Of a DNA stretch of 64,000 bases, positions 1-64,000 are shown one piece after another. Location: the NCBI GenBank assembly GCA_046565595.1, contig JBKHYG010000100.1, positions 20,838 through 84,837 of the forward strand, given 5' to 3'. A model generated the notes under the pieces. It searched no databases and had not been told where the DNA came from. It saw only the letters and a list, made by a program, of their open reading frames with translations. Each line of letters begins with the position of its first letter. Positions within the stretch are counted from its first letter, which is position 1. This stretch comes from Actinomycetota bacterium. Its GTDB lineage: Bacteria > Actinomycetota > AC-67. The position numbers and the translations under genes were made by a program.

Positions 1-1109
1 GTCTTGTCAGGCATGGCCTCACCGGTGACCGGGTCCGGAACGAACTCGCGAAGCGGTGTCTGCAGGCCGCCGACCATCCCGGAGAAATAGATCGCGGGGG
101 CCCCAGTCTCCTCTTCGAGGGCGAGGCGAGTGCCATGCGGAAAGTCACTAGAGATGTACGGGTTGTCAGAGCCCTGCGCCTCGGGATGGTTGTTCCAATT
201 CACGATGGTCCCGATCGTGGAGCCGTCTGAGACACGCACGAACTGGGCGGTCGGAACACGAGGATCCTTCACGCTCGGAGGCCGTGAGTCACGGATGGCC
301 ATGGGCTGCTCGCCGGTCGCGAGTTTCACTTCTGCGGCTTCACGGCTGGTCCAAGCCTCGTAGACAGCATCGATGATCTGGGAACGGATGAACGCTTGGT
401 AGGCGGGGAACTTGCCGTCGGTGTTCAGGAAGAGCTGACCCCAGTAGCCCATCGTGTCGACACCCTCATGGGTGTGAGTCGAACTGACGACGAGTTCGTC
501 GATGGGCATTTCGGGGTAGCGCTTCTTCATCTCGTCGCGCGCACGCCGCACCTCGATGTTGAACAGCCCGACCACATCGAGCGAGACCATCGCAACGCTG
601 TCATCACCGAGTTCCATGACGACCGCACGAGCCCATGTGTCATCGGCGACACCGAGGGTGCAGGTGCTTCCGAAACCGGCGTTGGCCCATAGCCCGTCGA
701 ACTTGCCGAGCGAACTCGGGTCGCCAACGATGGTGACACCGCGGACCTCGCGGATGCCGGTCATGAGGCCGTCGCCGGTGTGATTCCACGCCTGGTCGAT
801 GTGGGGTTCGACCATCTCGCCGCGCGGAGGGTCGCCATCTAGGACCGGTTCCACATTCCGGTTGGTCGCACCGCCGTAGCAACCATCTCCATCCAGGTCC
901 TCGAAGGGCTCGCCCCAGATGCCGGTGGTCGGCTGCGGCGTGAAGTAGTCGGCCCATTCCGCCGGCGGTTCGCCCTGTGGCGTGATCGCGCGGACGCCGA
1001 AACCAACTCGGAAGGTCGGGTCGTCGGCCTGGCTCGCGGTGAATGCTCCGACCGCGGTCAGCAGCATCGCGAACAGTAAGACGCGTGTAGTCGGTCGGAT
1101 GTTCGGCAT
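1..1109 (-). CDS. Neutral/alkaline ceramidase-like secreted hydrolase (partial; C-terminal part lies beyond window start)
   Basis: Own translation of minus frame starting at ATG 1109: MPNIRPTTRVLLFAMLLTAVGAFTASQADDP (signal peptide), then GFGVRAITP and VVSSTHTHEGVD motifs resembling the neutral ceramidase N-terminal domain; RBS GAAGGAG upstream of the ATG. Absent from ORF track because there is no stop codon inside the window. Confidence 0.55.
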   Translation of the reverse strand, partial: MPNIRPTTRVLLFAMLLTAVGAFTASQADDPTFRVGFGVRAITPQGEPPAEWADYFTPQPTTGIWGEPFEDLDGDGCYGGATNRNVEPVLDGDPPRGEMVEPHIDQAWNHTGDGLMTGIREVRGVTIVGDPSSLGKFDGLWANAGFGSTCTLGVADDTWARAVVMELGDDSVAMVSLDVVGLFNIEVRRARDEMKKRYPEMPIDELVVSSTHTHEGVDTMGYWGQLFLNTDGKFPAYQAFIRSQIIDAVYEAWTSREAAEVKLATGEQPMAIRDSRPPSVKDPRVPTAQFVRVSDGSTIGTIVNWNNHPEAQGSDNPYISSDFPHGTRLALEEETGAPAIYFSGMVGGLQTPLREFVPDPVTGEAMPDK

Positions 1110-1172
1110 GGACTGGCTCCTTCGTGGTGCTTAACCAAGGGTTCTCCACTCGGTGGGCAGTCCCCTGCCGGG

Positions 1173-2489
1173 TCAGGCCATGCGTTCCAGGAAGCCGATC
1201 TGTGCCGTCAGGGCCCGCTCTAGTTCCGCCAGGTCGATGCTCTCGTTGGTCGAGTGGAGTCGAGCCTGCGGGTCGACGCAGCCGGTCAACAGCAAGGACG
1301 CATCGGGGAATGTCTCTGCGAAGGCCGCGACGAACGGGATCGAGCCGCCCATCCCGATGTCGACCGGATCGGTACCCCATGCCGCTCGCATCGCGTCATG
1401 CATGGCCTTGGCTGCGGGTGTAGTCGTATCCACCGTGAAGGAACCGCCCGCAGCACCACGCTTCACGCTGACCTTCGCACCCCACGGCGTATGCGCTTCG
1501 AGGTGCTTCACGAGTTCGTCCAGGGCTCGCGTCGCGTCGTCGCCAGGTGCGATCCGCATCGAAACCTTCGCACGCGCGACGGGAACCAACTGGTTGATCG
1601 CGTCCGCGACGCTAGGCGCATCGATGCCGATGATGCTTACGGCCGGCCTGGTCCACATACGCTCGGTCAGGCTGCCGCTGCCGATCATCTGCACGCCTTC
1701 CAGTACGCCCGCTTCCGCTCGCAGCCGTTGCTCGTCCATGTCGACCGGGCTTGGTTTCCCGATGACACGGTCTCCGACGGTCGGGTTGCCGCTCTCGTCG
1801 TGCAGCGTCGCGAGCAGCCGACAGAGGACCGTCAACGCGTCGGGGATGGCGCCGCCATACACGCCAGAGTGAAGCGCATGATCGAGGGTGCGTACCTCGA
1901 CGACCGCATCGACGAGACCGCGGAGACTCGTGGTCAGGCTTGGCGTTCCAAGCGCCCAGTTGCCAGAGTCGGCGAGAACACAGGCGTCGGCTCGTAGTTC
2001 GTCCGCGTACGCCTCGAGGAAACGAGGCAGGTTCTCGCTGCCAGTCTCCTCCTCGCCCTCGACCAAGATCCGAACGCCGACCGGAGGCTTCGAGTCGTAG
2101 GCGGAGATCGTCGCCCAGTGCGCGATGGCCCCCCATTTGTCGTCGACGGTTCCGCGGCCGTAGAGCCGCCCGTTCCGTTCGGTCGGCTCGAAGGGATCGG
2201 ACTCCCATTCCTCGAGCGGTCCCGGCGGTTGCACATCGTGGTGCGCGTACAGGAGCACCGTCGGGGCACCCTCGGGAGCGGGGACAGAAGCAAGCACGGC
2301 AGGATGTGCTCCATCGATCTCCAGCAGGCGGCTGTCCATGCCCGCAGATGCGTAGAGGTCGCGCAGGTAGTTGGCGCTCGCCCGCACATCCTCTGCGCGG
2401 CCTGGATCTGCACTGACCGACGGGATCTTGACGAGAGCCTCCAGGTGCGCGCGCACCTCGGGCATCAGGTCTGCAGCATCTCTAGGCAT
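1173..2489 (-). CDS. M20 family metallopeptidase (ArgE/DapE/CPG2-like dipeptidase)
   Basis: 438-aa ORF; HHDVQPPG, GRGTVDDKWG, and EGEEETGS metal-binding motifs typical of peptidase M20; alternative start at MPEVRAHL 24 nt downstream. Confidence 0.8.
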   Translation of the reverse strand: MPRDAADLMPEVRAHLEALVKIPSVSADPGRAEDVRASANYLRDLYASAGMDSRLLEIDGAHPAVLASVPAPEGAPTVLLYAHHDVQPPGPLEEWESDPFEPTERNGRLYGRGTVDDKWGAIAHWATISAYDSKPPVGVRILVEGEEETGSENLPRFLEAYADELRADACVLADSGNWALGTPSLTTSLRGLVDAVVEVRTLDHALHSGVYGGAIPDALTVLCRLLATLHDESGNPTVGDRVIGKPSPVDMDEQRLRAEAGVLEGVQMIGSGSLTERMWTRPAVSIIGIDAPSVADAINQLVPVARAKVSMRIAPGDDATRALDELVKHLEAHTPWGAKVSVKRGAAGGSFTVDTTTPAAKAMHDAMRAAWGTDPVDIGMGGSIPFVAAFAETFPDASLLLTGCVDPQARLHSTNESIDLAELERALTAQIGFLERMA

Positions 2490-2559
2490 GCTCGCGAGCC
2501 TAGGCCGGCGTACGAGACCGACGCTGGCCAGATGCCAGACGACTAACCTGAGAGGCTGC

Positions 2560-2632
2560 GGGCCCGTAGCTCAATCGGCAGAGCAGCGGACTTTTAATCC
2601 GACGGTTGGGGGTTCGATTCCCTCCGGGCCTA
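2560..2632 (+). tRNA. tRNA-Lys (anticodon TTT)
   Basis: 73-nt cloverleaf: acceptor GGGCCCG/CGGGCCT (G1-U72 wobble), D stem GCTC/GAGC, anticodon loop CTTTTAA, T arm GGGGG-TTCGATT-CCCTC; one G-A mismatch at base of anticodon stem. Confidence 0.8.
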
Positions 2633-2821
2633 CTCCCACCACTCTTGGGGAAGTTTCCCTTCGATCGCGCGGATGTTGCTGCGTACGCAGCTCGGGCAAG
2701 TGAAGACCGTGCGGCCGTCCTCGAACGAGAACGACCAGCCGTCTGGCATCCCGCCAGGGGCACATTCGGCGCTCAATCCACAGCGCCCGCAATACTTGGT
2801 CTCGCGCTCTTGGTCCGCCAT
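2630..2821 (-). CDS. Small zinc-ribbon protein (two CxxC pairs), hypothetical
   Basis: 63-aa ORF MADQERETKYCGRCGL...TCPSCV; four Cys in CxxC...CxxC arrangement; no strong RBS seen. Confidence 0.4.
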   Translation of the reverse strand: MADQERETKYCGRCGLSAECAPGGMPDGWSFSFEDGRTVFTCPSCVRSNIRAIEGKLPQEWWE

Positions 2822-2855
2822 GCGCCACAGTCTCGCAGACGCGTACCCTCAAGGC

Positions 2856-3815
2856 ATGCGGCTACTGATACTCGGAGGAACCGGATTCCTCGGTTACCAC
2901 ACGACACGCAGCGCACTCGACGCTGGGCATGAGGTTTCCCTGTTCAACCGAGGCAAGTCGCGCCCCGATGAGTTCGGTGAGGTCGAACGGCTCATCGGAG
3001 ATCGGGTCGCCGGAGACATAGCAGCGCTCGAAGCCGTGGACGGGCTCGACGCTGTGATCGATTGCACCGGCTACCTGCCTTCGCAGGTGAAGGCTTCCGC
3101 GCAACTGCTGCGCGCGCGCTCCCGCCGGTACCTGTTCGTATCGACCATCTCGGTCTATGACATGGGATCGGCCGAGGTTCCGATCACCGAGGATGCCCCG
3201 CTCGCGCAGATGCCTGATGGTGTCGACGAGTCGAAGGTGTCTCCGGAGACCTACGGGCCTCTCAAGGTTCGATGCGAACAGGAGGCTCGAGACGCTTTCG
3301 GCAACGACGCGGTGATCGTTCGCCCGGGGCTGATCGTTGGCCCTCACGATCCGACCGACCGCTTCACCTACTGGGTGCGGCGAGGACGCGACGGAGGGAA
3401 GATCCTCGCGCCGGGTTCTCCGCAGGATCGCGTGCAGGTGATCGACGGCCGCGACCTGGGCGCGTGGATGGTCGACCTCGCACTGGGGGAGATCTCGGGG
3501 GTATTCAATGGAGTTGCTCCGCCCGAAACCTTCGGCACGATGCTCGAGGCGTGCGTGGTCGCACCCGATGCCGAGGTGCGATGGATCCCCAGCGAAGTCC
3601 TGATCGAAGCCGGAGTCGAGCCATGGCAGGATCTGCCGCTCTGGGTCGGAGATGCTGAACTGTTCGTGAGCGATGCTCGGGCATCGGCCGCTGGCCTCGT
3701 GACCCGGCCGCTACGGGAGACGATCGCGGATACCCGCGAGTGGGATGAGCAACGCGGCCTGCCAGAACTCAAGGCTGGCATCTCGCGGGAGCGCGAGGCG
3801 GAACTACTTTCCTGA
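2856..3815 (+). CDS. NAD(P)-dependent epimerase/dehydratase family (SDR) protein
   Basis: Start moved to ATG 2856 (MRLLILGGTGFLGYH Rossmann GxxGxxG at N-terminus); track ORF from 2673 is an upstream extension overlapping the convergent small ORF. Confidence 0.75.
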   Translation: MRLLILGGTGFLGYHTTRSALDAGHEVSLFNRGKSRPDEFGEVERLIGDRVAGDIAALEAVDGLDAVIDCTGYLPSQVKASAQLLRARSRRYLFVSTISVYDMGSAEVPITEDAPLAQMPDGVDESKVSPETYGPLKVRCEQEARDAFGNDAVIVRPGLIVGPHDPTDRFTYWVRRGRDGGKILAPGSPQDRVQVIDGRDLGAWMVDLALGEISGVFNGVAPPETFGTMLEACVVAPDAEVRWIPSEVLIEAGVEPWQDLPLWVGDAELFVSDARASAAGLVTRPLRETIADTREWDEQRGLPELKAGISREREAELLS

Positions 3816-3856
3816 GCCGACCAGGATTACCCGAGGCTCGCGGCGAATCGTGGCAT

Positions 3857-6166
3857 ATGAGAAACTTCCGCCGCGTCACCGTTGGAACGGTCTCCGTCGT
3901 CGGTCTGACGCTGACCATGCTGTCGAGCCCGGTCGTGTCGACGCCGCTCGGCGTCCAGGTTCCGGTCGAGCCGACCGCGATCGTGATCGACGCGATCCGT
4001 GATGCGCTCGGCCAGTCACGCTGGCTCGGTATCGACGGCCATGTGCATTCCGATCACAGCCACGATGCTGGGTTCTTCCATCAGCAGGAGAAGACACCAG
4101 AGAGCCACGACACCTTCGTTCGTGACCAGATCGACGAAGCCGAACGCGTAGGCGAAGACCTGGTGACCCTGACCGATCACCGCACCTACGACCAGGCCTA
4201 CGACCCCGAATACAGGTCGAGCCAAGCAACGCTGCTGGATGGCGAAGAGTGGGGCGGCTATCCGCACGCGACCGCGTGGGGGATCGTCGAGACACTCGTG
4301 CAGGGACCAGATCTCGGCGACTGCGGCGTGACGCTGGCTGCTCGAGAAGTGCGAGCACAGGACGGGATCTTCGGCATAGCTCACCCCGAGGACGGTCAAC
4401 GGCCTTGCGTGAGCGAGGAGACGATCAAAGACATCCCCATCGACCATCTCGAAGCGTTCCGCTGGCCCCACACGAACTTCTGGGCCAGCAACATCGCCGC
4501 CGATAACCGAGTGGTTCCCGTCACGGGCTCCGACAATCATTTCCGCCAGTTGCATGGGACCGAAGCTGGGGTCGGCGGGAACTCGACGCTGATCCTGGCC
4601 GAGGACGCTACCCAGGCCGCCATCGTCGAAGCGGTCCGCGCGGGGCGGGTCGCGTCTGTCACTAGGATGCTCGGACCTACGCTGTCGACGCTGCTCGACG
4701 CTGACGGAGACGGCGAGTTCGAAACCCTGACCGGCGGCTGGTCCGAACCGACCGGGCCTACGGTGCGGGTGGCCTTCGAGGCCAGGAACGCGCAAGGTCT
4801 GCGGTTGCAGGTGTTGGACGATCAGGCGATGGTCGCAGAGGAACTGGTGACGCTGCCGGTGCAGACCTTCGTGTTCGATCTGCCCTCTGATCGTCCTTTC
4901 TGGCGGGGCCAATTGGATGCGAGCCCCACCGACCGCATCACCGGCGGAGTCCTACACGACTACCTGTCCTACATCGACTCGCTGAGGTTGATCAGTTCGC
5001 CGGTGTACCTCTCACCCGAGTCGCTTCGGGACCCTGGCTCCACGCCCTTGATCACCGACGCTGCATACGCTGGCTTCCCGGACACGGCGATCAGCGGCAC
5101 CGACACCCTGCTGGTGACCCAGGAGCGAGCCGCTGGCACCTATCGGATCGTGCTTCGGAATATCACGACCGGGACCGAGCAGGTCTTGAGCAGTGACGAT
5201 CAGGACGCGCGAGAACCGGCCATAGCAGCTCGAGGATCCAAGGTCGTCGTCGCCTACACCGATCGATCGCCAACCGCGCGCGCAGGCCGGATCTGGCTGC
5301 GGATCAGCGACGACGGGGGTGCGACCTTCCCGGATGCCGAAGGCCTCTTGATCAACAAGCGGCTGGGAGCCATGCCTGATGTCGCCATCTCGGAGGACGG
5401 CGACATACATGTCGTCTGGTCTTCGATGGAGGATGGTTTCAAGATCCGTCACAAGATCGCAGGCTCTGATGACTCGACCTTGCTGTCGTCTGCGGTGTCC
5501 AGACTGCTGGGACGGGCCTCCTACTCTCCCTACCAAGAGATCCGTCATGTGCCCGCCGCGATCGACCCCACCATCGCGATCGAGGGTGACGATGTGGTGG
5601 TCGCGTGGAGCGACAACCGCGAGGATGTCACACCGCTGCGTAACGGCACTCCAGATGATTGGGGCATCTATGTGGCGAGTTCCTCGGACTCCGGAGGCAC
5701 CTGGTCCCAGGATGCGCGGATCTCGCCTCGGCACGACAAGCGCGGGCCTGATCCGGATGACCCCGAACGCATGGAGGGCAACCCCGCCAAACATCCCACA
5801 CTCGCCTACCTAGACGGGCGGTTCGTTGCTGCTTGGAGTGACGCGAACGGAAGCGGAAGTCGCATCCGGTCGTTGCGTTCCACCGACGGTGGGGCAACCT
5901 GGAGCGGGCTGCTAGAGATCCCGACTCCCTCGAACGAGATGGCCTACCGCCCGGCCCTGGGACAGATCGCGGGCATGACGGTCGTGGCGTGGCAGCAGAG
6001 CGATGGGAAACGCTGGCTGCTTCACGCCGCCGATGTTGACTCTGCAGAGATCGGGGCGGCCTTCTCGCTCGGACCGTTCGCAGGTTTCCCGAGCCTCGCC
6101 GGCGACACGATCTTCTACACCGCGTCAGGCGCTGATCGTTACGGGATCGCTACGACCCAGTTCTGA
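3857..6166 (+). CDS. Secreted PHP-domain phosphoesterase fused to BNR/Asp-box repeat (sialidase-like beta-propeller) domain
   Basis: Signal peptide MRNFRRVTVGTVSVVGLTLTMLSSPVVS; PHP-type His clusters IDGHVHSDHSHDAG, TLTDHRTY, GIAHPEDG, TGSDNHF; C-terminal half has repeated SxDxGxTW/F Asp-boxes (SDDGGATF, SSDSGGTW, STDGGATW). Confidence 0.6.
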   Translation: MRNFRRVTVGTVSVVGLTLTMLSSPVVSTPLGVQVPVEPTAIVIDAIRDALGQSRWLGIDGHVHSDHSHDAGFFHQQEKTPESHDTFVRDQIDEAERVGEDLVTLTDHRTYDQAYDPEYRSSQATLLDGEEWGGYPHATAWGIVETLVQGPDLGDCGVTLAAREVRAQDGIFGIAHPEDGQRPCVSEETIKDIPIDHLEAFRWPHTNFWASNIAADNRVVPVTGSDNHFRQLHGTEAGVGGNSTLILAEDATQAAIVEAVRAGRVASVTRMLGPTLSTLLDADGDGEFETLTGGWSEPTGPTVRVAFEARNAQGLRLQVLDDQAMVAEELVTLPVQTFVFDLPSDRPFWRGQLDASPTDRITGGVLHDYLSYIDSLRLISSPVYLSPESLRDPGSTPLITDAAYAGFPDTAISGTDTLLVTQERAAGTYRIVLRNITTGTEQVLSSDDQDAREPAIAARGSKVVVAYTDRSPTARAGRIWLRISDDGGATFPDAEGLLINKRLGAMPDVAISEDGDIHVVWSSMEDGFKIRHKIAGSDDSTLLSSAVSRLLGRASYSPYQEIRHVPAAIDPTIAIEGDDVVVAWSDNREDVTPLRNGTPDDWGIYVASSSDSGGTWSQDARISPRHDKRGPDPDDPERMEGNPAKHPTLAYLDGRFVAAWSDANGSGSRIRSLRSTDGGATWSGLLEIPTPSNEMAYRPALGQIAGMTVVAWQQSDGKRWLLHAADVDSAEIGAAFSLGPFAGFPSLAGDTIFYTASGADRYGIATTQF

Positions 6167-6207
6167 TCTCACGCCGAGCAACACAGCCCCACGCATGAGA
6201 CCGGTCG

Positions 6208-7185
6208 TCACGCGTCGCGGCGTTGACGACGCGCTAAAGGTTCGCGGATCGGCGGTCGGTCCTGCTCCGCTAGATCAGCGATCTCGAGACTGGCTGCCGC
6301 GTCGGGCAGCAACGCTGTCGTAGGCACGACCCCGAGTTTGAGTCGGCCGTCCCGATCTGCCCTCTCGGCGATCGCACGCACGATCGTGGTCGCCATGCCG
6401 CGAAGTTGACGCAGGGGACGGTTGCGATGCACGCGCTCATCCAGATCGACCTGAGCCAGAGCATCGAGTCCGACCTCTGCGAGCAGGTCGATCAGCAGGG
6501 CGACATCCACGCCGTAACCGGTCCTGAAGGGCAGACGCTCCAGCACTTCACGCCGTCCTGCGTACTCGCCGGCCAGCGGCTGCAGGAATCCGGCGAGTTC
6601 GGGATACAGCAGGTTCAGCAGAGGACGCGCGGTCAGTTCGGTGACCCGACCGCCCGCCGCGGGAACCAGCGCGGTTTCGACCCGCAACGGCCGCCGATAG
6701 AAGCCCTTGGTGAAGGACAGGGTCTCGTCGAAGATCAGCGGAGCGACCAGCCTCGAGACGAACCGCTGATCGAAGTTGCGGATGTCTCCATCGACGAAAC
6801 ACACGATGTCTCCGTCGACGACCGCCAGCGAGCGCCAGAGAGCCTCGCCCTTCCCGAGGACCCACGGGATCTCGGGGAGGATCTGCGGTAACCGCTCGAC
6901 CCGCGCGCCTGCCACCTCGGCGATCTCAGCGGTCCGATCCGAAGAGTCGCAGTCGATCACGACCAACTCTGACACGACGCCGTCGCAAAGTTGCGCGGAG
7001 ATCAGCGAGACGATGTCCCCGATGGTGCGCGCTTCATCGCGAGCCGGGATCACGACGCTGACCTTCAACCGGCGAGCGCGAACCTGCTCAGCCAGGTCCT
7101 CGAGGCTTGCGCCGGGCGCCGTGAGGGTCCGTGATCCGGCCCACCGCTGTGCGGTGAGCGTGGCAGCGTCGATCGTAGCGCTCAT
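6208..7185 (-). CDS. gpgS: Glucosyl-3-phosphoglycerate synthase (GT81)
   Basis: Strong motif agreement with mycobacterial GpgS: VSVVIPARDE, GKGEALWRSLA, GFYRRPL, GGRVTEL, HRNRPL. Confidence 0.8.
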   Translation of the reverse strand: MSATIDAATLTAQRWAGSRTLTAPGASLEDLAEQVRARRLKVSVVIPARDEARTIGDIVSLISAQLCDGVVSELVVIDCDSSDRTAEIAEVAGARVERLPQILPEIPWVLGKGEALWRSLAVVDGDIVCFVDGDIRNFDQRFVSRLVAPLIFDETLSFTKGFYRRPLRVETALVPAAGGRVTELTARPLLNLLYPELAGFLQPLAGEYAGRREVLERLPFRTGYGVDVALLIDLLAEVGLDALAQVDLDERVHRNRPLRQLRGMATTIVRAIAERADRDGRLKLGVVPTTALLPDAAASLEIADLAEQDRPPIREPLARRQRRDA

Positions 7186-7242
7186 CGCGCGGCCAGACTA
7201 GCCGCGACGGTCGGCGCCGTTTATCCCAGGCGATCGGCCCTG

Positions 7243-7806
7243 TCAGGAGCCGTCGATACCGTCGCAGTTCTGGTCGATGCCGTCAACTGTCAGATCTGGC
7301 TCGCTCGGATTCACATCCGGGGCCAGGTCATCGCAGTCGCCTCCGTCTTCGGCCCAACCTACAGGAGGCTGATCGAAGCAGACAGGATCACCTGCGCCGA
7401 AGCCGTCGCCGTCCTGGTCCTTCCAGTAGTCCGAGTCCGTGACGGTCACCGCCACCGGGTCCGATGTCGTTGCCAGAGGCGTCGCGTCGAAGACGGTGGC
7501 TGTAACCGAGTGGTCACCGTCGGGACCGATGGCCAGATCGACATCGAACCGGCCGTCTGCATCGGCGGTCGCATAGTCCGCGATCTCGCCATCGACCTTG
7601 ATCGCCACGGTTCGGCCGTTGCCCGGGATGATGCCGTCTGGACCGAACGCTACGCGCCCCTGATAGGACAGCGACCGCTGACTGCACCTCTGGAGACCGC
7701 CGCCTCCTAGCGAGACCGTCGTGAGTCCCAGCGGGTCAGCCGACGCACCGCCGGTGCCGAACAGGGTCAGCGCGGCCGCTCCGGCCGCCAGCAGACTGCG
7801 GATCAT
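7243..7806 (-). CDS. Secreted protein with C-terminal cysteine-rich putative metal-binding (MopE-like) motif
   Basis: Start chosen at ATG 7806 (MIRSLLAAGAAALTLFGTGGASA signal peptide; RBS GGAGGG upstream); C-terminus DQDGDGFGAGDPVCFDQPP...GGDCDDLAPDVNPSEPDLTVDGIDQNCDG matches the Asp/Cys-rich metal-binding repeat. Confidence 0.55.
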   Translation of the reverse strand: MIRSLLAAGAAALTLFGTGGASADPLGLTTVSLGGGGLQRCSQRSLSYQGRVAFGPDGIIPGNGRTVAIKVDGEIADYATADADGRFDVDLAIGPDGDHSVTATVFDATPLATTSDPVAVTVTDSDYWKDQDGDGFGAGDPVCFDQPPVGWAEDGGDCDDLAPDVNPSEPDLTVDGIDQNCDGIDGS

Positions 7807-7931
7807 CGAACCCTCCTGCCGGTCGGGCCGGCCCAAGTCGTTGAGAGAAGTAGGGCGAGATTTCGACGCGTCTGACCATTTCCCTGCCGACCTGCAGGTG
7901 TGCCGGGCCCTCGCCCCGGGTACCCTGCGGG

Positions 7932-8780
7932 ATGATGCGGCAACAACGGACCGATCGCCTCGTCTGGCGAGTCACAGGCGAGGACGCCCTCGGCCTCCTC
8001 GAGGCGACCACGACGCAGCATGTTGCCGACCTGCAGCCTGGCCAGGCCAAGCCGGCGTGCCTCCTGGACGAGAACGGCCGGATCCAAGCCTTCCTCCGAG
8101 TATCGAGGGACCAAGAAGGCGCCGTCTATCTCGACGGCGTTCCCGCGGGAGCACCCGGGGTGGCTTGGGTAGCCAAACTCGCGCCGTTATCGCGGTGCGA
8201 GATCCGAGAAGCCTCTGACCTGATGGTGGTGCGTGGGGCGACCGGCGCCGACGGGGCGCTTGTAGAGGATCAACGGTTCGATGGACTCGAAGGGGCCGAC
8301 TCGATCGTGGCCGCCAACGACGAACCGGTCGAACCCGAGATCGATGAGGCTGAACGGGTAGCTCGCGGTTGGCCCCGGTTCGGCCTGGACTTCACCGACC
8401 AGACCCTGCTGAACGACACCCCGCTGCTCGAGCTCGCCACCTCTTTCACCAAGGGCTGTTACCGAGGCCAAGAGACCGTCGCCAAGATCCGAAACCTCGG
8501 GCACGCTCGTCGTCGGATGGTGCGCGCGCACGCCTCGAGTCCGGAGCGATGGATGGCTGGCGTCGAGGTTTCCCTCGATGGGACCTCGATCGGGACCGTC
8601 GGGTCAGCCGCGATCCTCGACGATGAGGCGTATGCGATAGCGACCGTCAAGAGCGAGCACGCCGAGGCGGTCGCGACGATCGGCGGAACCGAGGTTCGGC
8701 TCGAGCCCATCGTGCTGGCCGAAGCTCCCCCGCCACCTCCCCCTCCCGGCAGGACGCTTCGCCTCGGCATGAAGGGTTGA
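7932..8780 (+). CDS. ygfZ: Folate-binding YgfZ family protein (GcvT-like fold)
   Basis: Contains YgfZ signature KGCYRGQE; 282 aa. Confidence 0.7.
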   Translation: MMRQQRTDRLVWRVTGEDALGLLEATTTQHVADLQPGQAKPACLLDENGRIQAFLRVSRDQEGAVYLDGVPAGAPGVAWVAKLAPLSRCEIREASDLMVVRGATGADGALVEDQRFDGLEGADSIVAANDEPVEPEIDEAERVARGWPRFGLDFTDQTLLNDTPLLELATSFTKGCYRGQETVAKIRNLGHARRRMVRAHASSPERWMAGVEVSLDGTSIGTVGSAAILDDEAYAIATVKSEHAEAVATIGGTEVRLEPIVLAEAPPPPPPPGRTLRLGMKG

Positions 8781-8840
8781 GCCACGCAGCTACGGTCTGA
8801 CCGGTTCGCGTGGGCACGGTAAACTTGCCTTCCGAACCAG

Positions 8841-8916
8841 GCTCCCATCGTCCAGCGGCCTAGGATTCCGCCCTTTCACGGCGGCGACACGGGTTCGAAT
8901 CCCGTTGGGAGTACCA
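8841..8916 (+). tRNA. tRNA-Glu (anticodon TTC), CCA encoded
   Basis: Acceptor GCTCCCA/TGGGAGT (G1-U72 as in other actinobacterial tRNA-Glu), anticodon stem CCGCC/GGCGG with loop CTTTCAC, T arm ACGGG-TTCGAAT-CCCGT, 3' ACCA. Confidence 0.85.
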
Positions 8917-8923
8917 TTCCGAC

Positions 8924-9514
8924 ATGGTGTCTTGGCACAAGCCGATGCTCAGGATCTTCCTGGCGTCTCTGACCCTCACGGCGCTGCTGGCGATCATCGC
9001 CATCCTCACGCGATCCTTCAGCGACACCGGCGCGCAGATCCTCGGGAACAGTGCAGCCATAGCGATCTACTCGCTGCTCGCTCTGATCGCCGCTGTCCCG
9101 CAGCAGGAACCGCGGGCGAAGGATCTGGCCACGCTGACCGTCGTTTCCACGCTGATCGCCTTGACCTTGTGGACCGTCAACATCTGGAGCGGCAGCTTCG
9201 AAGAGTGGACCGTTCGTCTGATCGGCATCTCGACGACGCTCGCCTTGGCCGGAACACATGGCTCGTTGATGCTGCGCCTGTTCGGCAAGACCGTCGAGAC
9301 CGACATGGTGGTCAAGATCACGCTGGGGTTGAACGCCGTGCTTTCGGCGATACTCATCGTGCTGTTCCTGGGCGACGGGAACAACATGCCGTGGCGGTTC
9401 GTTGCCGTACTCGCGGTGCTAGCTGTCCTTGGCACCCTCGCTGCCCCTCTGGTAGCTGCGCTGACCGAGACGCCCAGTCCCCGCAAACGATCGACCGAGC
9501 CGTCGCAGGCCTAG
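8924..9514 (+). CDS. Integral membrane protein, hypothetical (about 5 TM helices)
   Basis: 196-aa ORF rich in hydrophobic helical segments; no recognizable motif. Confidence 0.5.
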   Translation: MVSWHKPMLRIFLASLTLTALLAIIAILTRSFSDTGAQILGNSAAIAIYSLLALIAAVPQQEPRAKDLATLTVVSTLIALTLWTVNIWSGSFEEWTVRLIGISTTLALAGTHGSLMLRLFGKTVETDMVVKITLGLNAVLSAILIVLFLGDGNNMPWRFVAVLAVLAVLGTLAAPLVAALTETPSPRKRSTEPSQA

Positions 9515-9517
9515 CGC

Positions 9518-10363
9518 CTACCGGATCTGTTCCAGGAACTTGGCGTATCCGTCGAGTGCCTGCATGGCATCCCCCGGCGAGTCGCACGGCACCCAGAAGA
9601 AGATCTGATCCACGCCCTGGCTCCGCTGGTACTCGATCCGTTCGGGATCTGGCCTCCCGCCGAAGACGGTCAGACGGAAGTCATCCATAGACCTTCCGCG
9701 ATCGGCCAGCGCCTGCTTCAACGATTCCAACGACTCGGTCATGCTGCCCATGCCTGCTATGGGCATCCATCCGTCGCAGAACTCGGCTAGATGCGCGAAG
9801 GTCCTCGGTCCGGGAGCCGCGCCGAGGACGATCGGCGGTCCGCCGGCTTGCGCGGGTTTCGGCCACGACCAGACCGGCCCGAAGGAGACATGTTCTCCTT
9901 CGAACGATGCTTCTTCCTTGGTCCAGAGTTCGCGCATGGCAAGCGCACTCTCGCGCACGAACGCGCGCCGATCCTTGAAGGCGACGCCGTGATTCTCGAG
10001 TTCGTCTTGGTTCCAGCCGTAACCGATCCCAAGGACTGCTCGGCCGCCAGAGAGCACATCCAACGAGGCGATGACCTTGGCCGTCACGATCGGATCACGC
10101 TGTGCCAACAGAGAGATCCCGGTCCACAGTTCGATCCGTTCGGTCACCATGGCGGCTGCAGTCAGCGCGATGAAGGGATCGTGGGTCCGCTTGTAGTACT
10201 CGGGCAACTCTCCGCCGCCGGGGAAGGGGGTCTTACGAGACACGGGGATGTGCGTGTGTTCGGGGAAGGCGATCGCGTCGAATCCGCGTTCCTCGGCAGC
10301 CTTGGCGAACTCGTGTGGAGCCATCGCGTGGTCGGCCGGGAACATCGTCAATCCGAACTTCAT
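9518..10363 (-). CDS. LLM-class F420-dependent (luciferase-like) oxidoreductase
   Basis: Start reassigned to ATG 10363 (MKFGLTMFPADHA...); luciferase-like TIM-barrel signatures FDAIAFPEHTH, LDVLSGGRAVLGIGYGW; track ORF to 10831 is a 156-aa non-homologous upstream extension. Confidence 0.8.
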   Translation of the reverse strand: MKFGLTMFPADHAMAPHEFAKAAEERGFDAIAFPEHTHIPVSRKTPFPGGGELPEYYKRTHDPFIALTAAAMVTERIELWTGISLLAQRDPIVTAKVIASLDVLSGGRAVLGIGYGWNQDELENHGVAFKDRRAFVRESALAMRELWTKEEASFEGEHVSFGPVWSWPKPAQAGGPPIVLGAAPGPRTFAHLAEFCDGWMPIAGMGSMTESLESLKQALADRGRSMDDFRLTVFGGRPDPERIEYQRSQGVDQIFFWVPCDSPGDAMQALDGYAKFLEQIR

Positions 10364-10422
10364 CGGGTCTCCCCCCAGGTCCGTGCTATCCCTATCGGGG
10401 TGAGGATAGAGCTTCGCCTGGC

Positions 10423-11625
10423 TCAGGCCGCGTTCGGGATGACTCGACGGGAGAACTGGTAGCGGTCCTGCCACCACTTGCCGGTGATGCGCTCCAGCGT
10501 TACGCCACCGCGCGCACCCGAGGCATGCAGCAACCAACCGTTTCCGAGCAGCAGGCCAGCGTGTTCCATGCGCGAGGGATCGTTGTCCATATCGAAGAAG
10601 GCGATATCCATCGGAAGCGTGCGCGCGAAGGGATATCGGGTGACGGTGGCCTTCGCCATCTCCGTAGCCGTGCGTGGCTCCAACTTCCAACCGTCGTAAC
10701 CGCGCCAGCGCACCACATCGTATGAAGGGTGTTGCGGCGCCTGAAGAACCCACCATGCGAGTCCTGTGCAGTCGAAGCCGCCTTGGGGTTGCGCGCCGTA
10801 CGGGTAGTCCGGCCCGGTCGGACGGAACCATTCACCGGCGGTCACATACGGGAACCCTGCGTACTTCAGCGCGAACTTGACTGCTTCGATGCGGGCGGGA
10901 GTCATAGCGGGAAGCACGATGTCGGTGAACCCGTCGACCCGCCACGCGTAACTGCTGCGTGTCTGGTCGGTGATCTTGGCGGCCTGAGCCAGCGAGTGGG
11001 CGGCGTGCGCGCGCGTCAGAGCCTGCCCAGGTCGGAGTTCTTCGGCCTCGAACTGGTCGGGCAGGTTGGTGTGCAGGCCCAGCCGTTCGGCCACGATCAG
11101 GAAGCCCGTGCTCCACCAGGGCGCCAGTCGGACGCCGTCCTCGGTCGAAAGTTTCGAGACTGCGGCAGCTTCACGGTAGTAGCCGAGCGCGCGCACCAAC
11201 GCCTGATCCAGGTCACGCCTGGAGACGGGCCCATCGGGACGGAATTCGCCCCCCTTGGGTTTCATCCACCAGCGCGAGACGGCGTAAGGAGCGGCGGACG
11301 CCAGGGGCGTCCCCGGCTCGACATCAGGGAACTCGCGAGTCGAGCTCCAACCTTCTGGGGGCGGGAAGGCTCGGAACATCGCCAACGCCAGATCGCGGCG
11401 CGTGAAGTGGTCTCCCGGCCCGAACCCCTCTTTCCGGGCCGGGATCCACTCCCTGGCTTCGTCAGAGACGAAGCCGATCTGTTCGGCGGCCCAGTGGCCT
11501 GGAGGAACACCCCCGTAGGGGCCGGCCTGGCCTGACTGGGCAGAAGCTGGAGTCGGGGCGGCGGCCAGCAAGCCGACCGCGATCAGAGTCGCGGCCGCGC
11601 GTCGTGGCAAAGCCCCCCGGTTCAT
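10423..11625 (-). CDS. Secreted cell-wall hydrolase: three SLH-like repeats plus C-terminal NlpC/P60 domain
   Basis: Start chosen at ATG 11625 (MNRGALPRRAAATLIAVGLLAAAPTPASA signal peptide); repeats TRRDLALAMFRAF / SRRDLDQALVRALG / TRAHAAHSLAQAA; C-terminal FDCTGLAWWV (Cys) and HAGLLLGNGWLLHAS (His) NlpC/P60 catalytic motifs. Longer track ORF would overlap tRNA-Asp. Confidence 0.6.
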   Translation of the reverse strand: MNRGALPRRAAATLIAVGLLAAAPTPASAQSGQAGPYGGVPPGHWAAEQIGFVSDEAREWIPARKEGFGPGDHFTRRDLALAMFRAFPPPEGWSSTREFPDVEPGTPLASAAPYAVSRWWMKPKGGEFRPDGPVSRRDLDQALVRALGYYREAAAVSKLSTEDGVRLAPWWSTGFLIVAERLGLHTNLPDQFEAEELRPGQALTRAHAAHSLAQAAKITDQTRSSYAWRVDGFTDIVLPAMTPARIEAVKFALKYAGFPYVTAGEWFRPTGPDYPYGAQPQGGFDCTGLAWWVLQAPQHPSYDVVRWRGYDGWKLEPRTATEMAKATVTRYPFARTLPMDIAFFDMDNDPSRMEHAGLLLGNGWLLHASGARGGVTLERITGKWWQDRYQFSRRVIPNAA

Positions 11626-11747
11626 GTGATCAAAGAAGCGTAAGGGGCGCATGGGGTGGGTGGTCAACCCGGAAAGTTTCACTCGATGGTTTAGATGATC
11701 GACTACCGCTAAGCGCCAGGAAGCGGTACACTCCGGCCCTCGTTCCC

Positions 11748-11825
11748 GCCCCTGTGGAGCAGTTTGGAGTGCTCGCCACCCTGTCAAGGTGGAGGCCGCC
11801 GGTTCAAGTCCGGTCAGGGGCGCCA
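11748..11825 (+). tRNA. tRNA-Asp (anticodon GTC), CCA encoded
   Basis: Acceptor GCCCCTG/CAGGGGC perfectly paired, anticodon stem CCACC/GGTGG with loop CTGTCAA, T loop TTCAAGT, discriminator G + CCA. Confidence 0.85.
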
Positions 11826-11832
11826 GACCAGT

Positions 11833-12189
11833 TCAAGCAGAGATATGCCGCGGCTCGTGGCCGTGGCCCAGGTTCAGCCTCTGTTCGGTGGCTGTAGCGA
11901 TCGGATCCTCAAGCGGCGGCTTCGCTGGCCAACCGGGGGTGCCCACCCGAGCGGCATGCAAGACCGTCCGCACCAAGGCGTGGATCTCGTCGATGGGGCC
12001 AGGATGCACGAACTCGATGCCAACGAGCCTGCTACCGATGTGACACCAGACGGAAGGGTCCTGAACGCCCAGGACTTCGAGTTCTTCCGCGACAAGGTCA
12101 AGGATCTGCTCGAAGTGGGACTCTGTGAGGTCAGGGTTGTCGAGTTCCACCTCGTACTCGACGAAGGTCAACTCTGGCTGGGTCGACAA
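11833..12189 (-). CDS. Small acidic hypothetical protein (possible antitoxin-like partner)
   Basis: 118-aa ORF, strongly acidic (E/D-rich: EYEVELDNPDLTESHFEQILDLVAEELEVLG); overlaps upstream basic ORF by 22 nt; no database-type motif recognized. Confidence 0.35.
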   Translation of the reverse strand: MSTQPELTFVEYEVELDNPDLTESHFEQILDLVAEELEVLGVQDPSVWCHIGSRLVGIEFVHPGPIDEIHALVRTVLHAARVGTPGWPAKPPLEDPIATATEQRLNLGHGHEPRHISA

Positions 12190-12494
12190 GCCCGTTCACA
12201 TCCTCTCAATGATCGTTGGACCACCCGCTTGAAGTAGTCACGCTTGGGAGTAAGGTGGACACTGGTCCAATAGCCCCCATGGGGGCATCGCGCCTTGAAG
12301 TATCCCTTCCCCTTCGTGACACGCCAACCCCGCGCCTCCAACTCTCGCAGAACCTGTTCGCCCTCTTTCCGAGGATGCGCAGGCCGTCTCACAAGGGTAC
12401 CTCCCGACGATGCCAGCCCGCAACGGTCCTGCGGGTCGGCGAAGTCGAGAAGGTAAGGGGTGGGCGGTCTCACCGAAGGTTCCGTGTCCCTCAT
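12168..12494 (-). CDS. Small basic protein with weak HicA/YcfA-like pattern (hypothetical)
   Basis: Start placed at ATG 12494 to avoid antisense overlap with tRNA-Phe; segment LRELEARGWRVTKGKGYFKARCPHGGYWTSVHLTPKRDYFKRVVQRSL loosely follows HicA pattern (GW..R.kGSHh.f....G..v.vP.H.kkd...gtl..ilkq) but lacks the GSH catalytic His; GC3 about 70% (lower than neighbors). Confidence 0.3.
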   Translation of the reverse strand: MRDTEPSVRPPTPYLLDFADPQDRCGLASSGGTLVRRPAHPRKEGEQVLRELEARGWRVTKGKGYFKARCPHGGYWTSVHLTPKRDYFKRVVQRSLRGCERACRPSQS

Positions 12495-12596
12495 GAGAGG
12501 ATCGACCGTTTGGGTTCTCTCGCGGGGATGGGATGCGACCACTTGCCCTGACTGCGATAGGCTCCCGCGCCGCCAATCCCCGGTTCCGGGGCGCGC

Positions 12597-12669
12597 GGCC
12601 AGGTAGCTCAGTTGGCAGAGCACGGGTCTGAAGTACCCGGTGTCGGCGGTTCGATTCCGTCCCTGGCCA
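12597..12669 (+). tRNA. tRNA-Phe (anticodon GAA)
   Basis: Acceptor GGCCAGG/CCTGGCC, D arm GCTC-AGTTGGCA-GAGC, anticodon stem CGGGT/ACCCG loop CTGAAGT, T arm GGCGG-TTCGATT-CCGTC, discriminator A. Confidence 0.9.
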
Positions 12670-12745
12670 CCGGTCTATCCTCACCCTGCCGCCGAACGGC
12701 CAAAGGGTCCGTCGTCACCCTGGCGCGCACGCCCGAACAACTGCG

Positions 12746-12774
12746 AAAGCCCCGCCTGTCTAGGACGGGGCTTT
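12746..12774. terminator. GC-rich hairpin flanked by A-tract/T-tract (bidirectional terminator candidate downstream of bldC and tRNA-Phe)
   Basis: AAAGCCCCG(CC)-TGTCTA-(GGA)CGGGGCTTT followed by CATGTTGTTTC on plus strand. Confidence 0.5.
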
Positions 12775-12799
12775 CATGTTGTTTCAGCGTGACGCTAGA

Positions 12800-13006
12800 T
12801 CAGTTGTGATCTGCTCCGCCACGGACGCCTTCCAACAGGCTCATGACCTCGGACTCACGGTAGCGACGGTGGCCACCAAGGGTCCGGATCGAGCTGAGCT
12901 TGCCGGCCTTGGCCCACCGGGTGACCGTCTTCGGGTCAACCCGGAAGAGTGCGGCGACCTCAGCGGGGGTGAGAAGCGTCTCGCTTGAAGACTGCTCCCG
13001 CTTCAT
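12800..13006 (-). CDS. bldC: BldC-like MerR/excisionase-family small DNA-binding developmental regulator
   Basis: 68-aa product from ATG 13006 (RBS GGAGGA): MKREQSSSETLLTPAEVAALFRVDPKTVTRWAKAGKLSSIRTLGGHRRYRESEVMSLL, near-identical in pattern to Streptomyces BldC (LLTPAEVA..FRVDPKTVTRWAKAGKL.SIRTLGGHRRYRE.EV). Confidence 0.8.
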   Translation of the reverse strand: MKREQSSSETLLTPAEVAALFRVDPKTVTRWAKAGKLSSIRTLGGHRRYRESEVMSLLEGVRGGADHN

Positions 13007-13295
13007 GGGCGTTCCTCCTTCCGGCGGCTTTCGCCGCGTCCTGCTCGGGTGTTCATGGTTCCTTCCCATCGACGGTATCGGCATGTTGTCGTTGGGAATG
13101 AACCCTCTGGCCCGAAAAACGACCGAGAAGCCGTTCTGTCACGCCCTTCTACCCGAGCGGCACAAGTTTACCCCTTCTGGGTCGGTTTACACCCACTCTT
13201 CCCTATTTCTTACTAGAGGATGGTCCTGACTTGGGGGCCTCTGCCCAGATCTTAGGGGATGCGCCCAGGTCAGGGGTGGCGCTACCATCCCGGCC

Positions 13296-14342
13296 ATGCC
13301 CATCTTCGAGGCCCTGGGCGACGGCTACGAGCAGATCGTCTTCGGGCACGACAATGCCACGGGGCTGAAGACCATCATCGCCATCTATTCGACAGCGAGA
13401 GGTCCAGCGCTCGGAGGCACCCGTTTCTATCCATATCCCGACGAGGATTCGGCCTTCCAGGACGCTCTGCGTCTAGGGAAGGCCATGGCCTACAAGGCGG
13501 CTTGCGCTGACCTGGCGCTTGGGGGCGGGAAGGCGGTCATCATCGGCGATCCTTCCGCTTCCAAAACGCCCGAGTTGATCGAGGCCTATGCGCGAGTGGT
13601 GGACTCTCTGGGCGGCAGGTACCTCACCTGCGCCGATGTGGGAACCGACGCCGACGACCTGGATGTGATCGGGAAGGTCACCCCGCATGTGACTGGAACG
13701 CACGCTGGTTCGGGCGATCCGAGTCCCGTGACCGCCTATGGGATCTGGCATGGCATGCGTGCGGTCGCCGAGGAAGCGTTGGGCGACACGACCCTGTCTG
13801 GCAAGCATGTGGTCGTCGTGGGTACCGGTAAGGTCGGGGGCGATCTGGCCCGCCGCCTCGCCACAGAGGGTGCCCGCCTGACGCTCTCAGATGTGCACAC
13901 CCCTGCGGTCGAGGCGCTTGCGAAGCAGTTGGGCGCGAGGGTCGTACCCCCAGATATCGCACATGCCGTCGAGTGCGATGTGTTCGCGCCGTGCGCGCTG
14001 GGCGGGATCCTGAACGCCGAGACCATCCCCGAGCTGGCCTGTAAGGCAGTCGCTGGTGCCGCGAACAATCAACTGCTGACACCAGAGGACGGAGAAAGGC
14101 TGGCTGCGCGAGGCATCCTGTACGCGCCAGATTTCGTGATCAACGCCGGCGGGCTGATCAATGCAGAGGACGAGCGGCACGGGTACGACTCCGAACGCGC
14201 CCACAAGAAAGCCGCAGGCATCGCCGACACGCTTCGGCTGATCTTCTCGCGGTCCAAGCAAGAGGGCTGCACCCCGGCAGAGGCCGCCGATCGGCTCGCG
14301 GAAGACAGGATCGCCGAAGCAACCCGTGCGCGCGGCTGGTAG
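13296..14342 (+). CDS. vdh: Glu/Leu/Phe/Val dehydrogenase family: valine/leucine dehydrogenase
   Basis: 348 aa; ELFV-DH N-terminal substrate domain (GPALGGTRFYPY, catalytic K in LGKAMAYKAA...GGGKAVI) and NAD Rossmann GTGKVGG. Confidence 0.85.
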   Translation: MPIFEALGDGYEQIVFGHDNATGLKTIIAIYSTARGPALGGTRFYPYPDEDSAFQDALRLGKAMAYKAACADLALGGGKAVIIGDPSASKTPELIEAYARVVDSLGGRYLTCADVGTDADDLDVIGKVTPHVTGTHAGSGDPSPVTAYGIWHGMRAVAEEALGDTTLSGKHVVVVGTGKVGGDLARRLATEGARLTLSDVHTPAVEALAKQLGARVVPPDIAHAVECDVFAPCALGGILNAETIPELACKAVAGAANNQLLTPEDGERLAARGILYAPDFVINAGGLINAEDERHGYDSERAHKKAAGIADTLRLIFSRSKQEGCTPAEAADRLAEDRIAEATRARGW

Positions 14343-14405
14343 CGCAGGGCCGAAGGTTCGCAGTCCCCGGCGGCGGCTTGCCCCCTCTGGCTAGGCTGTC
14401 TAACG

Positions 14406-14900
14406 ATGATCGAGAAAGACCTCTCCAAGATCGCCGCTAAGACCTTGAAGGGCGCGGGCATAACTGATGGGCCCGTCGACCTCGAGCGGATCATGGCTTA
14501 CCTCCGGCTCCACCATGAGCGACCCTGGCATCTGTCGGCTGACATGTGGGATTCGCTCAACCGTCCCACCCGTGGCCGGACCAGGTTCAAGCAACAGGAG
14601 GCCCGGGGGGTCAACGCCAGGCACAGGTGGCGGCTGGCCCACGAGATCGCCCACCACCTGATCCACGGTGCCGAACCCCACCTTCGAGCGGGGACCTGGG
14701 AGACACACGAACTCGAGTACGAGGCGGACCTATTGGCCGCCGAACTCTTGATGCCGACACCGATGGTGAAGAAGGCGGTGAAGCAGCACGGTGAGGACCT
14801 GGACGGCCTCGCACGGGCTTTCGGCGTTGGATCACGCGAGATGGAGAAGCGACTCCGGGAGCTGGATCTGCTCCCCGAGGAGCTCCATTTCCGCGGCTGA
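14406..14900 (+). CDS. ImmA/IrrE family zinc metallopeptidase (COG2856, DUF955)
   Basis: HExxH in LAHEIAHHLIH followed by E...EYEADLLAAELLMP, the characteristic ImmA/IrrE core; no adjacent XRE-HTH partner gene. Confidence 0.65.
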   Translation: MIEKDLSKIAAKTLKGAGITDGPVDLERIMAYLRLHHERPWHLSADMWDSLNRPTRGRTRFKQQEARGVNARHRWRLAHEIAHHLIHGAEPHLRAGTWETHELEYEADLLAAELLMPTPMVKKAVKQHGEDLDGLARAFGVGSREMEKRLRELDLLPEELHFRG

Positions 14901-14996
14901 ACTGAACAGAGCACATCGCCCGCGACCCGTCACGAGCGGGAGCGGAGCTAAACGGCATCCGGTAGTCGCTAACCGCGACCCAGGGAGGCAACAGCG

Positions 14997-16088
14997 ATGA
15001 AGGGATACTTCGATCCGACGGAGGTCTCGACCGAACAGGTCGAGGTGCTGCGTCCTGACGGCACGCTGGTGCCAGACCACGGCTACGACCTGGATCTGAA
15101 GGAAGAGGATCTGCGGGCGCTGTGGCGACTCATGACGCTGACGCGAGAACTGGACGCCGAGGCGACCAACCTGCAGCGTCAGGGCGAGCTGGGTGTATAC
15201 ACGCCCGCGCTGGGTCAAGAAGGTGCGCAGGCCGGCGCCGCATACGCTCTGGAAGAGGCCGACTGGGTGTTCCCCTCTTATCGCGAACTCGCCTTCAGCG
15301 TGCATCGCGACATCGATGTCGGAGACATCCTCCACCTGTTCCGAGGCACCTGGCACGGTGGACTCTGGGACTATCGCGAGAAGCGGGTCGCGCCGTACTC
15401 GGTTCCGATCGCTACCCAAGCGTTGCATGCGGTGGGGTTCGCGACGGGCGCGAAGATGAGCAACGAGAAGATCGTGACGGTCGCGTGCTTCGGCGACGGC
15501 GCATCCAGCGAAGGCGACTTCCACGAGGCCTGCAACTACGCCGGCGTGTGGGGCGCGCCGGTGGTGTTCTTCTGTCAGAACAACCAGTACGCGATCAGCG
15601 TGCCGCTGTCGAAACAGACCGCCGCGCCGACGCTCGCGGTCCGGGCGCTGGGCTACGGGTTCCGAGGCGTTCGCGTCGATGGCAACGATGTGCTGGCCAG
15701 CTACGCGGTCATGCGGGAGGCGGTGCAGCGTGCGCGCGCTGGCGAGGGTCCCACCTTGATCGAGGCGATGACCTACCGGCGCGGGCCCCATTCGACCGCA
15801 GATGATCCGACCCGGTATCGCACCAACGAAGAGCTCCAAGAGTGGGAGAAGCTCGACCCGATCGCTCGCTTCACCACCTACTGCGACAACGAAGGCGTCC
15901 TGAGCGACGAGTTCCGCGAAGAGGTCATGGCTGAAGCCAAGACCAAGAGGACGGCGCTGCGGAAGTCGATCGTCGGAGCAGGGCCACTCGATCCAGAACT
16001 GCTGTTCAAGCATGTCTACGGCACGCCGGTTCCGGCGCTGGAGAAGCAACACGAACAGTTCCGTCGCGACTACATGCAGGGGGCCTGA
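14997..16088 (+). CDS. bkdA: Branched-chain alpha-keto acid (2-oxoisovalerate) dehydrogenase E1 alpha subunit, TPP-dependent
   Basis: 363 aa; TPP-binding GDG...N motif (CFGDGASSEGDFHEACN) and E1-alpha phosphorylation-loop region YR.GPHSTADD. Confidence 0.85.
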   Translation: MKGYFDPTEVSTEQVEVLRPDGTLVPDHGYDLDLKEEDLRALWRLMTLTRELDAEATNLQRQGELGVYTPALGQEGAQAGAAYALEEADWVFPSYRELAFSVHRDIDVGDILHLFRGTWHGGLWDYREKRVAPYSVPIATQALHAVGFATGAKMSNEKIVTVACFGDGASSEGDFHEACNYAGVWGAPVVFFCQNNQYAISVPLSKQTAAPTLAVRALGYGFRGVRVDGNDVLASYAVMREAVQRARAGEGPTLIEAMTYRRGPHSTADDPTRYRTNEELQEWEKLDPIARFTTYCDNEGVLSDEFREEVMAEAKTKRTALRKSIVGAGPLDPELLFKHVYGTPVPALEKQHEQFRRDYMQGA

Positions 16089-16092
16089 AGCC

Positions 16093-17070
16093 ATGGCAGA
16101 GATGACTCTCGCGCAAGCGTTGAACGCAGGGCTGCGTGATGCGATGCGCGACGATGACAAGGTCATGGTCATGGGCGAGGATGTCGGCACTTCCGGCGGC
16201 GTCTTCCGCATCACCGACGGCCTGCAGAAAGAGTTCGGCGAGGATCGCGTCCGAGACACTCCGCTCGCGGAATCCGGCATCGTAGGGACAGCTGTCGGGC
16301 TGGCGATCTACGGCTACAAGCCGGTCTGCGAGATGCAGTTCGACGGATTCACCTATCCAGCGTTCGAGCAGATAGTGAGCCATTGCGCGAAGATGCGTTC
16401 GCGGACGATGGGCAAACTGAACCTGCCGATCGTGATCCGCATCCCCTACGGCGGCGGCATCGGCGCGGTCGAACATCACTCAGAATCTCCCGAGGCATAC
16501 TTCACCCACACCGCAGGCTTGAAGGTCGTGACGCCCTCGACGCCGACCGACGGCTACTACCTGATGCGTCAAGCGATCGAAGACCCAGATCCTGTGATCT
16601 TCCTCGAGCCGAAACGGCGTTACTGGATCAAGGAAGATGTCTCGCTGCCGGTGACCGACGCGCCACCCATGGGCAAGGCGCGGGTGGTCCGCGAAGGTGC
16701 GGACTGCACGCTGATCAGTTACGGGCCGTCGATGCGGACCGTCGCCGAAGCAGCAGAAGAAGCTGCGAAGGATGGCGTCAACTGCGAGGTGCTGGACCTG
16801 CGGTCGCTGCGTCCCTGCGACTGGGAGACGGTCATGGAATCGGTCAAGAAGACCGGGCGCGCGGTGGTCATCACCGAAGCGAATGTGAGTGGTTCGGTCG
16901 CCGCTGAGGTCGCGGCCCGCATCCAGGAAGCTGATTTCCTGTCGCTGCACGCGCCGGTGTTGCGCGTAGGTGGGTATGACATCCCGTATCCCCCAGCCAA
17001 GGTCGAGGACCTGTACCTGCCCGACATCGATAAGGTTCTAGACGCCGTCGACTCGGTGCTGAACTACTAG
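16093..17070 (+). CDS. bkdB: Branched-chain alpha-keto acid dehydrogenase E1 beta subunit
   Basis: Start at ATG 16093 (MAEMTLAQALNAGLRDAM...), 5 nt after E1-alpha stop; transketolase-like pyrimidine-binding and C-terminal domains (VMGEDVG..GGVF, EPKRRYW). Confidence 0.85.
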   Translation: MAEMTLAQALNAGLRDAMRDDDKVMVMGEDVGTSGGVFRITDGLQKEFGEDRVRDTPLAESGIVGTAVGLAIYGYKPVCEMQFDGFTYPAFEQIVSHCAKMRSRTMGKLNLPIVIRIPYGGGIGAVEHHSESPEAYFTHTAGLKVVTPSTPTDGYYLMRQAIEDPDPVIFLEPKRRYWIKEDVSLPVTDAPPMGKARVVREGADCTLISYGPSMRTVAEAAEEAAKDGVNCEVLDLRSLRPCDWETVMESVKKTGRAVVITEANVSGSVAAEVAARIQEADFLSLHAPVLRVGGYDIPYPPAKVEDLYLPDIDKVLDAVDSVLNY

Positions 17071-17081
17071 GAGAGCCAACC

Positions 17082-18503
17082 ATGGCGGAGCGTTCTTTCA
17101 AGGTACCCGATCTGGGTGAGGGACTCACCGAGGCCGAGATCGTCAACTGGCTCGTGAAGGTCGGCGATTCGGTCGAGTTGAACCAGCCCATCGTCGAGGT
17201 CGAGACCGAGAAGGCGATCGTCGAGGTCCCCTCACCGTTCGAAGGCAAGATCAAGGAACTCAAGGGCGAGGTTGGCGAGAAGGTTGAGGTCGGTTCGGTC
17301 TTCGTGATCTTCGAGGTCGAGGATTCTGACGACGACGATTCGCCGACCGAGGCTGGGAGCCGCAAGGAAGTGTTGGTCGGTTACGGACCCGAAGAGGGCG
17401 GCGGCAAGCGACGCAAGCAGCGCAAGATCGGCCGCCGCAAAGGCTCAGGTGACTCCGGTGAGTCGGGCGACTCCTCCGACTCATCCGATGCGGCTGGCTC
17501 GTCGACCACGACCGCGAAGCAGGAGACCAAGGAGGCGCCTGCCCCGGCCAAGAAGCGTGCTCACTCTAGCAACGGATCGGCGAAGGCTCTTGCAACCCCG
17601 CCGGTGCGGAAGATGGCTCGAGAACTCGGCGTTGATATCGACTCGCTGACCGGTTCAGGCCCCGACGGCCGAGTCACCCGTGAGGATGTCGAAGCCGCCG
17701 CGAAGGCGCCCGCGTCTGACGCCGCCTCTGCCCCCGCCGCTGCCTCGGCATCCTCGGCGCCCGCTGGCTCGACGGCTGCTCGCCGCCGGGTGGCCGATGG
17801 GCCCGAGGAGGAGAGGATCCCGGTGCGCGCGATCCGCCGTTCGATCGCCGAGAAGATGGTGCGCGCCAAACACACGATCCCTCATGTCACCGAGTGGCTC
17901 GAGGTGGATGCGACCGAACTCATGGCTGTGCGGGCGCAACTGAAGAGCGCACCCGAGGCGAAGGACATCAAGATCAGTCCGCTCGCGATCATCGCGAAGG
18001 CGTTCACGGCTGCGCTGCGCTCGTATCCGCTGATCAACGCTTCCTGGGATGACGACAGGACCGAGATCGTCATCCATCACCCGGTGCATCTCGGCATCGC
18101 AACCGATACCGATCGAGGCCTGCTGGTACCGGTCATCAAGGATGCCGACCAGCTCTCGATCCTCGAGATCTCGCAGGAGACTTCACGGTTGGCGGAACTG
18201 TCGCGCTCGGGGAAGATCGGGCCTGCGGATCTGACCGGTTCGACCGTCACCATCACGAACATCGGATCGTTCGGGATGCAGTCGGGGACGCCGATCATCA
18301 ACCATCCCGAGGCAGCCATCCTGGCGCCGGGAGCGATCGTCTCCAAGCCCTGGGTGGTCGATGGCAAGATCGAGGTTCGTCAGATCATGACGCTCGCGCT
18401 GGCGTTCGATCACCGCATGATCGACGGAGCGTATGCGGGACGGTTCCTTCGCCACCTGGGCGACCTGATCGAGTCACCTGCGCGACTCCTAGCTGCTCTC
18501 TGA
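17082..18503 (+). CDS. bkdC: Dihydrolipoamide acyltransferase E2 component (lipoyl domain, E3-binding domain, catalytic domain)
   Basis: N-terminal lipoyl domain (VEVETEKAIVEVPSPFEG, lipoyl-Lys), Ala/Pro-rich linkers, PSBD (ATPPVRKMARELGVDIDSLTGSGPDGRVTREDV), C-terminal CAT-like domain with DHRMIDGA catalytic His. Confidence 0.85.
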   Translation: MAERSFKVPDLGEGLTEAEIVNWLVKVGDSVELNQPIVEVETEKAIVEVPSPFEGKIKELKGEVGEKVEVGSVFVIFEVEDSDDDDSPTEAGSRKEVLVGYGPEEGGGKRRKQRKIGRRKGSGDSGESGDSSDSSDAAGSSTTTAKQETKEAPAPAKKRAHSSNGSAKALATPPVRKMARELGVDIDSLTGSGPDGRVTREDVEAAAKAPASDAASAPAAASASSAPAGSTAARRRVADGPEEERIPVRAIRRSIAEKMVRAKHTIPHVTEWLEVDATELMAVRAQLKSAPEAKDIKISPLAIIAKAFTAALRSYPLINASWDDDRTEIVIHHPVHLGIATDTDRGLLVPVIKDADQLSILEISQETSRLAELSRSGKIGPADLTGSTVTITNIGSFGMQSGTPIINHPEAAILAPGAIVSKPWVVDGKIEVRQIMTLALAFDHRMIDGAYAGRFLRHLGDLIESPARLLAAL

Positions 18504-18588
18504 TCGAGCCTGCCCTTTCTCCGGGTCCTCCGACTTCCAGGTCCTGCCAAGGGTTCCTTATGTCCCATCATGCGGCTATAAAGGTGGC

Positions 18589-19539
18589 ATGCCCAAGCAG
18601 GGATGGTTCAGCGAACTCTTCGTCGAGTTCCATCCTCGCCTCGTCTCCTATCTGAAGCGGTTCGTCAACGCAGAGGACGCTGCGGACATCTCGATGCAGG
18701 TGTTCGTCCGCCTGCTCGAGCAACCCGGGTTCGATGATTCGCGGCCCCCTTGGCCATACTTGAGGACCATCGCGCGCAATCTCGCGTACGACCATCTTCG
18801 CCGAGAGAGGGCAACTCCGATGGTAAGGCACGGAGTCTCTGAGGTCGATCCCGGGGGGCTGGTTGCAGACCGCCTCGATCTTCGACGGGCGATGGCGCAC
18901 CTTCCAGAGTCCGAGGCTTCGGTGTTGCGGTCGGTCGCCGACGGCTACAAGCCTGCAGAGATCGCGCGCACACTCGGCCGAACCCCGCATGCGGTTACAT
19001 GCATGCTGTCTCGGACACGCCTGAAGCTGCGTGCGCTGCTCGAGCCGATCACCATCCCGCTGGTCGCTTGGTGGTACCGCCGCCGACCGGGCACGGCTGG
19101 TGGTCCCGTACCTGGGGTCGAGTTCGCCGTGACCGCGCTGGTCGTCGCCGGTGCTGTCGTCATCGCCCCGCTCTTGCCGGGCGTTGACCCTCCGAGTGTT
19201 CGGCTGATCGAAGCCTCAAGTTCGGGTCCTGTGATGCCAGATGCCATGCCTCGACGGATCAACAGCACCTCAGCAGCCAAGAACTCCACCATCGCCGCCG
19301 AACCCGGCGAGCAGCCGGGCCATGATCCGATCGTCATCACTCAGCGTCACGAATTCGAGAAGGACGAGAAGGCGATGATGCCACGACGCATCTGGTTCGA
19401 GTACTGGGTCCGGGACGGCGAAGGCAACAACATCTACGGATCTGAGTTCTGGACCGGATGTGAGACCGGCGAACCTGCAGAGGGATATCCCACGATCGAG
19501 TGGTACGAGATCATCCCCTACTTCGAGTCGACCTGTTAG
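18589..19539 (+). CDS. ECF-type sigma-70 family sigma factor fused to a transmembrane helix and a ~120-aa extracytoplasmic C-terminal domain
   Basis: Region 2 (FVRLLEQPGFDDSRPPWPYLRTIARNLAYDHLRRE) and region 4 HTH (LPESEASVLRSVADGYKPAEIARTLGRTPHAVTCMLSRTRLKLRAL); then TM segment FAVTALVVAGAVVIAPLL and C-terminal domain ending ...GYPTIEWYEIIPYFESTC with no recognizable motif; no separate anti-sigma gene downstream. Confidence 0.7.
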   Translation: MPKQGWFSELFVEFHPRLVSYLKRFVNAEDAADISMQVFVRLLEQPGFDDSRPPWPYLRTIARNLAYDHLRRERATPMVRHGVSEVDPGGLVADRLDLRRAMAHLPESEASVLRSVADGYKPAEIARTLGRTPHAVTCMLSRTRLKLRALLEPITIPLVAWWYRRRPGTAGGPVPGVEFAVTALVVAGAVVIAPLLPGVDPPSVRLIEASSSGPVMPDAMPRRINSTSAAKNSTIAAEPGEQPGHDPIVITQRHEFEKDEKAMMPRRIWFEYWVRDGEGNNIYGSEFWTGCETGEPAEGYPTIEWYEIIPYFESTC

Positions 19540-19907
19540 ATCCAGGGCAGGACGAGGCCCCAGCAAGCCGAGTAGCTGAGTACATACTCGCATTTCCCGA
19601 CCGGCACCGAGCTGGACAACGGGCCGGGGGGAACGGGGCTACAGCGTCCAGCACCACCCCTACCAAGTAGGGGCACATCCCAAGACGCCGAAACGCAGGG
19701 CGGATAGGCCTCTGCTGGCGTGAAGGAGAGCGATGCCAACATCAGGGAGGCGAGCAAGAACCCGGAATTCCGGGGTTCTGTTCGCCGGCCGCGGCGAACA
19801 GCCCGCCTCCCTGAAGAACGCACCTACAGATAGGTACGAACCAGGGGGCGGAACCTCTCACCGGTTGGCAGGAGAAGTTTCCCGGCAGCAACTCTCTCGG
19901 GCTAGAC

Positions 19908-20010
19908 GCCCGAGAACCAGGCGGCCGGCTAAGAGTGGTGTGGCCCCCGAACCAGCGGCGGCTAAGAGTCGTGTGGGCCCCGAACCAGCGGGCGGCTAAG
20001 AGAAGCTGAC
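19908..20010. repeat. Three tandem imperfect ~34-bp direct repeats; the last copy supplies the final codons and stop of purM
   Basis: GCCCGAGAACCAGGCGGCCGGCTAAGAGTGGTGTGG / CCCCCGAACCAGCGGCGGCTAAGAGTCGTGTGG / GCCCCGAACCAGCGGGCGGCTAAGAGAAGCTGAC; core CCCGA(G)AACCAG(G)CGG..GGCTAAGAG. Confidence 0.7.
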
Positions 20011-21021
20011 GCCGGAGCCAGCGGTCACAGAGCCGACCTGGACGGCGGTCTCGCCGTGTGCGTTCGCGAGCGCCAGTGCGTCGTCCACCCGGTCGGACGG
20101 CACGACGAGCATCATCCCGAGCCCTCGGTTGAAGACTCGCCACGCCTCATCCGGTTCGATCTGGCCAAGCCTCTCTAGGTATCCGAAGATGGGTTCCCGC
20201 TTCCAGGCGGACGGATCGACGCTGGCTCCAAGACCTTCGGGCAGGACCCGGGGCAGGTTGCCAGTTATGCCGCCACCGGTGATGTGCGCAGCCGCATGAG
20301 TCAGGCTTTCTCTGGCCAGCGCCAGCACGGCGGGTGAATGGATGCGACATGGGGTCAGCAGTACCTCGCCAAGCGTGCGAGGCTCAGCCTCATCGAAACG
20401 ATCCTCGAGAACGAGATCATGATCGAGGATGAGTTTGCGGACCAGCGAGTAGCCGTTGGCATGCAGGCCGCTTGAGGCGAAGCCGATGATCGCATCACCT
20501 TCGCGCACCCGGTGCGCACCGAGCCGCGAGTCCTCATCCACGACTCCGACGCAGAAGGTTGCCAGGTCGTACTCGTCGATGTCCATGACACCGGGGTGTT
20601 CCGCCGTTTCGCCTCCGAGCAGAGCAGCGCCAGCCTGCCGGCAGCCTTCCGCGACCCCGGACACCAGGTCGGCGATCTTGCTCGGGATGACCTTCCCGAT
20701 GGCGATGTAGTCGAGGACGAACAGCGGCTCGGCGCCCTCGCAGACGACATCGTCTACGACCATCGCGACCGCGTCGATACCGATCGTGTCATGAACATCC
20801 AGCGTCTGGGCGATGAGCGTCTTCGTGCCTACACCGTCGGTACCTGACACCAGGATCGGCTTGCTCAGGTTCGCGAAACGGCCGTCGAACAGGCCCGCGA
20901 AGCCGCCGAGATCGCCTCGCACCTCTGGTCTGGTGGCCGCGCCGATGCGTTCCTTGATGAGTTCGACCGCACGATCTCCAGCCTCGATCGAGACGCCAGC
21001 CTGCTCGTAGGTGGAACTCAT
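19996..21021 (-). CDS. purM: Phosphoribosylformylglycinamidine cyclo-ligase (AIR synthetase)
   Basis: Start at ATG 21021 (MSSTYEQAGVSIEAGD aligns with canonical PurM N-terminus); AIRS N and C domains throughout. Confidence 0.9.
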   Translation of the reverse strand: MSSTYEQAGVSIEAGDRAVELIKERIGAATRPEVRGDLGGFAGLFDGRFANLSKPILVSGTDGVGTKTLIAQTLDVHDTIGIDAVAMVVDDVVCEGAEPLFVLDYIAIGKVIPSKIADLVSGVAEGCRQAGAALLGGETAEHPGVMDIDEYDLATFCVGVVDEDSRLGAHRVREGDAIIGFASSGLHANGYSLVRKLILDHDLVLEDRFDEAEPRTLGEVLLTPCRIHSPAVLALARESLTHAAAHITGGGITGNLPRVLPEGLGASVDPSAWKREPIFGYLERLGQIEPDEAWRVFNRGLGMMLVVPSDRVDDALALANAHGETAVQVGSVTAGSGVSFS

Positions 21022-21029
21022 CCCACCCC

Positions 21030-22466
21030 TCACACCAGGCGGGGTTGGTCAGGGACCATCTCGAGCACCATCTTCGGATCGACCAACCCGCCAGCGGGAG
21101 GCTCGATCGGATAGATGCCGTCGAAGCATGCCCGGCAGAATCCGGTCGCGGCTTTGCCGGTCGCGCGCACCATCGCCTCAAGGGAGAGGTAGGCGAGCGA
21201 GTCCGCACCGGTGAAGGCGCCGATCTCTTCGACGCTTAAGTCACTAGCGATGAGTTCCTTGCGGGTAGCCATGTCTATCCCGTAGAAGCACGGCCATCTG
21301 ACCGGCGGGCTGGTGATGCGCAGATGCACCTCTGTAGCTCCAGCCTCGCGCAGCAGCTTCACGAGTTGGCGGGTCGTGTTGCCTCGAACGATCGAGTCGT
21401 CCACGACCACCAGACGCTTACCCTTCACCGCGTTTCGCAGCGGATTGAGTTTCAGACGGATGCCGAGCTGGCGCATCGTTTGGGAAGGTTGGATGAAGGT
21501 GCGTCCCACATAACGGTTCTTGACCAGACCGTCGCCGTAGGGGATACCGCTGGCCTCGCTGTAACCGGCTGCCGCGACCGGCCCGGTGTCGGGTACCCCG
21601 ATCACCAGATCCGCCTCGATCGGAGACTCTTCGGCGAGGATCCTGCCCATCTCGCGGCGGGTCTCGTGGACGGTCACACCCTCCAGGATGCTGTCTGGAC
21701 GCGCCAGGTACACATACTCGAAGATGCAGAGTTTCGGGGTCGGCTTGGCGTAGATGTGGCTGGTCAAGCCTTCGGGGCCGATGCCGACGATCTCGCCTGG
21801 TTCGACCTCACGCACGAACTGCGCGCCCATGATGTCCAGCGCGCAGGTCTCGCTGGCGACGACCCAGCCGCCGGCAGGCAGGCGCCCGATCGACAGCGGA
21901 CGCACACCGTGGGGATCGCGGAAAGCCCACAGTTGGCTCTCGTCCATGACGACCATGCTGAAGGCGCCCTTGAGTGTCGGGACGACTTCCAGCAGCGCCT
22001 CTTGAAGGCTCCCGTCATGTTGAGCGAGTAGGCCGCAGACCAGATCCGAGTCGGTGGTCGCGCGCACGCCCCCGAGCCGCTGTTCGCGAAGGCGTTCGGC
22101 CAACTCCAGCGTGTTGGTCAAGTTGCCGTTGTGGCCGAGCGCGATCCCCGAGTCGTTGCGCAAGATCGGCCGGTACGAAGGCTGAGCGTTCTCCCATGTG
22201 CTCGAGCCGGTGGTCGAGTAACGGGTGTGGGCGATGCCGAGACTGCCACGCAGCGCGTTGAGGCTGGATTCGTTGAAGACCTGACTGACCAGACCCGTGT
22301 CCTTGTACACGATGATCTGTTCACCGTCCGAGACAGCCATGCCCGCGGCCTCTTGTCCGCGATGCTGGAGGGCGTAGATACCGAAGTAGAGGAGCTTGGC
22401 GACCTCTTCGTCAGGTGCCCAGATCCCGACGACGCCACATTCTTCCTTGGGAGATTCGACGCCCAC
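21030..22466 (-). CDS. purF: Amidophosphoribosyltransferase
   Basis: N-terminal Ntn Cys after short propeptide (MGVESPKEECGVVGIWA), PRPP-binding motif VVVDDSIVRGNT, C-terminal CFDGIYP. Confidence 0.9.
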   Translation of the reverse strand: MGVESPKEECGVVGIWAPDEEVAKLLYFGIYALQHRGQEAAGMAVSDGEQIIVYKDTGLVSQVFNESSLNALRGSLGIAHTRYSTTGSSTWENAQPSYRPILRNDSGIALGHNGNLTNTLELAERLREQRLGGVRATTDSDLVCGLLAQHDGSLQEALLEVVPTLKGAFSMVVMDESQLWAFRDPHGVRPLSIGRLPAGGWVVASETCALDIMGAQFVREVEPGEIVGIGPEGLTSHIYAKPTPKLCIFEYVYLARPDSILEGVTVHETRREMGRILAEESPIEADLVIGVPDTGPVAAAGYSEASGIPYGDGLVKNRYVGRTFIQPSQTMRQLGIRLKLNPLRNAVKGKRLVVVDDSIVRGNTTRQLVKLLREAGATEVHLRITSPPVRWPCFYGIDMATRKELIASDLSVEEIGAFTGADSLAYLSLEAMVRATGKAATGFCRACFDGIYPIEPPAGGLVDPKMVLEMVPDQPRLV

Positions 22467-22547
22467 GACCGAGAGTGTACCGGGCCGGGCACGGCCCCGG
22501 AAGCCCGCACACCCGAGCCTCCTGGGGCCGCACGCGACCCGGTGTTT

Positions 22548-22760
22548 CTAGAAGACGAGATCCAGCACGAATCCGACGAAAGCTCCGGTCAAGAGCGCGA
22601 CCAGCAGGGGCGTGTATCCGCGGACGAGGCCGATGATCGCTAGGAGCAGGGCCACTACCGCTATAGCCACGATCTGCGGGAGACTCAGCATGAATCCGAG
22701 CAATACCCCGACCAGGAAGCCGACTACGGAGAGCAGATCGCTCTGGGTCCTGACAGCCAC
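22548..22760 (-). CDS. Small membrane protein (two TM helices), hypothetical
   Basis: 70-aa hydrophobic ORF between purF and the HTH/NTase cassette. Confidence 0.45.
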   Translation of the reverse strand: MAVRTQSDLLSVVGFLVGVLLGFMLSLPQIVAIAVVALLLAIIGLVRGYTPLLVALLTGAFVGFVLDLVF

Positions 22761-22876
22761 TTCGTCGTCCTTTCGCCTGGCGGCACATACCTGCGTGCCG
22801 ATCGGGGGAAGTTGTACCCCTGGCTATCGGACGCGAAACCGCCGTCGACCGCCTGATGAGGCGTACTCGTTGGGCG

Positions 22877-23410
22877 CTAGAACCCGGATTCTTCCCGTGC
22901 CCGGCCCCAGTCCTCCTGGCAGCCGAACTCTGCGACCCAACCCTCGATGAATCCAAGGTCCAGATCGCCTCCCATGGCGGTGAGGATGGATGCGACGGCG
23001 TCGATATCTCGGGCCCTGCCAGCGACGAGCTTCATGACGATCAGGGATTCGGGTGATAAGACCGGGATCTTCACCCGGCCGATCTTCGTTTGGACCTGCG
23101 ACTCGATCGCGGATCGTTCGAACGGGGTGCCGGCGATGATGGCGTCCACGCGTGGATACCCCTCGCGGTGCATCCGCAACTGACCGCCCTGCTTCCAGTA
23201 GGACTCGACGGTCCATCCGTCTGCCTCTGCTGCCGCGACCAGGCGCTGCAGATCCGGGGGATCGAGGATGACTGCGAAGTCGACATCTTCGGTGGCGCGT
23301 ACCTCGTCTCGGTAGAGGTTCGCCGCCAGCCCCCCAGCCAACGCGTGAGGGACCTTCTCTCGCTCGAAGAGTTTGTGAACGACAAGGATGGTCGCGACCA
23401 GGTCAGGCAT
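22877..23410 (-). CDS. Minimal polymerase-beta superfamily nucleotidyltransferase (Lnu/ANT-like or TA-toxin-like)
   Basis: NTase signature hG[GS]x9-13DhD: HALAGGLAANLYRDEVRATEDVDFAV; 177 aa; start overlaps upstream HTH gene by 8 nt. Confidence 0.6.
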   Translation of the reverse strand: MPDLVATILVVHKLFEREKVPHALAGGLAANLYRDEVRATEDVDFAVILDPPDLQRLVAAAEADGWTVESYWKQGGQLRMHREGYPRVDAIIAGTPFERSAIESQVQTKIGRVKIPVLSPESLIVMKLVAGRARDIDAVASILTAMGGDLDLGFIEGWVAEFGCQEDWGRAREESGF

Positions 23411-23756
23411 CTAGGGCATCCTTGAGCGCACGCTGTTCGGCGTTCAGTCGCTCGGTCTCCTTCAACCGCGTCGAAGCGTCGAAAGGGAAGCCTGCGGTTC
23501 TCGGTTTGCGAACCAGCAACGCCGTACGCCGCAGGACCCTGATCGATCCCGTGATCCCGATCTGTTCGATCAGATCCTCCAGCTCGCCGCGGCCTTGCTC
23601 GAGTTGCTTGAGCCTTCCGGCCGCAGAGGGCCTGGGTCGAGAGACCCCGCGTTCCCAGCGTGACACGGTGACGGCGTCGGTTCCAAGGACACCGGCGAGA
23701 TCGGATTGAGTCCAACCGTTGGCTCGGCGGAGGCGTCGGATCCTCGAAGGCTTCAC
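23403..23756 (-). CDS. XRE-family helix-turn-helix transcriptional regulator
   Basis: N-terminal HTH: IRRLRRANGWTQSDLAGVLGTDAVTVSRWERGVSRP; 117 aa; translationally coupled to downstream NTase. Confidence 0.65.
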   Translation of the reverse strand: MKPSRIRRLRRANGWTQSDLAGVLGTDAVTVSRWERGVSRPRPSAAGRLKQLEQGRGELEDLIEQIGITGSIRVLRRTALLVRKPRTAGFPFDASTRLKETERLNAEQRALKDALDA

Positions 23757-23780
23757 TAGGCTTTAGCCTAGCACGATGCT

Positions 23781-25730
23781 TCAGTCGTCGGGACCCTTGG
23801 CTGCCCGCTCGGCGATCTCGGCGACGATCCCTGGGTCTGCCAGCGTGGTGACATCTCCCAGGGCCCGTTCTTCGGCCACATCACGCAAGAGTCGGCGCAT
23901 GATCTTTCCGCTACGGGTCTTGGGTAGATCAGGGGTGAACATCACCTGCGCCGGGCGTGCGATCTTGCCGATCTTGTTCGCGACATGATCGCGAAGCGTT
24001 GCGGTGAGTTCCTCGGAGGGCTCCACCCCGGCCCTCGGGATGACATAGGCGAAGATCGCTTGGCCGGTGAGTTGGTCGGTCTTGCCGACCACCGCTGCCT
24101 CCGCGACGCTCGGGTGATCAACGAGCGCGCTCTCGACCTCGGCTGTCGAGATCCGGTGGCCGCTTACATTCATCACATCGTCTACTCGGCCCATGAACCA
24201 GTAGTCGCCGTCTGCGTCCTGTCTGGTCCCGTCGCCGGGGAAGTAACGGCCGGGGAACTTCGACCAGTAGGTGTCCTTGTAGCGCTCCGGATCTCCCCAG
24301 ATGCCTCGCAACATCGACGGCCACGGATGCGTCAGCGTGATGTAGCCGCCGCCTGTTCCAGGCTCGATCCTGTTGCCGTCGTCGTCGACGATCTCAGCTC
24401 GGATGCCAGGCAACGGCCCGTTACAGCTCCCCGGCTTCAAGGTCGAGATGCCGGGCAGCGGAGAGAGCATGATGCTGCCGGTCTCGGTCTGCCACCATGT
24501 GTCGACGATCGGACACCGCGAACCGCCGATGTGTTCGTAGTACCACATCCACGCTTCGGGGTTGATCGGCTCGCCGACGCTTCCAAGGAGACGCAGGCTG
24601 GACAGGTCGTGTTTGGCGGGATACTCGGGCCCCCACTTCATGAAGGCGCGGATGGCGGTGGGTGCGGTGTAGAGGATGGTCGCGCGATACTTCTCGACGA
24701 TCGACCAGAAACGATCCTTGTCGGGGAAGTCAGGTGTTCCTTCGTAGAGGATGCCGGTCGTGTGGTTGGCGAGCGGACCGTAGACGATGTAGGTGTGCCC
24801 GGTGACCCATCCGCAGTCGGCGGCGCACCAGTAGATGTCGTCGGGCTTGATGTCGAAGACGAGCCTGTGAGTGGTAGCCGCTCCGACCAGATACCCGCCG
24901 GTTGTATGCAAGATGCCCTTGGGTTTGGCGGTCGTTCCGCTCGTGTAGAGGATGTAGAGCGGATCCTCTGAGTCCATGATCTCGGGTTCGCAGGTGTCGG
25001 GCTGTTCAGCGACCAGATCGTGGTACCAGTGGTCGCGTTCGCCGTTCCACTTGATCTCTTGGCCGGTACGTCGAACGACGATGCAATGCTTGATCGAGTC
25101 CGAACTGTCGCACGCTTCGTCAGCCGACGGTTTCAACGGCGTGATCTGACCACGCCGATTGCCTCCGTCGGCTGTGATACACGCGACCGCCTCTGCATCT
25201 TGGATCCGGTCAGCCAGAGCGTCCGCGCTGAAGCCGCCGAAGACAACCGAGTGGATCGCTCCGATCCGGGCGCATGCAAGCATGGAGATCGGTAGCTCTG
25301 GGATCATCGGCAGATAGATCGCGACGCGATCCCCCTTCTCGACGCCGAGCGCTCTGAGCGCGTTCGCCAGCCGCGATACATCTGCCAAGAGGTCGGTGTA
25401 GGTGATGGTGCGTGTATCGCCCGGCTCGCCTTCGAAGTGGAATGCGACCTTGTCACCGCCGCCGGCCTCCACATGTCTGTCGAGACAGTTCACGGTCACA
25501 TTCAGCTTCCCGTCGATGAACCACTGGGCGAAGGGCTCGTCCCATCCGAGCACCTTCGACCAGGGCTGCATCCAGTCCAATGCTTGGGCTTGCTCTGCCC
25601 ACCAGGCGGGCGGATCGGCGTCAGCCAGCTGGTAGATGCTCGGGTCATTCGCGTTAGCGTGGGCTGCGAAGTCGGGAGGTGGGGGGAAGGTGCGATCTTC
25701 GGTGAACAGTGCGTCGATCCGGTCGGTCAT
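23781..25730 (-). CDS. acs: Acetyl-coenzyme A synthetase (acetate--CoA ligase)
   Basis: 649 aa; AMP-binding motif YTSGTTAKPKG, Acs-specific regions and C-terminal PKTRSGKIMRRLLR. Confidence 0.9.
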   Translation of the reverse strand: MTDRIDALFTEDRTFPPPPDFAAHANANDPSIYQLADADPPAWWAEQAQALDWMQPWSKVLGWDEPFAQWFIDGKLNVTVNCLDRHVEAGGGDKVAFHFEGEPGDTRTITYTDLLADVSRLANALRALGVEKGDRVAIYLPMIPELPISMLACARIGAIHSVVFGGFSADALADRIQDAEAVACITADGGNRRGQITPLKPSADEACDSSDSIKHCIVVRRTGQEIKWNGERDHWYHDLVAEQPDTCEPEIMDSEDPLYILYTSGTTAKPKGILHTTGGYLVGAATTHRLVFDIKPDDIYWCAADCGWVTGHTYIVYGPLANHTTGILYEGTPDFPDKDRFWSIVEKYRATILYTAPTAIRAFMKWGPEYPAKHDLSSLRLLGSVGEPINPEAWMWYYEHIGGSRCPIVDTWWQTETGSIMLSPLPGISTLKPGSCNGPLPGIRAEIVDDDGNRIEPGTGGGYITLTHPWPSMLRGIWGDPERYKDTYWSKFPGRYFPGDGTRQDADGDYWFMGRVDDVMNVSGHRISTAEVESALVDHPSVAEAAVVGKTDQLTGQAIFAYVIPRAGVEPSEELTATLRDHVANKIGKIARPAQVMFTPDLPKTRSGKIMRRLLRDVAEERALGDVTTLADPGIVAEIAERAAKGPDD

Positions 25731-25786
25731 GGCTCTCCTCCTGGTCGCCCATGGTAGGCCGGGGGCGTCGCGGATGGCCAGAACCG

Positions 25787-25817
25787 CAGGAACCCGACCC
25801 TAAGGGCCGGGTTCCTG
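25787..25817. terminator. Perfect 10-bp-stem hairpin between purL 3' end and acs 5' end (terminator/attenuator candidate, no U-tract)
   Basis: CAGGAACCCG-ACCCTAAGGGC-CGGGTTCCTG; a second 8-bp hairpin TAGCGCGC-N14-GCGCGCTA lies at about 25869-25902. Confidence 0.35.
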
Positions 25818-25970
25818 AACCGGGTGCCGAACGATCGTGGCTGCGACCGTCCCCGTGGCGCCGCGTGCCGGTAGCGCGCAAGCCGGTGAGCTGGCGCGCG
25901 CTACGACAGGTTCCATCGTCATTGTTACCTACCGACTTTAGGAAGTCATGGCCAGATGTTCAGCGGGCTG

Positions 25971-28157
25971 TCAGTTGGTAGTTCGATCGAACAGGCGACC
26001 GAACGCGTCGCGATGTGCGCGCGTCATCTCGTCGAGCGCGACAGCGGATGTTCCGAAGTTGAAACTTTCCCCGCCGACCCGTCCGAGGACCCTCGCGGGG
26101 ATGCCTACATCGGCGGCGGCCGTCAGGATCGTCGCTGAGTCCTGCGCGGAGACGATGACACGGCCGGTGGATTCGCTGAAGGCCGCCACATGTTCGGGAA
26201 GTCCCACCACGGAGATATCGACGGTCGCAGCGATCCCGCTTGCGATCGCCATCTCGGCCAATGCCACCAGGAGCCCACCGTCTGAGCAGTCATGGGCAGC
26301 TGTCAACCGGTCTGCCTCATAGAGGTCAGAAAGCAGACCGCAGAGGCGCCTCTCGAGGTCCAGATCCACCTGCGGGGGCATTCCTCCCAGGTGCCCGCGC
26401 GCGACCCAAGCCCATTCGCTACCCCCTAGTTCGGGCCTGGTTTCTCCGAGCAGGACTATCTCGTCGCCCTCCTGCCAGGAGTTGGTCAGCGGCTCGCCTT
26501 CAAGCAGCCCGACCATGCCGATGATCGGGGTCGGATGGATCTGCGTGTCGCCGGTCTGGTTGTAGAAACTCACATTGCCGCCCGTGACCGGTGTCTCGAG
26601 CACGCGGCAGGCCTCGCCGATCCCTTTGACAGCCTCGGCGAACTGCCACATGACCTCTGGATACTCGGGGTTGCCGAAGTTCAGACAGTTGGTGATCGCG
26701 ACGGGGCGCGCTCCGGTACATGCGACATTGCGAGCAGATTCGACGACCGCGAGCATCGCCCCGAGCCTGGGGTCAAGCTGTCCGAAACGGCCGCAACCAT
26801 CCGTAGAGATCGCCATAGCCCGGTCGATACCCTCGATACGGATGACCGCCGCGTCGCCGCCGGCGCTCTGCAGCGTGTTGTGTTGAACGATCTGGTCGTA
26901 CTGTTCGTAGACCCATCCCTTCGAGCAGATGTTTGGGCTCGCGAGTAACTCGAGCAGCGCATCGCCGAGATCCTTCGGCGGCTCGAGCCGCATCGGGTCG
27001 TCCGCCTGCAACGCATCCAGCCAGTCGGGCCGTCGCATCGGCCGTTCGTAGACGGGACCTTCGTCGGCCAGAGAGCGGGCCGGCATGTCTGCGACAACCT
27101 CGCCAGAGTGAGCGATCTTCAGGTTGCCGCCCTCGATGACGGTCGCGACCGGCGCTGCCCACGCTCCCCAACGAGAACAGATCTCCAGCGCCTGGTCCAC
27201 ATCCTCGGGCTTGACGATCGCGAGCATGCGTTCCTGCGATTCGCTCGTCAGGATCTCGAAGGCTTCCATGTCGGCCTCGCGCAATGCGACCGCATCCAGG
27301 TCGACCTCTAGTCCGGTGCCTCCGCGTGAGGCTGTCTCACTGGTCGCGCAGCAGAAGCCGCCCCCGCCCAGATCCTGCAGCCCTACCAACAAGCCGCGGC
27401 GAGCCAGTTCCACAGAAACCTCGATGATGACCTTCTCGGTGAATGGGTCACCGACCTGAACGCTGGGGCGTTTAGCTTCCGCTTCGTCGTCGAACGGCCG
27501 CGATGCCAGGACGCTCACACCTCCGATACCGTCCCGGCCGGTCTTGCTGCCGAACAGGATCGCAACATTGCCTTCGCCCTCTGCGACCGCCCTCTGAACC
27601 TCGTCCAAGCGTCCGACGCCGACGCACATCACATTCACCAGCGGGTTGCCCTGATAGCAGGGATCGAAGCGAAGTTCACCACCGACGGTAGGGATGCCGA
27701 TCGAGTTGCCATACTGGCTGATGCCGTGGACGACGCCTTCGACGAGATGCATCGTGGGGAACTTCGAAGGATCGCCGAACCGCAGCGGATCCAAGAGAGC
27801 AACCGGACGGGCGCCTGCCGAGATGATGTCGCGCACGATCCCGCCGACGCCCGTCGCAGCGCCCTGGACCGGCTCGACGAAAGAGGGGTGGTTGTGCGAC
27901 TCGAGCTTGAAGACCGCGACCATGCCGTCGCCGATGTCGATGATGCCAGCGGATTCGCCAGGGCCCATCACGACGCGCGGACCTTCGGTCGGCAGCGTCT
28001 TCAGGTGCACCTTCGACGACTTGTACGAGCAGTGTTCGCTCCACATAGCGCCATACATCGCGAGTTCGGCAGGTGTCGGTTCGCGGCCGAGCGTGTCGCA
28101 GATGCGGTGGTATTCGTCTTCTGTGAGCGCGAGTGCGAGCGCCTGTTCGACGCTCAT
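25971..28157 (-). CDS. purL: Phosphoribosylformylglycinamidine synthase subunit II
   Basis: 728 aa with duplicated AIRS-like domains; N-terminus MSVEQALALALTEDEYHRICDTLGREPTPAELAMYGAMWSEHCSYKSS is the canonical small-type PurL start. Confidence 0.9.
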   Translation of the reverse strand: MSVEQALALALTEDEYHRICDTLGREPTPAELAMYGAMWSEHCSYKSSKVHLKTLPTEGPRVVMGPGESAGIIDIGDGMVAVFKLESHNHPSFVEPVQGAATGVGGIVRDIISAGARPVALLDPLRFGDPSKFPTMHLVEGVVHGISQYGNSIGIPTVGGELRFDPCYQGNPLVNVMCVGVGRLDEVQRAVAEGEGNVAILFGSKTGRDGIGGVSVLASRPFDDEAEAKRPSVQVGDPFTEKVIIEVSVELARRGLLVGLQDLGGGGFCCATSETASRGGTGLEVDLDAVALREADMEAFEILTSESQERMLAIVKPEDVDQALEICSRWGAWAAPVATVIEGGNLKIAHSGEVVADMPARSLADEGPVYERPMRRPDWLDALQADDPMRLEPPKDLGDALLELLASPNICSKGWVYEQYDQIVQHNTLQSAGGDAAVIRIEGIDRAMAISTDGCGRFGQLDPRLGAMLAVVESARNVACTGARPVAITNCLNFGNPEYPEVMWQFAEAVKGIGEACRVLETPVTGGNVSFYNQTGDTQIHPTPIIGMVGLLEGEPLTNSWQEGDEIVLLGETRPELGGSEWAWVARGHLGGMPPQVDLDLERRLCGLLSDLYEADRLTAAHDCSDGGLLVALAEMAIASGIAATVDISVVGLPEHVAAFSESTGRVIVSAQDSATILTAAADVGIPARVLGRVGGESFNFGTSAVALDEMTRAHRDAFGRLFDRTTN

Positions 28158-28846
28158 GCGTCCACCATCGCGGCGAGCTGCTTCATGACCGCGATCCCGT
28201 CAGTGGTTCGGTATCCGATGCTCGCATCCACGGCGTGCTCGGGATGAGGCATCAACCCAAGGACATTGCCCACCTCATTGCAGACACCCGCGATGTTCTC
28301 GAGCGAACCGTTCGGGTTGATGTCGTCTGTGATCTGCCCGTCGGGCGTGCTGTAGCGCAGCACGATCTGACCGTTGGCCTTCATGGTCTGCAGGGTGTCT
28401 TCGTCAGCGATGTAGCGACCTTCACCGTGTTTGATCGGGATGGTCAGGACGCTGCCGGCCTCTGCGGCGACGCGGGACCGGTTGCCCTGTTCGACGCGCA
28501 CATGGACTGGTCGGCAGATGAACTTCAGGCCCTGGTTCCGCGTCAGCGCGCCGGGCAGGAGGCCCGCCTCGCACAGGATCTGGAAGCCGTTGCAGACGCC
28601 CAGCACCGGCTTGCCTTCGGCGGCCAGTGTTCTTACGGCGTCCATGATCGGCGCGAAGCGAGCGATGGCACCGCAGCGCAGATAGTCGCCGTAGCTGAAA
28701 CCGCCCGGCAGCAGGACGCCCTCGATGCCGTCTAGTGAGGTCTCTTGATGCCAGATCAGTCGCGCGTCCAGACCGATCTGTCCTAGAGCCCAGACCGCGT
28801 CACGGTCATCGTTGCTCCCCGGAAATTGGATGACGCCGATCGTCAT
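28154..28846 (-). CDS. purQ: Phosphoribosylformylglycinamidine synthase subunit I (glutamine amidotransferase)
   Basis: Class I GATase triad context GVCNGFQ, HPE near C-terminus; 4-nt overlap with purL. Confidence 0.9.
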   Translation of the reverse strand: MTIGVIQFPGSNDDRDAVWALGQIGLDARLIWHQETSLDGIEGVLLPGGFSYGDYLRCGAIARFAPIMDAVRTLAAEGKPVLGVCNGFQILCEAGLLPGALTRNQGLKFICRPVHVRVEQGNRSRVAAEAGSVLTIPIKHGEGRYIADEDTLQTMKANGQIVLRYSTPDGQITDDINPNGSLENIAGVCNEVGNVLGLMPHPEHAVDASIGYRTTDGIAVMKQLAAMVDA

Positions 28847-29106
28847 ATGGCCGAGCCTACCGGCGCTCTACGCCGGCGTTTCAACGACTATCGGAGACCT
28901 GATCGGCAGCCCGGACCGAGCGGGATGGGCGAATGGATCTCGATTTCCAAAGATGGGGGAGACTCAACTGGGGCCCCAGGCCGGTTTTCGACCCTCATAC
29001 CGTCGGAATCGCCTACGGGATGACCAGACCCCGCTAAGATGGTTATCAGACTCCACGATGATCGGCTGGGTGAGTCGCCCTTACTGATGGCTGAACCGAA
29101 GCAGCG

Positions 29107-29862
29107 ATGGGTCGGAGGGATGCGCTGAGTCACCCCACAGAACGGAAGCGACAGCCTCCTGCGTCGGAGCCCCCGAAGTTCGCTATGCCTCCGGTGCTTC
29201 GCGGACACGACCTACGCCTGTCGTATGGCAGCACGGTCGCCCTTGCAGGAGCAACAGTGGAGATCCGCCCGGGCGAAGTGGTCGTCCTGACGGGAAAGAG
29301 CGGCTCGGGCAAATCTTCGCTGCTGTATTGCTTGGCGGGCGTGTTGCGGCCCGACGGAGGCCGGTTGATCTACGGCGGCGCATCGATGGTAGACATGTCC
29401 GACGATCAACTTAGCGGCTTGCGCCGACGGGACTTCGGCTTCGTCTTCCAGTTCGGGGAGTTGGTTCCCGAACTAAGCGTGGAGGAGAATGTTGCCCTTC
29501 CCCTCCGGCTGAACCGCACGCCGTCTAGTGAGATCCGGCCGCGGGTGGCGGACCTGCTTGACCGCCTGGGGATCGGGGCGATCGCGAAGAAGCGCACGGG
29601 AGAGGCGTCAGGTGGCCAGGTTCAGCGCGCCGCCGTCGCGCGCGCCCTGATCCATTCCCCGAAGGTCGTGTTCGCAGACGAGCCCACGGGTGCCCTCGAT
29701 ACGGAGAACAGCGCGCTCGTGCTGAACGAGTTCCTCAGGATGGCACGCACGATCGGCTCCGCTGTTGTGATGGTGACGCACGAGACGAATGTCGCGGCGG
29801 TCGGGGACCGCCATCTGTCGGTCATCGACGGAGTCGTTCACGCAACAGCGGGCCCGATGTGA
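29107..29862 (+). CDS. ABC transporter ATP-binding protein (MacB/LolD/FtsE-like)
   Basis: Walker A GKSGSGKSS, Q-loop, ABC signature SGGQVQRAAVARAL, Walker B VVFADEPTGALD; alternative start at 29185 (MPPVLRGHDLRL). Confidence 0.8.
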   Translation: MGRRDALSHPTERKRQPPASEPPKFAMPPVLRGHDLRLSYGSTVALAGATVEIRPGEVVVLTGKSGSGKSSLLYCLAGVLRPDGGRLIYGGASMVDMSDDQLSGLRRRDFGFVFQFGELVPELSVEENVALPLRLNRTPSSEIRPRVADLLDRLGIGAIAKKRTGEASGGQVQRAAVARALIHSPKVVFADEPTGALDTENSALVLNEFLRMARTIGSAVVMVTHETNVAAVGDRHLSVIDGVVHATAGPM

Positions 29863-32201
29863 TCATCGCTCGCCTGGGCGTTCTGTTCCTCCGGGGCAAC
29901 GGTCGGCCTGGAATGGTACGGCTCGCCTTGATGGTGGGCGGCACTACGGTAGGGGTATCGGTCCTGCTGGTTGCGCTCTCGTTCCCAGCCATCTTGGACG
30001 GAAGACAGCAACGCGCTTCAGCACGCTTCCCCCAGGTAGGACAAGAACAGACTGGGACATGGTTTCAGCAACGCTCAACCCTGCTTGGCCAGGGTCGATT
30101 GCGGGAGTTGTTCCTCGCCAATGATGGAACCCCCGCGATACTTCCGCCCGGAGTTTCGACCGTTCCCAAGGTAGGTGAGGCGTATGTGTCGCCTGCTCTG
30201 AGTGAGATCCTGAGTGACGCCCGCGTGAAGGCGAGGTTTCCGTATCGAGCCGCGGGTTTGGTCGGACCGCAAGGCCTGGTATCGCCTGATGAGCTGTACG
30301 CCGTGGTCGGTGCAAAGCGAGCGGAGTTGCCGGCCGGAGGGGCACCGCTGGCGGGATACGGTCTCCGTGGCGGTCAACTCGAAGTCGACATCGCTCAAGG
30401 CGATCTTAGGGTCCTGCAGATCGCGCTCATCGGGTTGGTCGGAGTCCCGCTCGCGGTGTGCTTCGCAGTCATCGCCCGGCTCTCCGCCGCAGCGCGCGAT
30501 CGGCGTTTGGCGGCGCTACGGCTGCTCGGCATGACGCAACGCGACACCCGTCGTGTCAACGCGCTCGAAACCATCCTCGCTGCGTTCGTTGGGGGGCTGG
30601 TAGCCACAGGCGTCTACTCAGTTCTGAACGCCCGACTGGCACGGTCGGGCCTTGGAGGCATCGTGTGGTTCTCGTCCGACTCGGCCCTGAGACCCGGCAT
30701 GGTCGCCATGGCCCTGGTCGGCGTCCCCGTGTTTGCTGCCGTTCTGGGGATCGCCGGGTCGCGATCCGCGGTCCAGAACGCGCTCGCCGTACGGCGCGAG
30801 GCCCCTGCCCGGCGTGCGGGGTGGATACGGCTCGCCCCCCTCGGCGTCGGCATGGCTCTATTGCTCGGCCTGCTGATCGCATCTGCCGATGCACCTGCTG
30901 GCACGGGCCTCAAGGATCCGGCGCCCCTCATCCTGATCCTCGGGGTTCTGCTCGCTGGAGTGGGGCTCGCGTCCGGCTTCGGCGTGCTCGCCTCCGCCGT
31001 GGCGAGGCTGGTCGCGGACCGCGCACGCCGGCTATGGATCATCCTCGGGGCCCGCCGGCTCATGTTCGAGCCCTCCGGTGCCTCCCGAGTCGTCGCCGGA
31101 TTGGTCGTCGTGATCTTTGCTGCCGGATTCTCGACCGGCTTGCAGCGCGACGCTAGGGCGGCGACCTTGCCGCTCGGCAGGTTCGAGTTCTACGAAGTTC
31201 AGGCACGGGAAGTCCCGCGGAGCGCACGGCCCAAACTCCTGAGCCTGCCAGAGATCCGCAGCGCGGTGGCTTCGATCGCCTCGTTCGAACCCCACGATTC
31301 CTCCGGAGATGCTTCGCCCGGAAGTGCCCCGGGCGAAGGACTCGGCGGTCCGGGTGCATCCCAAGGAGGACCACCGGCGCAGTCTGGCATCACAGCGGGC
31401 TTCGGGCGCTGTCAAGATGTGGCCGTGCTGCTGGAACGCCCATTTCCCGAGTGCAAGGACGGCGTCTCGTACCGGATCAGCCTGGACGAAGCAGACGCGA
31501 GGCCACCGGAGGCGGGCAGGCGTTTCCATCTTCCCCTCGACTTCTCTGACGCTCCACGCAGCATCGTCGTCGAAGCTCCGCGCCCCGTGATCGTGCTTCC
31601 CTACGAGGAACTGATCGCCCTTGGCGGCATCAATGTGTTCCTGCCGATCAAGCGACTGCCGGGAGGCCGAGTTCCGGATACTGCTCGCATCGTGCTCGCC
31701 TCGGAAACCAGTATGCGCGCCATCCAGGATGCGGTGACCGCGATCGCTCGCCTCGCGCCCACAGCCCAGATCGGATTCCTCAACGACGATGTGGACACCC
31801 GTCGGCGGTCCGAGGTGTTCCAAGGCTTGCTCGATGTCGCGTTGATGCTAGGAGTCATCGTCGGCATGCTCGCGTTCGTCGTCGCTACCCTCGATCGAGC
31901 TATCGAACGCCGCTCTAACCTCGTATCGCTCGCCATCGTCGGGGTACCTCTCACGACCCTGCGCGCAGCACAGGCATTCCAGGTCACGATCCCGATCGTC
32001 ATCGGAGCAGTGCTGGCGTTGATCGCGGGCAAGATCGCCGAGCAGGTGACCGTAAGCGTCGGCGGTCTAGATAGAAGCGTGCAGTGGGGGAACACCATCG
32101 GTGGCATCGGCTTGGCCCTAATCGCAGTGACTTTGGCTGTGATCGCGACCCTGCCTGCGGTCACCGACCGGATCGATGCCACGCTCATCCGCCGCGATTG
32201 A
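29859..32201 (+). CDS. ABC transporter permease, FtsX family (two FtsX modules, large extracytoplasmic loops)
   Basis: 780 aa, 4-nt overlap with ATPase gene; N-terminal TM, long loops, two 4-TM FtsX-like blocks. Confidence 0.75.
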   Translation: MIIARLGVLFLRGNGRPGMVRLALMVGGTTVGVSVLLVALSFPAILDGRQQRASARFPQVGQEQTGTWFQQRSTLLGQGRLRELFLANDGTPAILPPGVSTVPKVGEAYVSPALSEILSDARVKARFPYRAAGLVGPQGLVSPDELYAVVGAKRAELPAGGAPLAGYGLRGGQLEVDIAQGDLRVLQIALIGLVGVPLAVCFAVIARLSAAARDRRLAALRLLGMTQRDTRRVNALETILAAFVGGLVATGVYSVLNARLARSGLGGIVWFSSDSALRPGMVAMALVGVPVFAAVLGIAGSRSAVQNALAVRREAPARRAGWIRLAPLGVGMALLLGLLIASADAPAGTGLKDPAPLILILGVLLAGVGLASGFGVLASAVARLVADRARRLWIILGARRLMFEPSGASRVVAGLVVVIFAAGFSTGLQRDARAATLPLGRFEFYEVQAREVPRSARPKLLSLPEIRSAVASIASFEPHDSSGDASPGSAPGEGLGGPGASQGGPPAQSGITAGFGRCQDVAVLLERPFPECKDGVSYRISLDEADARPPEAGRRFHLPLDFSDAPRSIVVEAPRPVIVLPYEELIALGGINVFLPIKRLPGGRVPDTARIVLASETSMRAIQDAVTAIARLAPTAQIGFLNDDVDTRRRSEVFQGLLDVALMLGVIVGMLAFVVATLDRAIERRSNLVSLAIVGVPLTTLRAAQAFQVTIPIVIGAVLALIAGKIAEQVTVSVGGLDRSVQWGNTIGGIGLALIAVTLAVIATLPAVTDRIDATLIRRD

Positions 32202-32290
32202 GTCACTCACTGACTCCGTTGACCTCTCAGCTAGGTCATTGCTTGGATTCGTCCTCGCGCGGGATCTGGAAGCGGCTGCGGTTAGGACCG

Positions 32291-32650
32291 TTAGGAGCCG
32301 GACGGAGGTCCTCCGAAGATCGGTGGTCGGCCGTACAAGGTAAACGCTCCTACCACCGTCAACACAACCCCAGCTGCTAACAGGGTCACGCGGGCCGAGA
32401 GACCCCACACGAAGAGGGCAAAGGCGCCCGCGGACATGAGTACCAGGCCGGCCCACGCTCTTCGTCTCGCTCTGGCATCCGAGGGAAATCGGCCACCACG
32501 CCATGGCAAGAGGATCGCCGTCACTAAGGTGAGCGCTGCAGCCAGTCGAGGGCGTCCACTGGCGATCATCGTCACCAGCAGGGCGGCGACCGCCGAACCG
32601 AGCATCAACACCTGATGCCGCTGGGCCCAGCTTCTGAAGTCAGACCACAT
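32291..32650 (-). CDS. Small membrane protein, hypothetical
   Basis: 119 aa, 3-4 predicted TM helices, co-directional with pur genes. Confidence 0.4.
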   Translation of the reverse strand: MWSDFRSWAQRHQVLMLGSAVAALLVTMIASGRPRLAAALTLVTAILLPWRGGRFPSDARARRRAWAGLVLMSAGAFALFVWGLSARVTLLAAGVVLTVVGAFTLYGRPPIFGGPPSGS

Positions 32651-32661
32651 CGAGCGTCTTT

Positions 32662-33465
32662 CTAGGCGAACCCGGCGCCCTCAAGCAAGGCGATCGGGTC
32701 GTTGGATTCGACGATCGCCAAAGCATCCAGGCACCAGCGTTTCCACTCGTCTCGGGGGATGAACTCTCGGCAAGCCTGCAACTCGACCTGCCTCGCCGCA
32801 ACCTCAGCCTCGGCATCAGGCCCTTCGGGCGAGCCAGCGAGGTGGTAGCCCTCGTGTAGGAGCGGAGGCAGCATCTCGATGGGTTCGAGGGCGCGGTCTG
32901 CAAACCGGAAGTTCAGCCAGAGGGTGCCGTCTTCCAGGTTGGCGGTGGATTCGATCCCGGTGCGTTCGAACTGTGCGAACCGCACGGTCGCCTTCCCCAA
33001 GCCTTCGATCGCTTGGCGCATGTCCTGGCTCATACCGGGCCCGATCAGCGTGCACGCCTGTTTCAAAGCCTGATACAACCGCGTGAGTCCGTCACCACTC
33101 ATCACCCAGCGGGTACCCGAGAGTTCCTCGCAGGGTGCTTCGGCCTCGGGGACGGTCTCTGGCGGCGGCACGGGCACCACTCGGATCGGATCGTGACTGA
33201 AACCATCAGCTGGCGCGGGACGACGCTCCTGCAGCGGAACGGTTACGAAGTCGCTGGGGCGGATCAGCAGCCAGCCGGTCGCGACGATGGCTACCAGAGC
33301 AAGGGTGGCGAACGAGATCAGCAGGCCCCGCGGCATCGCCTGCCGGATCGGCAGATCGATCGGTTGCTTCGAGCCCGTCGGACGGGTGGTCGCTGCGTCC
33401 GCCGGACGGGTGGCCGCTGCGTCCGTCGGACGGTCGCGCCCCGGGTCAGGTCGGTGGTCGCTCAA
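32662..33465 (-). CDS. Membrane-anchored hypothetical protein with N-terminal 8-aa tandem repeats; start (TTG) overlaps purS stop
   Basis: 267 aa; N-terminal RPTDAAATRPADAATTRP repeats, one TM (LLISFATLALVAIVATGWLLI), extracytoplasmic C-terminal domain; GC3 of N-terminal region about 80% supports coding; TTGA start/stop overlap with purS. Confidence 0.5.
   Translation of the reverse strand: MSDHRPDPGRDRPTDAAATRPADAATTRPTGSKQPIDLPIRQAMPRGLLISFATLALVAIVATGWLLIRPSDFVTVPLQERRPAPADGFSHDPIRVVPVPPPETVPEAEAPCEELSGTRWVMSGDGLTRLYQALKQACTLIGPGMSQDMRQAIEGLGKATVRFAQFERTGIESTANLEDGTLWLNFRFADRALEPIEMLPPLLHEGYHLAGSPEGPDAEAEVAARQVELQACREFIPRDEWKRWCLDALAIVESNDPIALLEGAGFA
33377..33433. repeat. Tandem 24-bp direct repeat (2.4 copies), in frame within 5' end of CDS 32662..33465
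   Basis: GTCGGACGGGTGGTCGCTGCGTCC / GCCGGACGGGTGGCCGCTGCGTCC / GTCGGACGG. Confidence 0.7.
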
Positions 33466-33710
33466 TCCTCGAGGCTGTAGGTGAAATCTTCGATCACAGG
33501 GTTGCTGAGCAGTTTCTGGCTCATCTGTTCAACCTGCTCTCGAACGGCCTGCTCGTCAGGTCCCTCGATCTCGAACTCGATGTGTTTGCCGATGCGGACA
33601 CCGCTCACGCCTTCGAATCCCAGCGAAGGCAGGTTGTCCTCGACGGTCTTGCCTTGCGGGTCCAGGATCCCGTCGCGCAGCATCACATCGATCGAGACCC
33701 GGAACTTCAA
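33462..33710 (-). CDS. purS: Phosphoribosylformylglycinamidine synthase subunit PurS
   Basis: 82 aa; MKFRVSIDVMLRDGILDPQGKTVEDNLPSLGFEGVSGVRIGKHIEFEIEG matches the PurS fold consensus. Confidence 0.85.
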   Translation of the reverse strand: MKFRVSIDVMLRDGILDPQGKTVEDNLPSLGFEGVSGVRIGKHIEFEIEGPDEQAVREQVEQMSQKLLSNPVIEDFTYSLED

Positions 33711-34582
33711 CTAGCCCACTCCTCGAAGCGCTTTCCGGTGATGCGCTCGTAAGCCTCGATGTACTTGGCACGCGTGTTGGCGACGACATCGTCTGGAAGT
33801 TCGGGGCCGGGCGGGTTGTGGTCCCAACCGGTCGAGTCCAGCCAATCGCGAACATATTGCTTGTCGAAACTCGGGACGCTCTCTCCGGGGACGACCTGAT
33901 CGGCTGGCCAGAACCTCGACGAGTCGGGCGTCAACGCCTCATCGCACAGCACGATCTTGCCGTCGATGATCCCGAACTCGAACTTGGTGTCGGCGAGGAC
34001 GATGCCGCGCTGTTCGGCGAGCGCGGCGGCACGCGTGTAGAGCGTCAGCGAGAAGTCGCGCAGTTGCTCCATCGTCTCGCGGCCCGCGATCTCGCAGGCC
34101 TTCTCGAAGTCGATGTTCTCGTCGTGACCGACCTCGGCCTTGGTCGAAGGAGTGAAGATCGGTTCCGGCAACTGCTCCGACTCTTGCAGGCCTTCGGGCA
34201 GCGGGATGCCGCAGACCGCGCCGGTCTTGCCGTACTCCTTCCAGCCAGAGCCTGTGATGTAGCCGCGGACGACGCACTCGATCGGAACGATCTTGGCTTC
34301 GTGCACGAACATCGTTCGGCCGCGCAGAGCGTCGGCGTGCTCTTTGGCTTCGGCCGGGAAGTCATCCGGGTTCGTCGAGATGAGGTGGTTGCCGACCACA
34401 TCGGCTAGTTCTTCGAACCAGAAGATGCTGGTGCCGGTCAGCACCTTGCCCTTGTCTGGGATGTCAGTGGGAAGCACGACATCGAACGCGCTGATGCGGT
34501 CGGTGGCCACCATCAGGATGCCGCCGTCTACCTTGTAGAGGTCGCGGACCTTGCCGCTCTTGATCTTGTTGAGACCGTCCAT
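33707..34582 (-). CDS. purC: Phosphoribosylaminoimidazole-succinocarboxamide synthase (SAICAR synthetase)
   Basis: Start at ATG 34582 (MDGLNKIKSGKVRDLY); track ORF to 35059 is an extension overlapping the next gene; 4-nt overlap with purS. Confidence 0.9.
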   Translation of the reverse strand: MDGLNKIKSGKVRDLYKVDGGILMVATDRISAFDVVLPTDIPDKGKVLTGTSIFWFEELADVVGNHLISTNPDDFPAEAKEHADALRGRTMFVHEAKIVPIECVVRGYITGSGWKEYGKTGAVCGIPLPEGLQESEQLPEPIFTPSTKAEVGHDENIDFEKACEIAGRETMEQLRDFSLTLYTRAAALAEQRGIVLADTKFEFGIIDGKIVLCDEALTPDSSRFWPADQVVPGESVPSFDKQYVRDWLDSTGWDHNPPGPELPDDVVANTRAKYIEAYERITGKRFEEWAS

Positions 34583-34607
34583 GGGGTCAGAATCTAGCCG
34601 AGTCAAC

Positions 34608-35798
34608 TCAAGGCAGTTGAGACAGGAATGTCTTTGCCGGGACGACCACCGGCCTGGTCTGATCGAAGGGATCGGCCGCCACGAAAGGCATGTCCAACAC
34701 GATCTGGAACGCATGAGGCGCAGCGAGTTTCTGCGCCATCTCGGAGAGAACCCCGGACAGGTCACGGGCGCCCATCTTCGCCTCGACGAGGATCCAGGGA
34801 TCGCCATCTCGGACGACCACGAAGTCGACCTCGTTACCTTCCCGGTCTCGGATCCAACGCAGATCGAAGTCGCCGGCCCCGACATCCGTCCACAGATCGC
34901 AGGTCTTCTTGAGGGCGCAGGCCACGAGGTTCTCGAACCTCGCGGCAGGGTCGGGTACCTGAGAGTGATCCCACAGGTAGTACTTGGGTTGCTTGCGGAG
35001 TGCGCGGGCGATGTTGCGGAACCAGGGTCGCACTTCGAAGAGGTGATACAGCGAGGCAAGCGTCTCTAGCCACCTGGCAACGGTGTCGGGACTGACCGCA
35101 AGGTCCTGTGCAAGTCCCCTGTGCGGGGCCCCGCCGCCGACCCTGGACCGGACGAGGTCTGCGAGCCCGAGGACACCGTCGATCTCGCGCACCGAAGTCA
35201 GGTCTCGTAGTTCCTCGCGCAGAAGTTGGCTGCGTCGGGCGTTCACCCAACGACGATGGAAGGACGCCTCTCCCCTTGCCAATGGTTCAGGGAAGCCTGA
35301 GAAACGCAGCAGATCCTCGAGGCCGACCTGGCCTTCAGCAGGGGGACGGTGCAGCCCTGTCTCGAGATACGCAGGATCTGTCGTCTCCCCAAGGCTGAGC
35401 GGATGCATCCGGTACGAGAAGTACCTGCCAACCAACGCATCTCCCGCGTGCGAGAACACATCGAGACGAGCGCTGCCGGTAGCCAGCACTCTCGGCTCGT
35501 AGGCGTCGAACACCGACTTCAACAGATCCCGCCATCCTCCGAACCGATGGATCTCATCCAGCACTAGGCGATGTGGCTCGTCGACGAGTTGATCGAGACC
35601 GGCCGCCTCTGCGACCTTGCGCGGGCCTTGGACCAAGATGGCGCGATCCTCGGGCCGATCCCACGAGAGGTAGCGACCGCCCAATGCCTTCGCCACCGTG
35701 GACTTGCCTACTTGGCGCGGGCCCGACAGGAACGCCATCTGACGCTCGCGGGCTAGATGTATTTCCAGGATCGCCTGGTACCGTCTGGGAAACACCAT
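34608..35798 (-). CDS. AAA+ superfamily ATPase, COG1373 family (AAA_14 + DUF4143)
   Basis: Walker A GPRQVGKST, Walker B LVLDEIH; C-terminal DUF4143-like region (YLWDHSQVPDPAARFENLVACAL...EVDFVV). Confidence 0.75.
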   Translation of the reverse strand: MVFPRRYQAILEIHLARERQMAFLSGPRQVGKSTVAKALGGRYLSWDRPEDRAILVQGPRKVAEAAGLDQLVDEPHRLVLDEIHRFGGWRDLLKSVFDAYEPRVLATGSARLDVFSHAGDALVGRYFSYRMHPLSLGETTDPAYLETGLHRPPAEGQVGLEDLLRFSGFPEPLARGEASFHRRWVNARRSQLLREELRDLTSVREIDGVLGLADLVRSRVGGGAPHRGLAQDLAVSPDTVARWLETLASLYHLFEVRPWFRNIARALRKQPKYYLWDHSQVPDPAARFENLVACALKKTCDLWTDVGAGDFDLRWIRDREGNEVDFVVVRDGDPWILVEAKMGARDLSGVLSEMAQKLAAPHAFQIVLDMPFVAADPFDQTRPVVVPAKTFLSQLP

Positions 35799-35847
35799 CG
35801 GATATCTGCCATGGCAGATTACCGACGGGCTAGAAATATGTCAAGGC

Positions 35848-37146
35848 TTAGATCGCTTCGAGGCGTTTGAAGACCCGGTCGATGTGGGCCAGGTAGCGGT
35901 CGGGATCCATCAGCGCGTCCAACTTGGCGGCATCGGTCACGGCCTTCACGCTGTCTTGTTCCAGCAGGGTGTCCCGGAACGGGATCCCCTGATCCCAGGT
36001 CTTCATCGCCGCGACCTGGACTGCCGCGTACGCATCCTCGCGACTCATGCCAGCCTCGACGAGAGCCAGCAGGATGTGCGCAGAGTAAACAAGGCCGTTG
36101 GTCGCATCCAGGTTCTGGCGCATCCGCTCGGGGAAGACCCTCATCCCGTCGATGACGCGGATCATCAGGTGCAATTGGTAGTCGAGAGCGATGGTGGCGT
36201 CCGGGAGGATGACGCGCTCGACGCTGGAGTGTGAGATGTCGCGCTCGTGCCAGAGCGCATTGTTCTCGAGCGCCGGGTTCAGGTAGCCGCGGATCAGCCG
36301 GGCGAGGCCCGTGATGCGTTCGCACAGGATGGGGTTCTTCTTGTGCGGCATCGCACTCGAACCCTTCTGACCCTTGCCGAAAGGCTCTTCAGCTTCACGG
36401 ACCTCGGTGCGCTGAAGGTGCCGGATCTCTATCGAGATCTTCTCGCAGGTGCTGGCTGTGATCGCGCACGCCGACAGTAGCTCCGCGATGCGGTCGCGTT
36501 GAACGACCTGCGTGACCGCAGGCGCAGGAGTGAGGCCGAGACCGGCGCACACATGCTGCTCGACCGCTGGGTCGATGCTTGCATAAGTGCCGACAGGTCC
36601 GGCGACCTTGCCGACCGCAACAGCCTCGCGCGCACGGCGGAGCCGTTCCAGATCGCGCGCAACCTCGAACGCGTAGACCGCGAGTTTCAGGCCGAAGGTG
36701 GTCGGCTCGGCGTGGATCCCGTGGCTGCGGCCCACGCACACCGTGTCCTTGAACTCCAGCGCTCGACGCTTCAAGGACTCGAGCAAGGTCTCGACGCGGC
36801 CGATCAACAGATCGGTCGCTGTCATCAGTTGGACGCCGAGCGTCGTGTCCAGCAGATCGTTGCTGGTCATCCCGTGATGGATCCAACGGCTCGCAGGGCC
36901 GATGGGTTCGCCGAGTGCGGTGAGGAACGCGATCACATCGTGTTGTGTGACCTCTTCGATCTCGAAGACGCGTTCGGGTGTCGGCGCGACGGCTTTGGCT
37001 CTGATCGTGTCGAAGTCTTCCTGCGGCACGACGCCGAGTTTGACCCACGCTTCGGTGGCGAGCAGTTCGACCTCGGTGAAGATCTCGTATCTGCGAGCGT
37101 CACTCCAGACGCTCGCCATCTCTGGCAGCGAGTAGCGAGGGATCAA
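35848..37146 (-). CDS. purB: Adenylosuccinate lyase
   Basis: 432 aa; fumarate lyase signature region GSSAMPHKKNP. Confidence 0.9.
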   Translation of the reverse strand: MIPRYSLPEMASVWSDARRYEIFTEVELLATEAWVKLGVVPQEDFDTIRAKAVAPTPERVFEIEEVTQHDVIAFLTALGEPIGPASRWIHHGMTSNDLLDTTLGVQLMTATDLLIGRVETLLESLKRRALEFKDTVCVGRSHGIHAEPTTFGLKLAVYAFEVARDLERLRRAREAVAVGKVAGPVGTYASIDPAVEQHVCAGLGLTPAPAVTQVVQRDRIAELLSACAITASTCEKISIEIRHLQRTEVREAEEPFGKGQKGSSAMPHKKNPILCERITGLARLIRGYLNPALENNALWHERDISHSSVERVILPDATIALDYQLHLMIRVIDGMRVFPERMRQNLDATNGLVYSAHILLALVEAGMSREDAYAAVQVAAMKTWDQGIPFRDTLLEQDSVKAVTDAAKLDALMDPDRYLAHIDRVFKRLEAI

Positions 37147-37601
37147 AGTCTGGCCCCGTCGGCCATCTCCTGTTTGAAGGCGTCGAGTTTCTTGGCGAGT
37201 TCCTCATCGCCAACGGCGAGGATCTGAACGGCGAGCAGACCTGCGTTCTTGGCGCCATCGACCGCTACGGTCGCGACCGGAACCCCCGGCGGCATCTGCA
37301 CGATCGCCAGCAGAGCGTCCATCGCGTCAGCCAATCCGCCCGAGAGTGGCACGCCGATGACTGGCAGAGTGGTGAATGCCGCGGTTACGCCCGGAAGGTG
37401 GGCAGCCATTCCCGCGCCCGCGATGATGCATCCCAGACCGCGGTCCTTCGCGCTGGTTACATACTCGCGCACCCGCTCGGGTCGGCGATGCGCGCTCATC
37501 GACTCGTTCTCCCACTCGACGCCGAACCTGTCGAGGACTTCGCCGGCCTTCAACATGGTCTTCTCGTCGCTTGGCGACCCGTAGATGATCCCGACCTTCA
37601 T
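37143..37601 (-). CDS. purE: N5-carboxyaminoimidazole ribonucleotide mutase
   Basis: MKVGIIYGSPSDEKTM...IIAGAGMAAHLPGV matches the PurE consensus; 4-nt overlap with purB; no purK in window. Confidence 0.85.
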   Translation of the reverse strand: MKVGIIYGSPSDEKTMLKAGEVLDRFGVEWENESMSAHRRPERVREYVTSAKDRGLGCIIAGAGMAAHLPGVTAAFTTLPVIGVPLSGGLADAMDALLAIVQMPPGVPVATVAVDGAKNAGLLAVQILAVGDEELAKKLDAFKQEMADGARL

Positions 37602-37716
37602 GTGTCCTCCTGCAGCTCGTTCGGAACTTCCATCCGGAGCCTATCGAGCCAAGGGCGCCGAGGTCCGCGCTGCCAGGAAGGTATCGTTGGTGTGACGCCG
37701 TATAGGTCAAGTAGAG

Positions 37717-38556
37717 GTGATGCGAATGAGAGTTTCGAGGATCGTCCCGGTCACTGCTGCCCTGCTCATGTGGCTGCCCCTACCTGCCCACCCATCCGAG
37801 ACCCCCAGAGATGCGATCAGCTCCCAGGTGCTCGTCGCCACCGGAACGGTCAGTCAGGATGCCTTCACATATGACATCGAGTGCACAGCTGGAGCAGTTG
37901 CTCCCGTCGATGCGCTGTTTGGCGTAGGTCGCAACGACCGCAGCCTCTGGTACGGAACCCTGGACACCGTAATCGGCAAGGAGACCACCGGAGACTCCGT
38001 CGCCATATTGGGCCAGGATCAGAGACAGGGAACCCGGGAGGTGACCCGGACCTCAGATCGGATCCAAACGCTCGCCATCTCAAGCACCGAGAGCAATGAG
38101 GTTGTCATCGGTCAACGGCCGATCGACATCGTGCTAGTGGTTGCGCCGATCGAGGGAACCTTCGAAACCTGCTCGATATCGATGGACAGTGAGCCATTGG
38201 TGGTCCGGAGTCTCCCTGAGGCTTCCGCCGGATATGTAGATCTCGGCGGGGCGGACCGCAATGCTGCGTGGATCCAGAACGACGCCGGAGCCTTCGGATA
38301 CGGGACCTCGGAGAGTGTGCAGGTTGGCGGCGGACCCTTCTTCGCCAGTTGCAAGATCTATGGCTCCGCGCTGATACAAGCCACCGTCTTCGGAACCTCG
38401 AGTATCGATCCCATACCGGCGACACCGATCCGTTCGGAACGGTGCGGTGGAGACGGCTTGGGTGGCAGCTTCGCGGGCAGGATCGACCTCTTCGGGACCG
38501 TCAACGAGGCTGGGGCACCCAGTACCTTCCACTGGGTCTCGCTGGTCGGCTACTGA
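37717..38556 (+). CDS. Secreted hypothetical protein
   Basis: Signal peptide MMRMRVSRIVPVTAALLMWLPLPAHP; Gly/Ser/Thr-rich mature region; no motif recognized; sits between purE and purD on the opposite strand. Confidence 0.5.
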   Translation: MMRMRVSRIVPVTAALLMWLPLPAHPSETPRDAISSQVLVATGTVSQDAFTYDIECTAGAVAPVDALFGVGRNDRSLWYGTLDTVIGKETTGDSVAILGQDQRQGTREVTRTSDRIQTLAISSTESNEVVIGQRPIDIVLVVAPIEGTFETCSISMDSEPLVVRSLPEASAGYVDLGGADRNAAWIQNDAGAFGYGTSESVQVGGGPFFASCKIYGSALIQATVFGTSSIDPIPATPIRSERCGGDGLGGSFAGRIDLFGTVNEAGAPSTFHWVSLVGY

Positions 38557-38557
38557 G

Positions 38558-39823
38558 CTACCGGCCCGAGGCGATATCGGTTCGGTTCATCTTGCCTTCG
38601 AAGCGGATCAGGTCAGCGGCCTCGTAGGCCTTGGCGCGCGCGTCTGCCACGCTGTTCCCTAGAGCGCTGACGGCCAGCACCCTGCCGCCGGCGGTCACCA
38701 AGGTGCCGTCGTCGGCACCCTTGGTCCCGGCGTGGAAGACGATCACATCGCCCAGCGCCTCGGCGTCTTCGATACCGGTGATCGGCTTGCCGGTCTCATA
38801 GGTGCCTGGGTAGCCGCCACTTGCGAGCACGACGGTCACGCAAGCTCGGTCGCTGGCTCTCAGGCCGCTCGCGTCCAGCCGGCCGTTCGCCGCGGACAAC
38901 AGCACCTTGCCGAGGTCCCCCTCGATGCGCGGCAAGACGACCTCGGTCTCGGGGTCGCCGAAGCGGCAGTTGAACTCGACGGTGCTTGGCTCACCGTCGC
39001 CGTCGATCATCAGGCCTGCGTAGAGCAGACCGATGAAGGGCGTTCCGTCGTTGCGCATCTGATCGATGACGGGCTGACAGATCCGCTCCACAGCAGACTC
39101 GATCCCTTCGGCCAGATGAGGAACCGGCGAGTACGCGCCCATGCCGCCGGTGTTCGGGCCTTGGTCGCCGTCGTGCGCGCGTTTGAAGTCCTGAGCGCCG
39201 ACCAGAGGGAACAGGCGCGCGCCGTCGGAGATGCAGAACAGCGACGCCTCTTCTCCGACCAGCAGATCTTCGAGCACGACCCGAGAGCCCGCCTTTCCGA
39301 AGGCGTCGTCCTCCATGCATGCGCGGATCGCGGCCTCCGCGGTGGCGGTGTCCATCGCGACCGTAACACCCTTGCCGGCCGCCAGTCCGTCAGCCTTCAC
39401 CACGATTGGTGCGCCTCGATCTGCCAGCGCCTTCAGAGCTTCATCGAGGCTGGTGCAGGTGACCGACGCCGCTGTAGGCACTCCCGCACGAGCCATCACC
39501 TCTTTGGCAAAGGTCTTGGATCCTTCGAGTTCGGCAGCAGCCGCGGAAGGCCCGAAGACGGCGATCCCCTTCGCGCGCACCGCATCGGCGACGCCCGCAA
39601 CCAGCGGTGCTTCAGGTCCGACGATGACCAGATCGACCGAATGTTGATCCGCGAGCGAGGCCACCGCGTCCGGATCATCAGCCTTGACTGCCACACACTC
39701 GGCGAGTTGCCCGATCCCCGGATTGCCTGGCGCAGCGATGATCTTCGAGACCGAGTCTGAGCGGGACAGCGACCATGCGAGGGCGTGTTCGCGGCCGCCG
39801 GACCCGATCAAGAGGATCCTCAT
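38558..39823 (-). CDS. purD: Phosphoribosylamine--glycine ligase
   Basis: Start at ATG 39823 (MRILLIGSGGREHALAWSL); ATP-grasp domain throughout. Confidence 0.9.
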   Translation of the reverse strand: MRILLIGSGGREHALAWSLSRSDSVSKIIAAPGNPGIGQLAECVAVKADDPDAVASLADQHSVDLVIVGPEAPLVAGVADAVRAKGIAVFGPSAAAAELEGSKTFAKEVMARAGVPTAASVTCTSLDEALKALADRGAPIVVKADGLAAGKGVTVAMDTATAEAAIRACMEDDAFGKAGSRVVLEDLLVGEEASLFCISDGARLFPLVGAQDFKRAHDGDQGPNTGGMGAYSPVPHLAEGIESAVERICQPVIDQMRNDGTPFIGLLYAGLMIDGDGEPSTVEFNCRFGDPETEVVLPRIEGDLGKVLLSAANGRLDASGLRASDRACVTVVLASGGYPGTYETGKPITGIEDAEALGDVIVFHAGTKGADDGTLVTAGGRVLAVSALGNSVADARAKAYEAADLIRFEGKMNRTDIASGR

Positions 39824-41097
39824 GCATCCACCACGATGGTCTGCTCGCGCGCCGGGCCCACGCCGATCCATGCGACCGGGGTGCCGGTCAGTTCCTCGAC
39901 GCGTTCGATGTATCGGCGCGCCTCCTTCGGGAGATCACCCAACTTCTCGCAGCCTGAGAGGTCCTCGGTCCAGCCGGGCAGTTCCTCGTAGACGGGCTTG
40001 GCGTGATGGAACAGCGTTTGGTTCGGGGGTAGCTGTTCGTACCGTTCGCCGTCACTGTCGTATGCCGTCGAGATCTTTACGGGATCCAGTCCACTCAGCA
40101 CATCGAGTTTGGTCAGGAAGATCTTCGACATCGAGTTCACTCGGACGGCGTAACGAAGTTGGACGGCGTCCAACCATCCGCAGCGACGCTTGCGACCCGT
40201 CGTCACACCGAACTCCGCACCCACCCGACCCAAGTGCTCACCGATGCCGTCCTCGAGTTCGGTCGGGAAGGGGCCTGCGCCGACACGCGTCGTGTAAGCC
40301 TTGACCAGTCCGACCACTTCGTCGATGAAACGCGGTCCGATCCCCGTGCCCGTGCAAGCACCACCTGCAGACGGTGACGAGGAAGTCACGAACGGGTAGG
40401 TGCCTTGGTCCAGATCGAGCATCGTGCCCTGCGCGCCCTCGAACAGCACCGACCCGCCGGAGGTCAAGCATCGGTGAACCAGGGCTCCTGTGTCCGCGAT
40501 GTGTGGCCGGAGCCGCTCGGCGAACGCCGAGTAAGCGTCGATGATCTCGCCGCCATCCATGCCGAGGCGGTTGTAGATCCGCGCGAGGACCGCGTTCTTC
40601 TCCTTCAGGTTGATCTGCAACTTCTGCTCGAAGATCTTCAGATCCAGGAGGTCCTGGACGCGCAGACCGATCCGTGCGGCCTTGTCCGCGTATGCGGGAC
40701 CGATGCCCTTCTTCGTGGTTCCCAGTTGTGCGCGCCCAAGGAATCGTTCGCTTACAGCATCGAGGGCACGGTGATACGGCATGATGAGGTGCGCGTTGCC
40801 ACTGACCTTCAGCCGTTCGGTCGAGATGCCTTGCTCACCAAGCATGTCCATCTCTTCCAGCAGGGCTTCCGGGTCGATGACCAACCCGTCGCCCAGCATC
40901 GGGATGGGCCGCTCGTGTAACACCGAAGACGGGATCAGGTGGAGGGCCAGTTTCACATCGCCAGCGATGACGGTGTGCCCCGCGTTGTTACCGCCCTGAT
41001 AGCGGATGACGATGTCCGAGTGCGGGGCCAGCTGATCTATCGCTCGGCCCTTGCCTTCGTCTCCCCATTGGGCGCCGACGAGCACTGTCGCGGGCAT
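39820..41097 (-). CDS. purA: Adenylosuccinate synthetase
   Basis: N-terminal GAQWGDEGKGRAID P-loop, GNNAGHTV; 4-nt overlap with purD. Confidence 0.9.
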   Translation of the reverse strand: MPATVLVGAQWGDEGKGRAIDQLAPHSDIVIRYQGGNNAGHTVIAGDVKLALHLIPSSVLHERPIPMLGDGLVIDPEALLEEMDMLGEQGISTERLKVSGNAHLIMPYHRALDAVSERFLGRAQLGTTKKGIGPAYADKAARIGLRVQDLLDLKIFEQKLQINLKEKNAVLARIYNRLGMDGGEIIDAYSAFAERLRPHIADTGALVHRCLTSGGSVLFEGAQGTMLDLDQGTYPFVTSSSPSAGGACTGTGIGPRFIDEVVGLVKAYTTRVGAGPFPTELEDGIGEHLGRVGAEFGVTTGRKRRCGWLDAVQLRYAVRVNSMSKIFLTKLDVLSGLDPVKISTAYDSDGERYEQLPPNQTLFHHAKPVYEELPGWTEDLSGCEKLGDLPKEARRYIERVEELTGTPVAWIGVGPAREQTIVVDA

Positions 41098-41133
41098 CTC
41101 AGCCTCCTTGCGTCGGTGCGGCGGTCTCGGAAA

Positions 41134-41337
41134 CTAGCGAGCTATCCGGAACCTGATCCGGACATGCGTCTGATATTCGGTGATCTCTCCGCCGTCGACC
41201 ACCGCCGAGGTGTCGAGGACCTCCATGCCTTCGATGCCACGGATGGTCTTACCAGCCTCGGCGAGAGCAGCCTGGGCGGCTGCACGCCAAGATTCGGTGG
41301 AGACGCCGACCAGATCTATCGTCTTGATGACTGCCAT
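41134..41337 (-). CDS. Dodecin family flavin-binding protein
   Basis: 67-aa product from ATG 41337: MAVIKTIDLVGVSTESWRAAAQAALAEAGKTIRGIEGMEVLDTSAVVDGGEITEYQTHVRIRFRI, matching the dodecin pattern; start overlaps fba stop by 1 nt (TGATG). Confidence 0.7.
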   Translation of the reverse strand: MAVIKTIDLVGVSTESWRAAAQAALAEAGKTIRGIEGMEVLDTSAVVDGGEITEYQTHVRIRFRIAR

Positions 41338-42353
41338 CAGGCTTCCTTCTCCATCTCTTGGCTGTAGTGGCCGTGGCGTGCGGCGCCGTTGCACCTCGCA
41401 CGGTGATAGTAGGCCTTTTGGGCGGCCGGGATGTTCTCGTCCTTACCCTGCCAAGCCGCCAACGCGGGGGCTTGAAGGGCGCGGCCGTAACTGAAGGACA
41501 ACTCCCACGGCCACATGCCCATCGCGTTCATCTCGTTCAGGTGAGCCGTCGCGAGCTCGTCGCTCTGACCTCCAGACAAGAAGACGATGCCGGGAACCGA
41601 AGCGGGAACGGTATCCAGATATACCTGCACCGACTTCTCGGCCACCTCTCGCACAGGTGCCTGAGTCGGGCATGCTTTGCCGCTGATCACCATGTTGGGT
41701 TTCAGCAGCATGCCGTCGAAGCGGACGCGTTGATCGTAGAGGGCGCTGAACACGGCTTTGAGCGTTCGGCTGGTGACGGCCTCGCACACATCGATGGTGT
41801 TGTCGCCATCCATCAAGACCTCAGGCTCGACGATCGGAACGATGTCGGCCTCTTGACACAACGCTGCATAGCGGGCGAGCGCATGCGCGTTGGTGTCGAT
41901 GCAGTACTGGCTGGGGATACCGTCGCCGATCGTGATGACCGCGCGCCACTTCGCGAAGCCGGCGCCCAGTTCCTTGTATCCGGCCAACCGCTCGCGCAGT
42001 CCGTCAAGGCCTTCGGTCACCAACTCGCCGGGCGCGCCCGCAAGCGGCTTCGCTCCCGCATCGACCTTGATACCCGGGATGATGCCCTTGTCTGTCAGCA
42101 GGTCCGGGAACGGCGTGCCGTCTGCGCTCGACTGACGGATGGTCTCGTCGAACAAGATGACGCCAGAGATGAACTCTTCTGCGCCGGGGGTCGTGAAGAG
42201 GAGATCGCGGTACTTGCGACGGGTCTCCTCGGTGGACTCGGTGCCGATCTGATCGAACCGCTTCTTGATCGTTCCCGTCGACTCGTCTGCGGCGAGGATC
42301 CCTTTACCCGCAGCGACCAGCTTCTCGGCTGTGTTCTTCAAGACATCGCTCAT
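41337..42353 (-). CDS. fba: Fructose-bisphosphate aldolase class I
   Basis: Start at ATG 42353 (RBS AGGGAG): MSDVLKNTAEKLVAAGKGILAADES, class I FBA hallmark; Schiff-base Lys region IVFLSGGQS. Confidence 0.85.
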   Translation of the reverse strand: MSDVLKNTAEKLVAAGKGILAADESTGTIKKRFDQIGTESTEETRRKYRDLLFTTPGAEEFISGVILFDETIRQSSADGTPFPDLLTDKGIIPGIKVDAGAKPLAGAPGELVTEGLDGLRERLAGYKELGAGFAKWRAVITIGDGIPSQYCIDTNAHALARYAALCQEADIVPIVEPEVLMDGDNTIDVCEAVTSRTLKAVFSALYDQRVRFDGMLLKPNMVISGKACPTQAPVREVAEKSVQVYLDTVPASVPGIVFLSGGQSDELATAHLNEMNAMGMWPWELSFSYGRALQAPALAAWQGKDENIPAAQKAYYHRARCNGAARHGHYSQEMEKEA

Positions 42354-42476
42354 GTGCTCTCCCTTTCCTTCGGGCACGCGGACACGGCCAGAAGGTCGTG
42401 CGGTAGCAGGATGCTAGCGCTGTAGTTGGCGTCTCTCGAATCCGGGTCTCGCGTCGAACAGGGGTGCCTGCGGCCG

Positions 42477-42869
42477 TCAGCGCTGGTCTCGAACAGCCAA
42501 GGTCAGACGGCCCGCAGCGATCCGTTTACCGGTCTCCACGCTGGTCACATCGATGTCCCACAGGTGCGTGGTGCGGCCCTTGTGTATGGGCGTGGCCACC
42601 GCGCGCACACGCCCCTCGCGAACGGTTCCCAGGAAGTTGCAGGTCTGCTGCAGACCGAGCACCGCGACCTCCGGCCATCCGGCGGCGATGCCAGCACCGA
42701 CCGATCCGACGGTCTCGATGAGGCTCATCGTCGCCCCGCCGTGGAGCCAACCATCGGGCTGCGTGTTGCCTGTCACCGGCATCTCGGCGACCACGCGATC
42801 AGCGCTCCCCTCTACGAATACGATGCCCAGCTTCTCGACGAGGGCGCCCGTGTCCGGCCCATCAGACAT
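42477..42869 (-). CDS. PaaI/hotdog-fold thioesterase
   Basis: Start at ATG 42869 (MSDGPD...); GWLHGGATMSLIETVGSVG hotdog thioesterase motif. Confidence 0.7.
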   Translation of the reverse strand: MSDGPDTGALVEKLGIVFVEGSADRVVAEMPVTGNTQPDGWLHGGATMSLIETVGSVGAGIAAGWPEVAVLGLQQTCNFLGTVREGRVRAVATPIHKGRTTHLWDIDVTSVETGKRIAAGRLTLAVRDQR

Positions 42870-43665
42870 CTGAAACTCCCGCTTCGATGGCAGCGACGGC
42901 GACGAGGTCTTCGAGCGCTTCGAACACACCCGGAGCCGACGCGATTACGCCGACACCGCTCGGGCCGATCGCCGGCATCGGTCCGACCTTGCCTCCAGCC
43001 TCCTTCACCAGGATGACACCAGCTGCTCCGTCCCAGGGGAAGACCGGCGCCTCGAAGTAGCCATCTAGGCGGCCGGCTGCGACCCACGCCAGGTCCAGCG
43101 CGGCCGATCCGGGACGGCGAAGATCCCGCACAGCTGGGAGGATCGTCGGCAGCATCCGGCCTGCTGCAGCTCGCTCCTCAGCCAGATACGAGAAGCCGGT
43201 CGCGATCAGCGCGGAGGAGAGATCATCCTGTCCGGACACATCGAGGTCTCGCCCGTTGCACCAGGCACCCAGGCCTCGTCCAGCGGTGAAGCACTCGTCC
43301 TTGACCGGATCGAACACGCATCCCGCCAGGCCGCCCTCCTCATCCTCGACCGCGACGCTGACTGCGAACTGGGCGATCCCGTAGAGGAAATTGGTCGTCC
43401 CATCCAGCGGGTCGACGATCCATCGCAGCCCCGAGGACCCTTCAGATGCTCCAGACTCCTCACCTAGTACGGCGTCCTCGGGTCGTGACCCTTGCAACAC
43501 CTCGAGGATCGCGGCTTCGCTGGCCTTGTCCGCGTCGGTAACCATGTCGGTCGCGGAGGTCTTCGATGCGACCAAGGTCCGCGCGCCTCGGAAACGATCA
43601 GCCAAGACCGCGGCGCCGGCTCGGGCGGCTCGCTCGGCTAGGTCGATGGCTTCCTTGGGATGCAC
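42862..43665 (-). CDS. Inositol monophosphatase family protein (SuhB/ImpA/HisN-like)
   Basis: IMPase motifs DPLDGTTNF and WIVDPLDGT-type metal site, GEESG. Confidence 0.8.
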   Translation of the reverse strand: MHPKEAIDLAERAARAGAAVLADRFRGARTLVASKTSATDMVTDADKASEAAILEVLQGSRPEDAVLGEESGASEGSSGLRWIVDPLDGTTNFLYGIAQFAVSVAVEDEEGGLAGCVFDPVKDECFTAGRGLGAWCNGRDLDVSGQDDLSSALIATGFSYLAEERAAAGRMLPTILPAVRDLRRPGSAALDLAWVAAGRLDGYFEAPVFPWDGAAGVILVKEAGGKVGPMPAIGPSGVGVIASAPGVFEALEDLVAVAAIEAGVSDV

Positions 43666-43704
43666 GGCTCGAACCTAGCGCGAGCCCCATCTAGCCTGCC
43701 GGCG

Positions 43705-44118
43705 ATGGGCTTGTTCCGTAGGCGTCTCGATCCCGAGAGGGCTGCGGCCATCGCCGCTTTCATGCCGGTGGCCGAACCGGTCGAGCGCGCGCAGCGTGCC
43801 CTGCTCGCTGCCGTTCCGACCTTCCGCGACGACGGTGTCCCTCTGGCGATCGCGCTGGCCAACTTCACGGTCGAGCTGAAGGAGGCCGAGGATGCGATGG
43901 TCGGCTGGAAGCAGCAGGCTCCCCTCGACCTGTGGGAACGCTGCGCTGAAGGGCTCGTGGCCGCACGGAAAGAGGCTGACGATCTCCGGCTCGAACCGGG
44001 CGAACTGGTATTCGAGGCTCTGAACGGACGCCTCGGCGACATCCTGTTCCACCTAGAGGCTTTCGCCGATGCCGAGAGATCCCTGAGAGACGGCGGCAAG
44101 TCGTCGCGCGGTCGGTAG
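43705..44118 (+). CDS. Hypothetical protein
   Basis: High GC3 ORF, start chosen at MGLFRRRL to avoid overlap with IMPase start; no motif. Confidence 0.35.
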   Translation: MGLFRRRLDPERAAAIAAFMPVAEPVERAQRALLAAVPTFRDDGVPLAIALANFTVELKEAEDAMVGWKQQAPLDLWERCAEGLVAARKEADDLRLEPGELVFEALNGRLGDILFHLEAFADAERSLRDGGKSSRGR

Positions 44119-44237
44119 ACTCCCCGTGGCCGGCCGAAGCGCCGGGGATCGCTGTGGAGGTCATCATCGGAATCTCTAAGACGCGCATGACCGAAGAGCC
44201 GCTGTCGGTGCTGCCAAGCAGCGGACAGGCGGTCACC

Positions 44238-44669
44238 ATGAGCGTCACCGTCGGTCTCCGCACTACCAGGACCACCGAATTCATCGACATCACCGAACAG
44301 GTGGCTGCTGCGGTAGCCGAGGCGGACCTGACCGAAGGCCTGGCCGTTGTCTCCAGTCCCCACACGACCTGCCAGGTGATCATCAACGAGGCCGAGGACG
44401 GATTCCTGCGGGATCTGGCGCGTACCCTCGAACGGCTCGCCCCACAGGATGGCTCTTACGAGCACGATGAGGCACCGCACGATCTTCCAGATGAGGAACC
44501 CAACGGCTACGCCCACATCCGGGCGGCTCTGCTTTCGAGCCCATCGGTCACGATCCCGATCGTCGACGGCAAGTTGTCGCTCGGAACCTGGCAGAGGGTG
44601 TTCTTCGTCGAACTTGACCGAGCGCGTCCGCGTCGCTTCCAGGTGACCGTCGCCGGCCGCTCGGAGTAG
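44238..44669 (+). CDS. YjbQ family (UPF0047) protein
   Basis: Start at ATG 44238; TEFIDITEQV...GLAVVSSPHTTCQVIINEAEDGFLRDL...EHDEAPHD...NGYAHIRAALLSSPSVTIPIVDGKLSLGTWQRVFFVELD matches the YjbQ consensus. Confidence 0.7.
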   Translation: MSVTVGLRTTRTTEFIDITEQVAAAVAEADLTEGLAVVSSPHTTCQVIINEAEDGFLRDLARTLERLAPQDGSYEHDEAPHDLPDEEPNGYAHIRAALLSSPSVTIPIVDGKLSLGTWQRVFFVELDRARPRRFQVTVAGRSE

Positions 44670-47252
44670 CTAGACCAGCACCAGTCCGCCCTCGTCGGTC
44701 TCGACGCGCACCGTCTGACCGTCGAAGATGGTCCCCTCGAGCATCGCCTTGGCCAAACGATCCATCAGTTCCTTCTGGATGAGTCGCTTGAGTGGCCGAG
44801 CTCCGAAGGCCGGATCGAACCCGTGCGCGGCCAGCCAGTCTCGAGCGTCGTCGCTGAGCTCGAGGGATATCTGACGCTCCTCTAGGCGACTGCGGAGAGC
44901 AGCGAGCTGGATGTCCACGATCTGTGCGAGATGTTCACGGTCGAGTCGGTGGAAGACGACCACCTCGTCGATGCGGTTCAGCAATTCGGGCCGGAACCAT
45001 GCGCGTACCTCGGCCATGACGCGTTCGGTCGCCTCTTGTGCGCCGAGGGTCACATCTAGCAGCGCTTGTGAGCCGAGGTTGCTCGTCATGATCAAGATCG
45101 CGTTGCGGAAGTCGACCGTACGCCCCTGCCCATCGGTCAGACGGCCGTCGTCGAGGACCTGCAGCAGGATGTTGAAGACCTCAGGATGGGCCTTCTCTAT
45201 CTCGTCCAGCAGGATCACCGCATACGGGCGACGACGGACGACCTCGGTCAGCTGGCCGCCCTCCTCGTAGCCGACATAGCCGGGCGGCGCCCCGATCAGC
45301 CGTGCGACCGCGTGGCGCTCGGAATACTCGCTCATGTCGATGCGGACCAACGCACGCTCATCGTCGAAGAGGCGAGCAGCCAATGCGCGTGCAAGCTCGG
45401 TCTTACCTACCCCCGTCGGACCGAGGAACAGGAACGAGCCAACGGGCCGGTTCGGATCTGAGAGTCCAGCGCGCGAACGCCTTACCGCATCGGCGACCGC
45501 CGATACTGCCTCGTCCTGCCCAACCACGCGAGCGTGAAGATCGGCTTCTAGATGCAGCAGCTTCTGCATCTCGCCCTCGAGGAGGCGACAGACCGGGATG
45601 CCGGTCCATGCTCCGACGACCTGCGCTATGTCGTCCTCCCGAACCTCTTCACGCAACAGACGCCGTTCCCCTTGCCGGGCTTCGAGCGCCTCGGTCGCTT
45701 CGGCTAGTTGCTTCTCGAGTTCGCTGATCGTGCCGTACCGAAGTTCGGCCGCGCGCTCAAGGTCGGCTTCGCGTTCGGCGCGCTCGAGTTCGGTCCTCGC
45801 ATCCTCCAGTCGCGTCTTCAACGCGCGGAGCGAATCCACCGCCTCCTTCTCGGAGAGCCAGTGCGCGCGCAGCCCCGAGGCCTCCTCGCTCAGTTCGGCG
45901 AGTTCCTCTTCGATCTTGCCCAACCGCTCCTTCGATGCAGCGTCATCCTCCTTGCGAAGCGCAGCACGCTCGATCTCGAGGCGGCGCACCTCGCGCTCTA
46001 TACGGTCGAGTTCCGTCGGCATCGAGTCCATCTCGATGCGGAGGCGCGATGCTGCCTCGTCGACCAGATCGATGGCCTTGTCCGGCAGGAAACGCGAGGT
46101 GATGTAGCGATCTGAGAGCATCGCTGCAGCGACCAGAGCAGAGTCGGTGATCCGCACCCCGTGATGAACCTCGTAGCGTTCCTTCAGGCCACGCAGGATC
46201 GCGATCGTGTCAGCGACCGTGGGTTCGCCGACGAACACCTGCTGGAAGCGTCGTTCGAGAGCGGCGTCCTTCTCGATGCTCGTGCGGTACTCATCCAGCG
46301 TGGTCGCACCGACCAGGCGCAGTTCACCGCGTGCGAGCATCGGTTTGATCATGTTGCCCGCATCCATCGCGCCCTCGGCTGCACCCGCGCCTACGATCGT
46401 ATGAAGCTCGTCGATGAAGGTGATGATCTGGCCCTGCGATGCGGTGATGTCTTTGAGTACCGCCTTCAAGCGTTCCTCGAACTCGCCTCGATACTTCGCG
46501 CCGGCGACGAGTGCGCCAAGATCGAGGGCCACGATCCGTTTGTCCTTCAAGCCGTCGGGAACATCGCCCGCGACGATGCGTTGGGCGAGACCCTCGACGA
46601 TCGCGGTCTTGCCTACGCCAGGTTCTCCGATCAGGACCGGATTGTTCTTGGTGCGTCTGGACAGGACCTGGATGACGCGGCGCACCTCTTCCTCTCGTCC
46701 GATGACCGGGTCGAGCTTGCCGGTGCGCGCGAGTTTGGTCAGATCCCGGCCGAACTTCTCGAGAGCCTGATAACCCTCCTCTGGCGTCTGACTCGTTACC
46801 CGCTGCGATCCCCGAACCTCGGCGAGGGCTTTCAACACCTGGTCTCGCTCTACGCCAGCGTCGCGAAGCAGCGTCGCCACATCGCCTGGCTGCTCGAGCA
46901 TCGCCAGCAGCAGATGCTCGGTGGACAGGTACTCGTCGGTGAGTTGCCTCATCTCCTCCTCTGCGCGGTCCAGCACCCCCGCCAGGGCGGGCGAGACCGT
47001 GGCTGGCTGAGACGGCTGGGCACCGACATATGCCCGCGGGATCCGATCCAGCAATTCCTCGACGCGGTTGCGCAGTTGGTTGGCGTTCGTGCCGAGGCGG
47101 CCGAGGACGGGAACGACGACGCCTTCGGGATCTCCGAGAAGGGTGTGAAGCAGGTGTTCGGGCAGGATCTGTTGGTGCGCGCGGCTGGTCGCCAGACGCT
47201 GGGCGCCTGCGATCGCGTGCTGCGACCTCTGGGTCAGACGGTCCATATCCAT
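44670..47252 (-). CDS. clpB: ATP-dependent chaperone ClpB (AAA+ disaggregase)
   Basis: 860 aa; Clp N domain, two AAA+ modules ([16 protein letters not shown]), long middle coiled-coil. Confidence 0.95.
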
Positions 47253-47270
47253 GGCTCGAAGTTTACCACG

Positions 47271-47295
47271 AAGTTGAGCGTCCTACACTCAACTT
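47271..47295. promoter_or_regulatory. HAIR-like HspR operator upstream of clpB
   Basis: AAGTTGAGCGTCCTACACTCAACTT: GTTGAGC-N7-ACTCAAC versus HAIR consensus CTTGAGT-N7-ACTCAAG; lies about 20-40 bp upstream of clpB start. Confidence 0.6.
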
Positions 47296-47318
47296 TTGGG
47301 CATGCGTAGGCTGCGGGG

Positions 47319-48191
47319 ATGGACCTCAGCAAGCCGAGATCCCCTCTGTCGCAGGGCGGCTATGAGAGTTATTACCTCAAAGCGCATGCGCCCGAACGCG
47401 ACCGTGCGGTCTGGCTTCGAGCGACGAACCTGCAAGCACCCAAGGGGTCAGCGCGAGGCCAGTTGTGGACCACGCTCTTCTCGCCCGAGGGTGTCCGGCA
47501 GGACCGCCGCGACGGGATGCTGCAGATCTTCGAGAACGGACTCGGGACCGAGGATGGGTTCCTGCGCACGGTCGGAGCACGGGCGAGCGCTGACGGCCTG
47601 GAGTGGGAGGTCACCTGGGAGCCGCTGGCTGAGGAACTCCCCTACCTGCCGCCGATCGCGTATCGAGGGGCGCTGCCCAAGACCAAGCCCGTTTCGCTGG
47701 CTCCGCGTGCACGGTTCTCTGGGTCTGTGACTCTGGCTGGCGAGACGCTCGATATGGACGGCTGGGAGGGCATGGTCGGACACAACTGGGGATCCTCCCA
47801 TGCGGAACGCTGGATCTGGATGCACGGCCTGTTCGGTGACGGGGAGTGGATCGATCTGGTGGCGGCGCGCGTGCGGATCGCCGGTGTGCTCTTGCCGTGG
47901 GCGGTCACCGGCGGCGCCTACCTAGGAGGTCGGTCGCACCGTTTCCGGCAACTTTCCAACAAGCATGTGACCGTCGCCGGAGATCGGATCGCGATCGATG
48001 TCCCTTCGAGGTCGCTGCGGATCGACGGGATGCTGATCGGCGGCCGCACCGCGACTTGGGACTACGAACACCCCAGCGGCGGACACAGCCTGGTTCGCAA
48101 CTGTTCGCTCTCTCGGTTGGAGGTGCTGGCAGGCAACCAGCGTCACCTCACCACCGCCGCGGCACTCGAGTTAGGCGCTCCTGGCGACTGA
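47319..48191 (+). CDS. Hypothetical protein
   Basis: 290-aa ORF with good GC3; no motif recognized; divergent from clpB. Confidence 0.5.
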   Translation: MDLSKPRSPLSQGGYESYYLKAHAPERDRAVWLRATNLQAPKGSARGQLWTTLFSPEGVRQDRRDGMLQIFENGLGTEDGFLRTVGARASADGLEWEVTWEPLAEELPYLPPIAYRGALPKTKPVSLAPRARFSGSVTLAGETLDMDGWEGMVGHNWGSSHAERWIWMHGLFGDGEWIDLVAARVRIAGVLLPWAVTGGAYLGGRSHRFRQLSNKHVTVAGDRIAIDVPSRSLRIDGMLIGGRTATWDYEHPSGGHSLVRNCSLSRLEVLAGNQRHLTTAAALELGAPGD

Positions 48192-48218
48192 TAGCCGCAC
48201 CTCCGCCAGCGGACCCTT

Positions 48219-48587
48219 TCAGAGGCCCTTGGCGCTCAGCCTGGCCTTCAGGGCTCCGATCTCTTCCTGAGCGGCCTGCAGCTGGCGCGTGAGATCCAGG
48301 ATCACCTCGACCCCGGCCAGGTTGACCCCGACCTCTTGGGTGAGTTCCTGGATCAGTTTCACATGTTCGATGTCGCGTTCCGAGTACCGGCGGGCGCCTC
48401 CGGCGGTACGGTCGGGTTGCAGCAATCCTTTGCGTTCGTACATGCGTAAGGTCTGCGCGTGCACACCCGCCAGCTCAGCGGCAACGCTGATCACGAAGAC
48501 ACCTCGGTTCGAATCAGAGAAGGTCGGCGCGCTCTTCGGAGTCAGCCGCGGATCCCAGCTCTTGTTGACATCGAAACCTTCAGCCAT
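48219..48587 (-). CDS. hspR: Heat-shock repressor HspR (MerR family)
   Basis: MerR HTH ISVAAELAGVHAQTLRMYERKGLL; last gene of dnaK operon. Confidence 0.85.
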   Translation of the reverse strand: MAEGFDVNKSWDPRLTPKSAPTFSDSNRGVFVISVAAELAGVHAQTLRMYERKGLLQPDRTAGGARRYSERDIEHVKLIQELTQEVGVNLAGVEVILDLTRQLQAAQEEIGALKARLSAKGL

Positions 48588-48589
48588 GA

Positions 48590-49273
48590 CTACTTCCCTT
48601 TCGCTGACTGGCGCTTGGCCTTGGCTCGGTCACGCAAGCCTTCGATCAAGACGCGATCCTCTTCATCGAGTTCGGTCGGCACCGTCACATCTATCTTCAC
48701 GATCACATCTCGGCCTCCGGTTCCCTTGCCACGCAACCGCATCTCGGCGCCGGGCTGGGTTCCAGGTGGAACCTTCATCGTGACCTGGCCGCTGGGGGTC
48801 GGTACGCGGATCTGCCCGCCGAGAGCTGCCAGGTGGAAGGGAACGCGAACCGTCTGCCGCTCCTCACGGGACGGCTCAGGACGACCGTTGCCGTGCTCGA
48901 CATGTACACGAGAACGCCCAGAGCGCCGTCCTCCGAACATGCCGCCGAAGATGTCACCGATGTCGAACGGAAGATCTTCGAAGCGAACGCCACCGGACTG
49001 GAACCCCGCCCCTGGCGTGCCGCCTACATACCCTTGACGCGCGAGACGACGGACCTCGTCGTACTCTCGGCGCGACTCTTGGTTGCGAAGGACCTCGTAA
49101 GCCTCGCTCACATCCTTGAAACGGTCCTCGGCTCCGGCAGCTTGGTTGCGGTCCGGATGAAGATCCCGCGCGAGCTTCTTGTAGGCACGCTTGATCTCCT
49201 CGGTGCTCGCATCCTTGGAGACGCCGAGGATCGCGTAGAAGTCCTTCTCGAACCAGTCGCGCGATGCTGGCAT
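48590..49273 (-). CDS. dnaJ: DnaJ-like J-domain co-chaperone lacking the zinc-finger domain
   Basis: J domain with HPD (DLHPDRN), G/F-rich region, short C-terminal domain; no CxxCxGxG repeats; only 227 aa. Confidence 0.8.
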   Translation of the reverse strand: MPASRDWFEKDFYAILGVSKDASTEEIKRAYKKLARDLHPDRNQAAGAEDRFKDVSEAYEVLRNQESRREYDEVRRLARQGYVGGTPGAGFQSGGVRFEDLPFDIGDIFGGMFGGRRSGRSRVHVEHGNGRPEPSREERQTVRVPFHLAALGGQIRVPTPSGQVTMKVPPGTQPGAEMRLRGKGTGGRDVIVKIDVTVPTELDEEDRVLIEGLRDRAKAKRQSAKGK

Positions 49274-49281
49274 CGTGCCTC

Positions 49282-49820
49282 CTAGCCTCCTGCCTTACCT
49301 ACCTTGACCATGCTTGGCCGCAACACCGAACCCCCATACCGGTAACCCGGACGGAACTCCTCGGTCACGACCTGATCACCGTCGGAATCGTCACCCTGCA
49401 TCACGGCCTCGTGCTGCGACGGATCGAAGGGCTTGCCCTTGGCCTGGATGCGTTCGAGTCCTACGCGCTCCAACGCTTCCCGGAGCTTCGCGTACACGAG
49501 CTCGACGCCCTTGACCATCTTCTCGTAATCCTTCGTCTGCTCGGCTGCCAACAGGGCCAGATCGAAATCGTCGAGCACGGGCAGCAACTGTTCGACCAAA
49601 GACGCGTTGGCACGCGCCGCCAGCGACGCTTGATCGCGTGACACACGCTTGCGGTAGTTGTCGAACTCGGCTTGCAGGCGCTTCAGATCATCGAGGTAGT
49701 CGGGCCCGTCGCCGGCCCCTTCTGGTGGAGTGTCGGCGACGATCTCGGCCTCTATGGCCTCGACCGCTTCCAGCGGGATCCCTTCGACCTGCTCGGTCTC
49801 GGGTGTCTTGCGTTCCTGGG

Positions 49821-49824
<4 letters not shown>
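49282..49824 (-). CDS. grpE: Nucleotide exchange factor GrpE
   Basis: 180 aa; GrpE C-terminal signature [20 protein letters not shown]. Confidence 0.85.
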
Positions 49825-51671
<1,847 letters not shown>

Positions 51672-51772
51672 CTGTTCGTCTCCTTGGTGGTCTGTTCGCC
51701 TCTGTGGTCTGTCCATGCGCGAGGCCGCCTGCTCGGCGGCCCCCCGGTGCTGGCCCCATCGTAAAACTTGAG

Positions 51773-51801
51773 CGTGGTGCTGTCAAGTTTTCTACCCGGG
51801 C
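51773..51801. promoter_or_regulatory. HAIR-like HspR operator upstream of dnaK
   Basis: AAAACTTGAGCGTGGTGCTGTCAAGTTTT: 9-bp perfect inverted repeat; CTTGAGC-N7-TGTCAAG resembles HAIR consensus; about 100 bp upstream of dnaK start. Confidence 0.6.
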
Positions 51802-51904
51802 TTACTACGGCCGATACCCGGCGGAGGCAGGCGCGACACTCCGAGAAATGTCTGCTTCGTGAGGGCTTGTCGGGCTAGCCTCGCGCTGGCCCAGGGAGGG
51901 AACC

Positions 51905-52924
51905 ATGGAACGGATCGAATGGCGGCACGCATCAGACGAGATCATCGACGAGATGACCGCGTTCTCGAACCGTTGGCGCGAAGAGTCCCGTCCAGGCGAT
52001 CCCCCCCTGACCGCCGAGTACATGCGGCAGGCGGCTCGTACCATGCCGAGCAACGCGCACTCGATCTTCCACATCGTCCGCGATCCGGCCCGACAGATCA
52101 TCGCGACCGCAGAGTTCGAGTTCGAGGTCGCCGAGGAGAACCAGCATCTGGGAGACGGAGGGGTCACGGTCCTGAAGGAGCACCGCGGCCACGGAATCGG
52201 CAAGCAACTCTTGGCCAAGTTGCTCGAGGAAGCTGATCTGGCGAAGCGTTCACGCATCATCGGATGGACGACCGAACTCGTGCCAGCTGGACAAGCTTTC
52301 GCGGAGCGCGTGGGCGCCGAGCCAGGCCTCCGGGAACACACGAACCGGCTGATGCTCTCTGAGGTCGATCGCGATCTCATCGCTGGCTGGATCGACGAGG
52401 GCCCCTCCCGCGCCCCGGGTTACTCGCTGGTCTGGAACGAAGGCCCCTATGGCGATCTGGCCGAGAGGATGGTCCCGCTCATCGAACTGATGAACACCGC
52501 GCCGCGAGAAGACCTCGACATCGAGGACTTCAAGGTGACGATGCCGGAGATGCAAGAGCGCGAAGCTCAGATGGTCGCGGTGAAGACCGAGCGCTGGTCG
52601 GTGATCGTGCGCCACGATGCCAAGGATGAGTTCGTGGGTTTCAGCGAGATCGGTTACAGCCAGATCCAGCCGCAGACCGCGTATCAGTGGGGTACCGCGG
52701 TGGACCCCAAGCACCGGGGGCACGCGCTCGGGAAGTGGATGAAGGCAGCGATGATCGACAAGATCCTGAAGCAGCGTCCAGACACGATCGACATCCGCAC
52801 GGGCAACGCGGACTCCAACGACGCGATGCTCGGTATCAACACTCAACTCGGCTTCAAGCCTTGGAGGGCGAACATCATCTGGCAGACCACGGCCGATCAG
52901 ATCCGCAACTACCTAGGGACCTGA
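51905..52924 (+). CDS. GNAT-family N-acetyltransferase with two tandem GNAT-like domains
   Basis: 339 aa; acetyl-CoA motif HRGHGIGKQLLAKLLEEA in first half, HRGHALGKWMKAAMIDKI in second half. Confidence 0.7.
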   Translation: MERIEWRHASDEIIDEMTAFSNRWREESRPGDPPLTAEYMRQAARTMPSNAHSIFHIVRDPARQIIATAEFEFEVAEENQHLGDGGVTVLKEHRGHGIGKQLLAKLLEEADLAKRSRIIGWTTELVPAGQAFAERVGAEPGLREHTNRLMLSEVDRDLIAGWIDEGPSRAPGYSLVWNEGPYGDLAERMVPLIELMNTAPREDLDIEDFKVTMPEMQEREAQMVAVKTERWSVIVRHDAKDEFVGFSEIGYSQIQPQTAYQWGTAVDPKHRGHALGKWMKAAMIDKILKQRPDTIDIRTGNADSNDAMLGINTQLGFKPWRANIIWQTTADQIRNYLGT

Positions 52925-52958
52925 GCCGGTCGCCGCGTGCGCGTAACCTCTCGCGCCG

Positions 52959-53996
52959 ATGCCCACCGTCGAGCGGATCGATTGGGAGGACGCGCCTGAC
53001 GCCTTGATCGTCGAGGCGACGGCCTTCCACAATCTGATGCGCGCCGAATCGCATCCTGGGGACCCGCCGTTGCTCGCCAGCCAACAGATCGCCGCTACGC
53101 GCGCCGTCCCCGAGTTCACGACCCTGGTCGGGTTCGCGATCCGCGACGGCGATCAGATCGTGGCCTTGGCCCGCTTCTGGTTCGAGGACGCAGAAGACAA
53201 TCAGCATCTGGCAGAAGCACAGATCTGGGTGTTGCCATCACATCGGAGACGCGGATACGGCACCGCCCTGCTTCGCGCCGTGGTCGCCGAGTCGGAGAGG
53301 GTCGGCCGCACCACCCTCATGGGCGACGCCAACGATCATGTGGCCTCCGGCGAGGCGTTCGCTGAGGCTATCGGCGCGACCCGCGGACTGGATGAGATCA
53401 CGAACCGGCTGCTGTTGCGCTACCTCGACCGCGACCTGATCGCATCATGGCTGGCAGCCGGTCCGACGCGCGCACCCGGATACTCCCTGGTGCAGCATGA
53501 CGGCCCGTACGGGGATCTTGCTCGCAAGGTCGTCCCGCTACATCGGCTGATGAACGAGGCTCCGCGAGATGATCTCGACATGGAAGATGTGACGGTCACC
53601 CTCGAACACATCCAGGCGTGGGAGGTGTCGTTCTTCGCTCGCGGCAGCCAAAGATGGTCCTACTTCGCTCGACACGACGAGACGGATCGTTTCGTCGGCT
53701 TCACCGAGTTGAGCTGGAACCATGCGACTCCGACGACGATGTGGCAGCAGTGGACGGCGGTTCACCCCGACCATCAGGGTCACGCGTTGGGCAAATGGCT
53801 GAAGGCTGCGATGCTCGATCGCGTCCTGCGCGAAAGGCCTGATGTGATCGATATCCGAACCGCGAATGCGGATTCGAACGAACCGATGCTCGCGATCAAC
53901 CAGCAGCTGGGTTTCCGCGAGTATCGAAGCCACACGACCTGGCAGGTGACCCTCGAGGATGCGCGCGCTTACCTGGCTTCACGCTCGAGCGTCTGA
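52959..53996 (+). CDS. GNAT-family N-acetyltransferase, paralog of the preceding gene
   Basis: 345 aa with the same two-domain layout (HRRRGYGTALLRAVVAES; HQGHALGKWLKAAMLDRV); collinear similarity to 51905..52924 along the full length. Confidence 0.7.
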   Translation: MPTVERIDWEDAPDALIVEATAFHNLMRAESHPGDPPLLASQQIAATRAVPEFTTLVGFAIRDGDQIVALARFWFEDAEDNQHLAEAQIWVLPSHRRRGYGTALLRAVVAESERVGRTTLMGDANDHVASGEAFAEAIGATRGLDEITNRLLLRYLDRDLIASWLAAGPTRAPGYSLVQHDGPYGDLARKVVPLHRLMNEAPRDDLDMEDVTVTLEHIQAWEVSFFARGSQRWSYFARHDETDRFVGFTELSWNHATPTTMWQQWTAVHPDHQGHALGKWLKAAMLDRVLRERPDVIDIRTANADSNEPMLAINQQLGFREYRSHTTWQVTLEDARAYLASRSSV

Positions 53997-56209
53997 ACCT
54001 CTGCGCCCGAAGCCTTCAGCGCATCCATGTCAGAGAACATCGGTACGAGTTCGCACTCCACCCAGGCTTGCTGTTGGTCGTGGTGATGCTTGGAACGGGC
54101 GTCGCCGCTGACGCCGAGCGGAACCACCCACCCACCAGCTTCGCGATCGGCGAGATCGAACACATATCGCGCTACCGATGCGTGGTACACGCCCAAGCCG
54201 GGTTCTGCCGCCGAGACACACACGGTGTCTTGGTAGCCGTCCACCGCGACGGCTGGCGGGTCTAGTTCCGCGTCCGGGAACCTCGCAGACAGCGGATGGC
54301 GGATGGTCGCCACATGCTCTGCGTCGTATCGCCAGCTGGTCGGGTCGTCTCCGTGGAGCTCGCGCAGGGATGCGACCGCAGCCGTGAAGGCTGCGCGGAA
54401 CAGCCGGTTCGGTGTCGAATCACCGAATATCCCGGAGGAGAGTTGGTCGCGCAAGGGTTGGGTGATCAGACGCTGGAGTGCGCTTCCCAGACGCATCTCG
54501 GGCGTAGCGGCCAACGGCTCTTCGGGGAACGGACTCTCACGCAGACTGGCCAATCCCTCGCCCTGCATCAGGCGGTCGAGCACCTGGTTGCGGAACGCGT
54601 CGGCGACCAGAGCAGCTGCGGAGCCTCGACGCATCTCTCCGTCGAAGGTCTGGATCATGTCCCAGACCCGATGTTCGAACTCGTCCTCTGGTGGGTCGAG
54701 CCTGCGGAGCCTCTCGATCAGCGCGCGCATCGACAACGACACCGCGTCTGCGTGGATCTCGGCCATGTCTTGCGCATCGATACCGTCATCCAGAGCCTCG
54801 AGCAGCCCGATGATCCTGCGCGCCCGGTTCGGAGCTGCGTAATCCATCCCCAGGTGGTAGGGATACTCGGTCCCGACGACACGGTTGTTGGCGGTGACGA
54901 TCCAACCTTCTGGCGGATCGACGATCCGTGGAAGTTCGCTGAAGGGAACATCGTCACTCCAGGCATGGAGATCCTCCCACGCGGGGACGGGCAACCAGCC
55001 GTTGGCTCGCGGTCGGATCGGGATCCGTCCGCGATGCAGGAAGCGCAGCTGTCCCTTGCGATCTGCGATCAGCATCGCGTTGCAAGGGCTTACCCATTCG
55101 CTCATCGCCTGGTCCATCATCTCGGCGCTATCTGCTTCCAGCATCCGACCCAGGCAAGCGAGACCGCGTCGAGGCTCATCGCTTCCGGTCCAACGCATCG
55201 CGTGCGCGTCTCCGCCGCGAGCTTCACCGAACACGATGGGTCCGCGGGGCGTGCGAACGATCTCGACCTCAACGGGATCAGACTCGTGGACCTGGATGGT
55301 TTCGGTCCAGCGTTCAGGCTGCTGCCACGCGTGACCATCCCAGTACCGCCCGTCAGCATCGAACCGTTCTATGTAGAGATCCTGGTCGTCAGCCATGGCG
55401 TGGGTGATGCACCAGGCGACCTCGCCGTTGTGACCGAAGTGGGGGAAACCAGGAACCCCAGGAACGCCGAAGCCGATGACATCGAACGAATCGCAGGCCA
55501 GTTGCATCTGGTGGTAGACGCTCGGAGACTCGAGCAGCCGATGCGGGTCTCCGGCCAGGATCGGCGATCCGGTGGCGGTCCACTCGCCGGTGACGCCCCA
55601 GGAGTTGCTGCCATCGCTCGGCATGTCGTCGTCGATCCAACGCTCGGCCCACTCGACCTCTGGTAGTTCGGCATGCCAGCGTTCGGTAGCGCCGGGTGGG
55701 ACTATCAGCACCTCGTCTCGGCCGTCTGCCGTCGCGAGCCGTGTCATCGCTTCGACTCCAACCGCTTTCAGCAGGCGAGCACGCCACAGTTTCATGGCCT
55801 TGGAGCCCATGAACACATGGCGGATCTTCCAGCTGGCCAGGCAGTCGACCGCGGTCCATGGCTGCGGTTCGAGTCCAAGCAACTCGAACTCGATCGAGTC
55901 TGCGGTCCGCAGTCCCGCTGTCACACCGGCGGCGTAGGAGTCGAAGATCGCACGCTCGTCAGGTTCCAGAAGAGCCAGATCCGCTTCGGCTGCTGCTCTG
56001 ATGCCGACCCGTCTTGCGAACATGTCCTGCTTGATGAAGCGCGGGCCGATCAGTTCGGACGCTCGGCCGTCCACCTTGTACCGGTCGAAGACCATCTGCC
56101 ATGCCCGATCGGTGGCATGCACGAAACCTTGTGCATAGAACGCATCGAGCCTGTCGTCAGCACGCGCATGCGCGATGCCGTAAGCGTCGCGGATGATCTC
56201 GATGCTCAA
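53969..56209 (-). CDS. Penicillin amidase / acyl-homoserine-lactone acylase family Ntn hydrolase (peptidase S45)
   Basis: IIRDAYGIAHARADD, AQGFVHATDRAWQM near N-terminus and family motifs through C-terminus; start proposed at TTG 56209 (TTGA overlap with DUF192 stop); longer track ORF to 56320 would overlap DUF192 by 115 nt; no signal peptide evident. Confidence 0.7.
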   Translation of the reverse strand: MSIEIIRDAYGIAHARADDRLDAFYAQGFVHATDRAWQMVFDRYKVDGRASELIGPRFIKQDMFARRVGIRAAAEADLALLEPDERAIFDSYAAGVTAGLRTADSIEFELLGLEPQPWTAVDCLASWKIRHVFMGSKAMKLWRARLLKAVGVEAMTRLATADGRDEVLIVPPGATERWHAELPEVEWAERWIDDDMPSDGSNSWGVTGEWTATGSPILAGDPHRLLESPSVYHQMQLACDSFDVIGFGVPGVPGFPHFGHNGEVAWCITHAMADDQDLYIERFDADGRYWDGHAWQQPERWTETIQVHESDPVEVEIVRTPRGPIVFGEARGGDAHAMRWTGSDEPRRGLACLGRMLEADSAEMMDQAMSEWVSPCNAMLIADRKGQLRFLHRGRIPIRPRANGWLPVPAWEDLHAWSDDVPFSELPRIVDPPEGWIVTANNRVVGTEYPYHLGMDYAAPNRARRIIGLLEALDDGIDAQDMAEIHADAVSLSMRALIERLRRLDPPEDEFEHRVWDMIQTFDGEMRRGSAAALVADAFRNQVLDRLMQGEGLASLRESPFPEEPLAATPEMRLGSALQRLITQPLRDQLSSGIFGDSTPNRLFRAAFTAAVASLRELHGDDPTSWRYDAEHVATIRHPLSARFPDAELDPPAVAVDGYQDTVCVSAAEPGLGVYHASVARYVFDLADREAGGWVVPLGVSGDARSKHHHDQQQAWVECELVPMFSDMDALKASGAEVQTLEREAR

Positions 56210-56640
56210 CCCAGCACCTCGCTGCTGACCGGATCGCCGACCTCGATCCCGTGCCTCTCTGCCCATCCGGCATTGACCTCCAATGCAGCGTCGGCGGGCT
56301 CGGTCGGGTAGCGAGGACACGGGTCAGCTTCGCAAGGCTCCATCGTCACGATGGATACGACCTCTCGGCCGCGGATCGCGATCAGGTCTAGAGGGATGAG
56401 GGTGTCTTTCATCCAGAAACGGCGAGGCTGGATGTCGTTCCAGACGAACAGCATCCCAGAACTGTCTTGCAGCTCGGTCCTGCCCATCAGACCCCGGGCT
56501 TGTTCCTCGGGGTCGTCGGCGATATCGACCCTGACGGTGATGTCTCCTTGGTCGCCGGTGAGCGTGATCGTCTCGCCCTCGGTCTTGCCTGACCAGCAGG
56601 CCACCAGGAGGACGAGCAGCAGGACCAGACCTCTGCGCAT
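56206..56640 (-). CDS. DUF192 (COG1430) family secreted protein
   Basis: Start at ATG 56640: MRRGLVLLLVLLVACWSGKTEG signal/lipobox-like; conserved DUF192 core ARGLMGRTELQDSSGMLFVW...WMKDTLIPLDLIAI. Confidence 0.6.
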   Translation of the reverse strand: MRRGLVLLLVLLVACWSGKTEGETITLTGDQGDITVRVDIADDPEEQARGLMGRTELQDSSGMLFVWNDIQPRRFWMKDTLIPLDLIAIRGREVVSIVTMEPCEADPCPRYPTEPADAALEVNAGWAERHGIEVGDPVSSEVLG

Positions 56641-56679
56641 ACCCGCAGGGTAGACCACTCGGGCGCTAGCCTCGCGCCC

Positions 56680-57201
56680 ATGCATGTGAGTGTCACCGCC
56701 ATCGGCGCGGACCGGCCGGGGATCGTCGCGGCAGTCACGAAGGTCTTGTTCGAGCATGCCTGCAACCTCGAGGATTCGCGCATGGCGATCCTGGGCGGGC
56801 ATTTCGCGATGATGCTGGTGGTCGATCCCGCCGGAACCGATGCAGCGGCCCTAGAGGCAGCCCTGGCCGAGGTCGCAGACGACTATGGACTGACGGTGGC
56901 TGTCCGTCCGATCGCCGACCTGGATGCTCACTCTGGCCAAGGTGAGCCGCATGTCCTGAGCGTCTATGGCGCGGACCGGCCCGGCATCGTCTACGAGGTC
57001 AGTCAGGCGCTCGCGGACGCGAAGGTCAACATCGTCGATCTGCGCACCCATGTGACCTCTAGCGACCCGCCCGTTTACATCATGCTGATGGATCTAGAGG
57101 TGCCGGGGGATCCCGTCGCTCTGGAACAGAGGTTGAAGGAACTCGCCGCGGATAGAGGCATCGATGTGACTCTGCGCTCCGCCGACGCCGACACGCTGTA
57201 G
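56680..57201 (+). CDS. Tandem ACT-domain protein (GcvR-like amino-acid-binding regulator)
   Basis: Two ACT repeats: VTAIGADRPGIVAAVTKVLFEHACNLED and LSVYGADRPGIVYEVSQALADAKVNIVD. Confidence 0.7.
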   Translation: MHVSVTAIGADRPGIVAAVTKVLFEHACNLEDSRMAILGGHFAMMLVVDPAGTDAAALEAALAEVADDYGLTVAVRPIADLDAHSGQGEPHVLSVYGADRPGIVYEVSQALADAKVNIVDLRTHVTSSDPPVYIMLMDLEVPGDPVALEQRLKELAADRGIDVTLRSADADTL

Positions 57202-57206
57202 CAGCG

Positions 57207-57704
57207 ATGCCAGAACGCGAGGTGGTCCGCTATCCGGCGTCTGTATTGAAGACGCCCACACAGCCGCTCGAGCCTGGACCCGAAGCCGAGGCACTAGCCA
57301 AGGATCTGGTCGACACGATGCACGCCTCGGCGCATTCGGTCGGGATCGCGGCGACCCAGATCGGGGTCGCAAAGAGCATGTTCGTCCTGGACATCACCGG
57401 ACACAAGAAGGCCAACAGCCAGCATGGCCTTATCGTGATGATGAACCCGATGATCCTGTCACGCGACGACAGTGATGTCGGCCGCGAAGGGTGCATGAGC
57501 GTCCCCGACTTCACCGGAGATGTTCGAAGGGCATCCAGGATCGTCGTCAAGGGCCAGAGGCCCGACGGCGAGACCTTCATCGTCGAGGCGGACGCCTTCG
57601 AAGCTCGCGCGCTGCAACACGAGATCGACCACCTTTCAGGCCTGCTCTTCCTGGATCGGGTCGAGAGTTCGAACGCGTTGTTCCAACGCAAGCGCTATCG
57701 CTGA
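57207..57704 (+). CDS. def: Peptide deformylase
   Basis: Three PDF motifs: GIAATQIG, EGCMSVPD, QHEIDHL. Confidence 0.9.
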   Translation: MPEREVVRYPASVLKTPTQPLEPGPEAEALAKDLVDTMHASAHSVGIAATQIGVAKSMFVLDITGHKKANSQHGLIVMMNPMILSRDDSDVGREGCMSVPDFTGDVRRASRIVVKGQRPDGETFIVEADAFEARALQHEIDHLSGLLFLDRVESSNALFQRKRYR

Positions 57705-57857
57705 CCCACAGCCTCGACCCCCAAAGCCGCCATGGCGCTGGTGGGTGATGCACGAGCACACAGGCGCGGCGCCGCAGCCCTAGGGGCCTGCCGAACCTCT
57801 CTATAATCGCGCGCACCGCGGGAGGACCGCGGACCGCAGCGATGGGGGGAAGTTTCG

Positions 57858-59966
57858 ATGCCCGACGGGCTAAGGATCTCGATCGGACTGGCCATCATGT
57901 TGTTCGCGCTCGGCGTCGCGTCGATCCGCGTCCGCTTCCTGATGGACCTGCTCTTCCGCGCCAAGCCCGAGCCGGGCCGTATCCGCAACATCCCGCGTCG
58001 CCTTGGCACCGAACTGGTCGAGGTCATGGGCCAGAAGAAACTGCTCCAGTGGACCGTGCCCGGGCTCATGCATGCCTTCACATACTGGGGGTTCCTGGTC
58101 ATCCAGGTCACGCTGATCGAATCCATCGGCGAGGTCTTCGATCACGATTTCGAGATCCCCTTGATCCCTCAGTGGCTCGCCAACTCGATCGGCGCCGTCG
58201 AAGACCTGTTCTTCGCACTCGTGACGCTCTCGTTGATCGGCTTCTTCATCCTGCGCATCAAGGAATCTCCCAAACGCAAGGGCAAGAAGAGCCGCTTCTA
58301 TGGCAGCCATCTGGGTGCTGCGTACATCGTGCTGCTCATGATCTTCAATGTCGTCTGGACCGTCGCGGTTGCCCGAGGTGCGCGCGCAGCGCTGGGTACC
58401 TTCCCCTACGAGTGGTCACCGCTGTCCGAAGGCATCGGCAAGATCATGACGAACCTGGGCTGGAGCGAGACCACGATCGATTGGGTCGGTTCGACAGCAC
58501 TGCTGCTGCACCTCGCGATCGTGTTCGGCTTCCTGATCCTGGTGCTGAACTCGAAGCACATGCACATCTTCACCTCTCCGCTGAATGTCCTGTTCGGTCG
58601 TCACCCGCGCGCACTCGGCGCGTTGCGGCCGATGGAGATCGACATGGACAACCTCACCGAGGACACGGTCTTCGGTGTCGGGCAGGCGGAAGATTTCACC
58701 TGGAAACAGGTCTTGGACATGTACACCTGCACCGAGTGTGGACGCTGTCAGAGCGTGTGTCCGGCCTGGAACACCGACAAGCCTCTGAACCCGAAGTTCA
58801 TCATCACCAACTCTCGCGACCATGTCTTCGAGAAGGCTCCGTACATGTTGGGCAAGGTCTGGGAGATGGATCCCAACGATCCTGATAACCCGGCGAACAA
58901 AGCTCTGATCGGTGATGTTCATGACGCCGAAGCCATCTGGGCGTGCACGACCTGCGGAGCCTGCGTCTGGGAGTGCCCGGTGGATATCGAGCATGTCGAC
59001 CACATCGTGGACATGCGTCGCAACCTGGTGATGATGGAATCGGCCTTCCCTCAGGAAGCCGGCCTGATGCTGCGCAACCTCGAGAACTCGGGCAACCCGT
59101 GGGGCGCGTCGAACTCGCAGCGCACCGACTGGATGAAGGGTCTCGAGGATCACATCCCGATCGTCAACGGTCGTATCCCCGCAGACGCCGAGTACCTGTA
59201 TTGGGTTGGTTGCGCTGGTTCGTTCGATGATCGTGGACAGAAGTCCGTGCGCGCGTTCGCCGAACTGATGCTCGCAGCAAAGGTTCCGTTCGCCGTCCTG
59301 GGACCGCAGGAGAACTGCTCTGGCGACCCGGCCCGACGGATCGGCAACGAGTACCTGTTCCAAGAGATGGCCAAGCAGAACATCGCGATGCTGAAGGAGA
59401 AGGGCGTCCGAAAGATCGTCGCCAGCTGTCCGCACTGCTTCAACACGATCGCTCGTGAGTACCCGCAGCTGGATGGGACCTTCGAGGTCATCCACCATTC
59501 CGAACTGCTCGACAAGCTGGTCGCGGACGGTCGGCTCCGTCTGACGACCGAGATAGACAAGAAGGTCACCTACCACGATCCCTGCTACCTGGCGCGCCAC
59601 AACGATGTGCTCGAAGAGCCACGGCGCTCGATCGCGCAGATCCCTCTGATCCAGACCGAAGAGCCCGGCCGCTGCAAGCGGGGCACCTTCTGCTGCGGCG
59701 CCGGCGGTGCTCGCATGTGGATGGAAGAGGACACGGGCAAGCGCGTCAATGTGGAACGCACCGAAGAGTTGCTCAGCACGCAGGCAGATGTGATGGCGAC
59801 CGGATGTCCCTACTGCGTGATCATGCTGGACGATGCGGCCAAGGCCCTGGATGGCGAGGGCAAGGGACGACCCGATGTGGCGGTGCTGGATGTGGCGCAA
59901 CTGCTTCGTCAGAGCGTCGATCCCGAACAGTTGACCTTCCTGCGCGCGAAGCAGCCGTCCCCGTAG
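57858..59966 (+). CDS. Membrane-bound iron-sulfur oxidoreductase (N-terminal NarI-like TM domain + 2x[4Fe-4S] ferredoxin + tandem CCG domains; HdrD/GlpC-like)
   Basis: TM helices in first ~250 aa; CTECGRCQSVCP and CTTCGACVWECP 4Fe-4S motifs; CCG-type cysteine clusters WVGCAGS...CPHCFN and CKRGTFCCGAGG...GCPYC. Confidence 0.8.
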   Translation: MPDGLRISIGLAIMLFALGVASIRVRFLMDLLFRAKPEPGRIRNIPRRLGTELVEVMGQKKLLQWTVPGLMHAFTYWGFLVIQVTLIESIGEVFDHDFEIPLIPQWLANSIGAVEDLFFALVTLSLIGFFILRIKESPKRKGKKSRFYGSHLGAAYIVLLMIFNVVWTVAVARGARAALGTFPYEWSPLSEGIGKIMTNLGWSETTIDWVGSTALLLHLAIVFGFLILVLNSKHMHIFTSPLNVLFGRHPRALGALRPMEIDMDNLTEDTVFGVGQAEDFTWKQVLDMYTCTECGRCQSVCPAWNTDKPLNPKFIITNSRDHVFEKAPYMLGKVWEMDPNDPDNPANKALIGDVHDAEAIWACTTCGACVWECPVDIEHVDHIVDMRRNLVMMESAFPQEAGLMLRNLENSGNPWGASNSQRTDWMKGLEDHIPIVNGRIPADAEYLYWVGCAGSFDDRGQKSVRAFAELMLAAKVPFAVLGPQENCSGDPARRIGNEYLFQEMAKQNIAMLKEKGVRKIVASCPHCFNTIAREYPQLDGTFEVIHHSELLDKLVADGRLRLTTEIDKKVTYHDPCYLARHNDVLEEPRRSIAQIPLIQTEEPGRCKRGTFCCGAGGARMWMEEDTGKRVNVERTEELLSTQADVMATGCPYCVIMLDDAAKALDGEGKGRPDVAVLDVAQLLRQSVDPEQLTFLRAKQPSP

Positions 59967-59970
59967 AGGC

Positions 59971-60558
59971 TCAGGCGGGGAGCGCCTGCGCCTCGATCTC
60001 GATCAGGATCTTCTTGCTGACCAACACGCCACCGGCCTCAAGGACCTGGTTCCAGGTTAGACCCCAGTCCTCGCGGTCGATCTCGGCAGATGCCGTCGCC
60101 AGGAGCCGCGTGTTCCCCCACGGATCGACCGTCTCGCCCAGGAGATCAAGCGCGAGCGTTACCGGCCTGGTCACGCCAACGATGCTTAGCTCACCCTCTA
60201 CAGCCCAAGAGTCACCGCCGGCATGTCTAACTCCCGTGCTCACGAACTCTAGGTAAGGGTGGTTCTCGACATCGAGGAAGTCGGGGCTCTTCAGATGGGC
60301 ATCCCGGTCAGCATTCTTCGTGTCGATGGATGCGGCCTCGATCTTGACCTTGAGCGTGGACTCTTCGATCCGTTCGGCGACATGGAGGTCAACCTCGTAG
60401 GAATCGAAGGATCCACGAACCTTGGTGACCATCAGATGCCTCGCGGTGAAGCCGATGGTCGTGTGCGATGGGTCTAGTGAGTACGCGCCGGCGACGGGGA
60501 CCTTCAGGCCATCCAGGTCCCGGATGAGGGTAGTGATCGTTCCCATAGTGTCCTCCAT
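59971..60558 (-). CDS. YceI-like polyisoprenoid-binding protein
   Basis: 195 aa; YceI family pattern (SLDPSHTTIGFTARHLMVTKVRGSF...). Confidence 0.8.
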   Translation of the reverse strand: MEDTMGTITTLIRDLDGLKVPVAGAYSLDPSHTTIGFTARHLMVTKVRGSFDSYEVDLHVAERIEESTLKVKIEAASIDTKNADRDAHLKSPDFLDVENHPYLEFVSTGVRHAGGDSWAVEGELSIVGVTRPVTLALDLLGETVDPWGNTRLLATASAEIDREDWGLTWNQVLEAGGVLVSKKILIEIEAQALPA

Positions 60559-60601
60559 TTTGTTCTACCTTGAACTATCTAATCCTGACCGTACCAGATG
60601 A

Positions 60602-60613
60602 TTCAACCTTGAA
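60602..60613. promoter_or_regulatory. Palindrome TTCAACCTTGAA in YceI/MarR divergent promoter (candidate MarR operator); half-site ACCTTGAAC repeated at 60567..60575
   Basis: Seen directly: ctACCTTGAACtatc ... gaTTCAACCTTGAAcaac in 80-bp intergenic region. Confidence 0.35.
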
Positions 60614-60638
60614 CAACCCGTGGGGGTAGGATATTCCC

Positions 60639-61121
60639 GTGACCAGATGGCTGACCTCGGAAGAACAACGGGCCTGGCGGGCGTGGCTGGCGACCGCCAG
60701 CAGCGTTCTGGAGCGGATCGATTCGGATCTCCGCGAGCGGGGGCTGACGCACGCTGACTACGAGATCCTGGCGCATCTTTCCGAGGCTCCCGAGGGAGCG
60801 CTACGCATGGGGCAGCTCGCCTCACAGGTCCTGCAATCCAAGAGCCGTCTCAGCTACCGGATGGATCGCCTAGAGGAGCAAGGCATAGTCACGCGGCGCG
60901 CCTGTGACGACGACGCCAGGGGAACTTGGGCCGTGCTGACCCCGAAAGGCCGACGGCTGATCGAAAGAGAGGCTCCGCGCCATGTCGAATTGGTGCGCCA
61001 GGTGCTGATGGATCACCTGCGACCACAGACACAGCGAGCCCTGATCAAGGATCTGGCGGCAGCCTTAGAGGCGATGGGACAAGCCGGGGACGCTCACGCA
61101 TCGAACCTCGGGTCGACCTGA
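60639..61121 (+). CDS. MarR family transcriptional regulator
   Basis: Winged HTH region LTHADYEILAHLSEAPEGALRMGQLASQVLQSKSRLSYRMDRLEEQGIVTR. Confidence 0.8.
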   Translation: MTRWLTSEEQRAWRAWLATASSVLERIDSDLRERGLTHADYEILAHLSEAPEGALRMGQLASQVLQSKSRLSYRMDRLEEQGIVTRRACDDDARGTWAVLTPKGRRLIEREAPRHVELVRQVLMDHLRPQTQRALIKDLAAALEAMGQAGDAHASNLGST

Positions 61122-61154
61122 CCACTCCTCCCCCGGCGGGATAGGCTGCGCGGC

Positions 61155-61709
61155 GTGATCCTCTCAGACCGTGACCTCCGCAAGGCCATCGCCGACGGCG
61201 ATCTAGCCCTCGACCCGTTCGACGACAAGATGGTGCAGCCATCCTCGATCGATGTGACAGTCGACTCGCAGTTCCGGGTCTTCAACAACTCCAAGTACCC
61301 CTACATCGATGTGCGACAAGAGATGGAGGACCTGACGACCCTCGTCGAGGTGAAACCCGATGAGGCGTTCATCCTGCACCCCGGCGAATTCGTGCTCGGC
61401 TCTACCTACGAGAAGGTCACCATCGGCAACGGTCTGGTTGCCCGGCTCGAAGGGAAATCGTCGTTAGGACGCTTGGGCCTGCTGATCCACTCGACGGCAG
61501 GGTTCGTGGACGCTGGTTGGTCGGGCTTCTTGACCCTCGAGCTATCCAATGTTGCGAACCTTCCGATCACGATCTACCCAGGCATGAAGATCGGTCAGCT
61601 GTGCGTCTTCCAGATGAGTTCGCCAGCGGACAAGCCGTATTCGATGACGGGCAAGTATCAGGGTCAACGCGGTCCGACGGCCAGCAAGTTCTTCAAAGAC
61701 TTCCGCTGA
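61155..61709 (+). CDS. dcd: dCTP deaminase
   Basis: [15 protein letters not shown]...SSIDVTVD, GxSSLGRLG motif; 184 aa. Confidence 0.9.
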
Positions 61710-61795
61710 GGTACGGCGTTCGGGCGCAGGCGGTACCCCGTCTCGGTTCGGCCTTGAGTCCGGCAGGTACGAGGCGCTAGCATCCGGGCGCTCTC

Positions 61796-61869
61796 GCGGA
61801 TGTAGTTCAATGGCAGAACGAAAGCTTCCCAAGCTTTAGACGGGGGTTCGATTCCCCTCATCCGCTCCA
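61796..61869 (+). tRNA. tRNA-Gly (anticodon CCC), CCA encoded
   Basis: Acceptor GCGGATG/CATCCGC, anticodon stem AAAGC/GCTTT loop TTCCCAA, T arm GGGGG-TTCGATT-CCCCT, discriminator T + CCA. Confidence 0.85.
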
Positions 61870-61889
61870 GCCGAACCGCAAGCCCTATC

Positions 61890-63053
61890 TCAGGTGCCGT
61901 CGATCTTCGTGCGGCTGTCGACGATCCGGGCCGCTATCGGGCCGATCGTCCCCAGGATCAACACATAGGCCACCGTCACCGTCGCGAGCCGGGGATCGAC
62001 GCCTGCTGCCACGCCGATGCCAGCGATCGCCAGCGAGAACTCGCCTCGAGGGATCAATGCAACGGCGGACCGTAGGCGTTCCGAGCGACGCAGGTTCCGC
62101 CAGCCTCCTCCGATCCATCCGGTCGCGAACTTGGTCGCCGCACCCAACGCCGCAAGGCCCAACGCTGCCGGAAGTACCGGCGGCAGTTCTGACGGATCGA
62201 CGCTGAAGCCGATGAACACGAAGAACATCGCCGCGAAGACATCGCGCAGCGGACGCAGCAGGTGTCGTGCTCCGGCCGCAGCCGGACCGGACAAGACGAT
62301 GCCTACCAGCAGGGCTGCGACCGCAGCCGAGATGCCAACCATCTCGCCCACGCCTGCGATCGTGATCGCAACACCGAGGATCGTGAGCACCAAGGCCTCG
62401 TCTGATCGGCTGAACAGCGCCCGGCTCAGACCTACCTCGATCTTCATCGCGAGCCACAGCAGCAGGCCAGCCACCGCGACCGCGATCGCTGCGCCTCCCA
62501 ATCCGACCAAGCCTGTTCCTTCAGCGACCAGGGCCGCGAGGATCGGCAGGAACACCGCCATCTGCAGATCCTCGATGAGCAGTATCGACACGACCAGCGG
62601 TCCCGCTGATCCGAGCGACCATCCGAGATCCTGCAGGATCTTGGCTGCCATCCCAGAGGAGGTGACCAGCGTGACCCCGGCGAGGAGGAGCGCGGCGACC
62701 ACATCCCACCCAAGCAGCATCCCTGCGACGAATCCCGGGACGGCGTTCAGGACGAGATCCAGGACGCCGACGCGCAGGGATCTCCGCATGGTCATCAGCA
62801 ACTCGCGGGACGAATGCTCGAGGCCCAGCATGAACAGCAGCAGGATGAGCCCGATCTGGCCGCCCAGTTCGATGAACCCTTCTGTGGTTACCAGAGGGGC
62901 TACGCCGCCTTCGCCGAAGGCCAGTCCTGCCAGCAGGTAGAGGGGAACCGCGGAGATGCCGGTGCCCCCGGCGATGCGCGCCAGGATCGCGAGCCCGAGG
63001 ACGACACCTCCAAGCTCGACCAGGTGTAGGCCGTTGACCGTCTCCACGGTCAA
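61890..63053 (-). CDS. Cation:proton antiporter (CPA2/Kef-type) membrane domain
   Basis: 387 aa, about 12 TM helices with Gly/Ala/Leu-rich CPA-like profile. Confidence 0.8.
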   Translation of the reverse strand: MTVETVNGLHLVELGGVVLGLAILARIAGGTGISAVPLYLLAGLAFGEGGVAPLVTTEGFIELGGQIGLILLLFMLGLEHSSRELLMTMRRSLRVGVLDLVLNAVPGFVAGMLLGWDVVAALLLAGVTLVTSSGMAAKILQDLGWSLGSAGPLVVSILLIEDLQMAVFLPILAALVAEGTGLVGLGGAAIAVAVAGLLLWLAMKIEVGLSRALFSRSDEALVLTILGVAITIAGVGEMVGISAAVAALLVGIVLSGPAAAGARHLLRPLRDVFAAMFFVFIGFSVDPSELPPVLPAALGLAALGAATKFATGWIGGGWRNLRRSERLRSAVALIPRGEFSLAIAGIGVAAGVDPRLATVTVAYVLILGTIGPIAARIVDSRTKIDGT

Positions 63054-63093
63054 GAGATTAGGCGAGCATCGGTTCGTGCCGCGATGTTCTACG

Positions 63094-63123
63094 ACAACGC
63101 CCGGCTCAGAGGCCGGGCGTTGT
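63094..63123 (-). terminator. 12-bp-stem hairpin downstream of the 3'-terminal minus-strand gene
   Basis: ACAACGCCCGGC-TCAGAG-GCCGGGCGTTGT between gene ending at 63141 and antiporter start 63053. Confidence 0.5.
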
Positions 63124-63140
63124 GGTGCTAGATGCGCGAA

Positions 63141-64000
63141 CTAGACATAGCAACCGGCAGGAACCACGATCGCGAACGGCACGGCGAAACAGACCGCCGG
63201 ACCTCTCGTGTATGAGGGCCTGATCTCTAGGCGGGTCTGGATGCTGGCGGTGAATGTCTGCGGCAACATCCGGATGAGGCCGATGTGTGGCCGCTCGTCG
63301 TAGACGCTTCCGATCACGACGATCGAGGGTCGCTTGACCTGACGCGCGACGAAAGCTTTCGACTGACCGTCTACGCAATGCAGGTTCAGCGAATCCTTCG
63401 TACCGTCCTTGACGACGATCTCGGGGAAGATGAGGAGCTTCGCGCTCGCCTTGTAATCCTGGACGCTCTGCTGGCAGCGAGCGGTCTGCGCGTTCACCTG
63501 AGGTTCGACGCTCGTTGCCGTATCGGAGGCCTCAGGGTTCCCCGTACCTTCGAGCTTCGAGTTGACGGTGATCCTCCAGCCGTCGTTGTTCTGAACCGTC
63601 GCCACGAACGACGCGTTGGTCATGGCCGGGTCGGCGTTCATCTGCGCATCAAGGATCGTGCACTGGTTGGTCTCGTTGGTGACGCCGGTGATCTTCACCG
63701 TCAGGCAGCCCTCGGAGCGAGCTTGGCCGCCCTGCTGGATCGGTAGACCGAAGTAGAGGTCGTAGTCGACCTTGTCGATCTGTTCGGCTGTCGGCGTCTT
63801 GTAGACATCGAGCCCCTGCAGCGTCTGCAGCGTGAAGGACATGGTGCCCTGTTTGGTCACACCGGTGTTCGGGTCGGTATGAGCCACCTTCCCCGAGAGG
63901 GTGACCTCTCGGATCAGATCGAGGGTGAAGCGCGCATCGTCGGCTCGCGCCGACGGCACAGGAAGGGTGGCTGCCAGTAGAGCAGCCGCGGCGAGCTTGG
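63141..64000 (-). CDS. Secreted hypothetical protein (partial; N-terminus beyond window end)
   Basis: Open frame continues to window edge; the extreme N-terminal residues are hydrophobic/Ala-rich (signal-like: ...LAAAALLAATLPVPSARADD); no motif. Confidence 0.4.
   Translation of the reverse strand, partial: KLAAAALLAATLPVPSARADDARFTLDLIREVTLSGKVAHTDPNTGVTKQGTMSFTLQTLQGLDVYKTPTAEQIDKVDYDLYFGLPIQQGGQARSEGCLTVKITGVTNETNQCTILDAQMNADPAMTNASFVATVQNNDGWRITVNSKLEGTGNPEASDTATSVEPQVNAQTARCQQSVQDYKASAKLLIFPEIVVKDGTKDSLNLHCVDGQSKAFVARQVKRPSIVVIGSVYDERPHIGLIRMLPQTFTASIQTRLEIRPSYTRGPAVCFAVPFAIVVPAGCYV

Follow-up and report, generated by a model that had tools for sequence, protein, structure and literature searches.

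A predicted exported CehA/McbA-like PHP metallohydrolase fused to a seven-bladed Asp-box propeller in an Actinomycetota genome

The 64,000 bp stretch of Actinomycetota DNA analysed here (the window) carries an open reading frame in which a signal-like N-terminus, a PHP-type histidine cluster and three Asp-boxes succeed one another, an arrangement noted in the original prediction and confirmed from the reading frame and its motifs. This raises the question of what a PHP-type enzyme joined to a beta-propeller might do outside the cell. The reading frame was found to be complete:

3857..6166, plus strand: complete open reading frame with ATG start, 769 aa plus stop, for a predicted exported PHP-type metallohydrolase with a beta-sandwich and a seven-bladed propeller

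Homologs of its product were found at E=0. The identical sequence (100% match) is recorded at NCBI as P0001, a hypothetical protein from an Actinomycetota MAG, and relatives reach 82% identity, so that 3857..6166 is a real gene.

The N-terminal module contains the following elements, in which the metal-ligand roles were assigned by motif and spacing against the No-PDE/3E38 ligand list (PMC11656708), rather than by structural superposition.

4019..4666, plus strand: PHP-fold catalytic barrel, residues 55-270
4034..4066, plus strand: motif I, DGHVHSDHSHD, residues 60-70; H62 and H64 predicted alpha-metal ligands, D70 predicted gamma-metal ligand; D66 and H67 specific to the propeller-fused subfamily
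4172..4183, plus strand: motif TDHR, residues 106-109; H108 predicted gamma-metal ligand, R109 subfamily-specific
4241..4267, plus strand: motif GEEWGGYPH, residues 129-137; E131 predicted bridging carboxylate, H137 predicted beta-metal ligand, E130 subfamily-specific
4379..4396, plus strand: motif AHPEDG, residues 175-180; H176 predicted beta-metal ligand, also P177 and D179
4529..4543, plus strand: motif SDNHF, residues 225-229; D226 predicted alpha-metal ligand, H228 predicted gamma-metal ligand
4667..5032, plus strand: Ig-like beta-sandwich, residues 271-392, within the CehA/McbA domain model and matching the second domain of 3E38

The module has the distorted (beta/alpha)7 barrel fold of the PHP superfamily and carries all nine ligands of the predicted trinuclear site, so that the PHP domain foreseen by the original prediction is borne out, though PF02811, the Pfam model named there for it, gave no match to the window protein at E<=1. 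This model matched only one of 29 relatives (E 0.004), and the fused family is too divergent for it; the assignment was therefore made by other routes. NF038032 (CehA/McbA family metallohydrolase) matched over positions 1-314 of its 315 with 77.2 bits (E 1.5e-21), against a cutoff of 80, a shortfall of 2.8 bits. Its scores for the orthologs P0012 (40% identical), P0013 and P0014 were above the cutoff (82.7, 101 and 108, respectively), it matched 29 of 29 relatives, and NCBI names the relative P0025 after this family.

Each predicted ligand (H62, H64, D70, H108, E131, H137, H176, D226 and H228) is conserved in at least 90% of 29 homologs, and all nine are kept across about 50 proteins from several phyla. 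The motifs of the metal site, and the Asp-boxes, were checked at the nucleotide level. Close to the predicted metal site lie the subfamily-specific polar residues D66, H67, Q76, Q91, R109, E130 and D179. Judged by sequence, the protein is probably a three-metal hydrolase of the PHP superfamily, in its CehA/McbA-like branch. Mapping of the No-PDE substrate pocket by ligand offsets proved unreliable, the HMM alignment to 3E38 placing an insertion at H176+3.

Single-sequence phmmer searches of the PDB returned nothing for the whole protein and nothing for the propeller alone. Foldseek comparison of the whole chain with the PDB gave mostly propeller matches with poor TM-scores and, because the propeller dominated this search, the N-terminal module was modelled separately.

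Export was considered from the first residues of the protein (MRNFRRVTVGTVSVVGLTLTMLSSPVVS), which include three Arg followed by 18 residues without charge.

3857..3940, plus strand: signal-peptide-like N-terminus, residues 1-28; n-region with R2, R5 and R6, uncharged h-region 7-24, possible cleavage after VVS

Residues 1-33 are unstructured in the model (pLDDT below 50). No canonical AxA cleavage site was found in the N-terminus, and its twin Arg occurs without the remainder of the Tat consensus. Of the signal peptide of the original prediction, a positive n-region and an uncharged h-region are present; the hydrophobicity of the h-region is moderate (mean Kyte-Doolittle 1.88) and, with the AxA site lacking, the N-terminus may instead be a membrane anchor that stays uncleaved. 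The protein is predicted to leave the cytoplasm, as a secreted form or tethered to the membrane by its N-terminus. Among 53 relatives, 44 had an N-terminus of equivalent kind (signal, lipobox or Tat-like), and some family members carry additional PEP-CTERM-like tails or CWB2 domains. The premise that PHP domains are usually cytoplasmic is not valid for the CehA/McbA/Sb-PDE branch: the signal peptide of Sb-PDE is cleaved, at a site established by N-terminal sequencing (PMC5460133, PMC11656708), the C5pp McbA-type carbaryl hydrolase is periplasmic, and a signal peptide is predicted for CehA (PMC8292978).

The C-terminal half of the protein is accounted for by the propeller.

5048..6163, plus strand: Asp-box (BNR_2-type) seven-bladed beta-propeller, residues 398-769; blades starting at about 408, 454, 507, 571, 647, 699 and 745
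5306..5329, plus strand: Asp-box 1, SDDGGATF, residue 484, blade 2; D486 invariant
5603..5662, plus strand: blade-4 loop AWSDNREDVTPLRNGTPDDW, the best-conserved segment of the propeller; R588, D590, P593, D600 and W602 invariant, D586 about 97%
5681..5704, plus strand: Asp-box 2, SSDSGGTW, residue 609, blade 4
5879..5902, plus strand: Asp-box 3, STDGGATW, residue 675, blade 5

The segment has a beta-propeller fold, the top Foldseek matches being BNR_2/Asp-box propellers, and the Asp-boxes sit between strands 3 and 4 of the blades. Three boxes were observed against 0.037 expected, a number reached in none of 20,000 shuffles. PF13088, likewise named in the original prediction, scored 24.8 bits (E 1.7e-5), below its gathering score of 31.4; it matched 19 of 29 relatives at E<=0.01 (best E 7.5e-12) and gave 85-139 bits with the closest stand-alone propeller relatives, through which alone, by transitive homology, the window protein is placed in the BNR superfamily. 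Matches to 'choice-of-anchor O' in six relatives are at the Asp-box level only, far under the cutoff of that family.

GH33 sialidases have six blades, a FRIP motif, an Arg triad and a Tyr/Glu nucleophile pair. The propeller of the window protein has seven blades, the FRIP motif ([FYWL]R[IVL]P) was not found in it, R588 is its sole Arg column at 85% or more conservation, leaving no Arg triad, and it has no Tyr or Glu column at 85% or more. Identity as a GH33 exo-alpha-sialidase is ruled out; what remains of the earlier description as sialidase-like is membership of the BNR/Asp-box superfamily, with three Asp-boxes.

The PHP-propeller fusion was found in 24 of 1.84 billion cluster representatives at E<=1e-30 and in at least 97 species genomes, including those of cultured Streptomyces, Amycolatopsis, Alcanivorax and Variovorax, so that the architecture is uncommon, as had been suggested, and not unique. 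Carriers in culture include Streptomyces sp. NBC_01190, Amycolatopsis rhabdoformis NCIMB 14900 and Alcanivorax xiamenensis. The fused family recurs in many soil and marine bacteria and forms a coherent, so far uncharacterised subfamily: every catalytic module comes with a seven-bladed Asp-box propeller, and the active-site signature is the subfamily's own.

Gene neighbourhoods differ in every lineage examined. No conserved operon partner was found in seven individually inspected contexts or by clustering of all open reading frames in 80 genome loci, which gave only antisense shadow reading frames and genus-level synteny. The window gene is in the core chromosome, with no adjacent IS elements or catabolic operons, and its epimerase/GT2 context is common only to one 63%-identical relative. 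PADLOC gave no defence-system match, and a promoter and terminator scan around 3857..6166 found nothing above chance. A PHO-box signal is weak and present in a minority of family loci, Streptomyces loci among them, with start codons that are approximate; the DNA upstream of the window gene is coding.

Taken together, the data somewhat favour a stand-alone exported metallohydrolase of the CehA/McbA/3E38/Sb-PDE branch, most likely a phosphoesterase, for which the propeller would serve as substrate platform. In the predicted trinuclear site the alpha metal would be held by H62, H64 and D226, the beta metal by H137 and H176, and the gamma metal by D70, H108 and H228, with E131 as bridging ligand. 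By analogy with related enzymes, a bridging water activated by the alpha and beta metals would attack an ester, most probably a phosphoester (mono- or di-ester), and the gamma metal would stabilise the leaving group. The propeller is predicted to pack rigidly against the catalytic module, and it may provide a binding platform, or a lid, for a larger substrate outside the cell; the physiological role could be, for example, phosphate scavenging. A phosphoester substrate is simply the commonest outcome for a PHP fold, since the namesakes of NF038032 are carbamate-ester hydrolases, CehA is reportedly metal-independent and the PHP-fold neighbour PsfC is not known as a simple hydrolase.

A more elaborate arrangement, modelled on CylK, whose active site lies at a domain interface, is conceivable and judged unlikely. 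Here the barrel and the seven-bladed propeller would share a single composite active site, with R588, D590, D600 and W602 of the blade-4 loop reaching toward the trinuclear centre, and the protein might represent a new exported class that cleaves phosphodiester bonds within a polymer or glycoconjugate outside the cell (for instance teichoic-acid-like phosphoglycans, eDNA or phosphorylated exopolysaccharide). In a second variant the propeller would carry a catalytic site of its own, making the protein bifunctional.

The chief competitor to phosphoesterase activity is hydrolysis of carbamates or carboxyl esters as by CehA/McbA, on small aromatic esters or xenobiotics, and although NF038032 is the top-scoring curated model this too seems unlikely. 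Hydrolysis of carbaryl by McbA-type enzymes offers a precedent, in that the His residues of the PHP-like domain of McbA are catalytically important and the C5pp enzyme is periplasmic (PMC8292978); moreover, some distant homologs lie among hydrolase, P450 and beta-lactamase-type genes, and many proteobacterial carriers belong to hydrocarbon-associated genera. However, tblastn matches in a plasmid collection were confined to generic members of the family (23-28% identity), with none annotated as carbaryl hydrolase, the core-chromosomal window gene lies away from IS elements and catabolic operons, the fused family, in contrast to pesticide hydrolases of recent recruitment, is ancient and broadly distributed, and the polar residues near the predicted metal site, from D66 to D179, suggest a polar or anionic substrate.

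An extracellular nuclease, a DNA or RNA phosphodiesterase for nucleic-acid turnover or phosphate scavenging, would use the PHP site to cut the backbone and the propeller and sandwich to grip the polymer. Asp-box propellers are usually associated with glycans, and Pfam recognised no nucleic-acid-binding domain in the window protein. Neither of the closest neighbours, 3E38 and TM0559, is a known nuclease, and the substrates of Sb-PDE are small diesters (PMC11656708). The nuclease is a distinctly unlikely proposal; it is a sub-case of the phosphoesterase reading and not truly exclusive of it.

It is improbable that the propeller is itself the catalyst, after the manner of the seven-bladed glycoside hydrolases and polysaccharide lyases GH145, PL25 and PL42, which would make the protein bifunctional or the PHP domain an accessory. 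The fold alone is no proof of catalysis, since lectins, integrins and WD40 proteins score equally well among its structure matches. Besides the missing FRIP motif and Arg triad and the single invariant Arg, no CAZy-type Pfam family was above threshold in the window protein (GH43 appeared only at E 0.0078), and the PHP domain is unlikely to be an accessory because its predicted metal site is fully intact. It is very improbable, given the conservation of all nine ligands across phyla, that 'hydrolase' is the wrong label because the PHP domain serves only as a scaffold, its structural role in E. coli Pol III alpha, or performs non-hydrolytic chemistry, as in PsfC. Structural PHP domains have lost metal ligands according to PMC3666897.

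The recognition of exported PHP-superfamily enzymes is recent, Sb-PDE and No-PDE being phosphodiesterases and CehA and McbA carbamate hydrolases, and the majority of their relatives are without an assigned function. For the gene described here the annotation 'hypothetical protein' can be replaced by 'exported CehA/McbA-like PHP metallohydrolase with BNR propeller', an improvement in annotation and not a surprise. As members of the subfamily are present in cultured bacteria open to genetic work (Streptomyces, Amycolatopsis, Alcanivorax and Variovorax), their substrate could be identified by experiment. If this were an environmental organophosphate or a cell-surface polymer, the protein would be a new player in the turnover of extracellular phosphorus or of the envelope, and might be of use as a biocatalyst.

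Among known systems, the cylindrocyclophane Friedel-Crafts alkylase CylK (PDB 7RON) is an architectural analogy only: it is 9% identical, its propeller is joined to a Ca-binding beta-roll where the window protein has a PHP barrel, and it is a biosynthetic, non-exported enzyme of unrelated chemistry. The GH33 sialidases and BNR_2 propellers share with the window protein the position of the Asp-boxes in the blade, the weak PF13088 matches and the top Foldseek matches, the sialidases differing in the blade number and catalytic residues given above. The CehA/McbA domain model matches the window protein end to end, albeit below its cutoff; in contrast, CehA and McbA act on carbamate esters and are encoded between mobile elements or in catabolic clusters, the PHP-like domain of McbA is in the C-terminal half (His467, His477, His504), and CehA is metal-independent according to a review (PMC13594046). 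[quoted passage not shown] The homology is at the superfamily or branch level only, and the E131-H137 spacing of 6 corresponds to 7 in No-PDE. 3E38 from Bacteroides vulgatus, deposited in the PDB as a 'two-domain protein containing predicted PHP-like metal-dependent phosphoesterase' and of unknown function, has 343 aa, no propeller, about 20% identity and different substrate-pocket residues, and it shows the same succession of a barrel and an Ig-like sandwich as the window protein.

The product of window ORF 3857..6166 (+) is best described as a probably exported, stand-alone PHP metallohydrolase of the CehA/McbA/3E38 type. Its trinuclear site appears complete, and the catalytic barrel is followed by an Ig-like sandwich and then by an Asp-box propeller of seven blades that is not a sialidase. 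The ORF, whose position had been predicted exactly, has an ATG start and 769 codons. An identical protein from an Actinomycetota MAG is deposited under the name 'hypothetical protein', and full-length relatives range in identity from 82% to about 27%, and hence the gene was considered real. Two antisense ORFs inside it, at window 4016-4912 (-, 298 aa) and 5012-5794 (-, 260 aa), were rejected as shadow ORFs; their equivalents are found in 47-59 of 80 related loci and recur only as a by-product of sense-gene conservation in high-GC DNA. The remaining window is core chromosome, including ClpB, DnaK, PurL, a PurF-like gene, acetyl-CoA synthetase, 2-oxoacid dehydrogenase E2 and five tRNA genes, and its even GC content (about 0.64) does not suggest a mobile island.

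An AlphaFold2 model built on 29 homologs (mean pLDDT 82, pTM 0.87) displayed the following regions, and the whole-chain pTM suggests that their arrangement is fixed.

Regions of the window protein in the AlphaFold2 model
Residues 1-33: unstructured N-terminus
About residues 55-270: alpha/beta barrel
About residues 271-392: beta-sandwich
Residues 398-769: C-terminal all-beta domain of 28 strands

The His/Asp/Glu cluster anticipated by the original prediction is present as five motifs, DGHVHSDHSHD, TDHR, GEEWGGYPH, AHPEDG and SDNHF. Taken literally, the Pfam check proposed for the PHP assignment failed, as PF02811 has no match on the window protein and matches only one of 29 relatives (E 0.004). 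Placement in the PHP superfamily was nevertheless borne out by two other routes. Residues 55-385 align with almost the full length of NCBIfam NF038032 ('CehA/McbA family metallohydrolase'; model positions 1-314 of 315, E 1.5e-21), which also matches all 29 relatives, and a profile of the N-terminal module matched PDB entry 3E38 (E 3.4e-5) with the HxH, HP and SDxH motifs aligned, an entry titled 'two-domain protein containing predicted PHP-like metal-dependent phosphoesterase'. The NF038032 score of the window protein is 77.2 bits against a curated cutoff of 80, while orthologs reach 82.7-108 bits, which probably explains why the relative P0025 carries the family name at NCBI and the window protein is named 'hypothetical'.

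The ligands of the 3E38-type trinuclear centre are, in No-PDE, H61, H63 and D260 (alpha), H142 and H203 (beta), the bridging E135, and D68, H93 and H262 (gamma) (PMC11656708). Mapped by motifs and spacing rather than by structural superposition, their counterparts in the window protein follow in the same order and at near-identical spacing: H62, H64 and D226 (alpha), H137 and H176 (beta), E131, and D70, H108 and H228 (gamma). All nine are at least 90% conserved in a 29-sequence alignment, and the metal site thus appears complete. When 47 propeller-fused proteins were compared with 32 unfused PHP-plus-sandwich relatives, D107, H108, E131, H176, D226 and H228 were invariant in both groups, and H137 was invariant among the fused proteins and 97% conserved among the unfused relatives. 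Conservation of D66, H67, Q76, Q91, R109, E130, D179 and F229 is largely confined to the fused proteins, so this subfamily has a distinct active-site signature.

In the C-terminal domain a 'P-x-h-A ... V-h-W' unit occurs seven times, starting near residues 408, 454, 507, 571, 647, 699 and 745; seven repeats and 28 strands therefore correspond to seven blades of four strands each. At least three Asp-boxes had been claimed, and three were located, at residues 484, 609 and 675, against 0.037 expected from composition; none of 20,000 shuffles contained three. The window protein reaches 24.8 bits with PF13088 (BNR_2), under that model's cutoff of 31.4, so that the BNR assignment holds at the superfamily level, by transitive homology: 19 of 29 relatives match PF13088 (best E 7.5e-12), and the closest relatives among stand-alone propellers have strong BNR_2 scores (85-139 bits). 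This domain is not a sialidase, the propeller having seven blades and not six, no FRIP motif, no conserved Tyr or Glu column, and R588 as its sole conserved Arg column. This last residue lies in the most conserved propeller segment, the blade-4 loop AWSDNREDVTPLRNGTPDDW, whose invariant positions are R588, D590, P593, D600 and W602, with D586 conserved at about 97%. The propeller is probably a substrate platform.

The predicted signal-like N-terminus was also present (MRNFRRVTVGTVSVVGLTLTMLSSPVVS), with three Arg within residues 1-6 followed by 18 uncharged residues. It has no AxA site and its h-region is only moderately hydrophobic, so that either a cleaved Sec signal or an N-terminal membrane anchor is possible. 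Judged by a crude rule, the N-terminus is signal-like in 44 of 53 relatives with the full architecture, 16 of these having a lipobox and eight a twin-arginine motif; the other nine are mostly fragments or have mis-called starts. Six relatives have PEP-CTERM-like C-terminal tails and two carry three CWB2 cell-wall-binding domains each, one of them with PKD domains as well. On these grounds the fused family is predicted to be extracytoplasmic. The assumption that PHP enzymes are rarely secreted does not apply here, because this branch already includes exported enzymes: the cleavage site of the Sb-PDE signal peptide was confirmed through N-terminal sequencing (PMC5460133; PMC11656708), Pseudomonas sp. 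C5pp has its McbA-type carbaryl hydrolase in the periplasm, and a signal peptide is predicted for CehA (PMC8292978). Overall, the original observation of a PHP domain with an Asp-box propeller stands, and its interpretation does so in part.

When 1.84 billion cluster representatives were searched exhaustively with phmmer, 1006 matched at E<=1e-3 and only 24 at E<=1e-30. The 175 proteins retrieved were classified by local domain HMMs.

Domain architectures among 175 retrieved proteins
PHP, sandwich and propeller: 53
PHP and sandwich only: 32
PHP only: 12
Sandwich and propeller: 3
Propeller only: 75

P0033 is permuted (propeller, PHP, sandwich), and in P0037 and P0040 the full module is preceded by an extra, degenerate PHP domain. 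Scanning one genome per species placed relatives in at least 97 species, including the cultured actinobacteria Streptomyces, Amycolatopsis, Planotetraspora, Nonomuraea, Kribbella, Actinacidiphila and Saccharopolyspora, and the proteobacteria Alcanivorax, Alloalcanivorax, Variovorax, Stagnimonas and Hydrocarboniphaga. Although rare, in line with the original prediction, the fusion is thus not unique, and tractable organisms carry it; no description of it was found in the published literature. Proteobacterial carriers in the scan of loci L026-L079 also include Polycyclovorans, Solimonas and Oceanococcus. Alcanivorax, Alloalcanivorax, Hydrocarboniphaga and Polycyclovorans are hydrocarbon-associated genera; together with Solimonas, Stagnimonas and Oceanococcus, from related Nevskiales and allies, they account for many of the proteobacterial carriers, to which Variovorax also belongs. 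The actinobacterial carriers are mostly mycelial soil genera.

The window gene lies 41 nt after an NAD-dependent epimerase/dehydratase gene and is convergent with a GT2 glycosyltransferase gene, a context that recurs solely at the 63%-identical relative; seven more distant contexts had no consistent shared neighbour. Clustering all ORFs of 80 genome loci left only the target gene and its antisense shadows as widely shared, the remainder being genus-level synteny. The gene therefore stands alone, and its neighbourhood lends no support to the proposed glycan or polymer substrate.

Locus L001 (1-18313), that of the 63%-identical relative, is syntenic with window 1173-11787 across the M20 peptidase, epimerase, target, GT2, MopE-like, GCV_T-like, luciferase-like and NlpC/P60 genes. 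Its intergenic gaps hold four toxin-antitoxin-type pairs (PemK; Unstab_antitox; Gp49/HTH_XRE; PhdYeFM/PIN); in the window, several of the matching gaps are occupied by genes for tRNAs (Lys 2560, Glu 8841, Asp 11748, Phe 12597), with no toxin-antitoxin genes seen. The 197-aa ORF at window 7243-7836 (-), conserved beside the target in L001, contains a putative Cu-binding motif of the MopE type (PF11617, 32.9 bits), matches an Ig-like domain (Big_6) weakly, and may encode another exported protein. The mechanical ORFs at 9518-10831 (-) and 10423-11787 (-) are over-extended at their 5' ends: they overlap each other, the latter overlaps tRNA-Asp (11748-11825), their luciferase-like monooxygenase and NlpC/P60 domains begin at residues 174 and 327, respectively, and the L001 orthologs have 279 and 396 aa. 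Both genes must in fact start further downstream. In two unrelated lineages, a CNNM/CBS/CorC_HlyC gene of the Mg/Co efflux type is found no more than about 1.5 kb from the target homolog, at 3416-4699 of L002 (an actinobacterial metagenome contig) and at 8400-9752 of L005 (a Nevskiaceae MAG); this proximity may be coincidental or may reflect a link to metal homeostasis.

With its ligand set intact, the window protein would very probably be an active metallohydrolase. Within this branch, Sb-PDE is a diesterase, a trinuclear Zn site was found in purified Sb-PDE and No-PDE (PMC5460133; PMC11656708), and McbA activity depends on His residues of its PHP-like domain (PMC8292978). The polar and charged residues that distinguish the subfamily near the site would suit an anionic or polar substrate. 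PhoP-type PHO-box direct repeats were scored upstream of homologs in 36 scorable actinomycete loci. At a low threshold (at least 11 of 14), they occur in 8/36 homolog upstreams versus 5/162 regions preceding other genes of those loci (Fisher p = 4e-4), start codons being approximate, sites confined to a minority of loci and the DNA upstream of the window gene coding; the enrichment is a weak hint of a phosphate link. Such repeats lie about 300 nt upstream of the homolog in L029, L022 and L053, and an example from a Streptomyces locus is GGTCACCCCCGGTTCACC, with 13/14 core matches. The window protein is most likely a phosphoesterase, a substrate class that we infer. The value of the finding lies in a defined, testable enzyme subfamily without prior characterisation, more than in a surprise. 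Phosphoesters are the commonest substrates of the PHP fold; among close neighbours, however, PsfC performs other chemistry, and the substrates of CehA and McbA are carbamate esters.

Follow-up and report, generated by a model that had tools for sequence, protein, structure and literature searches.

A predicted membrane-tethered ECF sigma factor without an anti-sigma domain, and a conserved convergent mini-protein gene, in Actinomycetota

Here, we report a gene for an ECF sigma factor whose sigma domains continue, in a single chain, into one predicted transmembrane helix and a small conserved module outside the membrane, together with an unannotated convergent gene for a putative exported mini-protein with four cysteines. 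Both lie in a 64,000-nucleotide stretch of an Actinomycetota genome (assembly GCA_046565595.1, contig JBKHYG010000100.1), here called the window, and their features are given in Table 1. Our preferred reading, at a probability of roughly 0.45, is that the two genes form an envelope-signalling cassette in which the tethered sigma factor would be released by proteolysis; as part of the same explanation, and with the same confidence, the two genes would have been inserted together, as one cassette, at the junction of purM and the E2 gene of a 2-oxoacid dehydrogenase operon.

Table 1. Features of the sigma factor gene, the mini-protein gene and their surroundings (positions in the window)
Feature	Position	Strand	Basis or remark
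-10-like hexamer, TATAAA	18577..18582	+	6 nt before ATG, read from sequence
Gene for ECF sigma factor, predicted membrane-tethered, 316 aa	18589..19539, stop codon included	+	ORF
Sigma-70 region 2, aa 10-75	18616..18813	+	Pfam PF04542 (Sigma70_r2), E 7e-12
Sigma-70 region 4, helix-turn-helix, aa 96-147	18874..19029	+	Pfam PF08281 (Sigma70_r4_2), E 7e-7
Juxtamembrane segment, aa 151-176 (LEPITIPLVAWWYRRR...)	19039..19116	+	88% identity, dN/dS 0.08
One transmembrane helix, aa 177-197, N-in/C-out by prediction	19117..19179	+	Hydropathy, flank charges
Variable Pro/Ser/Ala-rich linker, predicted extracytoplasmic, aa 198-250	19180..19338	+	27% orthologue identity
Module of ~66 aa, predicted extracytoplasmic, aa 251-316	19339..19536	+	82% identity, dN/dS about 0.10
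Unannotated mini-protein gene, 95-aa pre-protein, GTG start	19536..19823	-	Conserved ORF, 95 codons
Mature mini-protein, ~56 aa, four invariant Cys	19539..19706	-	Alignment; YPPC...RCSPVPP...KCEY...ACW
Predicted signal peptide of mini-protein	19707..19823	-	Arg-rich n-region, h-region GFLLASLMLASLSF, AxA site AEA/Y
Block of ~93% nucleotide identity with L001	19726..19861	-	5' leader and first 33 mini-protein codons
Three-way-junction RNA, 14-bp closing stem and two hairpins	19742..19814	-	Mini-protein codons 4-27
Cassette-specific motif GAACCTCTCACCGG, contains GGAACC	19851..19864	+	11-mer core scan
33-nt tandem repeat, 2.6 copies, duplicates purM 3' end	19914..20002	.	Absent from L001

Sigma domains and the membrane-spanning extension

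The protein is an ECF (group 4) member of the sigma-70 family. Both Pfam matches exceed the gathering score, the protein scores over the cut-off of TIGR02937 (sigma70-ECF), and the Mycobacterium tuberculosis SigL and SigE structures align with residues 7-150, which bears out the original prediction of ECF regions 2 and 4 in this chain; the Pfam and TIGR02937 models detected no sigma regions beyond these two. Protein P0001 has the same sequence, P0002 is an orthologue at 66% identity, and locus L040 encodes a third orthologue at 30% identity. Region 2 carries DxxxQ and WPYLRTIARNLAYDHLRR motifs and is 78% identical to that of P0002 (dN/dS 0.23), with a dN/dS of 0.11 for region 4 in the orthologue comparison. 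No NCBIfam subfamily or equivalog was matched at cut-off, and the nearest database relatives of the sigma core are unrelated ECF types at 37% identity or less, such as one that has a neighbour of the ChrR type.

The hexamer ahead of the ATG has a counterpart in a related locus, L001 (CATAAT-N6-ATG), and weakly suggests a possible promoter for a leaderless mRNA. A consensus scan returned no full sigma-70-type promoter ahead of the gene, and the suggestion that the sigma factor's own promoter motif might lie at 18504-18588 failed, as no canonical autoregulatory GGAAC-N16-17-CGT is present there. GGTTCC, common to the window and L001, was rejected as a promoter element (its spacing varies and it is over-represented window-wide). 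An internal start at M139, from which a distinct protein could be made for export by Tat or Sec, was also rejected, since M139 lies inside the conserved region 4 helix-turn-helix and had no other support.

Conservation within the protein is highest in the juxtamembrane segment, of which L040 retains LEP..P..R.R. Region 4 and the helix are only 26 residues apart, a gap too short to hold an anti-sigma domain. Cys and His are absent from residues 151-176, and Pfam detected no zf-HC2/ZAS or other anti-sigma domain at an E value of <=1 over the full protein or <=10 over the C-terminal 172 aa; protein P0006, for contrast, does score zf-HC2.

The lone hydrophobic segment, FAVTALVVAGAVVIAPLLP, has a Kyte-Doolittle mean of 2.34 over 19 residues (P0002, 2.03; L040, 1.99), and a helix fused into the same polypeptide, as had been proposed, is present in all three orthologues. 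Its flanking charges (N side, +3/-1; C side, +1/-2) suggest an N-in/C-out (type II) topology; the window protein and P0002 have RRR ahead of the helix, and the N flank in L040 is without basic residues. G188 and APLLP in the helix are kept in the two closer orthologues (2/3 in all). Helix-breaking residues within the membrane, such as this glycine, are usual in substrates of site-2 proteases.

Beyond the helix, the original prediction placed a C-terminal domain of ~120 aa; orthologue alignment divides this part instead into a variable linker of ~50 aa, with in-frame indels and saturated substitution, and the conserved two-Cys module of ~66 aa. The module is marked by HEFEKDEK...WFEYWVRDGEGNNIYGSEFWTGCE...IIPYFESTC, and D259, E260, E271, V274, G277, G284, E286, W288, C291, E292 and P296 are constant in the three orthologues. 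C291 and C316 are the only cysteines of the extension, both beyond the helix, and the module probably carries a disulfide. For the C-terminal 172 aa, no Pfam family was found at an E value of <=10, and an exhaustive HMMER search against 1.84 billion representatives gave P0002 as the sole true match; NCBIfam and PDB searches with the outside module were empty. A match to P0013 (3,405 aa) was discarded as spurious, a repeat-boosted FxYxVxDGxG match to Ig/cadherin-like repeats. AlphaFold2, which had been put forward as a route to the fold, yielded no usable model: pLDDT was 41 when the whole chain was modelled from a two-sequence alignment and 56 for the last 80 aa, and no more than a tentative three-stranded sheet was seen. 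The aromatic-rich composition of the C-terminal part is only suggestive as a hint of carbohydrate binding.

Because the source is a metagenome-assembled genome, an assembly or sequencing frameshift, a possibility named in the original prediction itself, might have merged two genes, an ordinary ECF gene and one downstream for a membrane anti-sigma factor. We consider the chance of this negligible. The window sequence was also found, identical, in an independent Logan assembly, and the single-chain layout of sigma domains, helix and tail is kept, with the frame uninterrupted, at the same locus in two orthologues from other assemblies (66% and 30% identity). The sigma domains, the juxtamembrane segment, the helix and the C-terminal module all evolve under purifying selection, with dN/dS below 0.45 in all conserved segments, and orthologue indels are multiples of three; the 26 residues before the helix also leave no space for an anti-sigma factor. 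On this shared architecture in three independent assemblies, with in-frame indels and purifying selection, the single chain of the original prediction holds, a frameshift merger is excluded, and the ORF, judged from sequence conservation, is real.

A convergent mini-protein gene and its RNA structure

The region downstream of the sigma gene, taken for non-coding in the original prediction, holds on its minus strand a conserved ORF of 95 codons and a conserved RNA structure. The ORF converges on the sigma gene, with a 4-nt overlap between its stop codon and the stop region of the sigma gene. In L001 the same frame is open, with no indels over 340 nt; over mini-protein residues 34-95, pN is 0.26 against a pS of 0.75, and dN/dS is about 0.08-0.24 in the mini-protein frame compared with 0.34-2.7 in the other five, four of which contain stops. 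L040 encodes a homologue recognisable at the protein level (same four Cys, CSPVPP motif and AxA/Y junction). Gene finders left the gene uncalled in all three assemblies examined, and a word-index homologue search gave no match, even to the mini-protein's own sequence, which shows that the source records carry no annotation for it. Searches of Pfam, NCBIfam and PDB gave no relatives.

The N terminus is predicted to be a Sec-type secretion signal on the basis of its n-region, h-region and AxA site. Invariant in the three orthologues are R2, R6, R7, R11, R13, R14 and the A-x-A-Y-x-P-C junction; the h-region has a Kyte-Doolittle value of 1.9-4.0 over 13 residues, and the cleavage motifs read AEA/Y, AVA/Y and AHA/Y.

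The first part of the gene also folds as a very stable three-way junction (z-score, -6.9 in the window and -6.2 in L001), with compensatory A-U to G-C changes and with G-U pairs that exist on the minus strand only. Synonymous change is suppressed in this part (pS 0.23 versus 0.75), and the coding sequences flanking the ~93% identity block are only 72-82% identical. Locus L039 holds a degenerate copy of the junction; in L040 neither the junction nor the nucleotide sequence is conserved. Rfam gave no match at an E value of <=1 over positions 17000-21500 (best at <=10, RT-13, with 18.5 bits versus a threshold of 69.1), and exact 20-mers and 18-mers of the RNA core had chance matches only in GTDB genomes and JGI metagenomes. 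No clear ribosome-binding site was seen at the mini-protein start in the window, and the start is buried in the RNA structure.

Could positions 19540-19995 instead be a non-coding structured RNA of about 330 nt on the minus strand, with the ORF a by-product of high G+C content? The whole-region z-scores (-4.75 and -4.87), the core scores above, 12-14 compensatory pairs, the ~93% identity of the core, the lack of a good ribosome-binding site and the failure of gene finders to call the ORF would all suit such an RNA. Substitutions are nonetheless frame-specific, with 48 of the 87 differences between the window and L001 at codon position 3, and L040 keeps the mini-protein homologue though nucleotide sequence and junction have diverged. 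As structure and coding may coexist in the first 33 codons, we regard a purely non-coding RNA as very improbable.

Locus and distribution

The sigma gene is neighboured by BCKDH-type E1/E2 genes, purM and purF. No anti-sigma gene occurs within about 3 kb, in agreement with the prediction that a cognate one is missing, and the cassette has no linked protease gene. The sigma and mini-protein genes occur together in 3/3 loci (window, L001 and L040), and both are missing at the same purM/E2 junction in seven related loci (L038, L039, the P0019 contig, L041, L043, L044 and L045), among which L039 keeps a decayed 5' remnant only. The 11-mer core of GAACCTCTCACCGG was found in 3/43 loci, exactly the cassette-bearing ones and always on the sigma-sense strand. 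A search around the cassette for terminal inverted or direct repeats, as would mark a mobile element, turned up just the 33-nt tandem repeat derived from the end of purM.

This junction is a variable hotspot at which relatives carry toxin-antitoxin pairs, a restriction-modification system or a histidine kinase. Given that it gathers such unrelated accessory genes, the sigma factor might be a self-contained tethered sensor, and the mini-protein gene a functionally unrelated passenger or a target gene, not the source of a ligand. The convergent orientation and a co-occurrence that amounts to three loci of shared ancestry fit that explanation, which we nevertheless think unlikely: adjacency is kept at 66% and still at 30% sigma identity, the two genes are jointly lost in L038 and L039, and both products are predicted in the same extracytoplasmic compartment, each with conserved cysteines.

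Known systems and a possible mode of control

The original prediction called the architecture rare. Rarity stands, with three family members among about 15 billion proteins, but a membrane-spanning ECF extension is already described as a class in ECF48, ECF52, ECF53, IutY and ECF263 (PMC8999054, PMC7826278, PMC5826349). The window protein belongs to this known kind and is not a fusion of the ECF52/48/53 or IutY type. Like ECF52 (SCO4117 of Streptomyces coelicolor), ECF48 and ECF53, it joins an actinobacterial ECF core, membrane helix, Pro-rich linker and outside domain in one chain (those proteins having one or more helices), with no separate anti-sigma gene; activation of those proteins is proposed to involve proteolytic excision (PMC5826349, PMC8999054). 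They differ in having a zinc-finger ZAS (HxxxCxxC, PF13490) between region 4 and the membrane, which the window protein is without, in extensions of up to 400 aa compared with about 166 aa, and, for ECF52, in a carbohydrate-binding module, none being detected in the C-terminal part here; a conserved secreted partner gene (by prediction) further sets the window locus apart.

IutY of Pseudomonas putida (ECF243) has the same order of N-terminal ECF sigma, one transmembrane helix and extracytoplasmic C terminus in a single polypeptide, and its sigma part has been shown experimentally to be freed by Prc and RseP (PMC8999054, PMC5411451). Its chain also holds an anti-sigma part of the FecR type, and it signals through a TonB-dependent receptor in the outer membrane of a Gram-negative cell, whereas the window locus has neither FecR nor receptor. 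In ECF263 and other extended ECFs, the C-terminal extension stands in for the anti-sigma factor (PMC7826278), a rule that the window protein fits along with ECF263, ECF41, ECF42, ECF56 and ECF238. ECF263 has five or seven transmembrane helices against one here; the extensions of ECF41, ECF42, ECF56 and ECF238 are cytoplasmic (SnoaL, TPR, Cys-rich metal sites), whereas the conserved cysteines here are predicted outside the membrane, and the short cytoplasmic Cys-rich extension after region 4 that defines ECF238/CorE-like factors is absent.

In the preferred reading, the sigma core (regions 2 and 4) would be silenced by its own anchor, which would hold it at the membrane, and the mini-protein would be exported to the compartment of the outside module. 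That module would respond to a cue in the envelope, and it would most likely do so through gain or loss of the bound mini-protein; cleavage outside and then within the membrane would follow, by analogy with anti-sigma factors and with the IutY hybrid, and the freed cytoplasmic sigma domain would bind RNA polymerase. We infer the topology, the disulfides, a contact of the sigma factor with the mini-protein, and release by proteolysis. Release has precedents among membrane-fused ECFs in IutY and, as a proposal, in ECF48/52/53 (PMC8999054, PMC5411451, PMC5826349). Exported partners that control site-1 protease access are known in RseB with RseA and in TonB-dependent transducers shielding FecR-type anti-sigmas (PMC8103513, PMC11637429); the putative sigma/mini-protein pair may resemble these conceptually only, with no sequence or domain relationship. 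As the two genes are convergent, they are not co-transcribed.

After site-2 cleavage, a sigma factor without an anti-sigma domain could retain a hydrophobic tail, making the whole sigma a degradation target. This degron problem would be sidestepped by direct fusion if the sigma factor were active while tethered, in the manner of ToxR, CadC and TcpP, drawing promoter DNA and RNA polymerase to the membrane, with its activity modulated by the outside module through conformational change or oligomerisation, without proteolysis. No anti-sigma domain masks region 2 or 4, and the short invariant linker between region 4 and the helix suits a defined membrane geometry. We still rate activity in place as improbable: a 26-residue tether would press a holoenzyme of about 400 kDa and its DNA against the membrane, and we know of no membrane-bound sigma factor that acts in place. 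For the membrane-fused ECFs described so far, moreover, release has been either demonstrated or proposed (PMC8999054).

A further reading, which we hold to be doubtful, makes the sigma factor its own transmembrane receptor without an anti-sigma domain, the co-inherited secreted and disulfide-bonded mini-protein its ligand or co-regulator, and the three-way-junction RNA a gate on translation that buries the start region. Were it true, the locus would represent previously unrecognised surface signalling, an autocrine or peptide-sensing sigma cassette.

Automatic annotation in all three assemblies examined overlooked both a conserved gene for a small, putatively secreted protein and a conserved RNA structure. 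Practical impact is limited by the confinement of the family to a few uncultured Actinomycetota. The membrane-spanning extension is the least understood control mode of the very large ECF sigma family. To our knowledge, a mechanism has been demonstrated only for IutY among membrane-extended ECFs, and all described cases retain an anti-sigma domain. The cassette would be a minimal version, comprising a sigma core, a 26-residue tether, one helix and a small outside module, and would offer a direct test of whether membrane tethering alone silences a sigma factor, and of how such a factor is switched on.

Sigma factor and membrane anchor

The 316-aa product of the sigma gene matches Sigma70_r2 (aa 10 to 75; E, 7e-12) and Sigma70_r4_2 (aa 96 to 147; E, 7e-7), each above its Pfam gathering score, and exceeds the cut-off of the general ECF model TIGR02937; none of the NCBIfam subfamily or equivalog models reaches its cut-off on the protein. 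A profile built from the protein and its orthologue aligned aa 7 to 150 to the structures of M. tuberculosis SigL and SigE, and the core carries DxxxQ (region 2.2), WPYLRTIARNLAYDHLRR (regions 2.3/2.4), and the region-4 helix-turn-helix. The single strongly hydrophobic stretch outside the sigma domains, FAVTALVVAGAVVIAPLLP (Kyte-Doolittle mean, 2.34 over 19 residues), has WWYRRR on its N side (+3/−1 across 15 flanking residues) and a net acidic C side (+1/−2); from this charge bias, the positive-inside rule predicts a cytoplasmic sigma part and a C terminus outside. These matches and the one hydrophobic stretch uphold the original prediction of an ECF sigma, a transmembrane helix, and a presumably extracytoplasmic tail in one chain.

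An identical gene is present in a second independent assembly. A 311-aa orthologue (P0002; 66% identity) occupies the same position on L001, a contig from another sample, in the order E1-beta, E2, sigma, gap, and purM on the opposite strand (E1 and E2 being 2-oxoacid dehydrogenase operon genes). The third orthologue (30% identity), found between E2 and purM on contig L040 via fetched purM relatives, retains both sigma-2 and sigma-4, the LEP..P..R.R residues, a single hydrophobic helix (Kyte-Doolittle, 1.99), and, beyond a linker that varies, a two-Cys C-terminal module. Its called GTG start cuts off the first helix of region 2.1, and the frame is open further upstream with no ATG, GTG, or TTG at the expected place, which may point to a non-canonical start or to faulty assembly. 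Alignment gaps among orthologues are all in frame. Nei-Gojobori dN/dS estimates (window against L001) were 0.23 for sigma-2, 0.11 for sigma-4, 0.08 for the juxtamembrane segment (aa 151 to 176), 0.42 for the helix, and 0.10 for the C-terminal module (aa 251 to 316), with the sigma-2/sigma-4 and extracytoplasmic linkers saturated; they show purifying selection on the conserved segments. A frameshift or sequencing error merging separate sigma and anti-sigma genes, the alternative raised with the original prediction, is excluded because the single chain is kept in independent assemblies and in orthologues at 66% and 30% identity, the gaps are in frame, and the conserved segments are under purifying selection.

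What had been described as one domain of about 120 aa comprises a Pro/Ser/Ala-rich variable spacer (aa 198 to 250; 27% identity between the two closer orthologues) and a conserved, compact C-terminal module (82%). Invariant in all three orthologues are D259, E260, E271, V274, G277, G284, E286, W288, C291, E292, and P296, with a second Cys at or near the C terminus. The module had no Pfam match at an E value of ≤10, and when the C-terminal 172 aa were run in full through HMMER against 1.84 billion cluster representatives, P0002 was the sole accepted relative. The FxYxVxDGxG hairpin also matched Ig/cadherin-like repeats in a 3,405-aa protein, but this hit was inflated by repeats and was not taken to indicate homology. 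The confidence of the AlphaFold2 models was low (pLDDT, 41 and 56), and they suggest at most a small three-stranded sheet. The 26 residues between sigma-4 and the helix (LEPITIPLVAWWYRRR...) are better conserved than any other part of the protein; Cys and His are absent from them, and they gave no zf-HC2 or other anti-sigma signature.

Convergent mini-protein gene and RNA structure

The region after the sigma gene had been called non-coding; this was wrong, as the 456 nt between the sigma and purM stops carry a minus-strand open reading frame and an RNA structure. Otherwise the original observation was largely right and its interpretation partly so. Against L001, there are no indels over 340 nt, and one block is ~93% identical, with flanking genes at 72 to 82% at the nucleotide level.

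Features of the sigma/mini-protein locus and its surroundings (window coordinates unless a contig is named)
Feature	Position	Strand	Other loci	Details
Sigma gene	18589..19539	+	L040 2124..3038 (−)	
Mini-protein ORF	19536..19823	−		GTG start; 95 codons; same frame open in L001
Conserved block	19726-19861			
Three-way-junction RNA	19742-19814	−	L001 3997-4143; L039 ~1975-2045	leader + codons 4-27 of mini-protein gene
Motif GAACCTCTCACCGG	19851-19864	+	L001 4126-4136 (+); L040 3107-3117 (−)	always sigma-sense strand
33-nt tandem repeat	19914-20002			2.6 copies; 91% matches
70-aa ORF	22548-22760	−		downstream of purF
Sigma orthologue start region	L040 3038-3365	−		
387-aa ECF protein	P0019 contig (JGI 3300041965) 277-1440	−		Sigma70_r2 + r4_2

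The mini-protein stop shares 4 nt with the sigma stop region. Third codon positions hold 48 of the 87 differences from L001, and codons 34 to 95 have a pN of 0.26 versus a pS of 0.75; the five alternative frames gave dN/dS values of 0.34 to 2.7, and four contain stop codons. In the encoded protein, an Arg-rich n-region and a hydrophobic h-region precede an AxA/Y junction and ~56 residues with four Cys. L040 encodes a protein-level homologue convergent to its sigma gene (...SAHA/YLPC...NLPIVGAGGDDPCSPVPPP...C...C...); Arg pairs, the A-x-A-Y-x-P-C junction, CSPVPP, and the four Cys are invariant. The gene was not called by the gene finders of these assemblies and has no protein database entry.

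The RNA, which also overlaps the start of the mini-protein gene, is very stable and folds as a 14-bp closing stem with two hairpins (z-scores about −6 to −7; −6.9 in the window and −6.2 in L001). Covariation comprises one A-U to G-C compensatory change, and variants in three helices form G-U pairs on the minus strand and C-A mismatches on the plus strand. Synonymous change is suppressed within it (pS, 0.23 versus 0.75), and it matches no Rfam family.

A search upstream of the sigma gene found no canonical ECF promoter. In both close orthologues, a −10-like hexamer lies exactly 6 nt 5′ of the ATG, a position that hints at a leaderless sigma transcript. The 11- to 14-nt motif, containing an ECF −35-like GGAACC, is restricted to the three loci with both genes, downstream of the sigma gene in the window and L001 and upstream in L040.

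The purM/E2 junction

Contigs of the closest PurM relatives were surveyed. The junction is empty in L038 (PurM identity, 90%), where the two stop codons lie 2 nt apart; L039 (86%) has a ~170-nt spacer with only a decayed leader and a degenerate RNA copy (covarying stem; z, −1.4). A restriction-modification system is found on the P0019 contig (72%), a PemK toxin-antitoxin pair in L041 (70%), and a histidine kinase in L043, L044, and L045 (62 to 64%). The junction of purM and convergent E2 is thus a variable accessory-gene hotspot in this lineage.

Sigma and mini-protein genes occur together in three related loci (the window, L001, and L040) and are missing together from seven others, and mainly for this reason one functional unit is suggested; a role for the mini-protein as passenger or target and not as partner seems improbable.

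Several further features were observed nearby. The purF-purM spacer also acquires FitA-like/PIN toxin-antitoxin genes (L038 and L039). The tandem repeat, not in L001, duplicates the last purM codons and stop and may be left over from a rearrangement at the hotspot. About 4 kb from purM, the P0019 contig encodes an ECF protein with a long extension. The 70-aa ORF is almost all hydrophobic, with two predicted helices; it is probably real, because L038 has a called gene of 70 aa at the matching position, and probably unrelated to the sigma/mini-protein pair.

Proposed regulation and related systems

The locus encodes a complete sigma factor with a single-pass anchor and a small conserved outside module, no detected anti-sigma domain, and a co-inherited, predicted-exported Cys mini-protein. 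In the most likely model (probability roughly 0.45, just short of even), membrane tethering would keep the sigma factor silent, the outside module would detect a signal at the envelope (the most economical choice being whether the mini-protein is present or absent, or its redox state), and sequential proteolysis would set the sigma domain free. Two features are compatible with such release: an invariant juxtamembrane segment and, in the two closer orthologues, conserved G/P residues within the helix. The IutY hybrid has been shown to be released in this way, and the same has been suggested for ECF48/52/53 (PMC8999054, PMC5411451, PMC5826349); activity while tethered, like that of ToxR or CadC, is the main rival and is unlikely.

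Among the modes of ECF regulation, C-terminal extensions rank second in frequency, with 19 groups (PMC7826278, PMC8999054). Membrane-spanning ones occur in ECF263 (five or seven helices), ECF48/52/53 (a zinc-finger anti-sigma domain [ZAS] and at least one helix), and IutY (PMC7826278, PMC8999054), so the single-chain tethered architecture is rare, as predicted, but not unprecedented. ECF48/52/53 are defined by the ZAS and IutY has a FecR anti-sigma domain, whereas neither was detected here, and no other sigma factor in the database is more than 37% identical to the core; the protein is therefore rated a separate variant, a tethered ECF of minimal design that has no detected anti-sigma domain, an outside module that is an orphan, and its own gene for a putative, predicted-secreted partner. 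This is a tiny, uncultured family whose mechanism is inferred; the minimal design and conserved putative partner make it a clean test case for the control of membrane-fused sigma factors.

Follow-up and report, generated by a model that had tools for sequence, protein, structure and literature searches.

Within the 64-kb stretch of DNA analysed here, the whole of which we call the window, purM and a gene for an ECF-type sigma factor converge on a spacer of 456 bp, as the original prediction had described it:

18589..19539, plus strand: convergent ECF-type sigma factor gene, 316 aa, with sigma2, sigma4, a transmembrane (TM) segment and an extracytoplasmic tail with two conserved Cys
19996..21021, minus strand: purM (phosphoribosylformylglycinamidine cyclo-ligase), an ORF of 341 aa with its ATG at 21021 and its TAG at 19998-19996

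The exact 341-aa PurM product, with AIRS and AIRS_C domains, is found in one Logan contig and one NCBI Actinomycetota MAG. The sigma protein is 100% identical to an NCBI MAG protein; it matches Sigma70_r2 (PF04542, 7e-12) and r4_2 (PF08281, 7e-7) in Pfam and scores 50.8 bits against TIGR02937 (cutoff 42.9), and having regions 2 and 4 only it is an ECF sigma factor. Its tiny family numbers two proteins at E<=1e-10, and orthologues were found in the related loci L008 (66%) and L010 (30%) only. Together with purF and an E2 gene, purM and the sigma gene make up the neighbourhood of the spacer. Rather than a non-coding RNA locus, the spacer is the site of a small ORF, of RNA structure and of tandem repeats, all three on the purM (minus) strand.

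Contigs of relatives were fetched after a protein search with PurM had found close PurM relatives; a PurM search of genome contigs gave, among the matches listed, relatives of at most 48% identity, useless for synteny. What lies between purM and the convergent gene for 2-oxoacid-dehydrogenase E2 differs among the relatives:

L006, PurM 90% identical: nothing between purM and E2
L007, PurM 86% identical: a 170-bp relic between purM and E2
L008/L009, PurM 86% identical: the sigma gene and a 346-bp spacer between purM and E2
L010, PurM 71% identical: the sigma gene and a 726-bp spacer between purM and E2
Other loci, PurM identity lower: PemK TA, RM genes, kinases and PIN/AbiEi between purM and E2

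The small ORF and the sigma gene are both present in the window, L008/9 and L010, the ORF adjoining the sigma gene in each case, and both absent from L006, L007, L017 and L019-21. L007 has kept the block upstream of the ORF and a three-way RNA junction at its start (both described below), the ORF body and the sigma gene having been deleted, and in L006, the closest relative, purM abuts the next gene and there is no junction element. The small gene and the convergent, membrane-anchored ECF-type sigma factor gene form a two-gene cassette, and from co-occurrence alone we can speculate that the two are functionally linked.

Tandem repeats at the end of purM

The tandem repeats that had been noticed at the purM end are present, TRF reporting an array at 19914-20002 with a period of 33, 2.6 copies and 91% matches. 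The copy at the purM stop had been read as the last codons of the gene plus its TAG; what TRF includes there is the last codon and TAG only, and it is a fourth, diverged copy, here called u0, that covers the last eight codons together with the stop:

19914..20024, minus strand: tandem array of ~3.3 units of 33-34 nt, from TRF and unit alignment
20024..19992, minus strand: unit u0, comprising the last 8 purM codons, TAG and 5 nt
19991..19958, minus strand: unit u1, 94% identical to u2
19957..19925, minus strand: unit u2
From 19924 downward, minus strand: unit u3, partial and decayed
19896..19914, minus strand: hairpin CUCGGGC-GUCUA-GCCCGAG, 7 bp without mismatch, directly behind the array; it lacks a U-tract and may be a 3'-end hairpin of purM

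Unit u0, the last 33 nt of the purM region, matches u1 and u2 at ~25/33 positions (0/2000 shuffles as good), and the unit is unique within the 64-kb window (0 matches in 100 shuffles). None of L008, L007, L010 and L006 has the array; in L008, which has the same cassette, only ~24 nt separate the purM stop from the conserved upstream block, and no significant duplicate of the purM end was found in other loci. The repeats therefore derive from the purM end and are specific to one lineage, in agreement with the earlier suggestion of a repeat expansion of the purM 3' end, as shown by the homology of the unit to the final 33 nt of purM and by the lack of an array in any of the relatives. The 94% identity of u1 and u2 indicates that the duplication of that pair is recent. 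The 7-bp hairpin is part of the MFE fold and is not conserved in L008. We read the array as a tandem triplication of the purM end, stop included, that arose most likely by slippage or unequal crossing-over. It would be harmless because the first copy still terminates purM, leaving the downstream copies free to decay, most likely neutrally; we regard the repeats as probably neutral and of little consequence.

The original prediction had also raised a protein-binding array or an integration-site scar. In such functional readings the repeats could bind, for instance, the neighbouring sigma factor or RNAP, or be the scar or att site of an element that brought the cassette; both are very improbable. 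Duplication of the target gene's 3' end is frequent among integrative elements, and this would suit a scar in a purM-E2 spacer that is a variable islet with differing cassettes (TA, RM, Abi and kinase genes), but L008 and L010 have this cassette in the same position without any such array, and in the window the units stand in tandem instead of flanking the cassette. The other cassette border offers only a 12/14 inverted match (14/500 shuffles as good, two tests) and no significant second unit, no integrase, recombinase or transposase was called in the locus, and the gene calls of the relatives likewise include no integrase. As to binding, each unit contains GGTTCG, which occurs once more in the upstream block, and one unit reads GAACC-N16-CGT on the plus strand; this ECF-like spacing, however, is found in 1/3 units only, the unit is unique in the window, and the repeats are not conserved, leaving the idea of an array of binding sites without support.

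A 95-codon gene opposite the sigma factor gene

The spacer had been thought to contain no credible ORF, only low-complexity frames, a claim that fails against a 95-aa minus-strand ORF conserved as a protein in two other lineages. All of the hairpins originally reported, the repeat region excepted, lie within this ORF or directly upstream of it:

19536..19823, minus strand: small ORF of 95 codons with a GTG start and a TAA stop that overlaps the sigma TAG

The overlap with the sigma gene amounts to 4 nt, and the stop codons overlap both in the window and in L008. Positions 19863..19540 of the window align with L008 over 324 nt without a gap at 71% nucleotide identity (mismatch phases 50/26/18), and within the small ORF the mismatches are distributed over codon positions as 24/15/47 (chi-square p 7.5e-5). 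Protein identity to L008 is 72% in the small-ORF frame as against 45-49% in the other sense frames, with an omega (Nei-Gojobori) of 0.24 in frame as against 1.15-2.8 out of it; the dS of 0.98 matches that of purM (1.1). The coding signal is strongest where nucleotide conservation is lowest, in codons 28-95 (omega 0.13, pS 0.72), two Ser sites have switched between TCN and AGY codons, and the antisense frames carry stops. A homologue occupies the syntenic place in L010, in the same orientation, and is 40-49% identical over 60 aa at a distance at which the DNA is no longer alignable; its BLOSUM62 score of 100-124 compares with 28-31 +/- 6 for shuffles (0/20000 as good), and its composition-corrected E is 1e-6 to 8e-9. 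In the window, L008/9 and L010 alike the ORF is intact; its substitutions are 3-periodic, as in protein-coding sequence, and it is under purifying selection. These three independent lineages are the only ones from which it is known.

The gene has escaped annotation. Neither the NCBI nor the Logan gene callers made a call for it, and neither start variant of its product is present in a collection of 15 billion proteins, from which it follows that no pipeline has called it. The sequence upstream of the GTG contains no Shine-Dalgarno (SD) motif, and as for a promoter, a sigma70 scan gave 0 matches, with no canonical -10 and no TANNNT at leaderless distance. Unannotated small ORFs and SD-less mRNAs initiated at GUG or AUG are common in Actinobacteria (PMC4633059). 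A second frame that begins upstream, of 39 codons from a GTG at 19861 to a TGA at 19742, was also considered; 4/5 substitutions are non-synonymous in it, as against 4/5 synonymous in the 95-codon frame, and the idea of an upstream ORF or of reinitiation was rejected.

Judged by its sequence features, the product has a Sec-type (SPase I) signal peptide, whose cleavage is predicted from those features. In the window it comprises an N-region of net charge +7, an h-region FLLASLMLASL, a putative cleavage site AEA/Y and a 56-aa mature part with four Cys. The products of the window, L008 and L010 share an Arg-rich N-region (net charges +7, +7 and +11) and a hydrophobic core (peak hydropathy 2.3, 2.1 and 4.0), and invariant in all three are an A-x-A followed by Tyr, the four Cys, a CSPVPP and a G.GG motif, with a mature part of 56-57 aa. 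We infer from this that the mini-protein is probably secreted.

Searches outside these loci recovered no homologue. There were 0 homologues among 5.8 billion clustered proteins, and the sole match among 1.84 billion representatives was a repeat-driven artefact in a 2553-aa surface protein; PDB, Pfam, NCBIfam and PADLOC gave 0 matches, as did a plasmid search with both protein and DNA, and a metagenome search with the mini-protein alignment gave 0 relatives. The back-translated pattern Y-x-P-C-(17)-C-S-P-V-P-P matched metagenomes 6 times, in each case in sequence whose translation was not homologous, and viral contigs 0 times. AlphaFold, run on the single sequence, predicted only a hydrophobic helix (pLDDT 47) and no confident fold.

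It might be argued that the ORF is an artefact, its conservation arising from overlapping RNA or DNA constraint or from antisense effects of the sigma 3' end, with no protein made. Such a frame would be expected to go uncalled by gene callers, to have no SD, to find 0 homologues in the sets of 5.8 billion and 1.84 billion proteins and to be modelled with low confidence, all of which is the case. We nevertheless find this reading very doubtful: a constraint of that kind would not place the strongest coding signal in the codons with the lowest nucleotide conservation, nor keep the four Cys, AxA/Y and CSPVPP in L010 across saturated DNA divergence, and the sigma gene overlaps the ORF by just those 4 nt, with stops in the antisense frames.

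RNA structure around the start codon

The hairpins predicted at ~19569-19590 and ~19657-19673 and the three-way junction at ~19742-19814 are all present. The 471-nt region folds better than dinucleotide shuffles (z -5.0 on the plus and -4.7 on the minus strand), and the junction alone, at -56 kcal/mol, reaches z -5.8 on the minus and -6.6 on the plus strand. The elements at the 5' end of the small ORF are as follows:

19742..19814, minus strand: three-way junction, in codons 4-27 of the small ORF
19814..19801 paired with 19755..19742, minus strand: junction stem P1
19799..19780, minus strand: junction hairpin 1, with an invariant CG[CGGC]CG top
19779..19757, minus strand: junction hairpin 2
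19819..19838, minus strand: start-codon hairpin CGUACCUA-UCUG-UAGGUGCG, with the GUG start in its 3' arm
19824..19863, minus strand: conserved 40-nt block, a candidate promoter or leader, GTGAGA-N17-CGTACCTA, 80% identical to L008

The junction, consisting of P1 and two hairpins, is the sense-strand MFE structure in four lineages, one more than have the ORF, with sense-strand z of -5.8 in the window, -5.2 in L008, -3.8 in L010 and -2.9 in L007 (antisense 0.0 in L007). Nucleotide identity to L008 is 93% in the junction as against 62% in the rest of the small ORF, and pS, which is 0.72 over the remaining codons and 0.58 in purM, is only 0.19 within it (binomial p 7e-5), a roughly 3-fold suppression of synonymous change that implies a constraint there beyond the protein. 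Hairpin 1 and the 3' arm of P1 are conserved in L010 in a different codon phase, which argues for selection at the nucleotide level.

With L010 left out, a covariance model trained on the three other sequences (window, L008, L007) recovers L010:1709-1760 at E 0.02. Across the window and nine related loci it detected no further copy of the junction, whose single-copy state there led us to reject a dispersed repeat or MITE. When P1 core and hairpin 1 were placed in a pseudo-alignment, 98.6% of cells were paired as against 36-58% with the partners slid, and 6/18 pairs were compensatory, with both sides changed, a figure matched by 1/500 shuffles. Its four rows were cut by hand, following the individual fold of each sequence, and with so small an alignment, structure-guided as it is, the covariation is suggestive and not conclusive. 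All G-U pairs of the junction fall on the purM-sense strand. On the evidence of four sequences and a hand-guided alignment, the return of one fold in four lineages, with base changes that compensate each other and with G-U pairs confined to the sense strand, marks the junction as a real RNA structure acting in cis. It is conserved as RNA on the sense strand and is an element of the mRNA, not an sRNA gene.

The start-codon hairpin, which comprises 8-10 bp overall, has a free energy of -11.5 kcal/mol and z -4.7 in the window, and 10 bp and z -4.1 in L008. Its arms are identical in these two and 3/4 loop bases differ; it has been lost in L007. In syntenic position, the motif GTGAGA-N17/18-CGTA of the upstream block is restricted to the window, L008/L009 and L007. 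It was considered as a promoter shared with the sigma gene and dependent on the sigma factor, and rejected as such because there is none upstream of the sigma gene.

How much of this amounts to an unannotated structured RNA, as first proposed? The conserved junction and start hairpin bear the proposal out as far as structure goes, and they belong to a protein-coding mRNA and not to a free-standing non-coding RNA. That the gap is nonetheless such an RNA, an sRNA or a larger ribozyme-like RNA, is extremely unlikely. The strong folding z-scores and the conservation of the junction would fit it, and so would a weak match to RT-13 RNA, which at 18.5 bits is far below the gathering threshold of 69.1; but 288/456 nt of the gap are ORF, with a dN/dS of 0.24, 3-periodicity and a 40%-identical protein where the DNA cannot be aligned. 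Beyond the first 27 codons, identity to L008 is 62% and synonymous sites are saturated, the reverse of the pattern of an RNA gene. No promoter/terminator pair was found, and no Rfam family reached threshold. On this last point the original prediction of no match to RNase P, tmRNA or SRP stands: a gathering scan of the whole window with Rfam 15, which took in RNase P, tmRNA, SRP, 6S, purine and ZTP riboswitches and actinobacterial sRNAs, returned 5 tRNAs only, and in a permissive scan of 19400-20150 RT-13 was the best match at E 0.88, all others having E>2. The region resembles RT-13 RNA in a minus-strand GGGAGG/CCUCCC outer stem around two hairpins; with a score so far below threshold and no reverse transcriptase gene nearby, it is not a member of that family.

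Possible roles of the structure and comparison with known systems

We consider it probable that the three components are to be read jointly, as a missed mini-protein gene, a cis RNA structure at the 5' end of its mRNA and a tandem triplication of the purM end. A role for the structure in the translation of the mini-protein can be inferred from its position. The hairpin of 8-10 bp would bury the GUG start, and the junction begins ~10 nt downstream of the start codon, written into codons 4-27, which would make up the sequence-tolerant N-region of the signal peptide; together they would limit or gate translation initiation. At -56 kcal/mol the junction cannot be a simple thermometer. Protection of the mRNA 5' end and blocking of read-through from purM are other possible roles.

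A somewhat unlikely alternative, and one compatible with the joint reading, is that the junction and upstream hairpin serve purM, as a terminator lacking a U-tract or as a 3'-end protector of the purF-purM transcript, and that the signal-peptide region of the small ORF just happens to overlap them. The structure does lie on the purM sense strand, and because the stops of the convergent genes overlap there is no space for another terminator between them. The main argument for a purM-linked role comes from L007, in which the ORF body and the sigma gene are lost; block and junction persist there immediately behind purM, with compensatory changes. Yet that copy is decaying (z -2.9, hairpin 2 degenerate, start hairpin lost), the distance from the junction to the purM stop varies from ~60 to 280 nt, and L006, in which purM abuts the next gene, does without the element. 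Nor is there an intrinsic terminator: P1 is followed in the four sequences by UGAUGUUGG, UGAUGUUCA, GUCCUUCC or AUCGUGGUC, none of them with a U-run, and a terminator scan flagged only the tip of the inner hairpin 2, inside the junction. The retention in L007, taken as an observation in its own right, fits a purM-linked role at least as well as one in mini-protein translation.

A larger interpretation sees in the start-codon hairpin and the junction a new class of cis-regulatory RNA, embedded in the sequence-tolerant signal-peptide codons of an mRNA that has no SD. This RNA would gate the synthesis of a secreted mini-protein with four Cys, itself the extracellular partner or ligand of the convergent, tethered sigma factor, and the two genes would make up a small mobile cassette for envelope signalling whose transcripts overlap as antisense at their 3' ends. 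We regard this as quite improbable. Mini-protein and membrane sigma factor would as a pair be a candidate for a new signalling module, from an actinobacterial lineage that is uncultured, and should the junction have a regulatory function, it would exemplify an RNA element within signal-peptide codons. What the analysis corrects in any case is an annotation gap, in that a conserved gene for a predicted secreted mini-protein had been missed by the NCBI and Logan calls and is absent from collections of several billion proteins. It also illustrates that what looks like a GC-rich "structured intergenic region" can in fact code for protein and contain RNA structure as well. As a new small-protein family with embedded RNA structure the mini-protein is modestly interesting.

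Actinobacterial ECF sigma factors with fused C-terminal transmembrane or anti-sigma-like extensions are known in ECF48, ECF52 and ECF53 (PMC8999054). The sigma factor described here is like them in architecture, with sigma2, sigma4, one TM segment and an extracytoplasmic tail, and no separate anti-sigma gene adjoins it; unlike them, it belongs to the tiny family noted above. To our knowledge, a convergent gene for a secreted mini-protein paired with sigma factors of this type has not been described.

The mini-protein gene itself recalls the SD-less and leaderless small ORFs of Actinobacteria (Shell et al. 2015, PMC4633059) in being short, missed by annotation and initiated at a GUG without an SD in a high-GC actinobacterial genome. 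It differs from them in its buried GUG and very stable junction, which are unusual for an efficiently translated leaderless mRNA, and in its product, a predicted secretory precursor of 95 aa and not a very short peptide. Closer in structure are the elements that sequester a start codon or RBS, such as translational operators, RNA thermometers and the 5' folds of type I toxin mRNAs: here, too, the initiation codon is paired within a conserved hairpin, the message is heavily structured at its 5' end and codes for a small protein with predicted membrane targeting, and the overlapping 3' end of the convergent sigma mRNA could serve as an antisense partner. The junction, in contrast, is part of the coding sequence, exceeds the stability of a thermometer and matches no Rfam family, and the mini-protein is not a type I toxin, being 95 aa long with a cleavable-looking (predicted) signal peptide and a 56-aa Cys/Pro-rich domain. 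The repeats, finally, resemble tandem duplications of gene 3' ends, with head-to-tail units of which the first is the gene's own end with its stop and the others are decaying, in one lineage.

Cargo of the purM-E2 spacer and the purF-purM interval

In related Actinomycetota, the spacer separating purM from the convergent 2-oxoacid dehydrogenase E2 gene (window 18503-19996) forms a variable islet, as seen in the contigs of PurM relatives used for comparison (L006, L007, L008, L010, L017, L019, L020 and L021). Across the window and these eight loci, the spacer has no content in one relative and holds a relic in a second, and its cargo is of four types.

Cargo of the purM-E2 spacer
Type 1: sigma and mini-protein pair
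Type 2: PemK toxin-antitoxin
Type 3: restriction-modification module with DUF5343
Type 4: histidine kinase, alone or together with PIN/RHH, AbiEi or NUDIX genes

In two close relatives, FitA-like RHH and PIN toxin-antitoxin genes lie between purF and purM (L006 2693-3327, L007 214-836); the purF-purM interval of the window is without this insertion.

Alternative reading frame, repeats and tRNA genes

An alternative ORF of 39 codons (window 19742-19861, minus strand), in a frame different from that of the 95-codon small ORF, runs from a GTG inside the conserved GTGAGA motif to a TGA just ahead of small-ORF codon 28. Its start and stop are preserved in L008 (1505-1624), and four of the five substitutions inside it between the window and L008 are non-synonymous, which makes the frame a probable by-product of conservation at the nucleotide level.

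Among the three tandem copies of the purM end, only unit u2 carries an ECF-promoter-like spacing, read from the sequence as GAACC-N16-CGT on the plus strand (window 19926-19975); a promoter at this site would point antisense, into purM. Another clean tandem repeat lies at window 33375-33433 (period 24, 2.5 copies, 91% matches, score 104).

Five tRNA genes are found in the window, all on the plus strand, and three of them are grouped less than 4 kb apart, at 8.8-12.7 kb.

tRNA genes of the window
2560, plus strand, Lys-TTT
8841, plus strand, Glu-TTC
11748, plus strand, Asp-GTC
12597, plus strand, Phe-GAA
61796, plus strand, Gly-CCC

Architecture of the sigma factor

The product of window 18589-19539 (plus strand) is an ECF-type sigma factor fused to a TM segment and an extracytoplasmic tail of about 115 aa that carries two conserved Cys. 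In a search of 5.8 billion proteins, no more than two matched the sigma factor at E<=1e-10. The sigma gene of L010 has a possible tandem paralogue beside it, a second sigma-like stretch at 3307-3843 that shares 31% identity with the window sigma across 193 aa. In its architecture, the window sigma is similar to the actinobacterial ECF48/52/53 sigma/anti-sigma fusions (PMC8999054).

Follow-up and report, generated by a model that had tools for sequence, protein, structure and literature searches.

The purine locus and its layout

The window, by which we mean the whole 64,000-nucleotide stretch analysed here from an Actinomycetota bacterium, carries a complete, co-oriented set of genes for PurS, PurQ and PurL, in which 4.6 kb separate the purS stop codon from the purQ start. 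Between them lie a gene for a 267-aa membrane protein, hereafter X, a second small membrane-protein gene and an ABC transporter pair on the opposite strand. The genes and features of the locus, in window coordinates, are as follows:

33707..34582, minus strand: purC, SAICAR synthetase (PF01259, E = 1.5e-75)
33462..33710, minus strand: purS, FGAM synthetase small subunit (PF02700, E = 1e-30)
32662..33465, minus strand: X, 267-aa single-pass membrane protein; begins at a TTG that overlaps the TGA of purS (TTGA)
33375..33433, minus strand: 24-nt tandem repeat within X, 2.5 copies (Tandem Repeats Finder score 104)
33262..33327, minus strand: transmembrane helix of X, approximately residues 47–68 (Kyte-Doolittle peak 50–68; AlphaFold2 helix 46–67)
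32842..32856, minus strand: HEGYH motif of X (H204-E205-x-x-H208; from the sequence and alignment A1)
28866..32667, no strand: 3.8-kb segment missing from the related locus L003, comprising the gene for the small membrane protein together with the ABC genes (blastn break points)
32291..32650, minus strand: small membrane protein, ORF of 119 aa with three hydrophobic segments
29859..32201, plus strand: ABC permease, 780 aa (PF02687, E = 2.4e-7, in two stretches)
29107..29862, plus strand: ABC ATPase, 251 aa (PF00005, E = 2e-29)
29050..29087, plus strand: remnant of a 150-aa gene (last ~12 codons, ...IGWVSRPY and stop), intact in the related locus L030
28854..28859, minus strand: TAGGCT, a −10-like hexamer of the form TANNNT, 7 nt ahead of the ATG of purQ
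28154..28846, minus strand: purQ, FGAM synthetase glutaminase subunit (PF13507, E = 7e-45)
25971..28157, minus strand: purL, FGAM synthetase large subunit (ORF; 4-nt overlap with the purQ stop)

The purC product is 291 aa long, as taken from an alignment to L003 purC, and the purC stop overlaps the purS start in a TTGA that was read from the sequence. PurS (82 aa) is 89% identical to its L003 counterpart, and purL is 51–80% identical to stretches of related loci called with FGAR-AT_linker, AIRS and AIRS_C. The ABC pair is convergent with the 119-aa gene and divergent with respect to purQ. An Rfam search found no riboswitch or other known RNA in the region; its only hits were five tRNAs elsewhere in the window. 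This gene order and the 4.6-kb gap are as given in an original prediction made from the sequence, which was equally right about the TTGA overlap of X with purS, its membrane helix and the 8-aa repeats at its N-terminus. It had also described both membrane proteins as translationally coupled to purS. This is valid for X alone, since only X overlaps purS; the 119-aa ORF starts 11 nt past the X stop with no overlap.

In Bacillus subtilis the genes run purC-purS-purQ-purL, and PurS, PurL and PurQ form the FGAM synthetase complex. The same four genes are co-oriented in the window, where native neighbours overlap by 4 nt. Unlike B. subtilis, the lineage that carries X has an extra, non-enzymatic membrane gene between purS and purQ, and this genome adds a further 3.8 kb with an ABC pair on the opposite strand. 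On balance, two separate events of very different age, an old one involving X and a recent one involving the ABC cassette, seem to account for the purS-purQ gap.

X behind purS

The family to which X belongs is unannotated; its clusters, at least 259, come from uncultured Actinomycetota, and some are labelled Nitriliruptorales. A first search returned 11 homologues, a profile run against cluster representatives 64 and a profile run against a large protein database 259. Neither Pfam nor NCBIfam gave a match to X at E ≤ 0.01, and a scan of 41 family members at E ≤ 1 produced scattered single matches only. A PDB sequence search with X yielded nothing beyond hydrophobic-segment noise, and a literature search on purS, purQ and Nitriliruptor found nothing on a gene between purS and purQ.

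In every one of the 27 fetched loci with upstream DNA, purS lies immediately upstream of X on the same strand, down to approximately 28% identity, and the same holds for one further contig beyond the 27. These loci were retrieved through X homology alone; a genome scan with patterns from alignment A1 reached three genomes. purQ is usually the next gene after X, and purC, purL and all other neighbours of the purS-X pair vary between relatives. X is shown by these sequence comparisons to be a long-standing, lineage-specific resident of the operon. Substitution rates indicate that purifying selection is acting on it (dN/dS 0.10–0.25, like purS). The original prediction had allowed that the whole arrangement might be universal among relatives, which turned out to be so for purS-X but not for the ABC split. 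Two apparent PurS-X fusion proteins (P0061 and P0062) were rejected as frameshifted reads; they confirm the adjacency and nothing more.

The stop codon of purS and the start of X overlap as TTGA in the window and as GTGA in three relatives, and in L005 the purS TAG is directly abutted by the X ATG. Throughout the window's clade, X combines this 4-nt overlap with the lack of a usable Shine-Dalgarno sequence. Ribosomes ending purS would re-initiate on X, in which case X would be made together with PurS.

The N-terminal tail of X is evidently translated, because its TGSKQPI motif is invariant at the protein level with synonymous changes in the codons. The longer pattern TGSKQPI..P..AMP is invariant in alignment A1 and G-LP-LP-GEP..RWF in alignment A3, and the tail beside the helix is among the most conserved parts of X within each clade. 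Between clades the tail motifs are wholly different, PurS meanwhile being 45–50% identical. In the window the tail also contains the product of the 24-nt repeat, RPTDAAAT/RPADAATT (8 aa), an expansion private to this genome (10/10 homologues in alignment A1 are gapped there).

The family is compact, well defined and unannotated, and throughout a deep lineage of actinobacteria its gene is consistently placed among those for the subunits of an essential enzyme of purine synthesis, between two of them. Placement as strict as that of purS-X is among the better genomic predictors of a functional tie; adjacency by itself would be no proof of one.

Predicted fold and possible roles of X

Structure prediction, which had been suggested for the 267-aa protein, gives its C-terminal domain a zincin (HExxH metalloprotease) fold in two independent AlphaFold2 models (mean pLDDT 80.9 and 90.9). 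The predicted order of elements is like that of zincins and gluzincins of clan MA (Wss1/WLM, deuterolysin M35, lugdulysin M30, the catalytic domains of M1 aminopeptidases and the minigluzincins), with a backing helix, a three-stranded sheet, the HExxH helix and then a helix whose Glu lies 20 residues past the second His. HEGYH sits on the predicted active-site helix 195–211, and E228, the candidate third metal ligand 20 residues past H208, on the predicted helix 218–235; a Glu at this distance after the second His is the thermolysin spacing. Unlike zincins, X is anchored in the membrane at its N-terminus and has an ERRP segment and four cysteines that are all invariant; it gives no Pfam, NCBIfam or PDB sequence match to them, and most of the family has lost the metal ligands. 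A Foldseek search of X against the PDB gave no significant match.

The full HExxH plus Glu set is kept in 30 of 160 family members, the window protein included. By motif class, these 30 (HExxH..E) stand beside 33 members with HExxH..Q and 55 with HQxxL..Q. The second His of HExxH is kept in 67/160 and the motif Glu in 82/160, and the position equivalent to E228 is a Gln in 105/160. Most members of the family look catalytically dead; X of the window's clade retains HExxH and the Glu and could be an active protease. Because most members have lost the HExxH/Glu residues, binding or scaffolding at the envelope is more likely than catalysis to be the function that the family shares.

Exactly four cysteines, all invariant, are present in 159/160 family members, with a single additional Cys among 40,829 residues. 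For comparison, five neighbouring cytoplasmic enzymes have a Cys content of 1.2–2.2%, and PurS has none. Near-absence of extra cysteines is the pattern expected of an oxidising compartment, so the C-terminal domain probably lies outside the cytoplasmic membrane. The cysteines are spaced as C-25-C (C112, C138) and C-12-C (C232, C245), which are not CxxC knuckles, and two disulfides would hold the domain.

The reading that we prefer, while regarding its chances as evenly balanced, is that X does an envelope job and is merely co-expressed with purine synthesis; lacking a separate signal for its translation, it would be kept behind purS. The purS-X linkage, unbroken across homologues down to approximately 28% identity, is stronger than such hitch-hiking predicts and leaves room for a functional tie to PurS. 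The functional link to the purine genes that was originally proposed may hold for X alone, which stands behind purS in all relatives examined.

One form of such a tie, which we consider unlikely, makes X a partner of FGAM synthetase, with a cytoplasmic tail that binds PurS, and hence PurL-PurQ, tethering the enzyme to the membrane or regulating it. This would explain a one-to-one synthesis of X with PurS, and the stop/start overlap does imply linked synthesis. It also suits a purS-X adjacency that holds in 27/27 loci while the other surroundings change, and a short tail that ranks among the best-conserved parts within each clade and, if cytoplasmic, shares a compartment with PurS. However, tail motifs that differ between clades whose PurS proteins are still 45–50% identical are a poor fit to one conserved interface, X is largest and best conserved in its cysteine-stapled domain, which would be extracellular, and both candidate fusions dissolved into frameshifts, leaving no true PurS-X fusion. 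More specifically, X could be a fourth component of PurS-PurL-PurQ in Nitriliruptoria-like Actinomycetota, a membrane anchor or regulator synthesised in step with PurS that places FGAM synthetase at the membrane or gates it, possibly by sensing a ligand of the external zincin-like domain; we find this distinctly unlikely. Were the tie to PurS true, X would join de novo purine synthesis in bacteria to a membrane protein, which is rare. If there is no tie, X is a gene kept in place by translational coupling alone, and also a protease fold mostly turned non-catalytic.

A further possibility is that the C-terminal domain is cytoplasmic (N-out, C-in), its four cysteines bind metal, and its target, sensed or acted upon, is some part of the purine synthesis machinery in the cytoplasm. 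In keeping with this, K+R within 15 residues of the helix average 1.4 before it and 2.6 after it, the latter count including the invariant RR, and in the soda-lake clade the N-terminal tails are acidic. Yet the invariant RR belongs to a confidently modelled segment (pLDDT ~88–91) rather than to a disordered juxtamembrane stretch, the near-absence of extra cysteines points to an oxidising compartment, and the four are not spaced as CxxC knuckles; we find this arrangement highly improbable. As a topology call in its own right, the flanking charges were ambiguous and were set aside.

The ABC cassette and expression of purQ-purL

The 3.8-kb cassette very probably inserted between X and purQ once this lineage and that of L003 had separated. 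Among relatives whose contig includes the X-purQ junction, L003 is the closest (X 86% identical at the amino acid level); its order is purC-purS-X-purQ with an X-purQ spacer of 34 nt, and blastn homology to it stops at 32668 and restarts at 28865. Among the relatives examined, the insertion is found in this genome and one close relative only. The latter, L030, has the same module at the same X junction with 92% nucleotide identity, accompanied by an ISL3 transposase fragment. The ABC pair and the small protein are absent from L003 and from every more distant relative, and at the X-purQ junction other lineages have an MFS gene, a 266-aa gene or nothing. Measured against L030, dS is 0.15–0.19 for the cassette core, far below the 0.83 of the flanking small gene, which suggests that the cassette core was exchanged separately. 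For the ABC pair and the small protein, a tolerated insertion, one of the outcomes foreseen in the original prediction, is the fitting account. The idea of two membrane proteins forming one unit with purS does not stand, as X is ancient at the site and the 104/119-aa gene came with the cassette.

In the gene calls of its two homologues the 119-aa ORF begins at M16 (window 32605) and is 104 aa long; its dN/dS against L030 is 0.29. The permease (dN/dS 0.17 against L030) has two FtsX regions, ~10 hydrophobic segments and a pair of large loops, and its start is overlapped by the ATPase by 4 nt. Homologues of the ATPase are called as 245 aa in L030 and 201 aa in L032, and its true start may be an internal Met. 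It is of the LolD/FtsE/MacB-like group: its best NCBIfam matches are LolD, FtsE, MacB and a lactococcin-972-group exporter, none of which reaches its cut-off (for the MacB model NF007826, 145.7 bits where 966 are required; for the FtsE model TIGR02673, 162.7 where 264.85 are required).

The pair shares FtsX permease regions, and its best ATPase models, with the MacB/LolCDE/FtsEX superfamily, and it is at this level that the earlier label 'MacB-type' applies. In MacB a single protein combines the ATPase with a permease of four helices and one periplasmic domain, whereas here the ATPase is separate (251 aa) and the permease, which shares the FtsX-type domain, has 780 aa and ~10 hydrophobic segments. 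In FtsEX, an FtsX of ~300 aa with four helices is paired with FtsE; the cassette permease, with two FtsX regions in 780 aa, is thus not FtsEX. Within the superfamily it comes closest to the long two-FtsX permeases of the YbbP or BceB kind. The neighbouring genes gave no match to two-component-system or adaptor-protein families.

In L030 the intact 150-aa gene lies upstream of the ATPase and encodes a hydrophobic, signal-like N-terminus; a Pfam search with the protein gave no match. One lead to the role of the cassette is that it could export a small secreted protein or confer immunity to one. A link to bacteriocins is no more than a lead, the lactococcin-972-group ATPase model scoring about like LolD and FtsE and below its cut-off.

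One clade has the order purS-X-MFS-purQ, with the MFS gene overlapping the X stop. L007 and L024 have orthologous MFS genes (66% identity), that of L009 being unrelated, so the MFS gene is an insertion confined to one sub-clade; the idea that X has a recurrent partner in a shared MFS transporter was therefore rejected. Synteny likewise already contradicts the view that the two membrane proteins and the ABC transporter are one envelope/export system tied to purine metabolism, which is scarcely credible: all these genes do lie between purS and purQ, and the MFS gene of another clade means that transporter genes recur at the junction, but the ABC pair and small protein are missing from L003 and beyond, the pair runs on the strand opposite to the pur genes, in L030 it travels with a transposase fragment and a secreted-protein gene, its dS is far lower than that of the flanking small gene, and the L007 and L009 MFS genes are unrelated. 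In these comparisons we see no link between the ABC cassette and purine metabolism; its insertion is apparently harmless, and we regard this split of the operon as ordinary genome turnover of little importance.

The purQ start of the window has no Shine-Dalgarno sequence. A TANNNT hexamer is found 7–8 nt before purQ in four loci of the window's clade, namely the window, L001 (TAGGAT), L003 (TAGGCT) and L006 (TACACT), none of which has a Shine-Dalgarno sequence; loci of other clades mostly have one of AGGAGG type. Homology to L003 restarts at 28865, just upstream of the hexamer. TAGGCT is a candidate promoter from which purQ-purL could be transcribed without a leader, and it is probably through this promoter-like element that purQ-purL survive the cassette, which would be tolerated because they carry their own −10 element at the purQ start. 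A generic sigma-70 scan of the region found no promoter, terminator-like sites were at or below the shuffled expectation, and a hairpin in the convergent gap (32196–32296) was no better than shuffled on either strand.

Purine genes are scattered in other Actinomycetota; in Mycobacterium tuberculosis, for example, purQ and purL lie many genes apart. The pur cluster here is likewise broken by unrelated genes at several junctions, with the difference that X, an interposed gene, is fixed across a deep lineage. Elsewhere in the cluster, a 279-aa ORF stands between purD and purE, and an AAA_14-DUF4143 gene between purB and purC.

The purine gene cluster and its insertions

All pur genes in the window lie on the minus strand. 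The original prediction, in which purS is parted from purQ-purL by two membrane-protein genes and an oppositely oriented ABC transporter pair, was correct in its coordinates and gene order. We refer to the 267-aa single-pass membrane protein directly after purS as X.

Genes of the pur cluster in the window, with coordinates and strand
39820-41097, minus, purA
38558-39871, minus, purD
37717-38556, plus, 279-aa ORF without a Pfam match
37143-37601, minus, purE
35848-37146, minus, purB
34608-35798, minus, AAA_14/DUF4143 ATPase, 396 aa
33707-34582, minus, purC
33462-33710, minus, purS
32662-33465, minus, X, 267 aa
32291-32650, minus, 119-aa ORF
29859-32201, plus, FtsX permease
29107-29862, plus, ABC ATPase
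28154-28846, minus, purQ
25971-28157, minus, purL
23781-25730, minus, acs

Overlaps of 4 nt join native pur neighbours at purE/purB, purC/purS (TTGA), purS/X (TTGA) and purQ/purL. In L003, the closest relative with the X-purQ junction on its contig, the order is purE-purB-purC-purS-X-purQ, with an X that is 86% identical and an X-purQ spacer of 34 nt. Homology between the two loci ends at 32668 and restarts at 28865, which is 19 nt upstream of the purQ ATG; the window therefore holds 3.8 kb that is absent from L003. On this sequence comparison the block, a cassette comprising the small membrane-protein gene, ABC ATPase and FtsX permease, is evidently a recent insertion, and the suggestion of a tolerated insertion holds for these three genes. 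Their base composition is not distinct from that of neighbouring genes. A second insertion relative to L003, the AAA_14/DUF4143 gene between purB and purC (a 44 nt gap in L003), indicates that the cluster is permissive to insertions. The 279-aa ORF sits between purD and purE on the strand opposite to both; in L003, a minus-strand 269-aa gene call adjoins purE, and blastn similarity with the window extends into it. An Rfam scan of the window found no riboswitch near the pur genes, its only matches being five tRNA genes (2560-2632, 8841-8913, 11748-11822, 12597-12669 and 61796-61866).

Only two homologues of the small membrane protein were found, both called as 104 aa, one from L032 (same population as the window, 99.97% nucleotide identity) and one from L030 (65% amino acid identity). 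L030 has this module too, likewise at the X junction. The ABC genes (29107-32201, against L030 529-3605) differ by a dS of 0.15-0.19, far below the 0.83 of the adjoining small gene, a difference that may reflect a more recent exchange between lineages for the cassette core than for its flanks; purQ shows only 84% nucleotide identity between the two loci. Upstream of the ATPase, a 150-aa gene whose product starts with a hydrophobic, signal-like stretch is intact in L030; the window retains only its last ~12 codons. At L030 4310-5113, the first ~42 purQ codons are in frame with the C-terminal ~170 aa of an ISL3 transposase (PF01610, E 2e-43), reflecting either insertion-sequence-mediated disruption of purQ or an assembly chimera. 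The 45 nt before the 104-aa start (32606-32650, minus strand) are 96% identical to L030, compared with 65% for the gene body at the protein level; the options are a genuine 119-aa start, with the segment under strong constraint, or a conserved leader.

The insertion probably spared purQ-purL expression. A TANNNT hexamer precedes the purQ start by 7-8 nt in the window (TAGGCT) and in the related loci L001 (TAGGAT), L003 (TAGGCT) and L006 (TACACT), none of which has a Shine-Dalgarno sequence before purQ; more distant loci mostly have an AGGAGG-type Shine-Dalgarno in place of the hexamer. In mycobacteria, leaderless genes have their -10 element at this spacing from the start codon. A generic sigma-70 scan returned no promoter in the region. 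We infer that purQ-purL in the window's clade already had its own candidate promoter, so that a cassette landing just upstream of it would have been harmless.

The X family and its place behind purS

X has no sequence match in Pfam, NCBIfam or PDB; an identical protein is already deposited for a metagenome-assembled 'Actinomycetota bacterium'. A first search of 5.8 billion proteins yielded only 11 homologues, while profile searches gave 64 cluster representatives and, in a large protein database, 259 proteins, nearly all of 240-290 aa. Several of them belong to genomes with the label Nitriliruptorales or Nitriliruptoraceae, and many metagenome loci have contig names (SL_*_SED, SL_*_BRINE) that suggest saline-lake sediment and brine.

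Loci were fetched by X homology alone, and PurC, PurS, PurQ and PurL were then located by tblastn. In 27 of 27 loci with DNA upstream of X (L004 and L006 begin inside X and were left out of this count), purS is immediately upstream on the same strand, as it is in one further contig with gene calls only. Allowing for duplicates (L007/L008, L009/L010, L012/L013), roughly two dozen of these are independent, with X identities as low as about 28%. The gene upstream of purS varies: purC, a pirin or MFS gene, or an uncharacterised gene beside thiC or a LytR-family gene. Downstream of X, purQ usually follows directly, but one sub-clade (L007, L019, L021, L024), with contig names suggestive of soda lakes, has purS-X-MFS-purQ, the MFS gene overlapping the X stop. 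The L007 copy (6762-8108) is 66% identical to that of L024; the best family matches are weak multidrug-efflux-type models, with PunC, a purine nucleoside transporter, very weak (E 0.003). L009 has an unrelated 266-aa gene at this junction. As the flanking genes vary while purS-X stays, the purS-X pair is the fixed element, and insertions collect between X and purQ. In L002, X is followed, past a short 50-aa call on the other strand, by a gene (8123-8914) other than purQ; the product of this gene has a signal-like N-terminus, a Thr/Pro-rich tail and a below-cut-off match to the ice-binding protein model NF045625 (E 3e-33).

In the window, L001, L002 and L003, X begins with a TTG or GTG that overlaps the purS TGA, and in L005 the purS TAG abuts the X ATG. 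These starts lack a properly spaced Shine-Dalgarno, making re-initiation after purS the likely route of translation. Internal M44, invariant in the window's clade, was rejected as the true start: the preceding TGSKQPI is kept as protein while its codons vary synonymously, so the N-terminal tail is translated. The predicted tandem repeat in this tail is real (24-nt unit, 2.5 copies). X is under purifying selection similar to that on purS, with dN/dS of 0.10 (L003) and 0.25 (L002) against 0.12 and 0.13.

Predicted structure and role of X

AlphaFold2 modelled X with a mean pLDDT of 80.9 (11-sequence alignment; C-terminal domain mostly >90) and P0120, a distant member, with 90.9 (36 sequences). 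Both models begin with a disordered tail followed by a single long helix; next come a structured segment with an invariant ERRP and then helix, three strands and two helices. Window X places HEGYH, an HExxH motif of the zincin metalloprotease type, on the matching predicted helix, and E228 comes twenty residues past the second His. Among 160 full-length members, R81-R82, four cysteines and a C-terminal Gly are invariant, and H-E-H plus E is complete in only 30; Gln takes the third position in 33 with HExxH and in 55 with HQxxL. Since most members lack the full motif, this zincin-fold family appears to be mostly non-catalytic. Members of the window's clade may have kept activity.

The charges flanking the helix do not settle its orientation. 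Exactly four cysteines, the invariant ones, are present in 159 of 160 members, with a single extra Cys among 40,829 residues; Cys makes up 1.2-2.2% of five cytoplasmic enzymes encoded nearby and is absent from the 82-aa PurS. Avoidance of unpaired cysteines is a known signature of exported, disulfide-bonded proteins of Actinomycetota, and this avoidance in X makes it probable that the zincin-like domain faces outward from the membrane, with the short tail on the inner side. In the preferred account, X would be an externally facing, disulfide-stapled, mostly non-catalytic zincin-fold protein made by re-initiation after purS, and would stay in this place chiefly for lack of its own expression signals. 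A rival reading, in which the X tail binds PurS and anchors FGAM synthetase at the membrane, seems unlikely. The proposed functional link between membrane and purine genes is conceivable for X only, not for the cassette genes.

The ABC transporter

The best models for the ATPase (LolD, FtsE, a lactococcin-972-group exporter, DevA and MacB) all score under cut-off. About ten hydrophobic segments and two FtsX regions were recognised in the permease; one large loop comes after the first segment and another before the last three. The pair belongs to the MacB/Lol/FtsEX superfamily, in keeping with its description as MacB/FtsX-like, but the double FtsX regions and sub-cut-off ATPase make it neither MacB nor FtsEX, and no support was found for the suggested activation of cell-wall hydrolases. 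As L030 pairs the transporter with the 150-aa gene whose product has a signal-like N-terminus, there is a hint, as a lead only, that the transporter exports, or gives immunity to, that protein.
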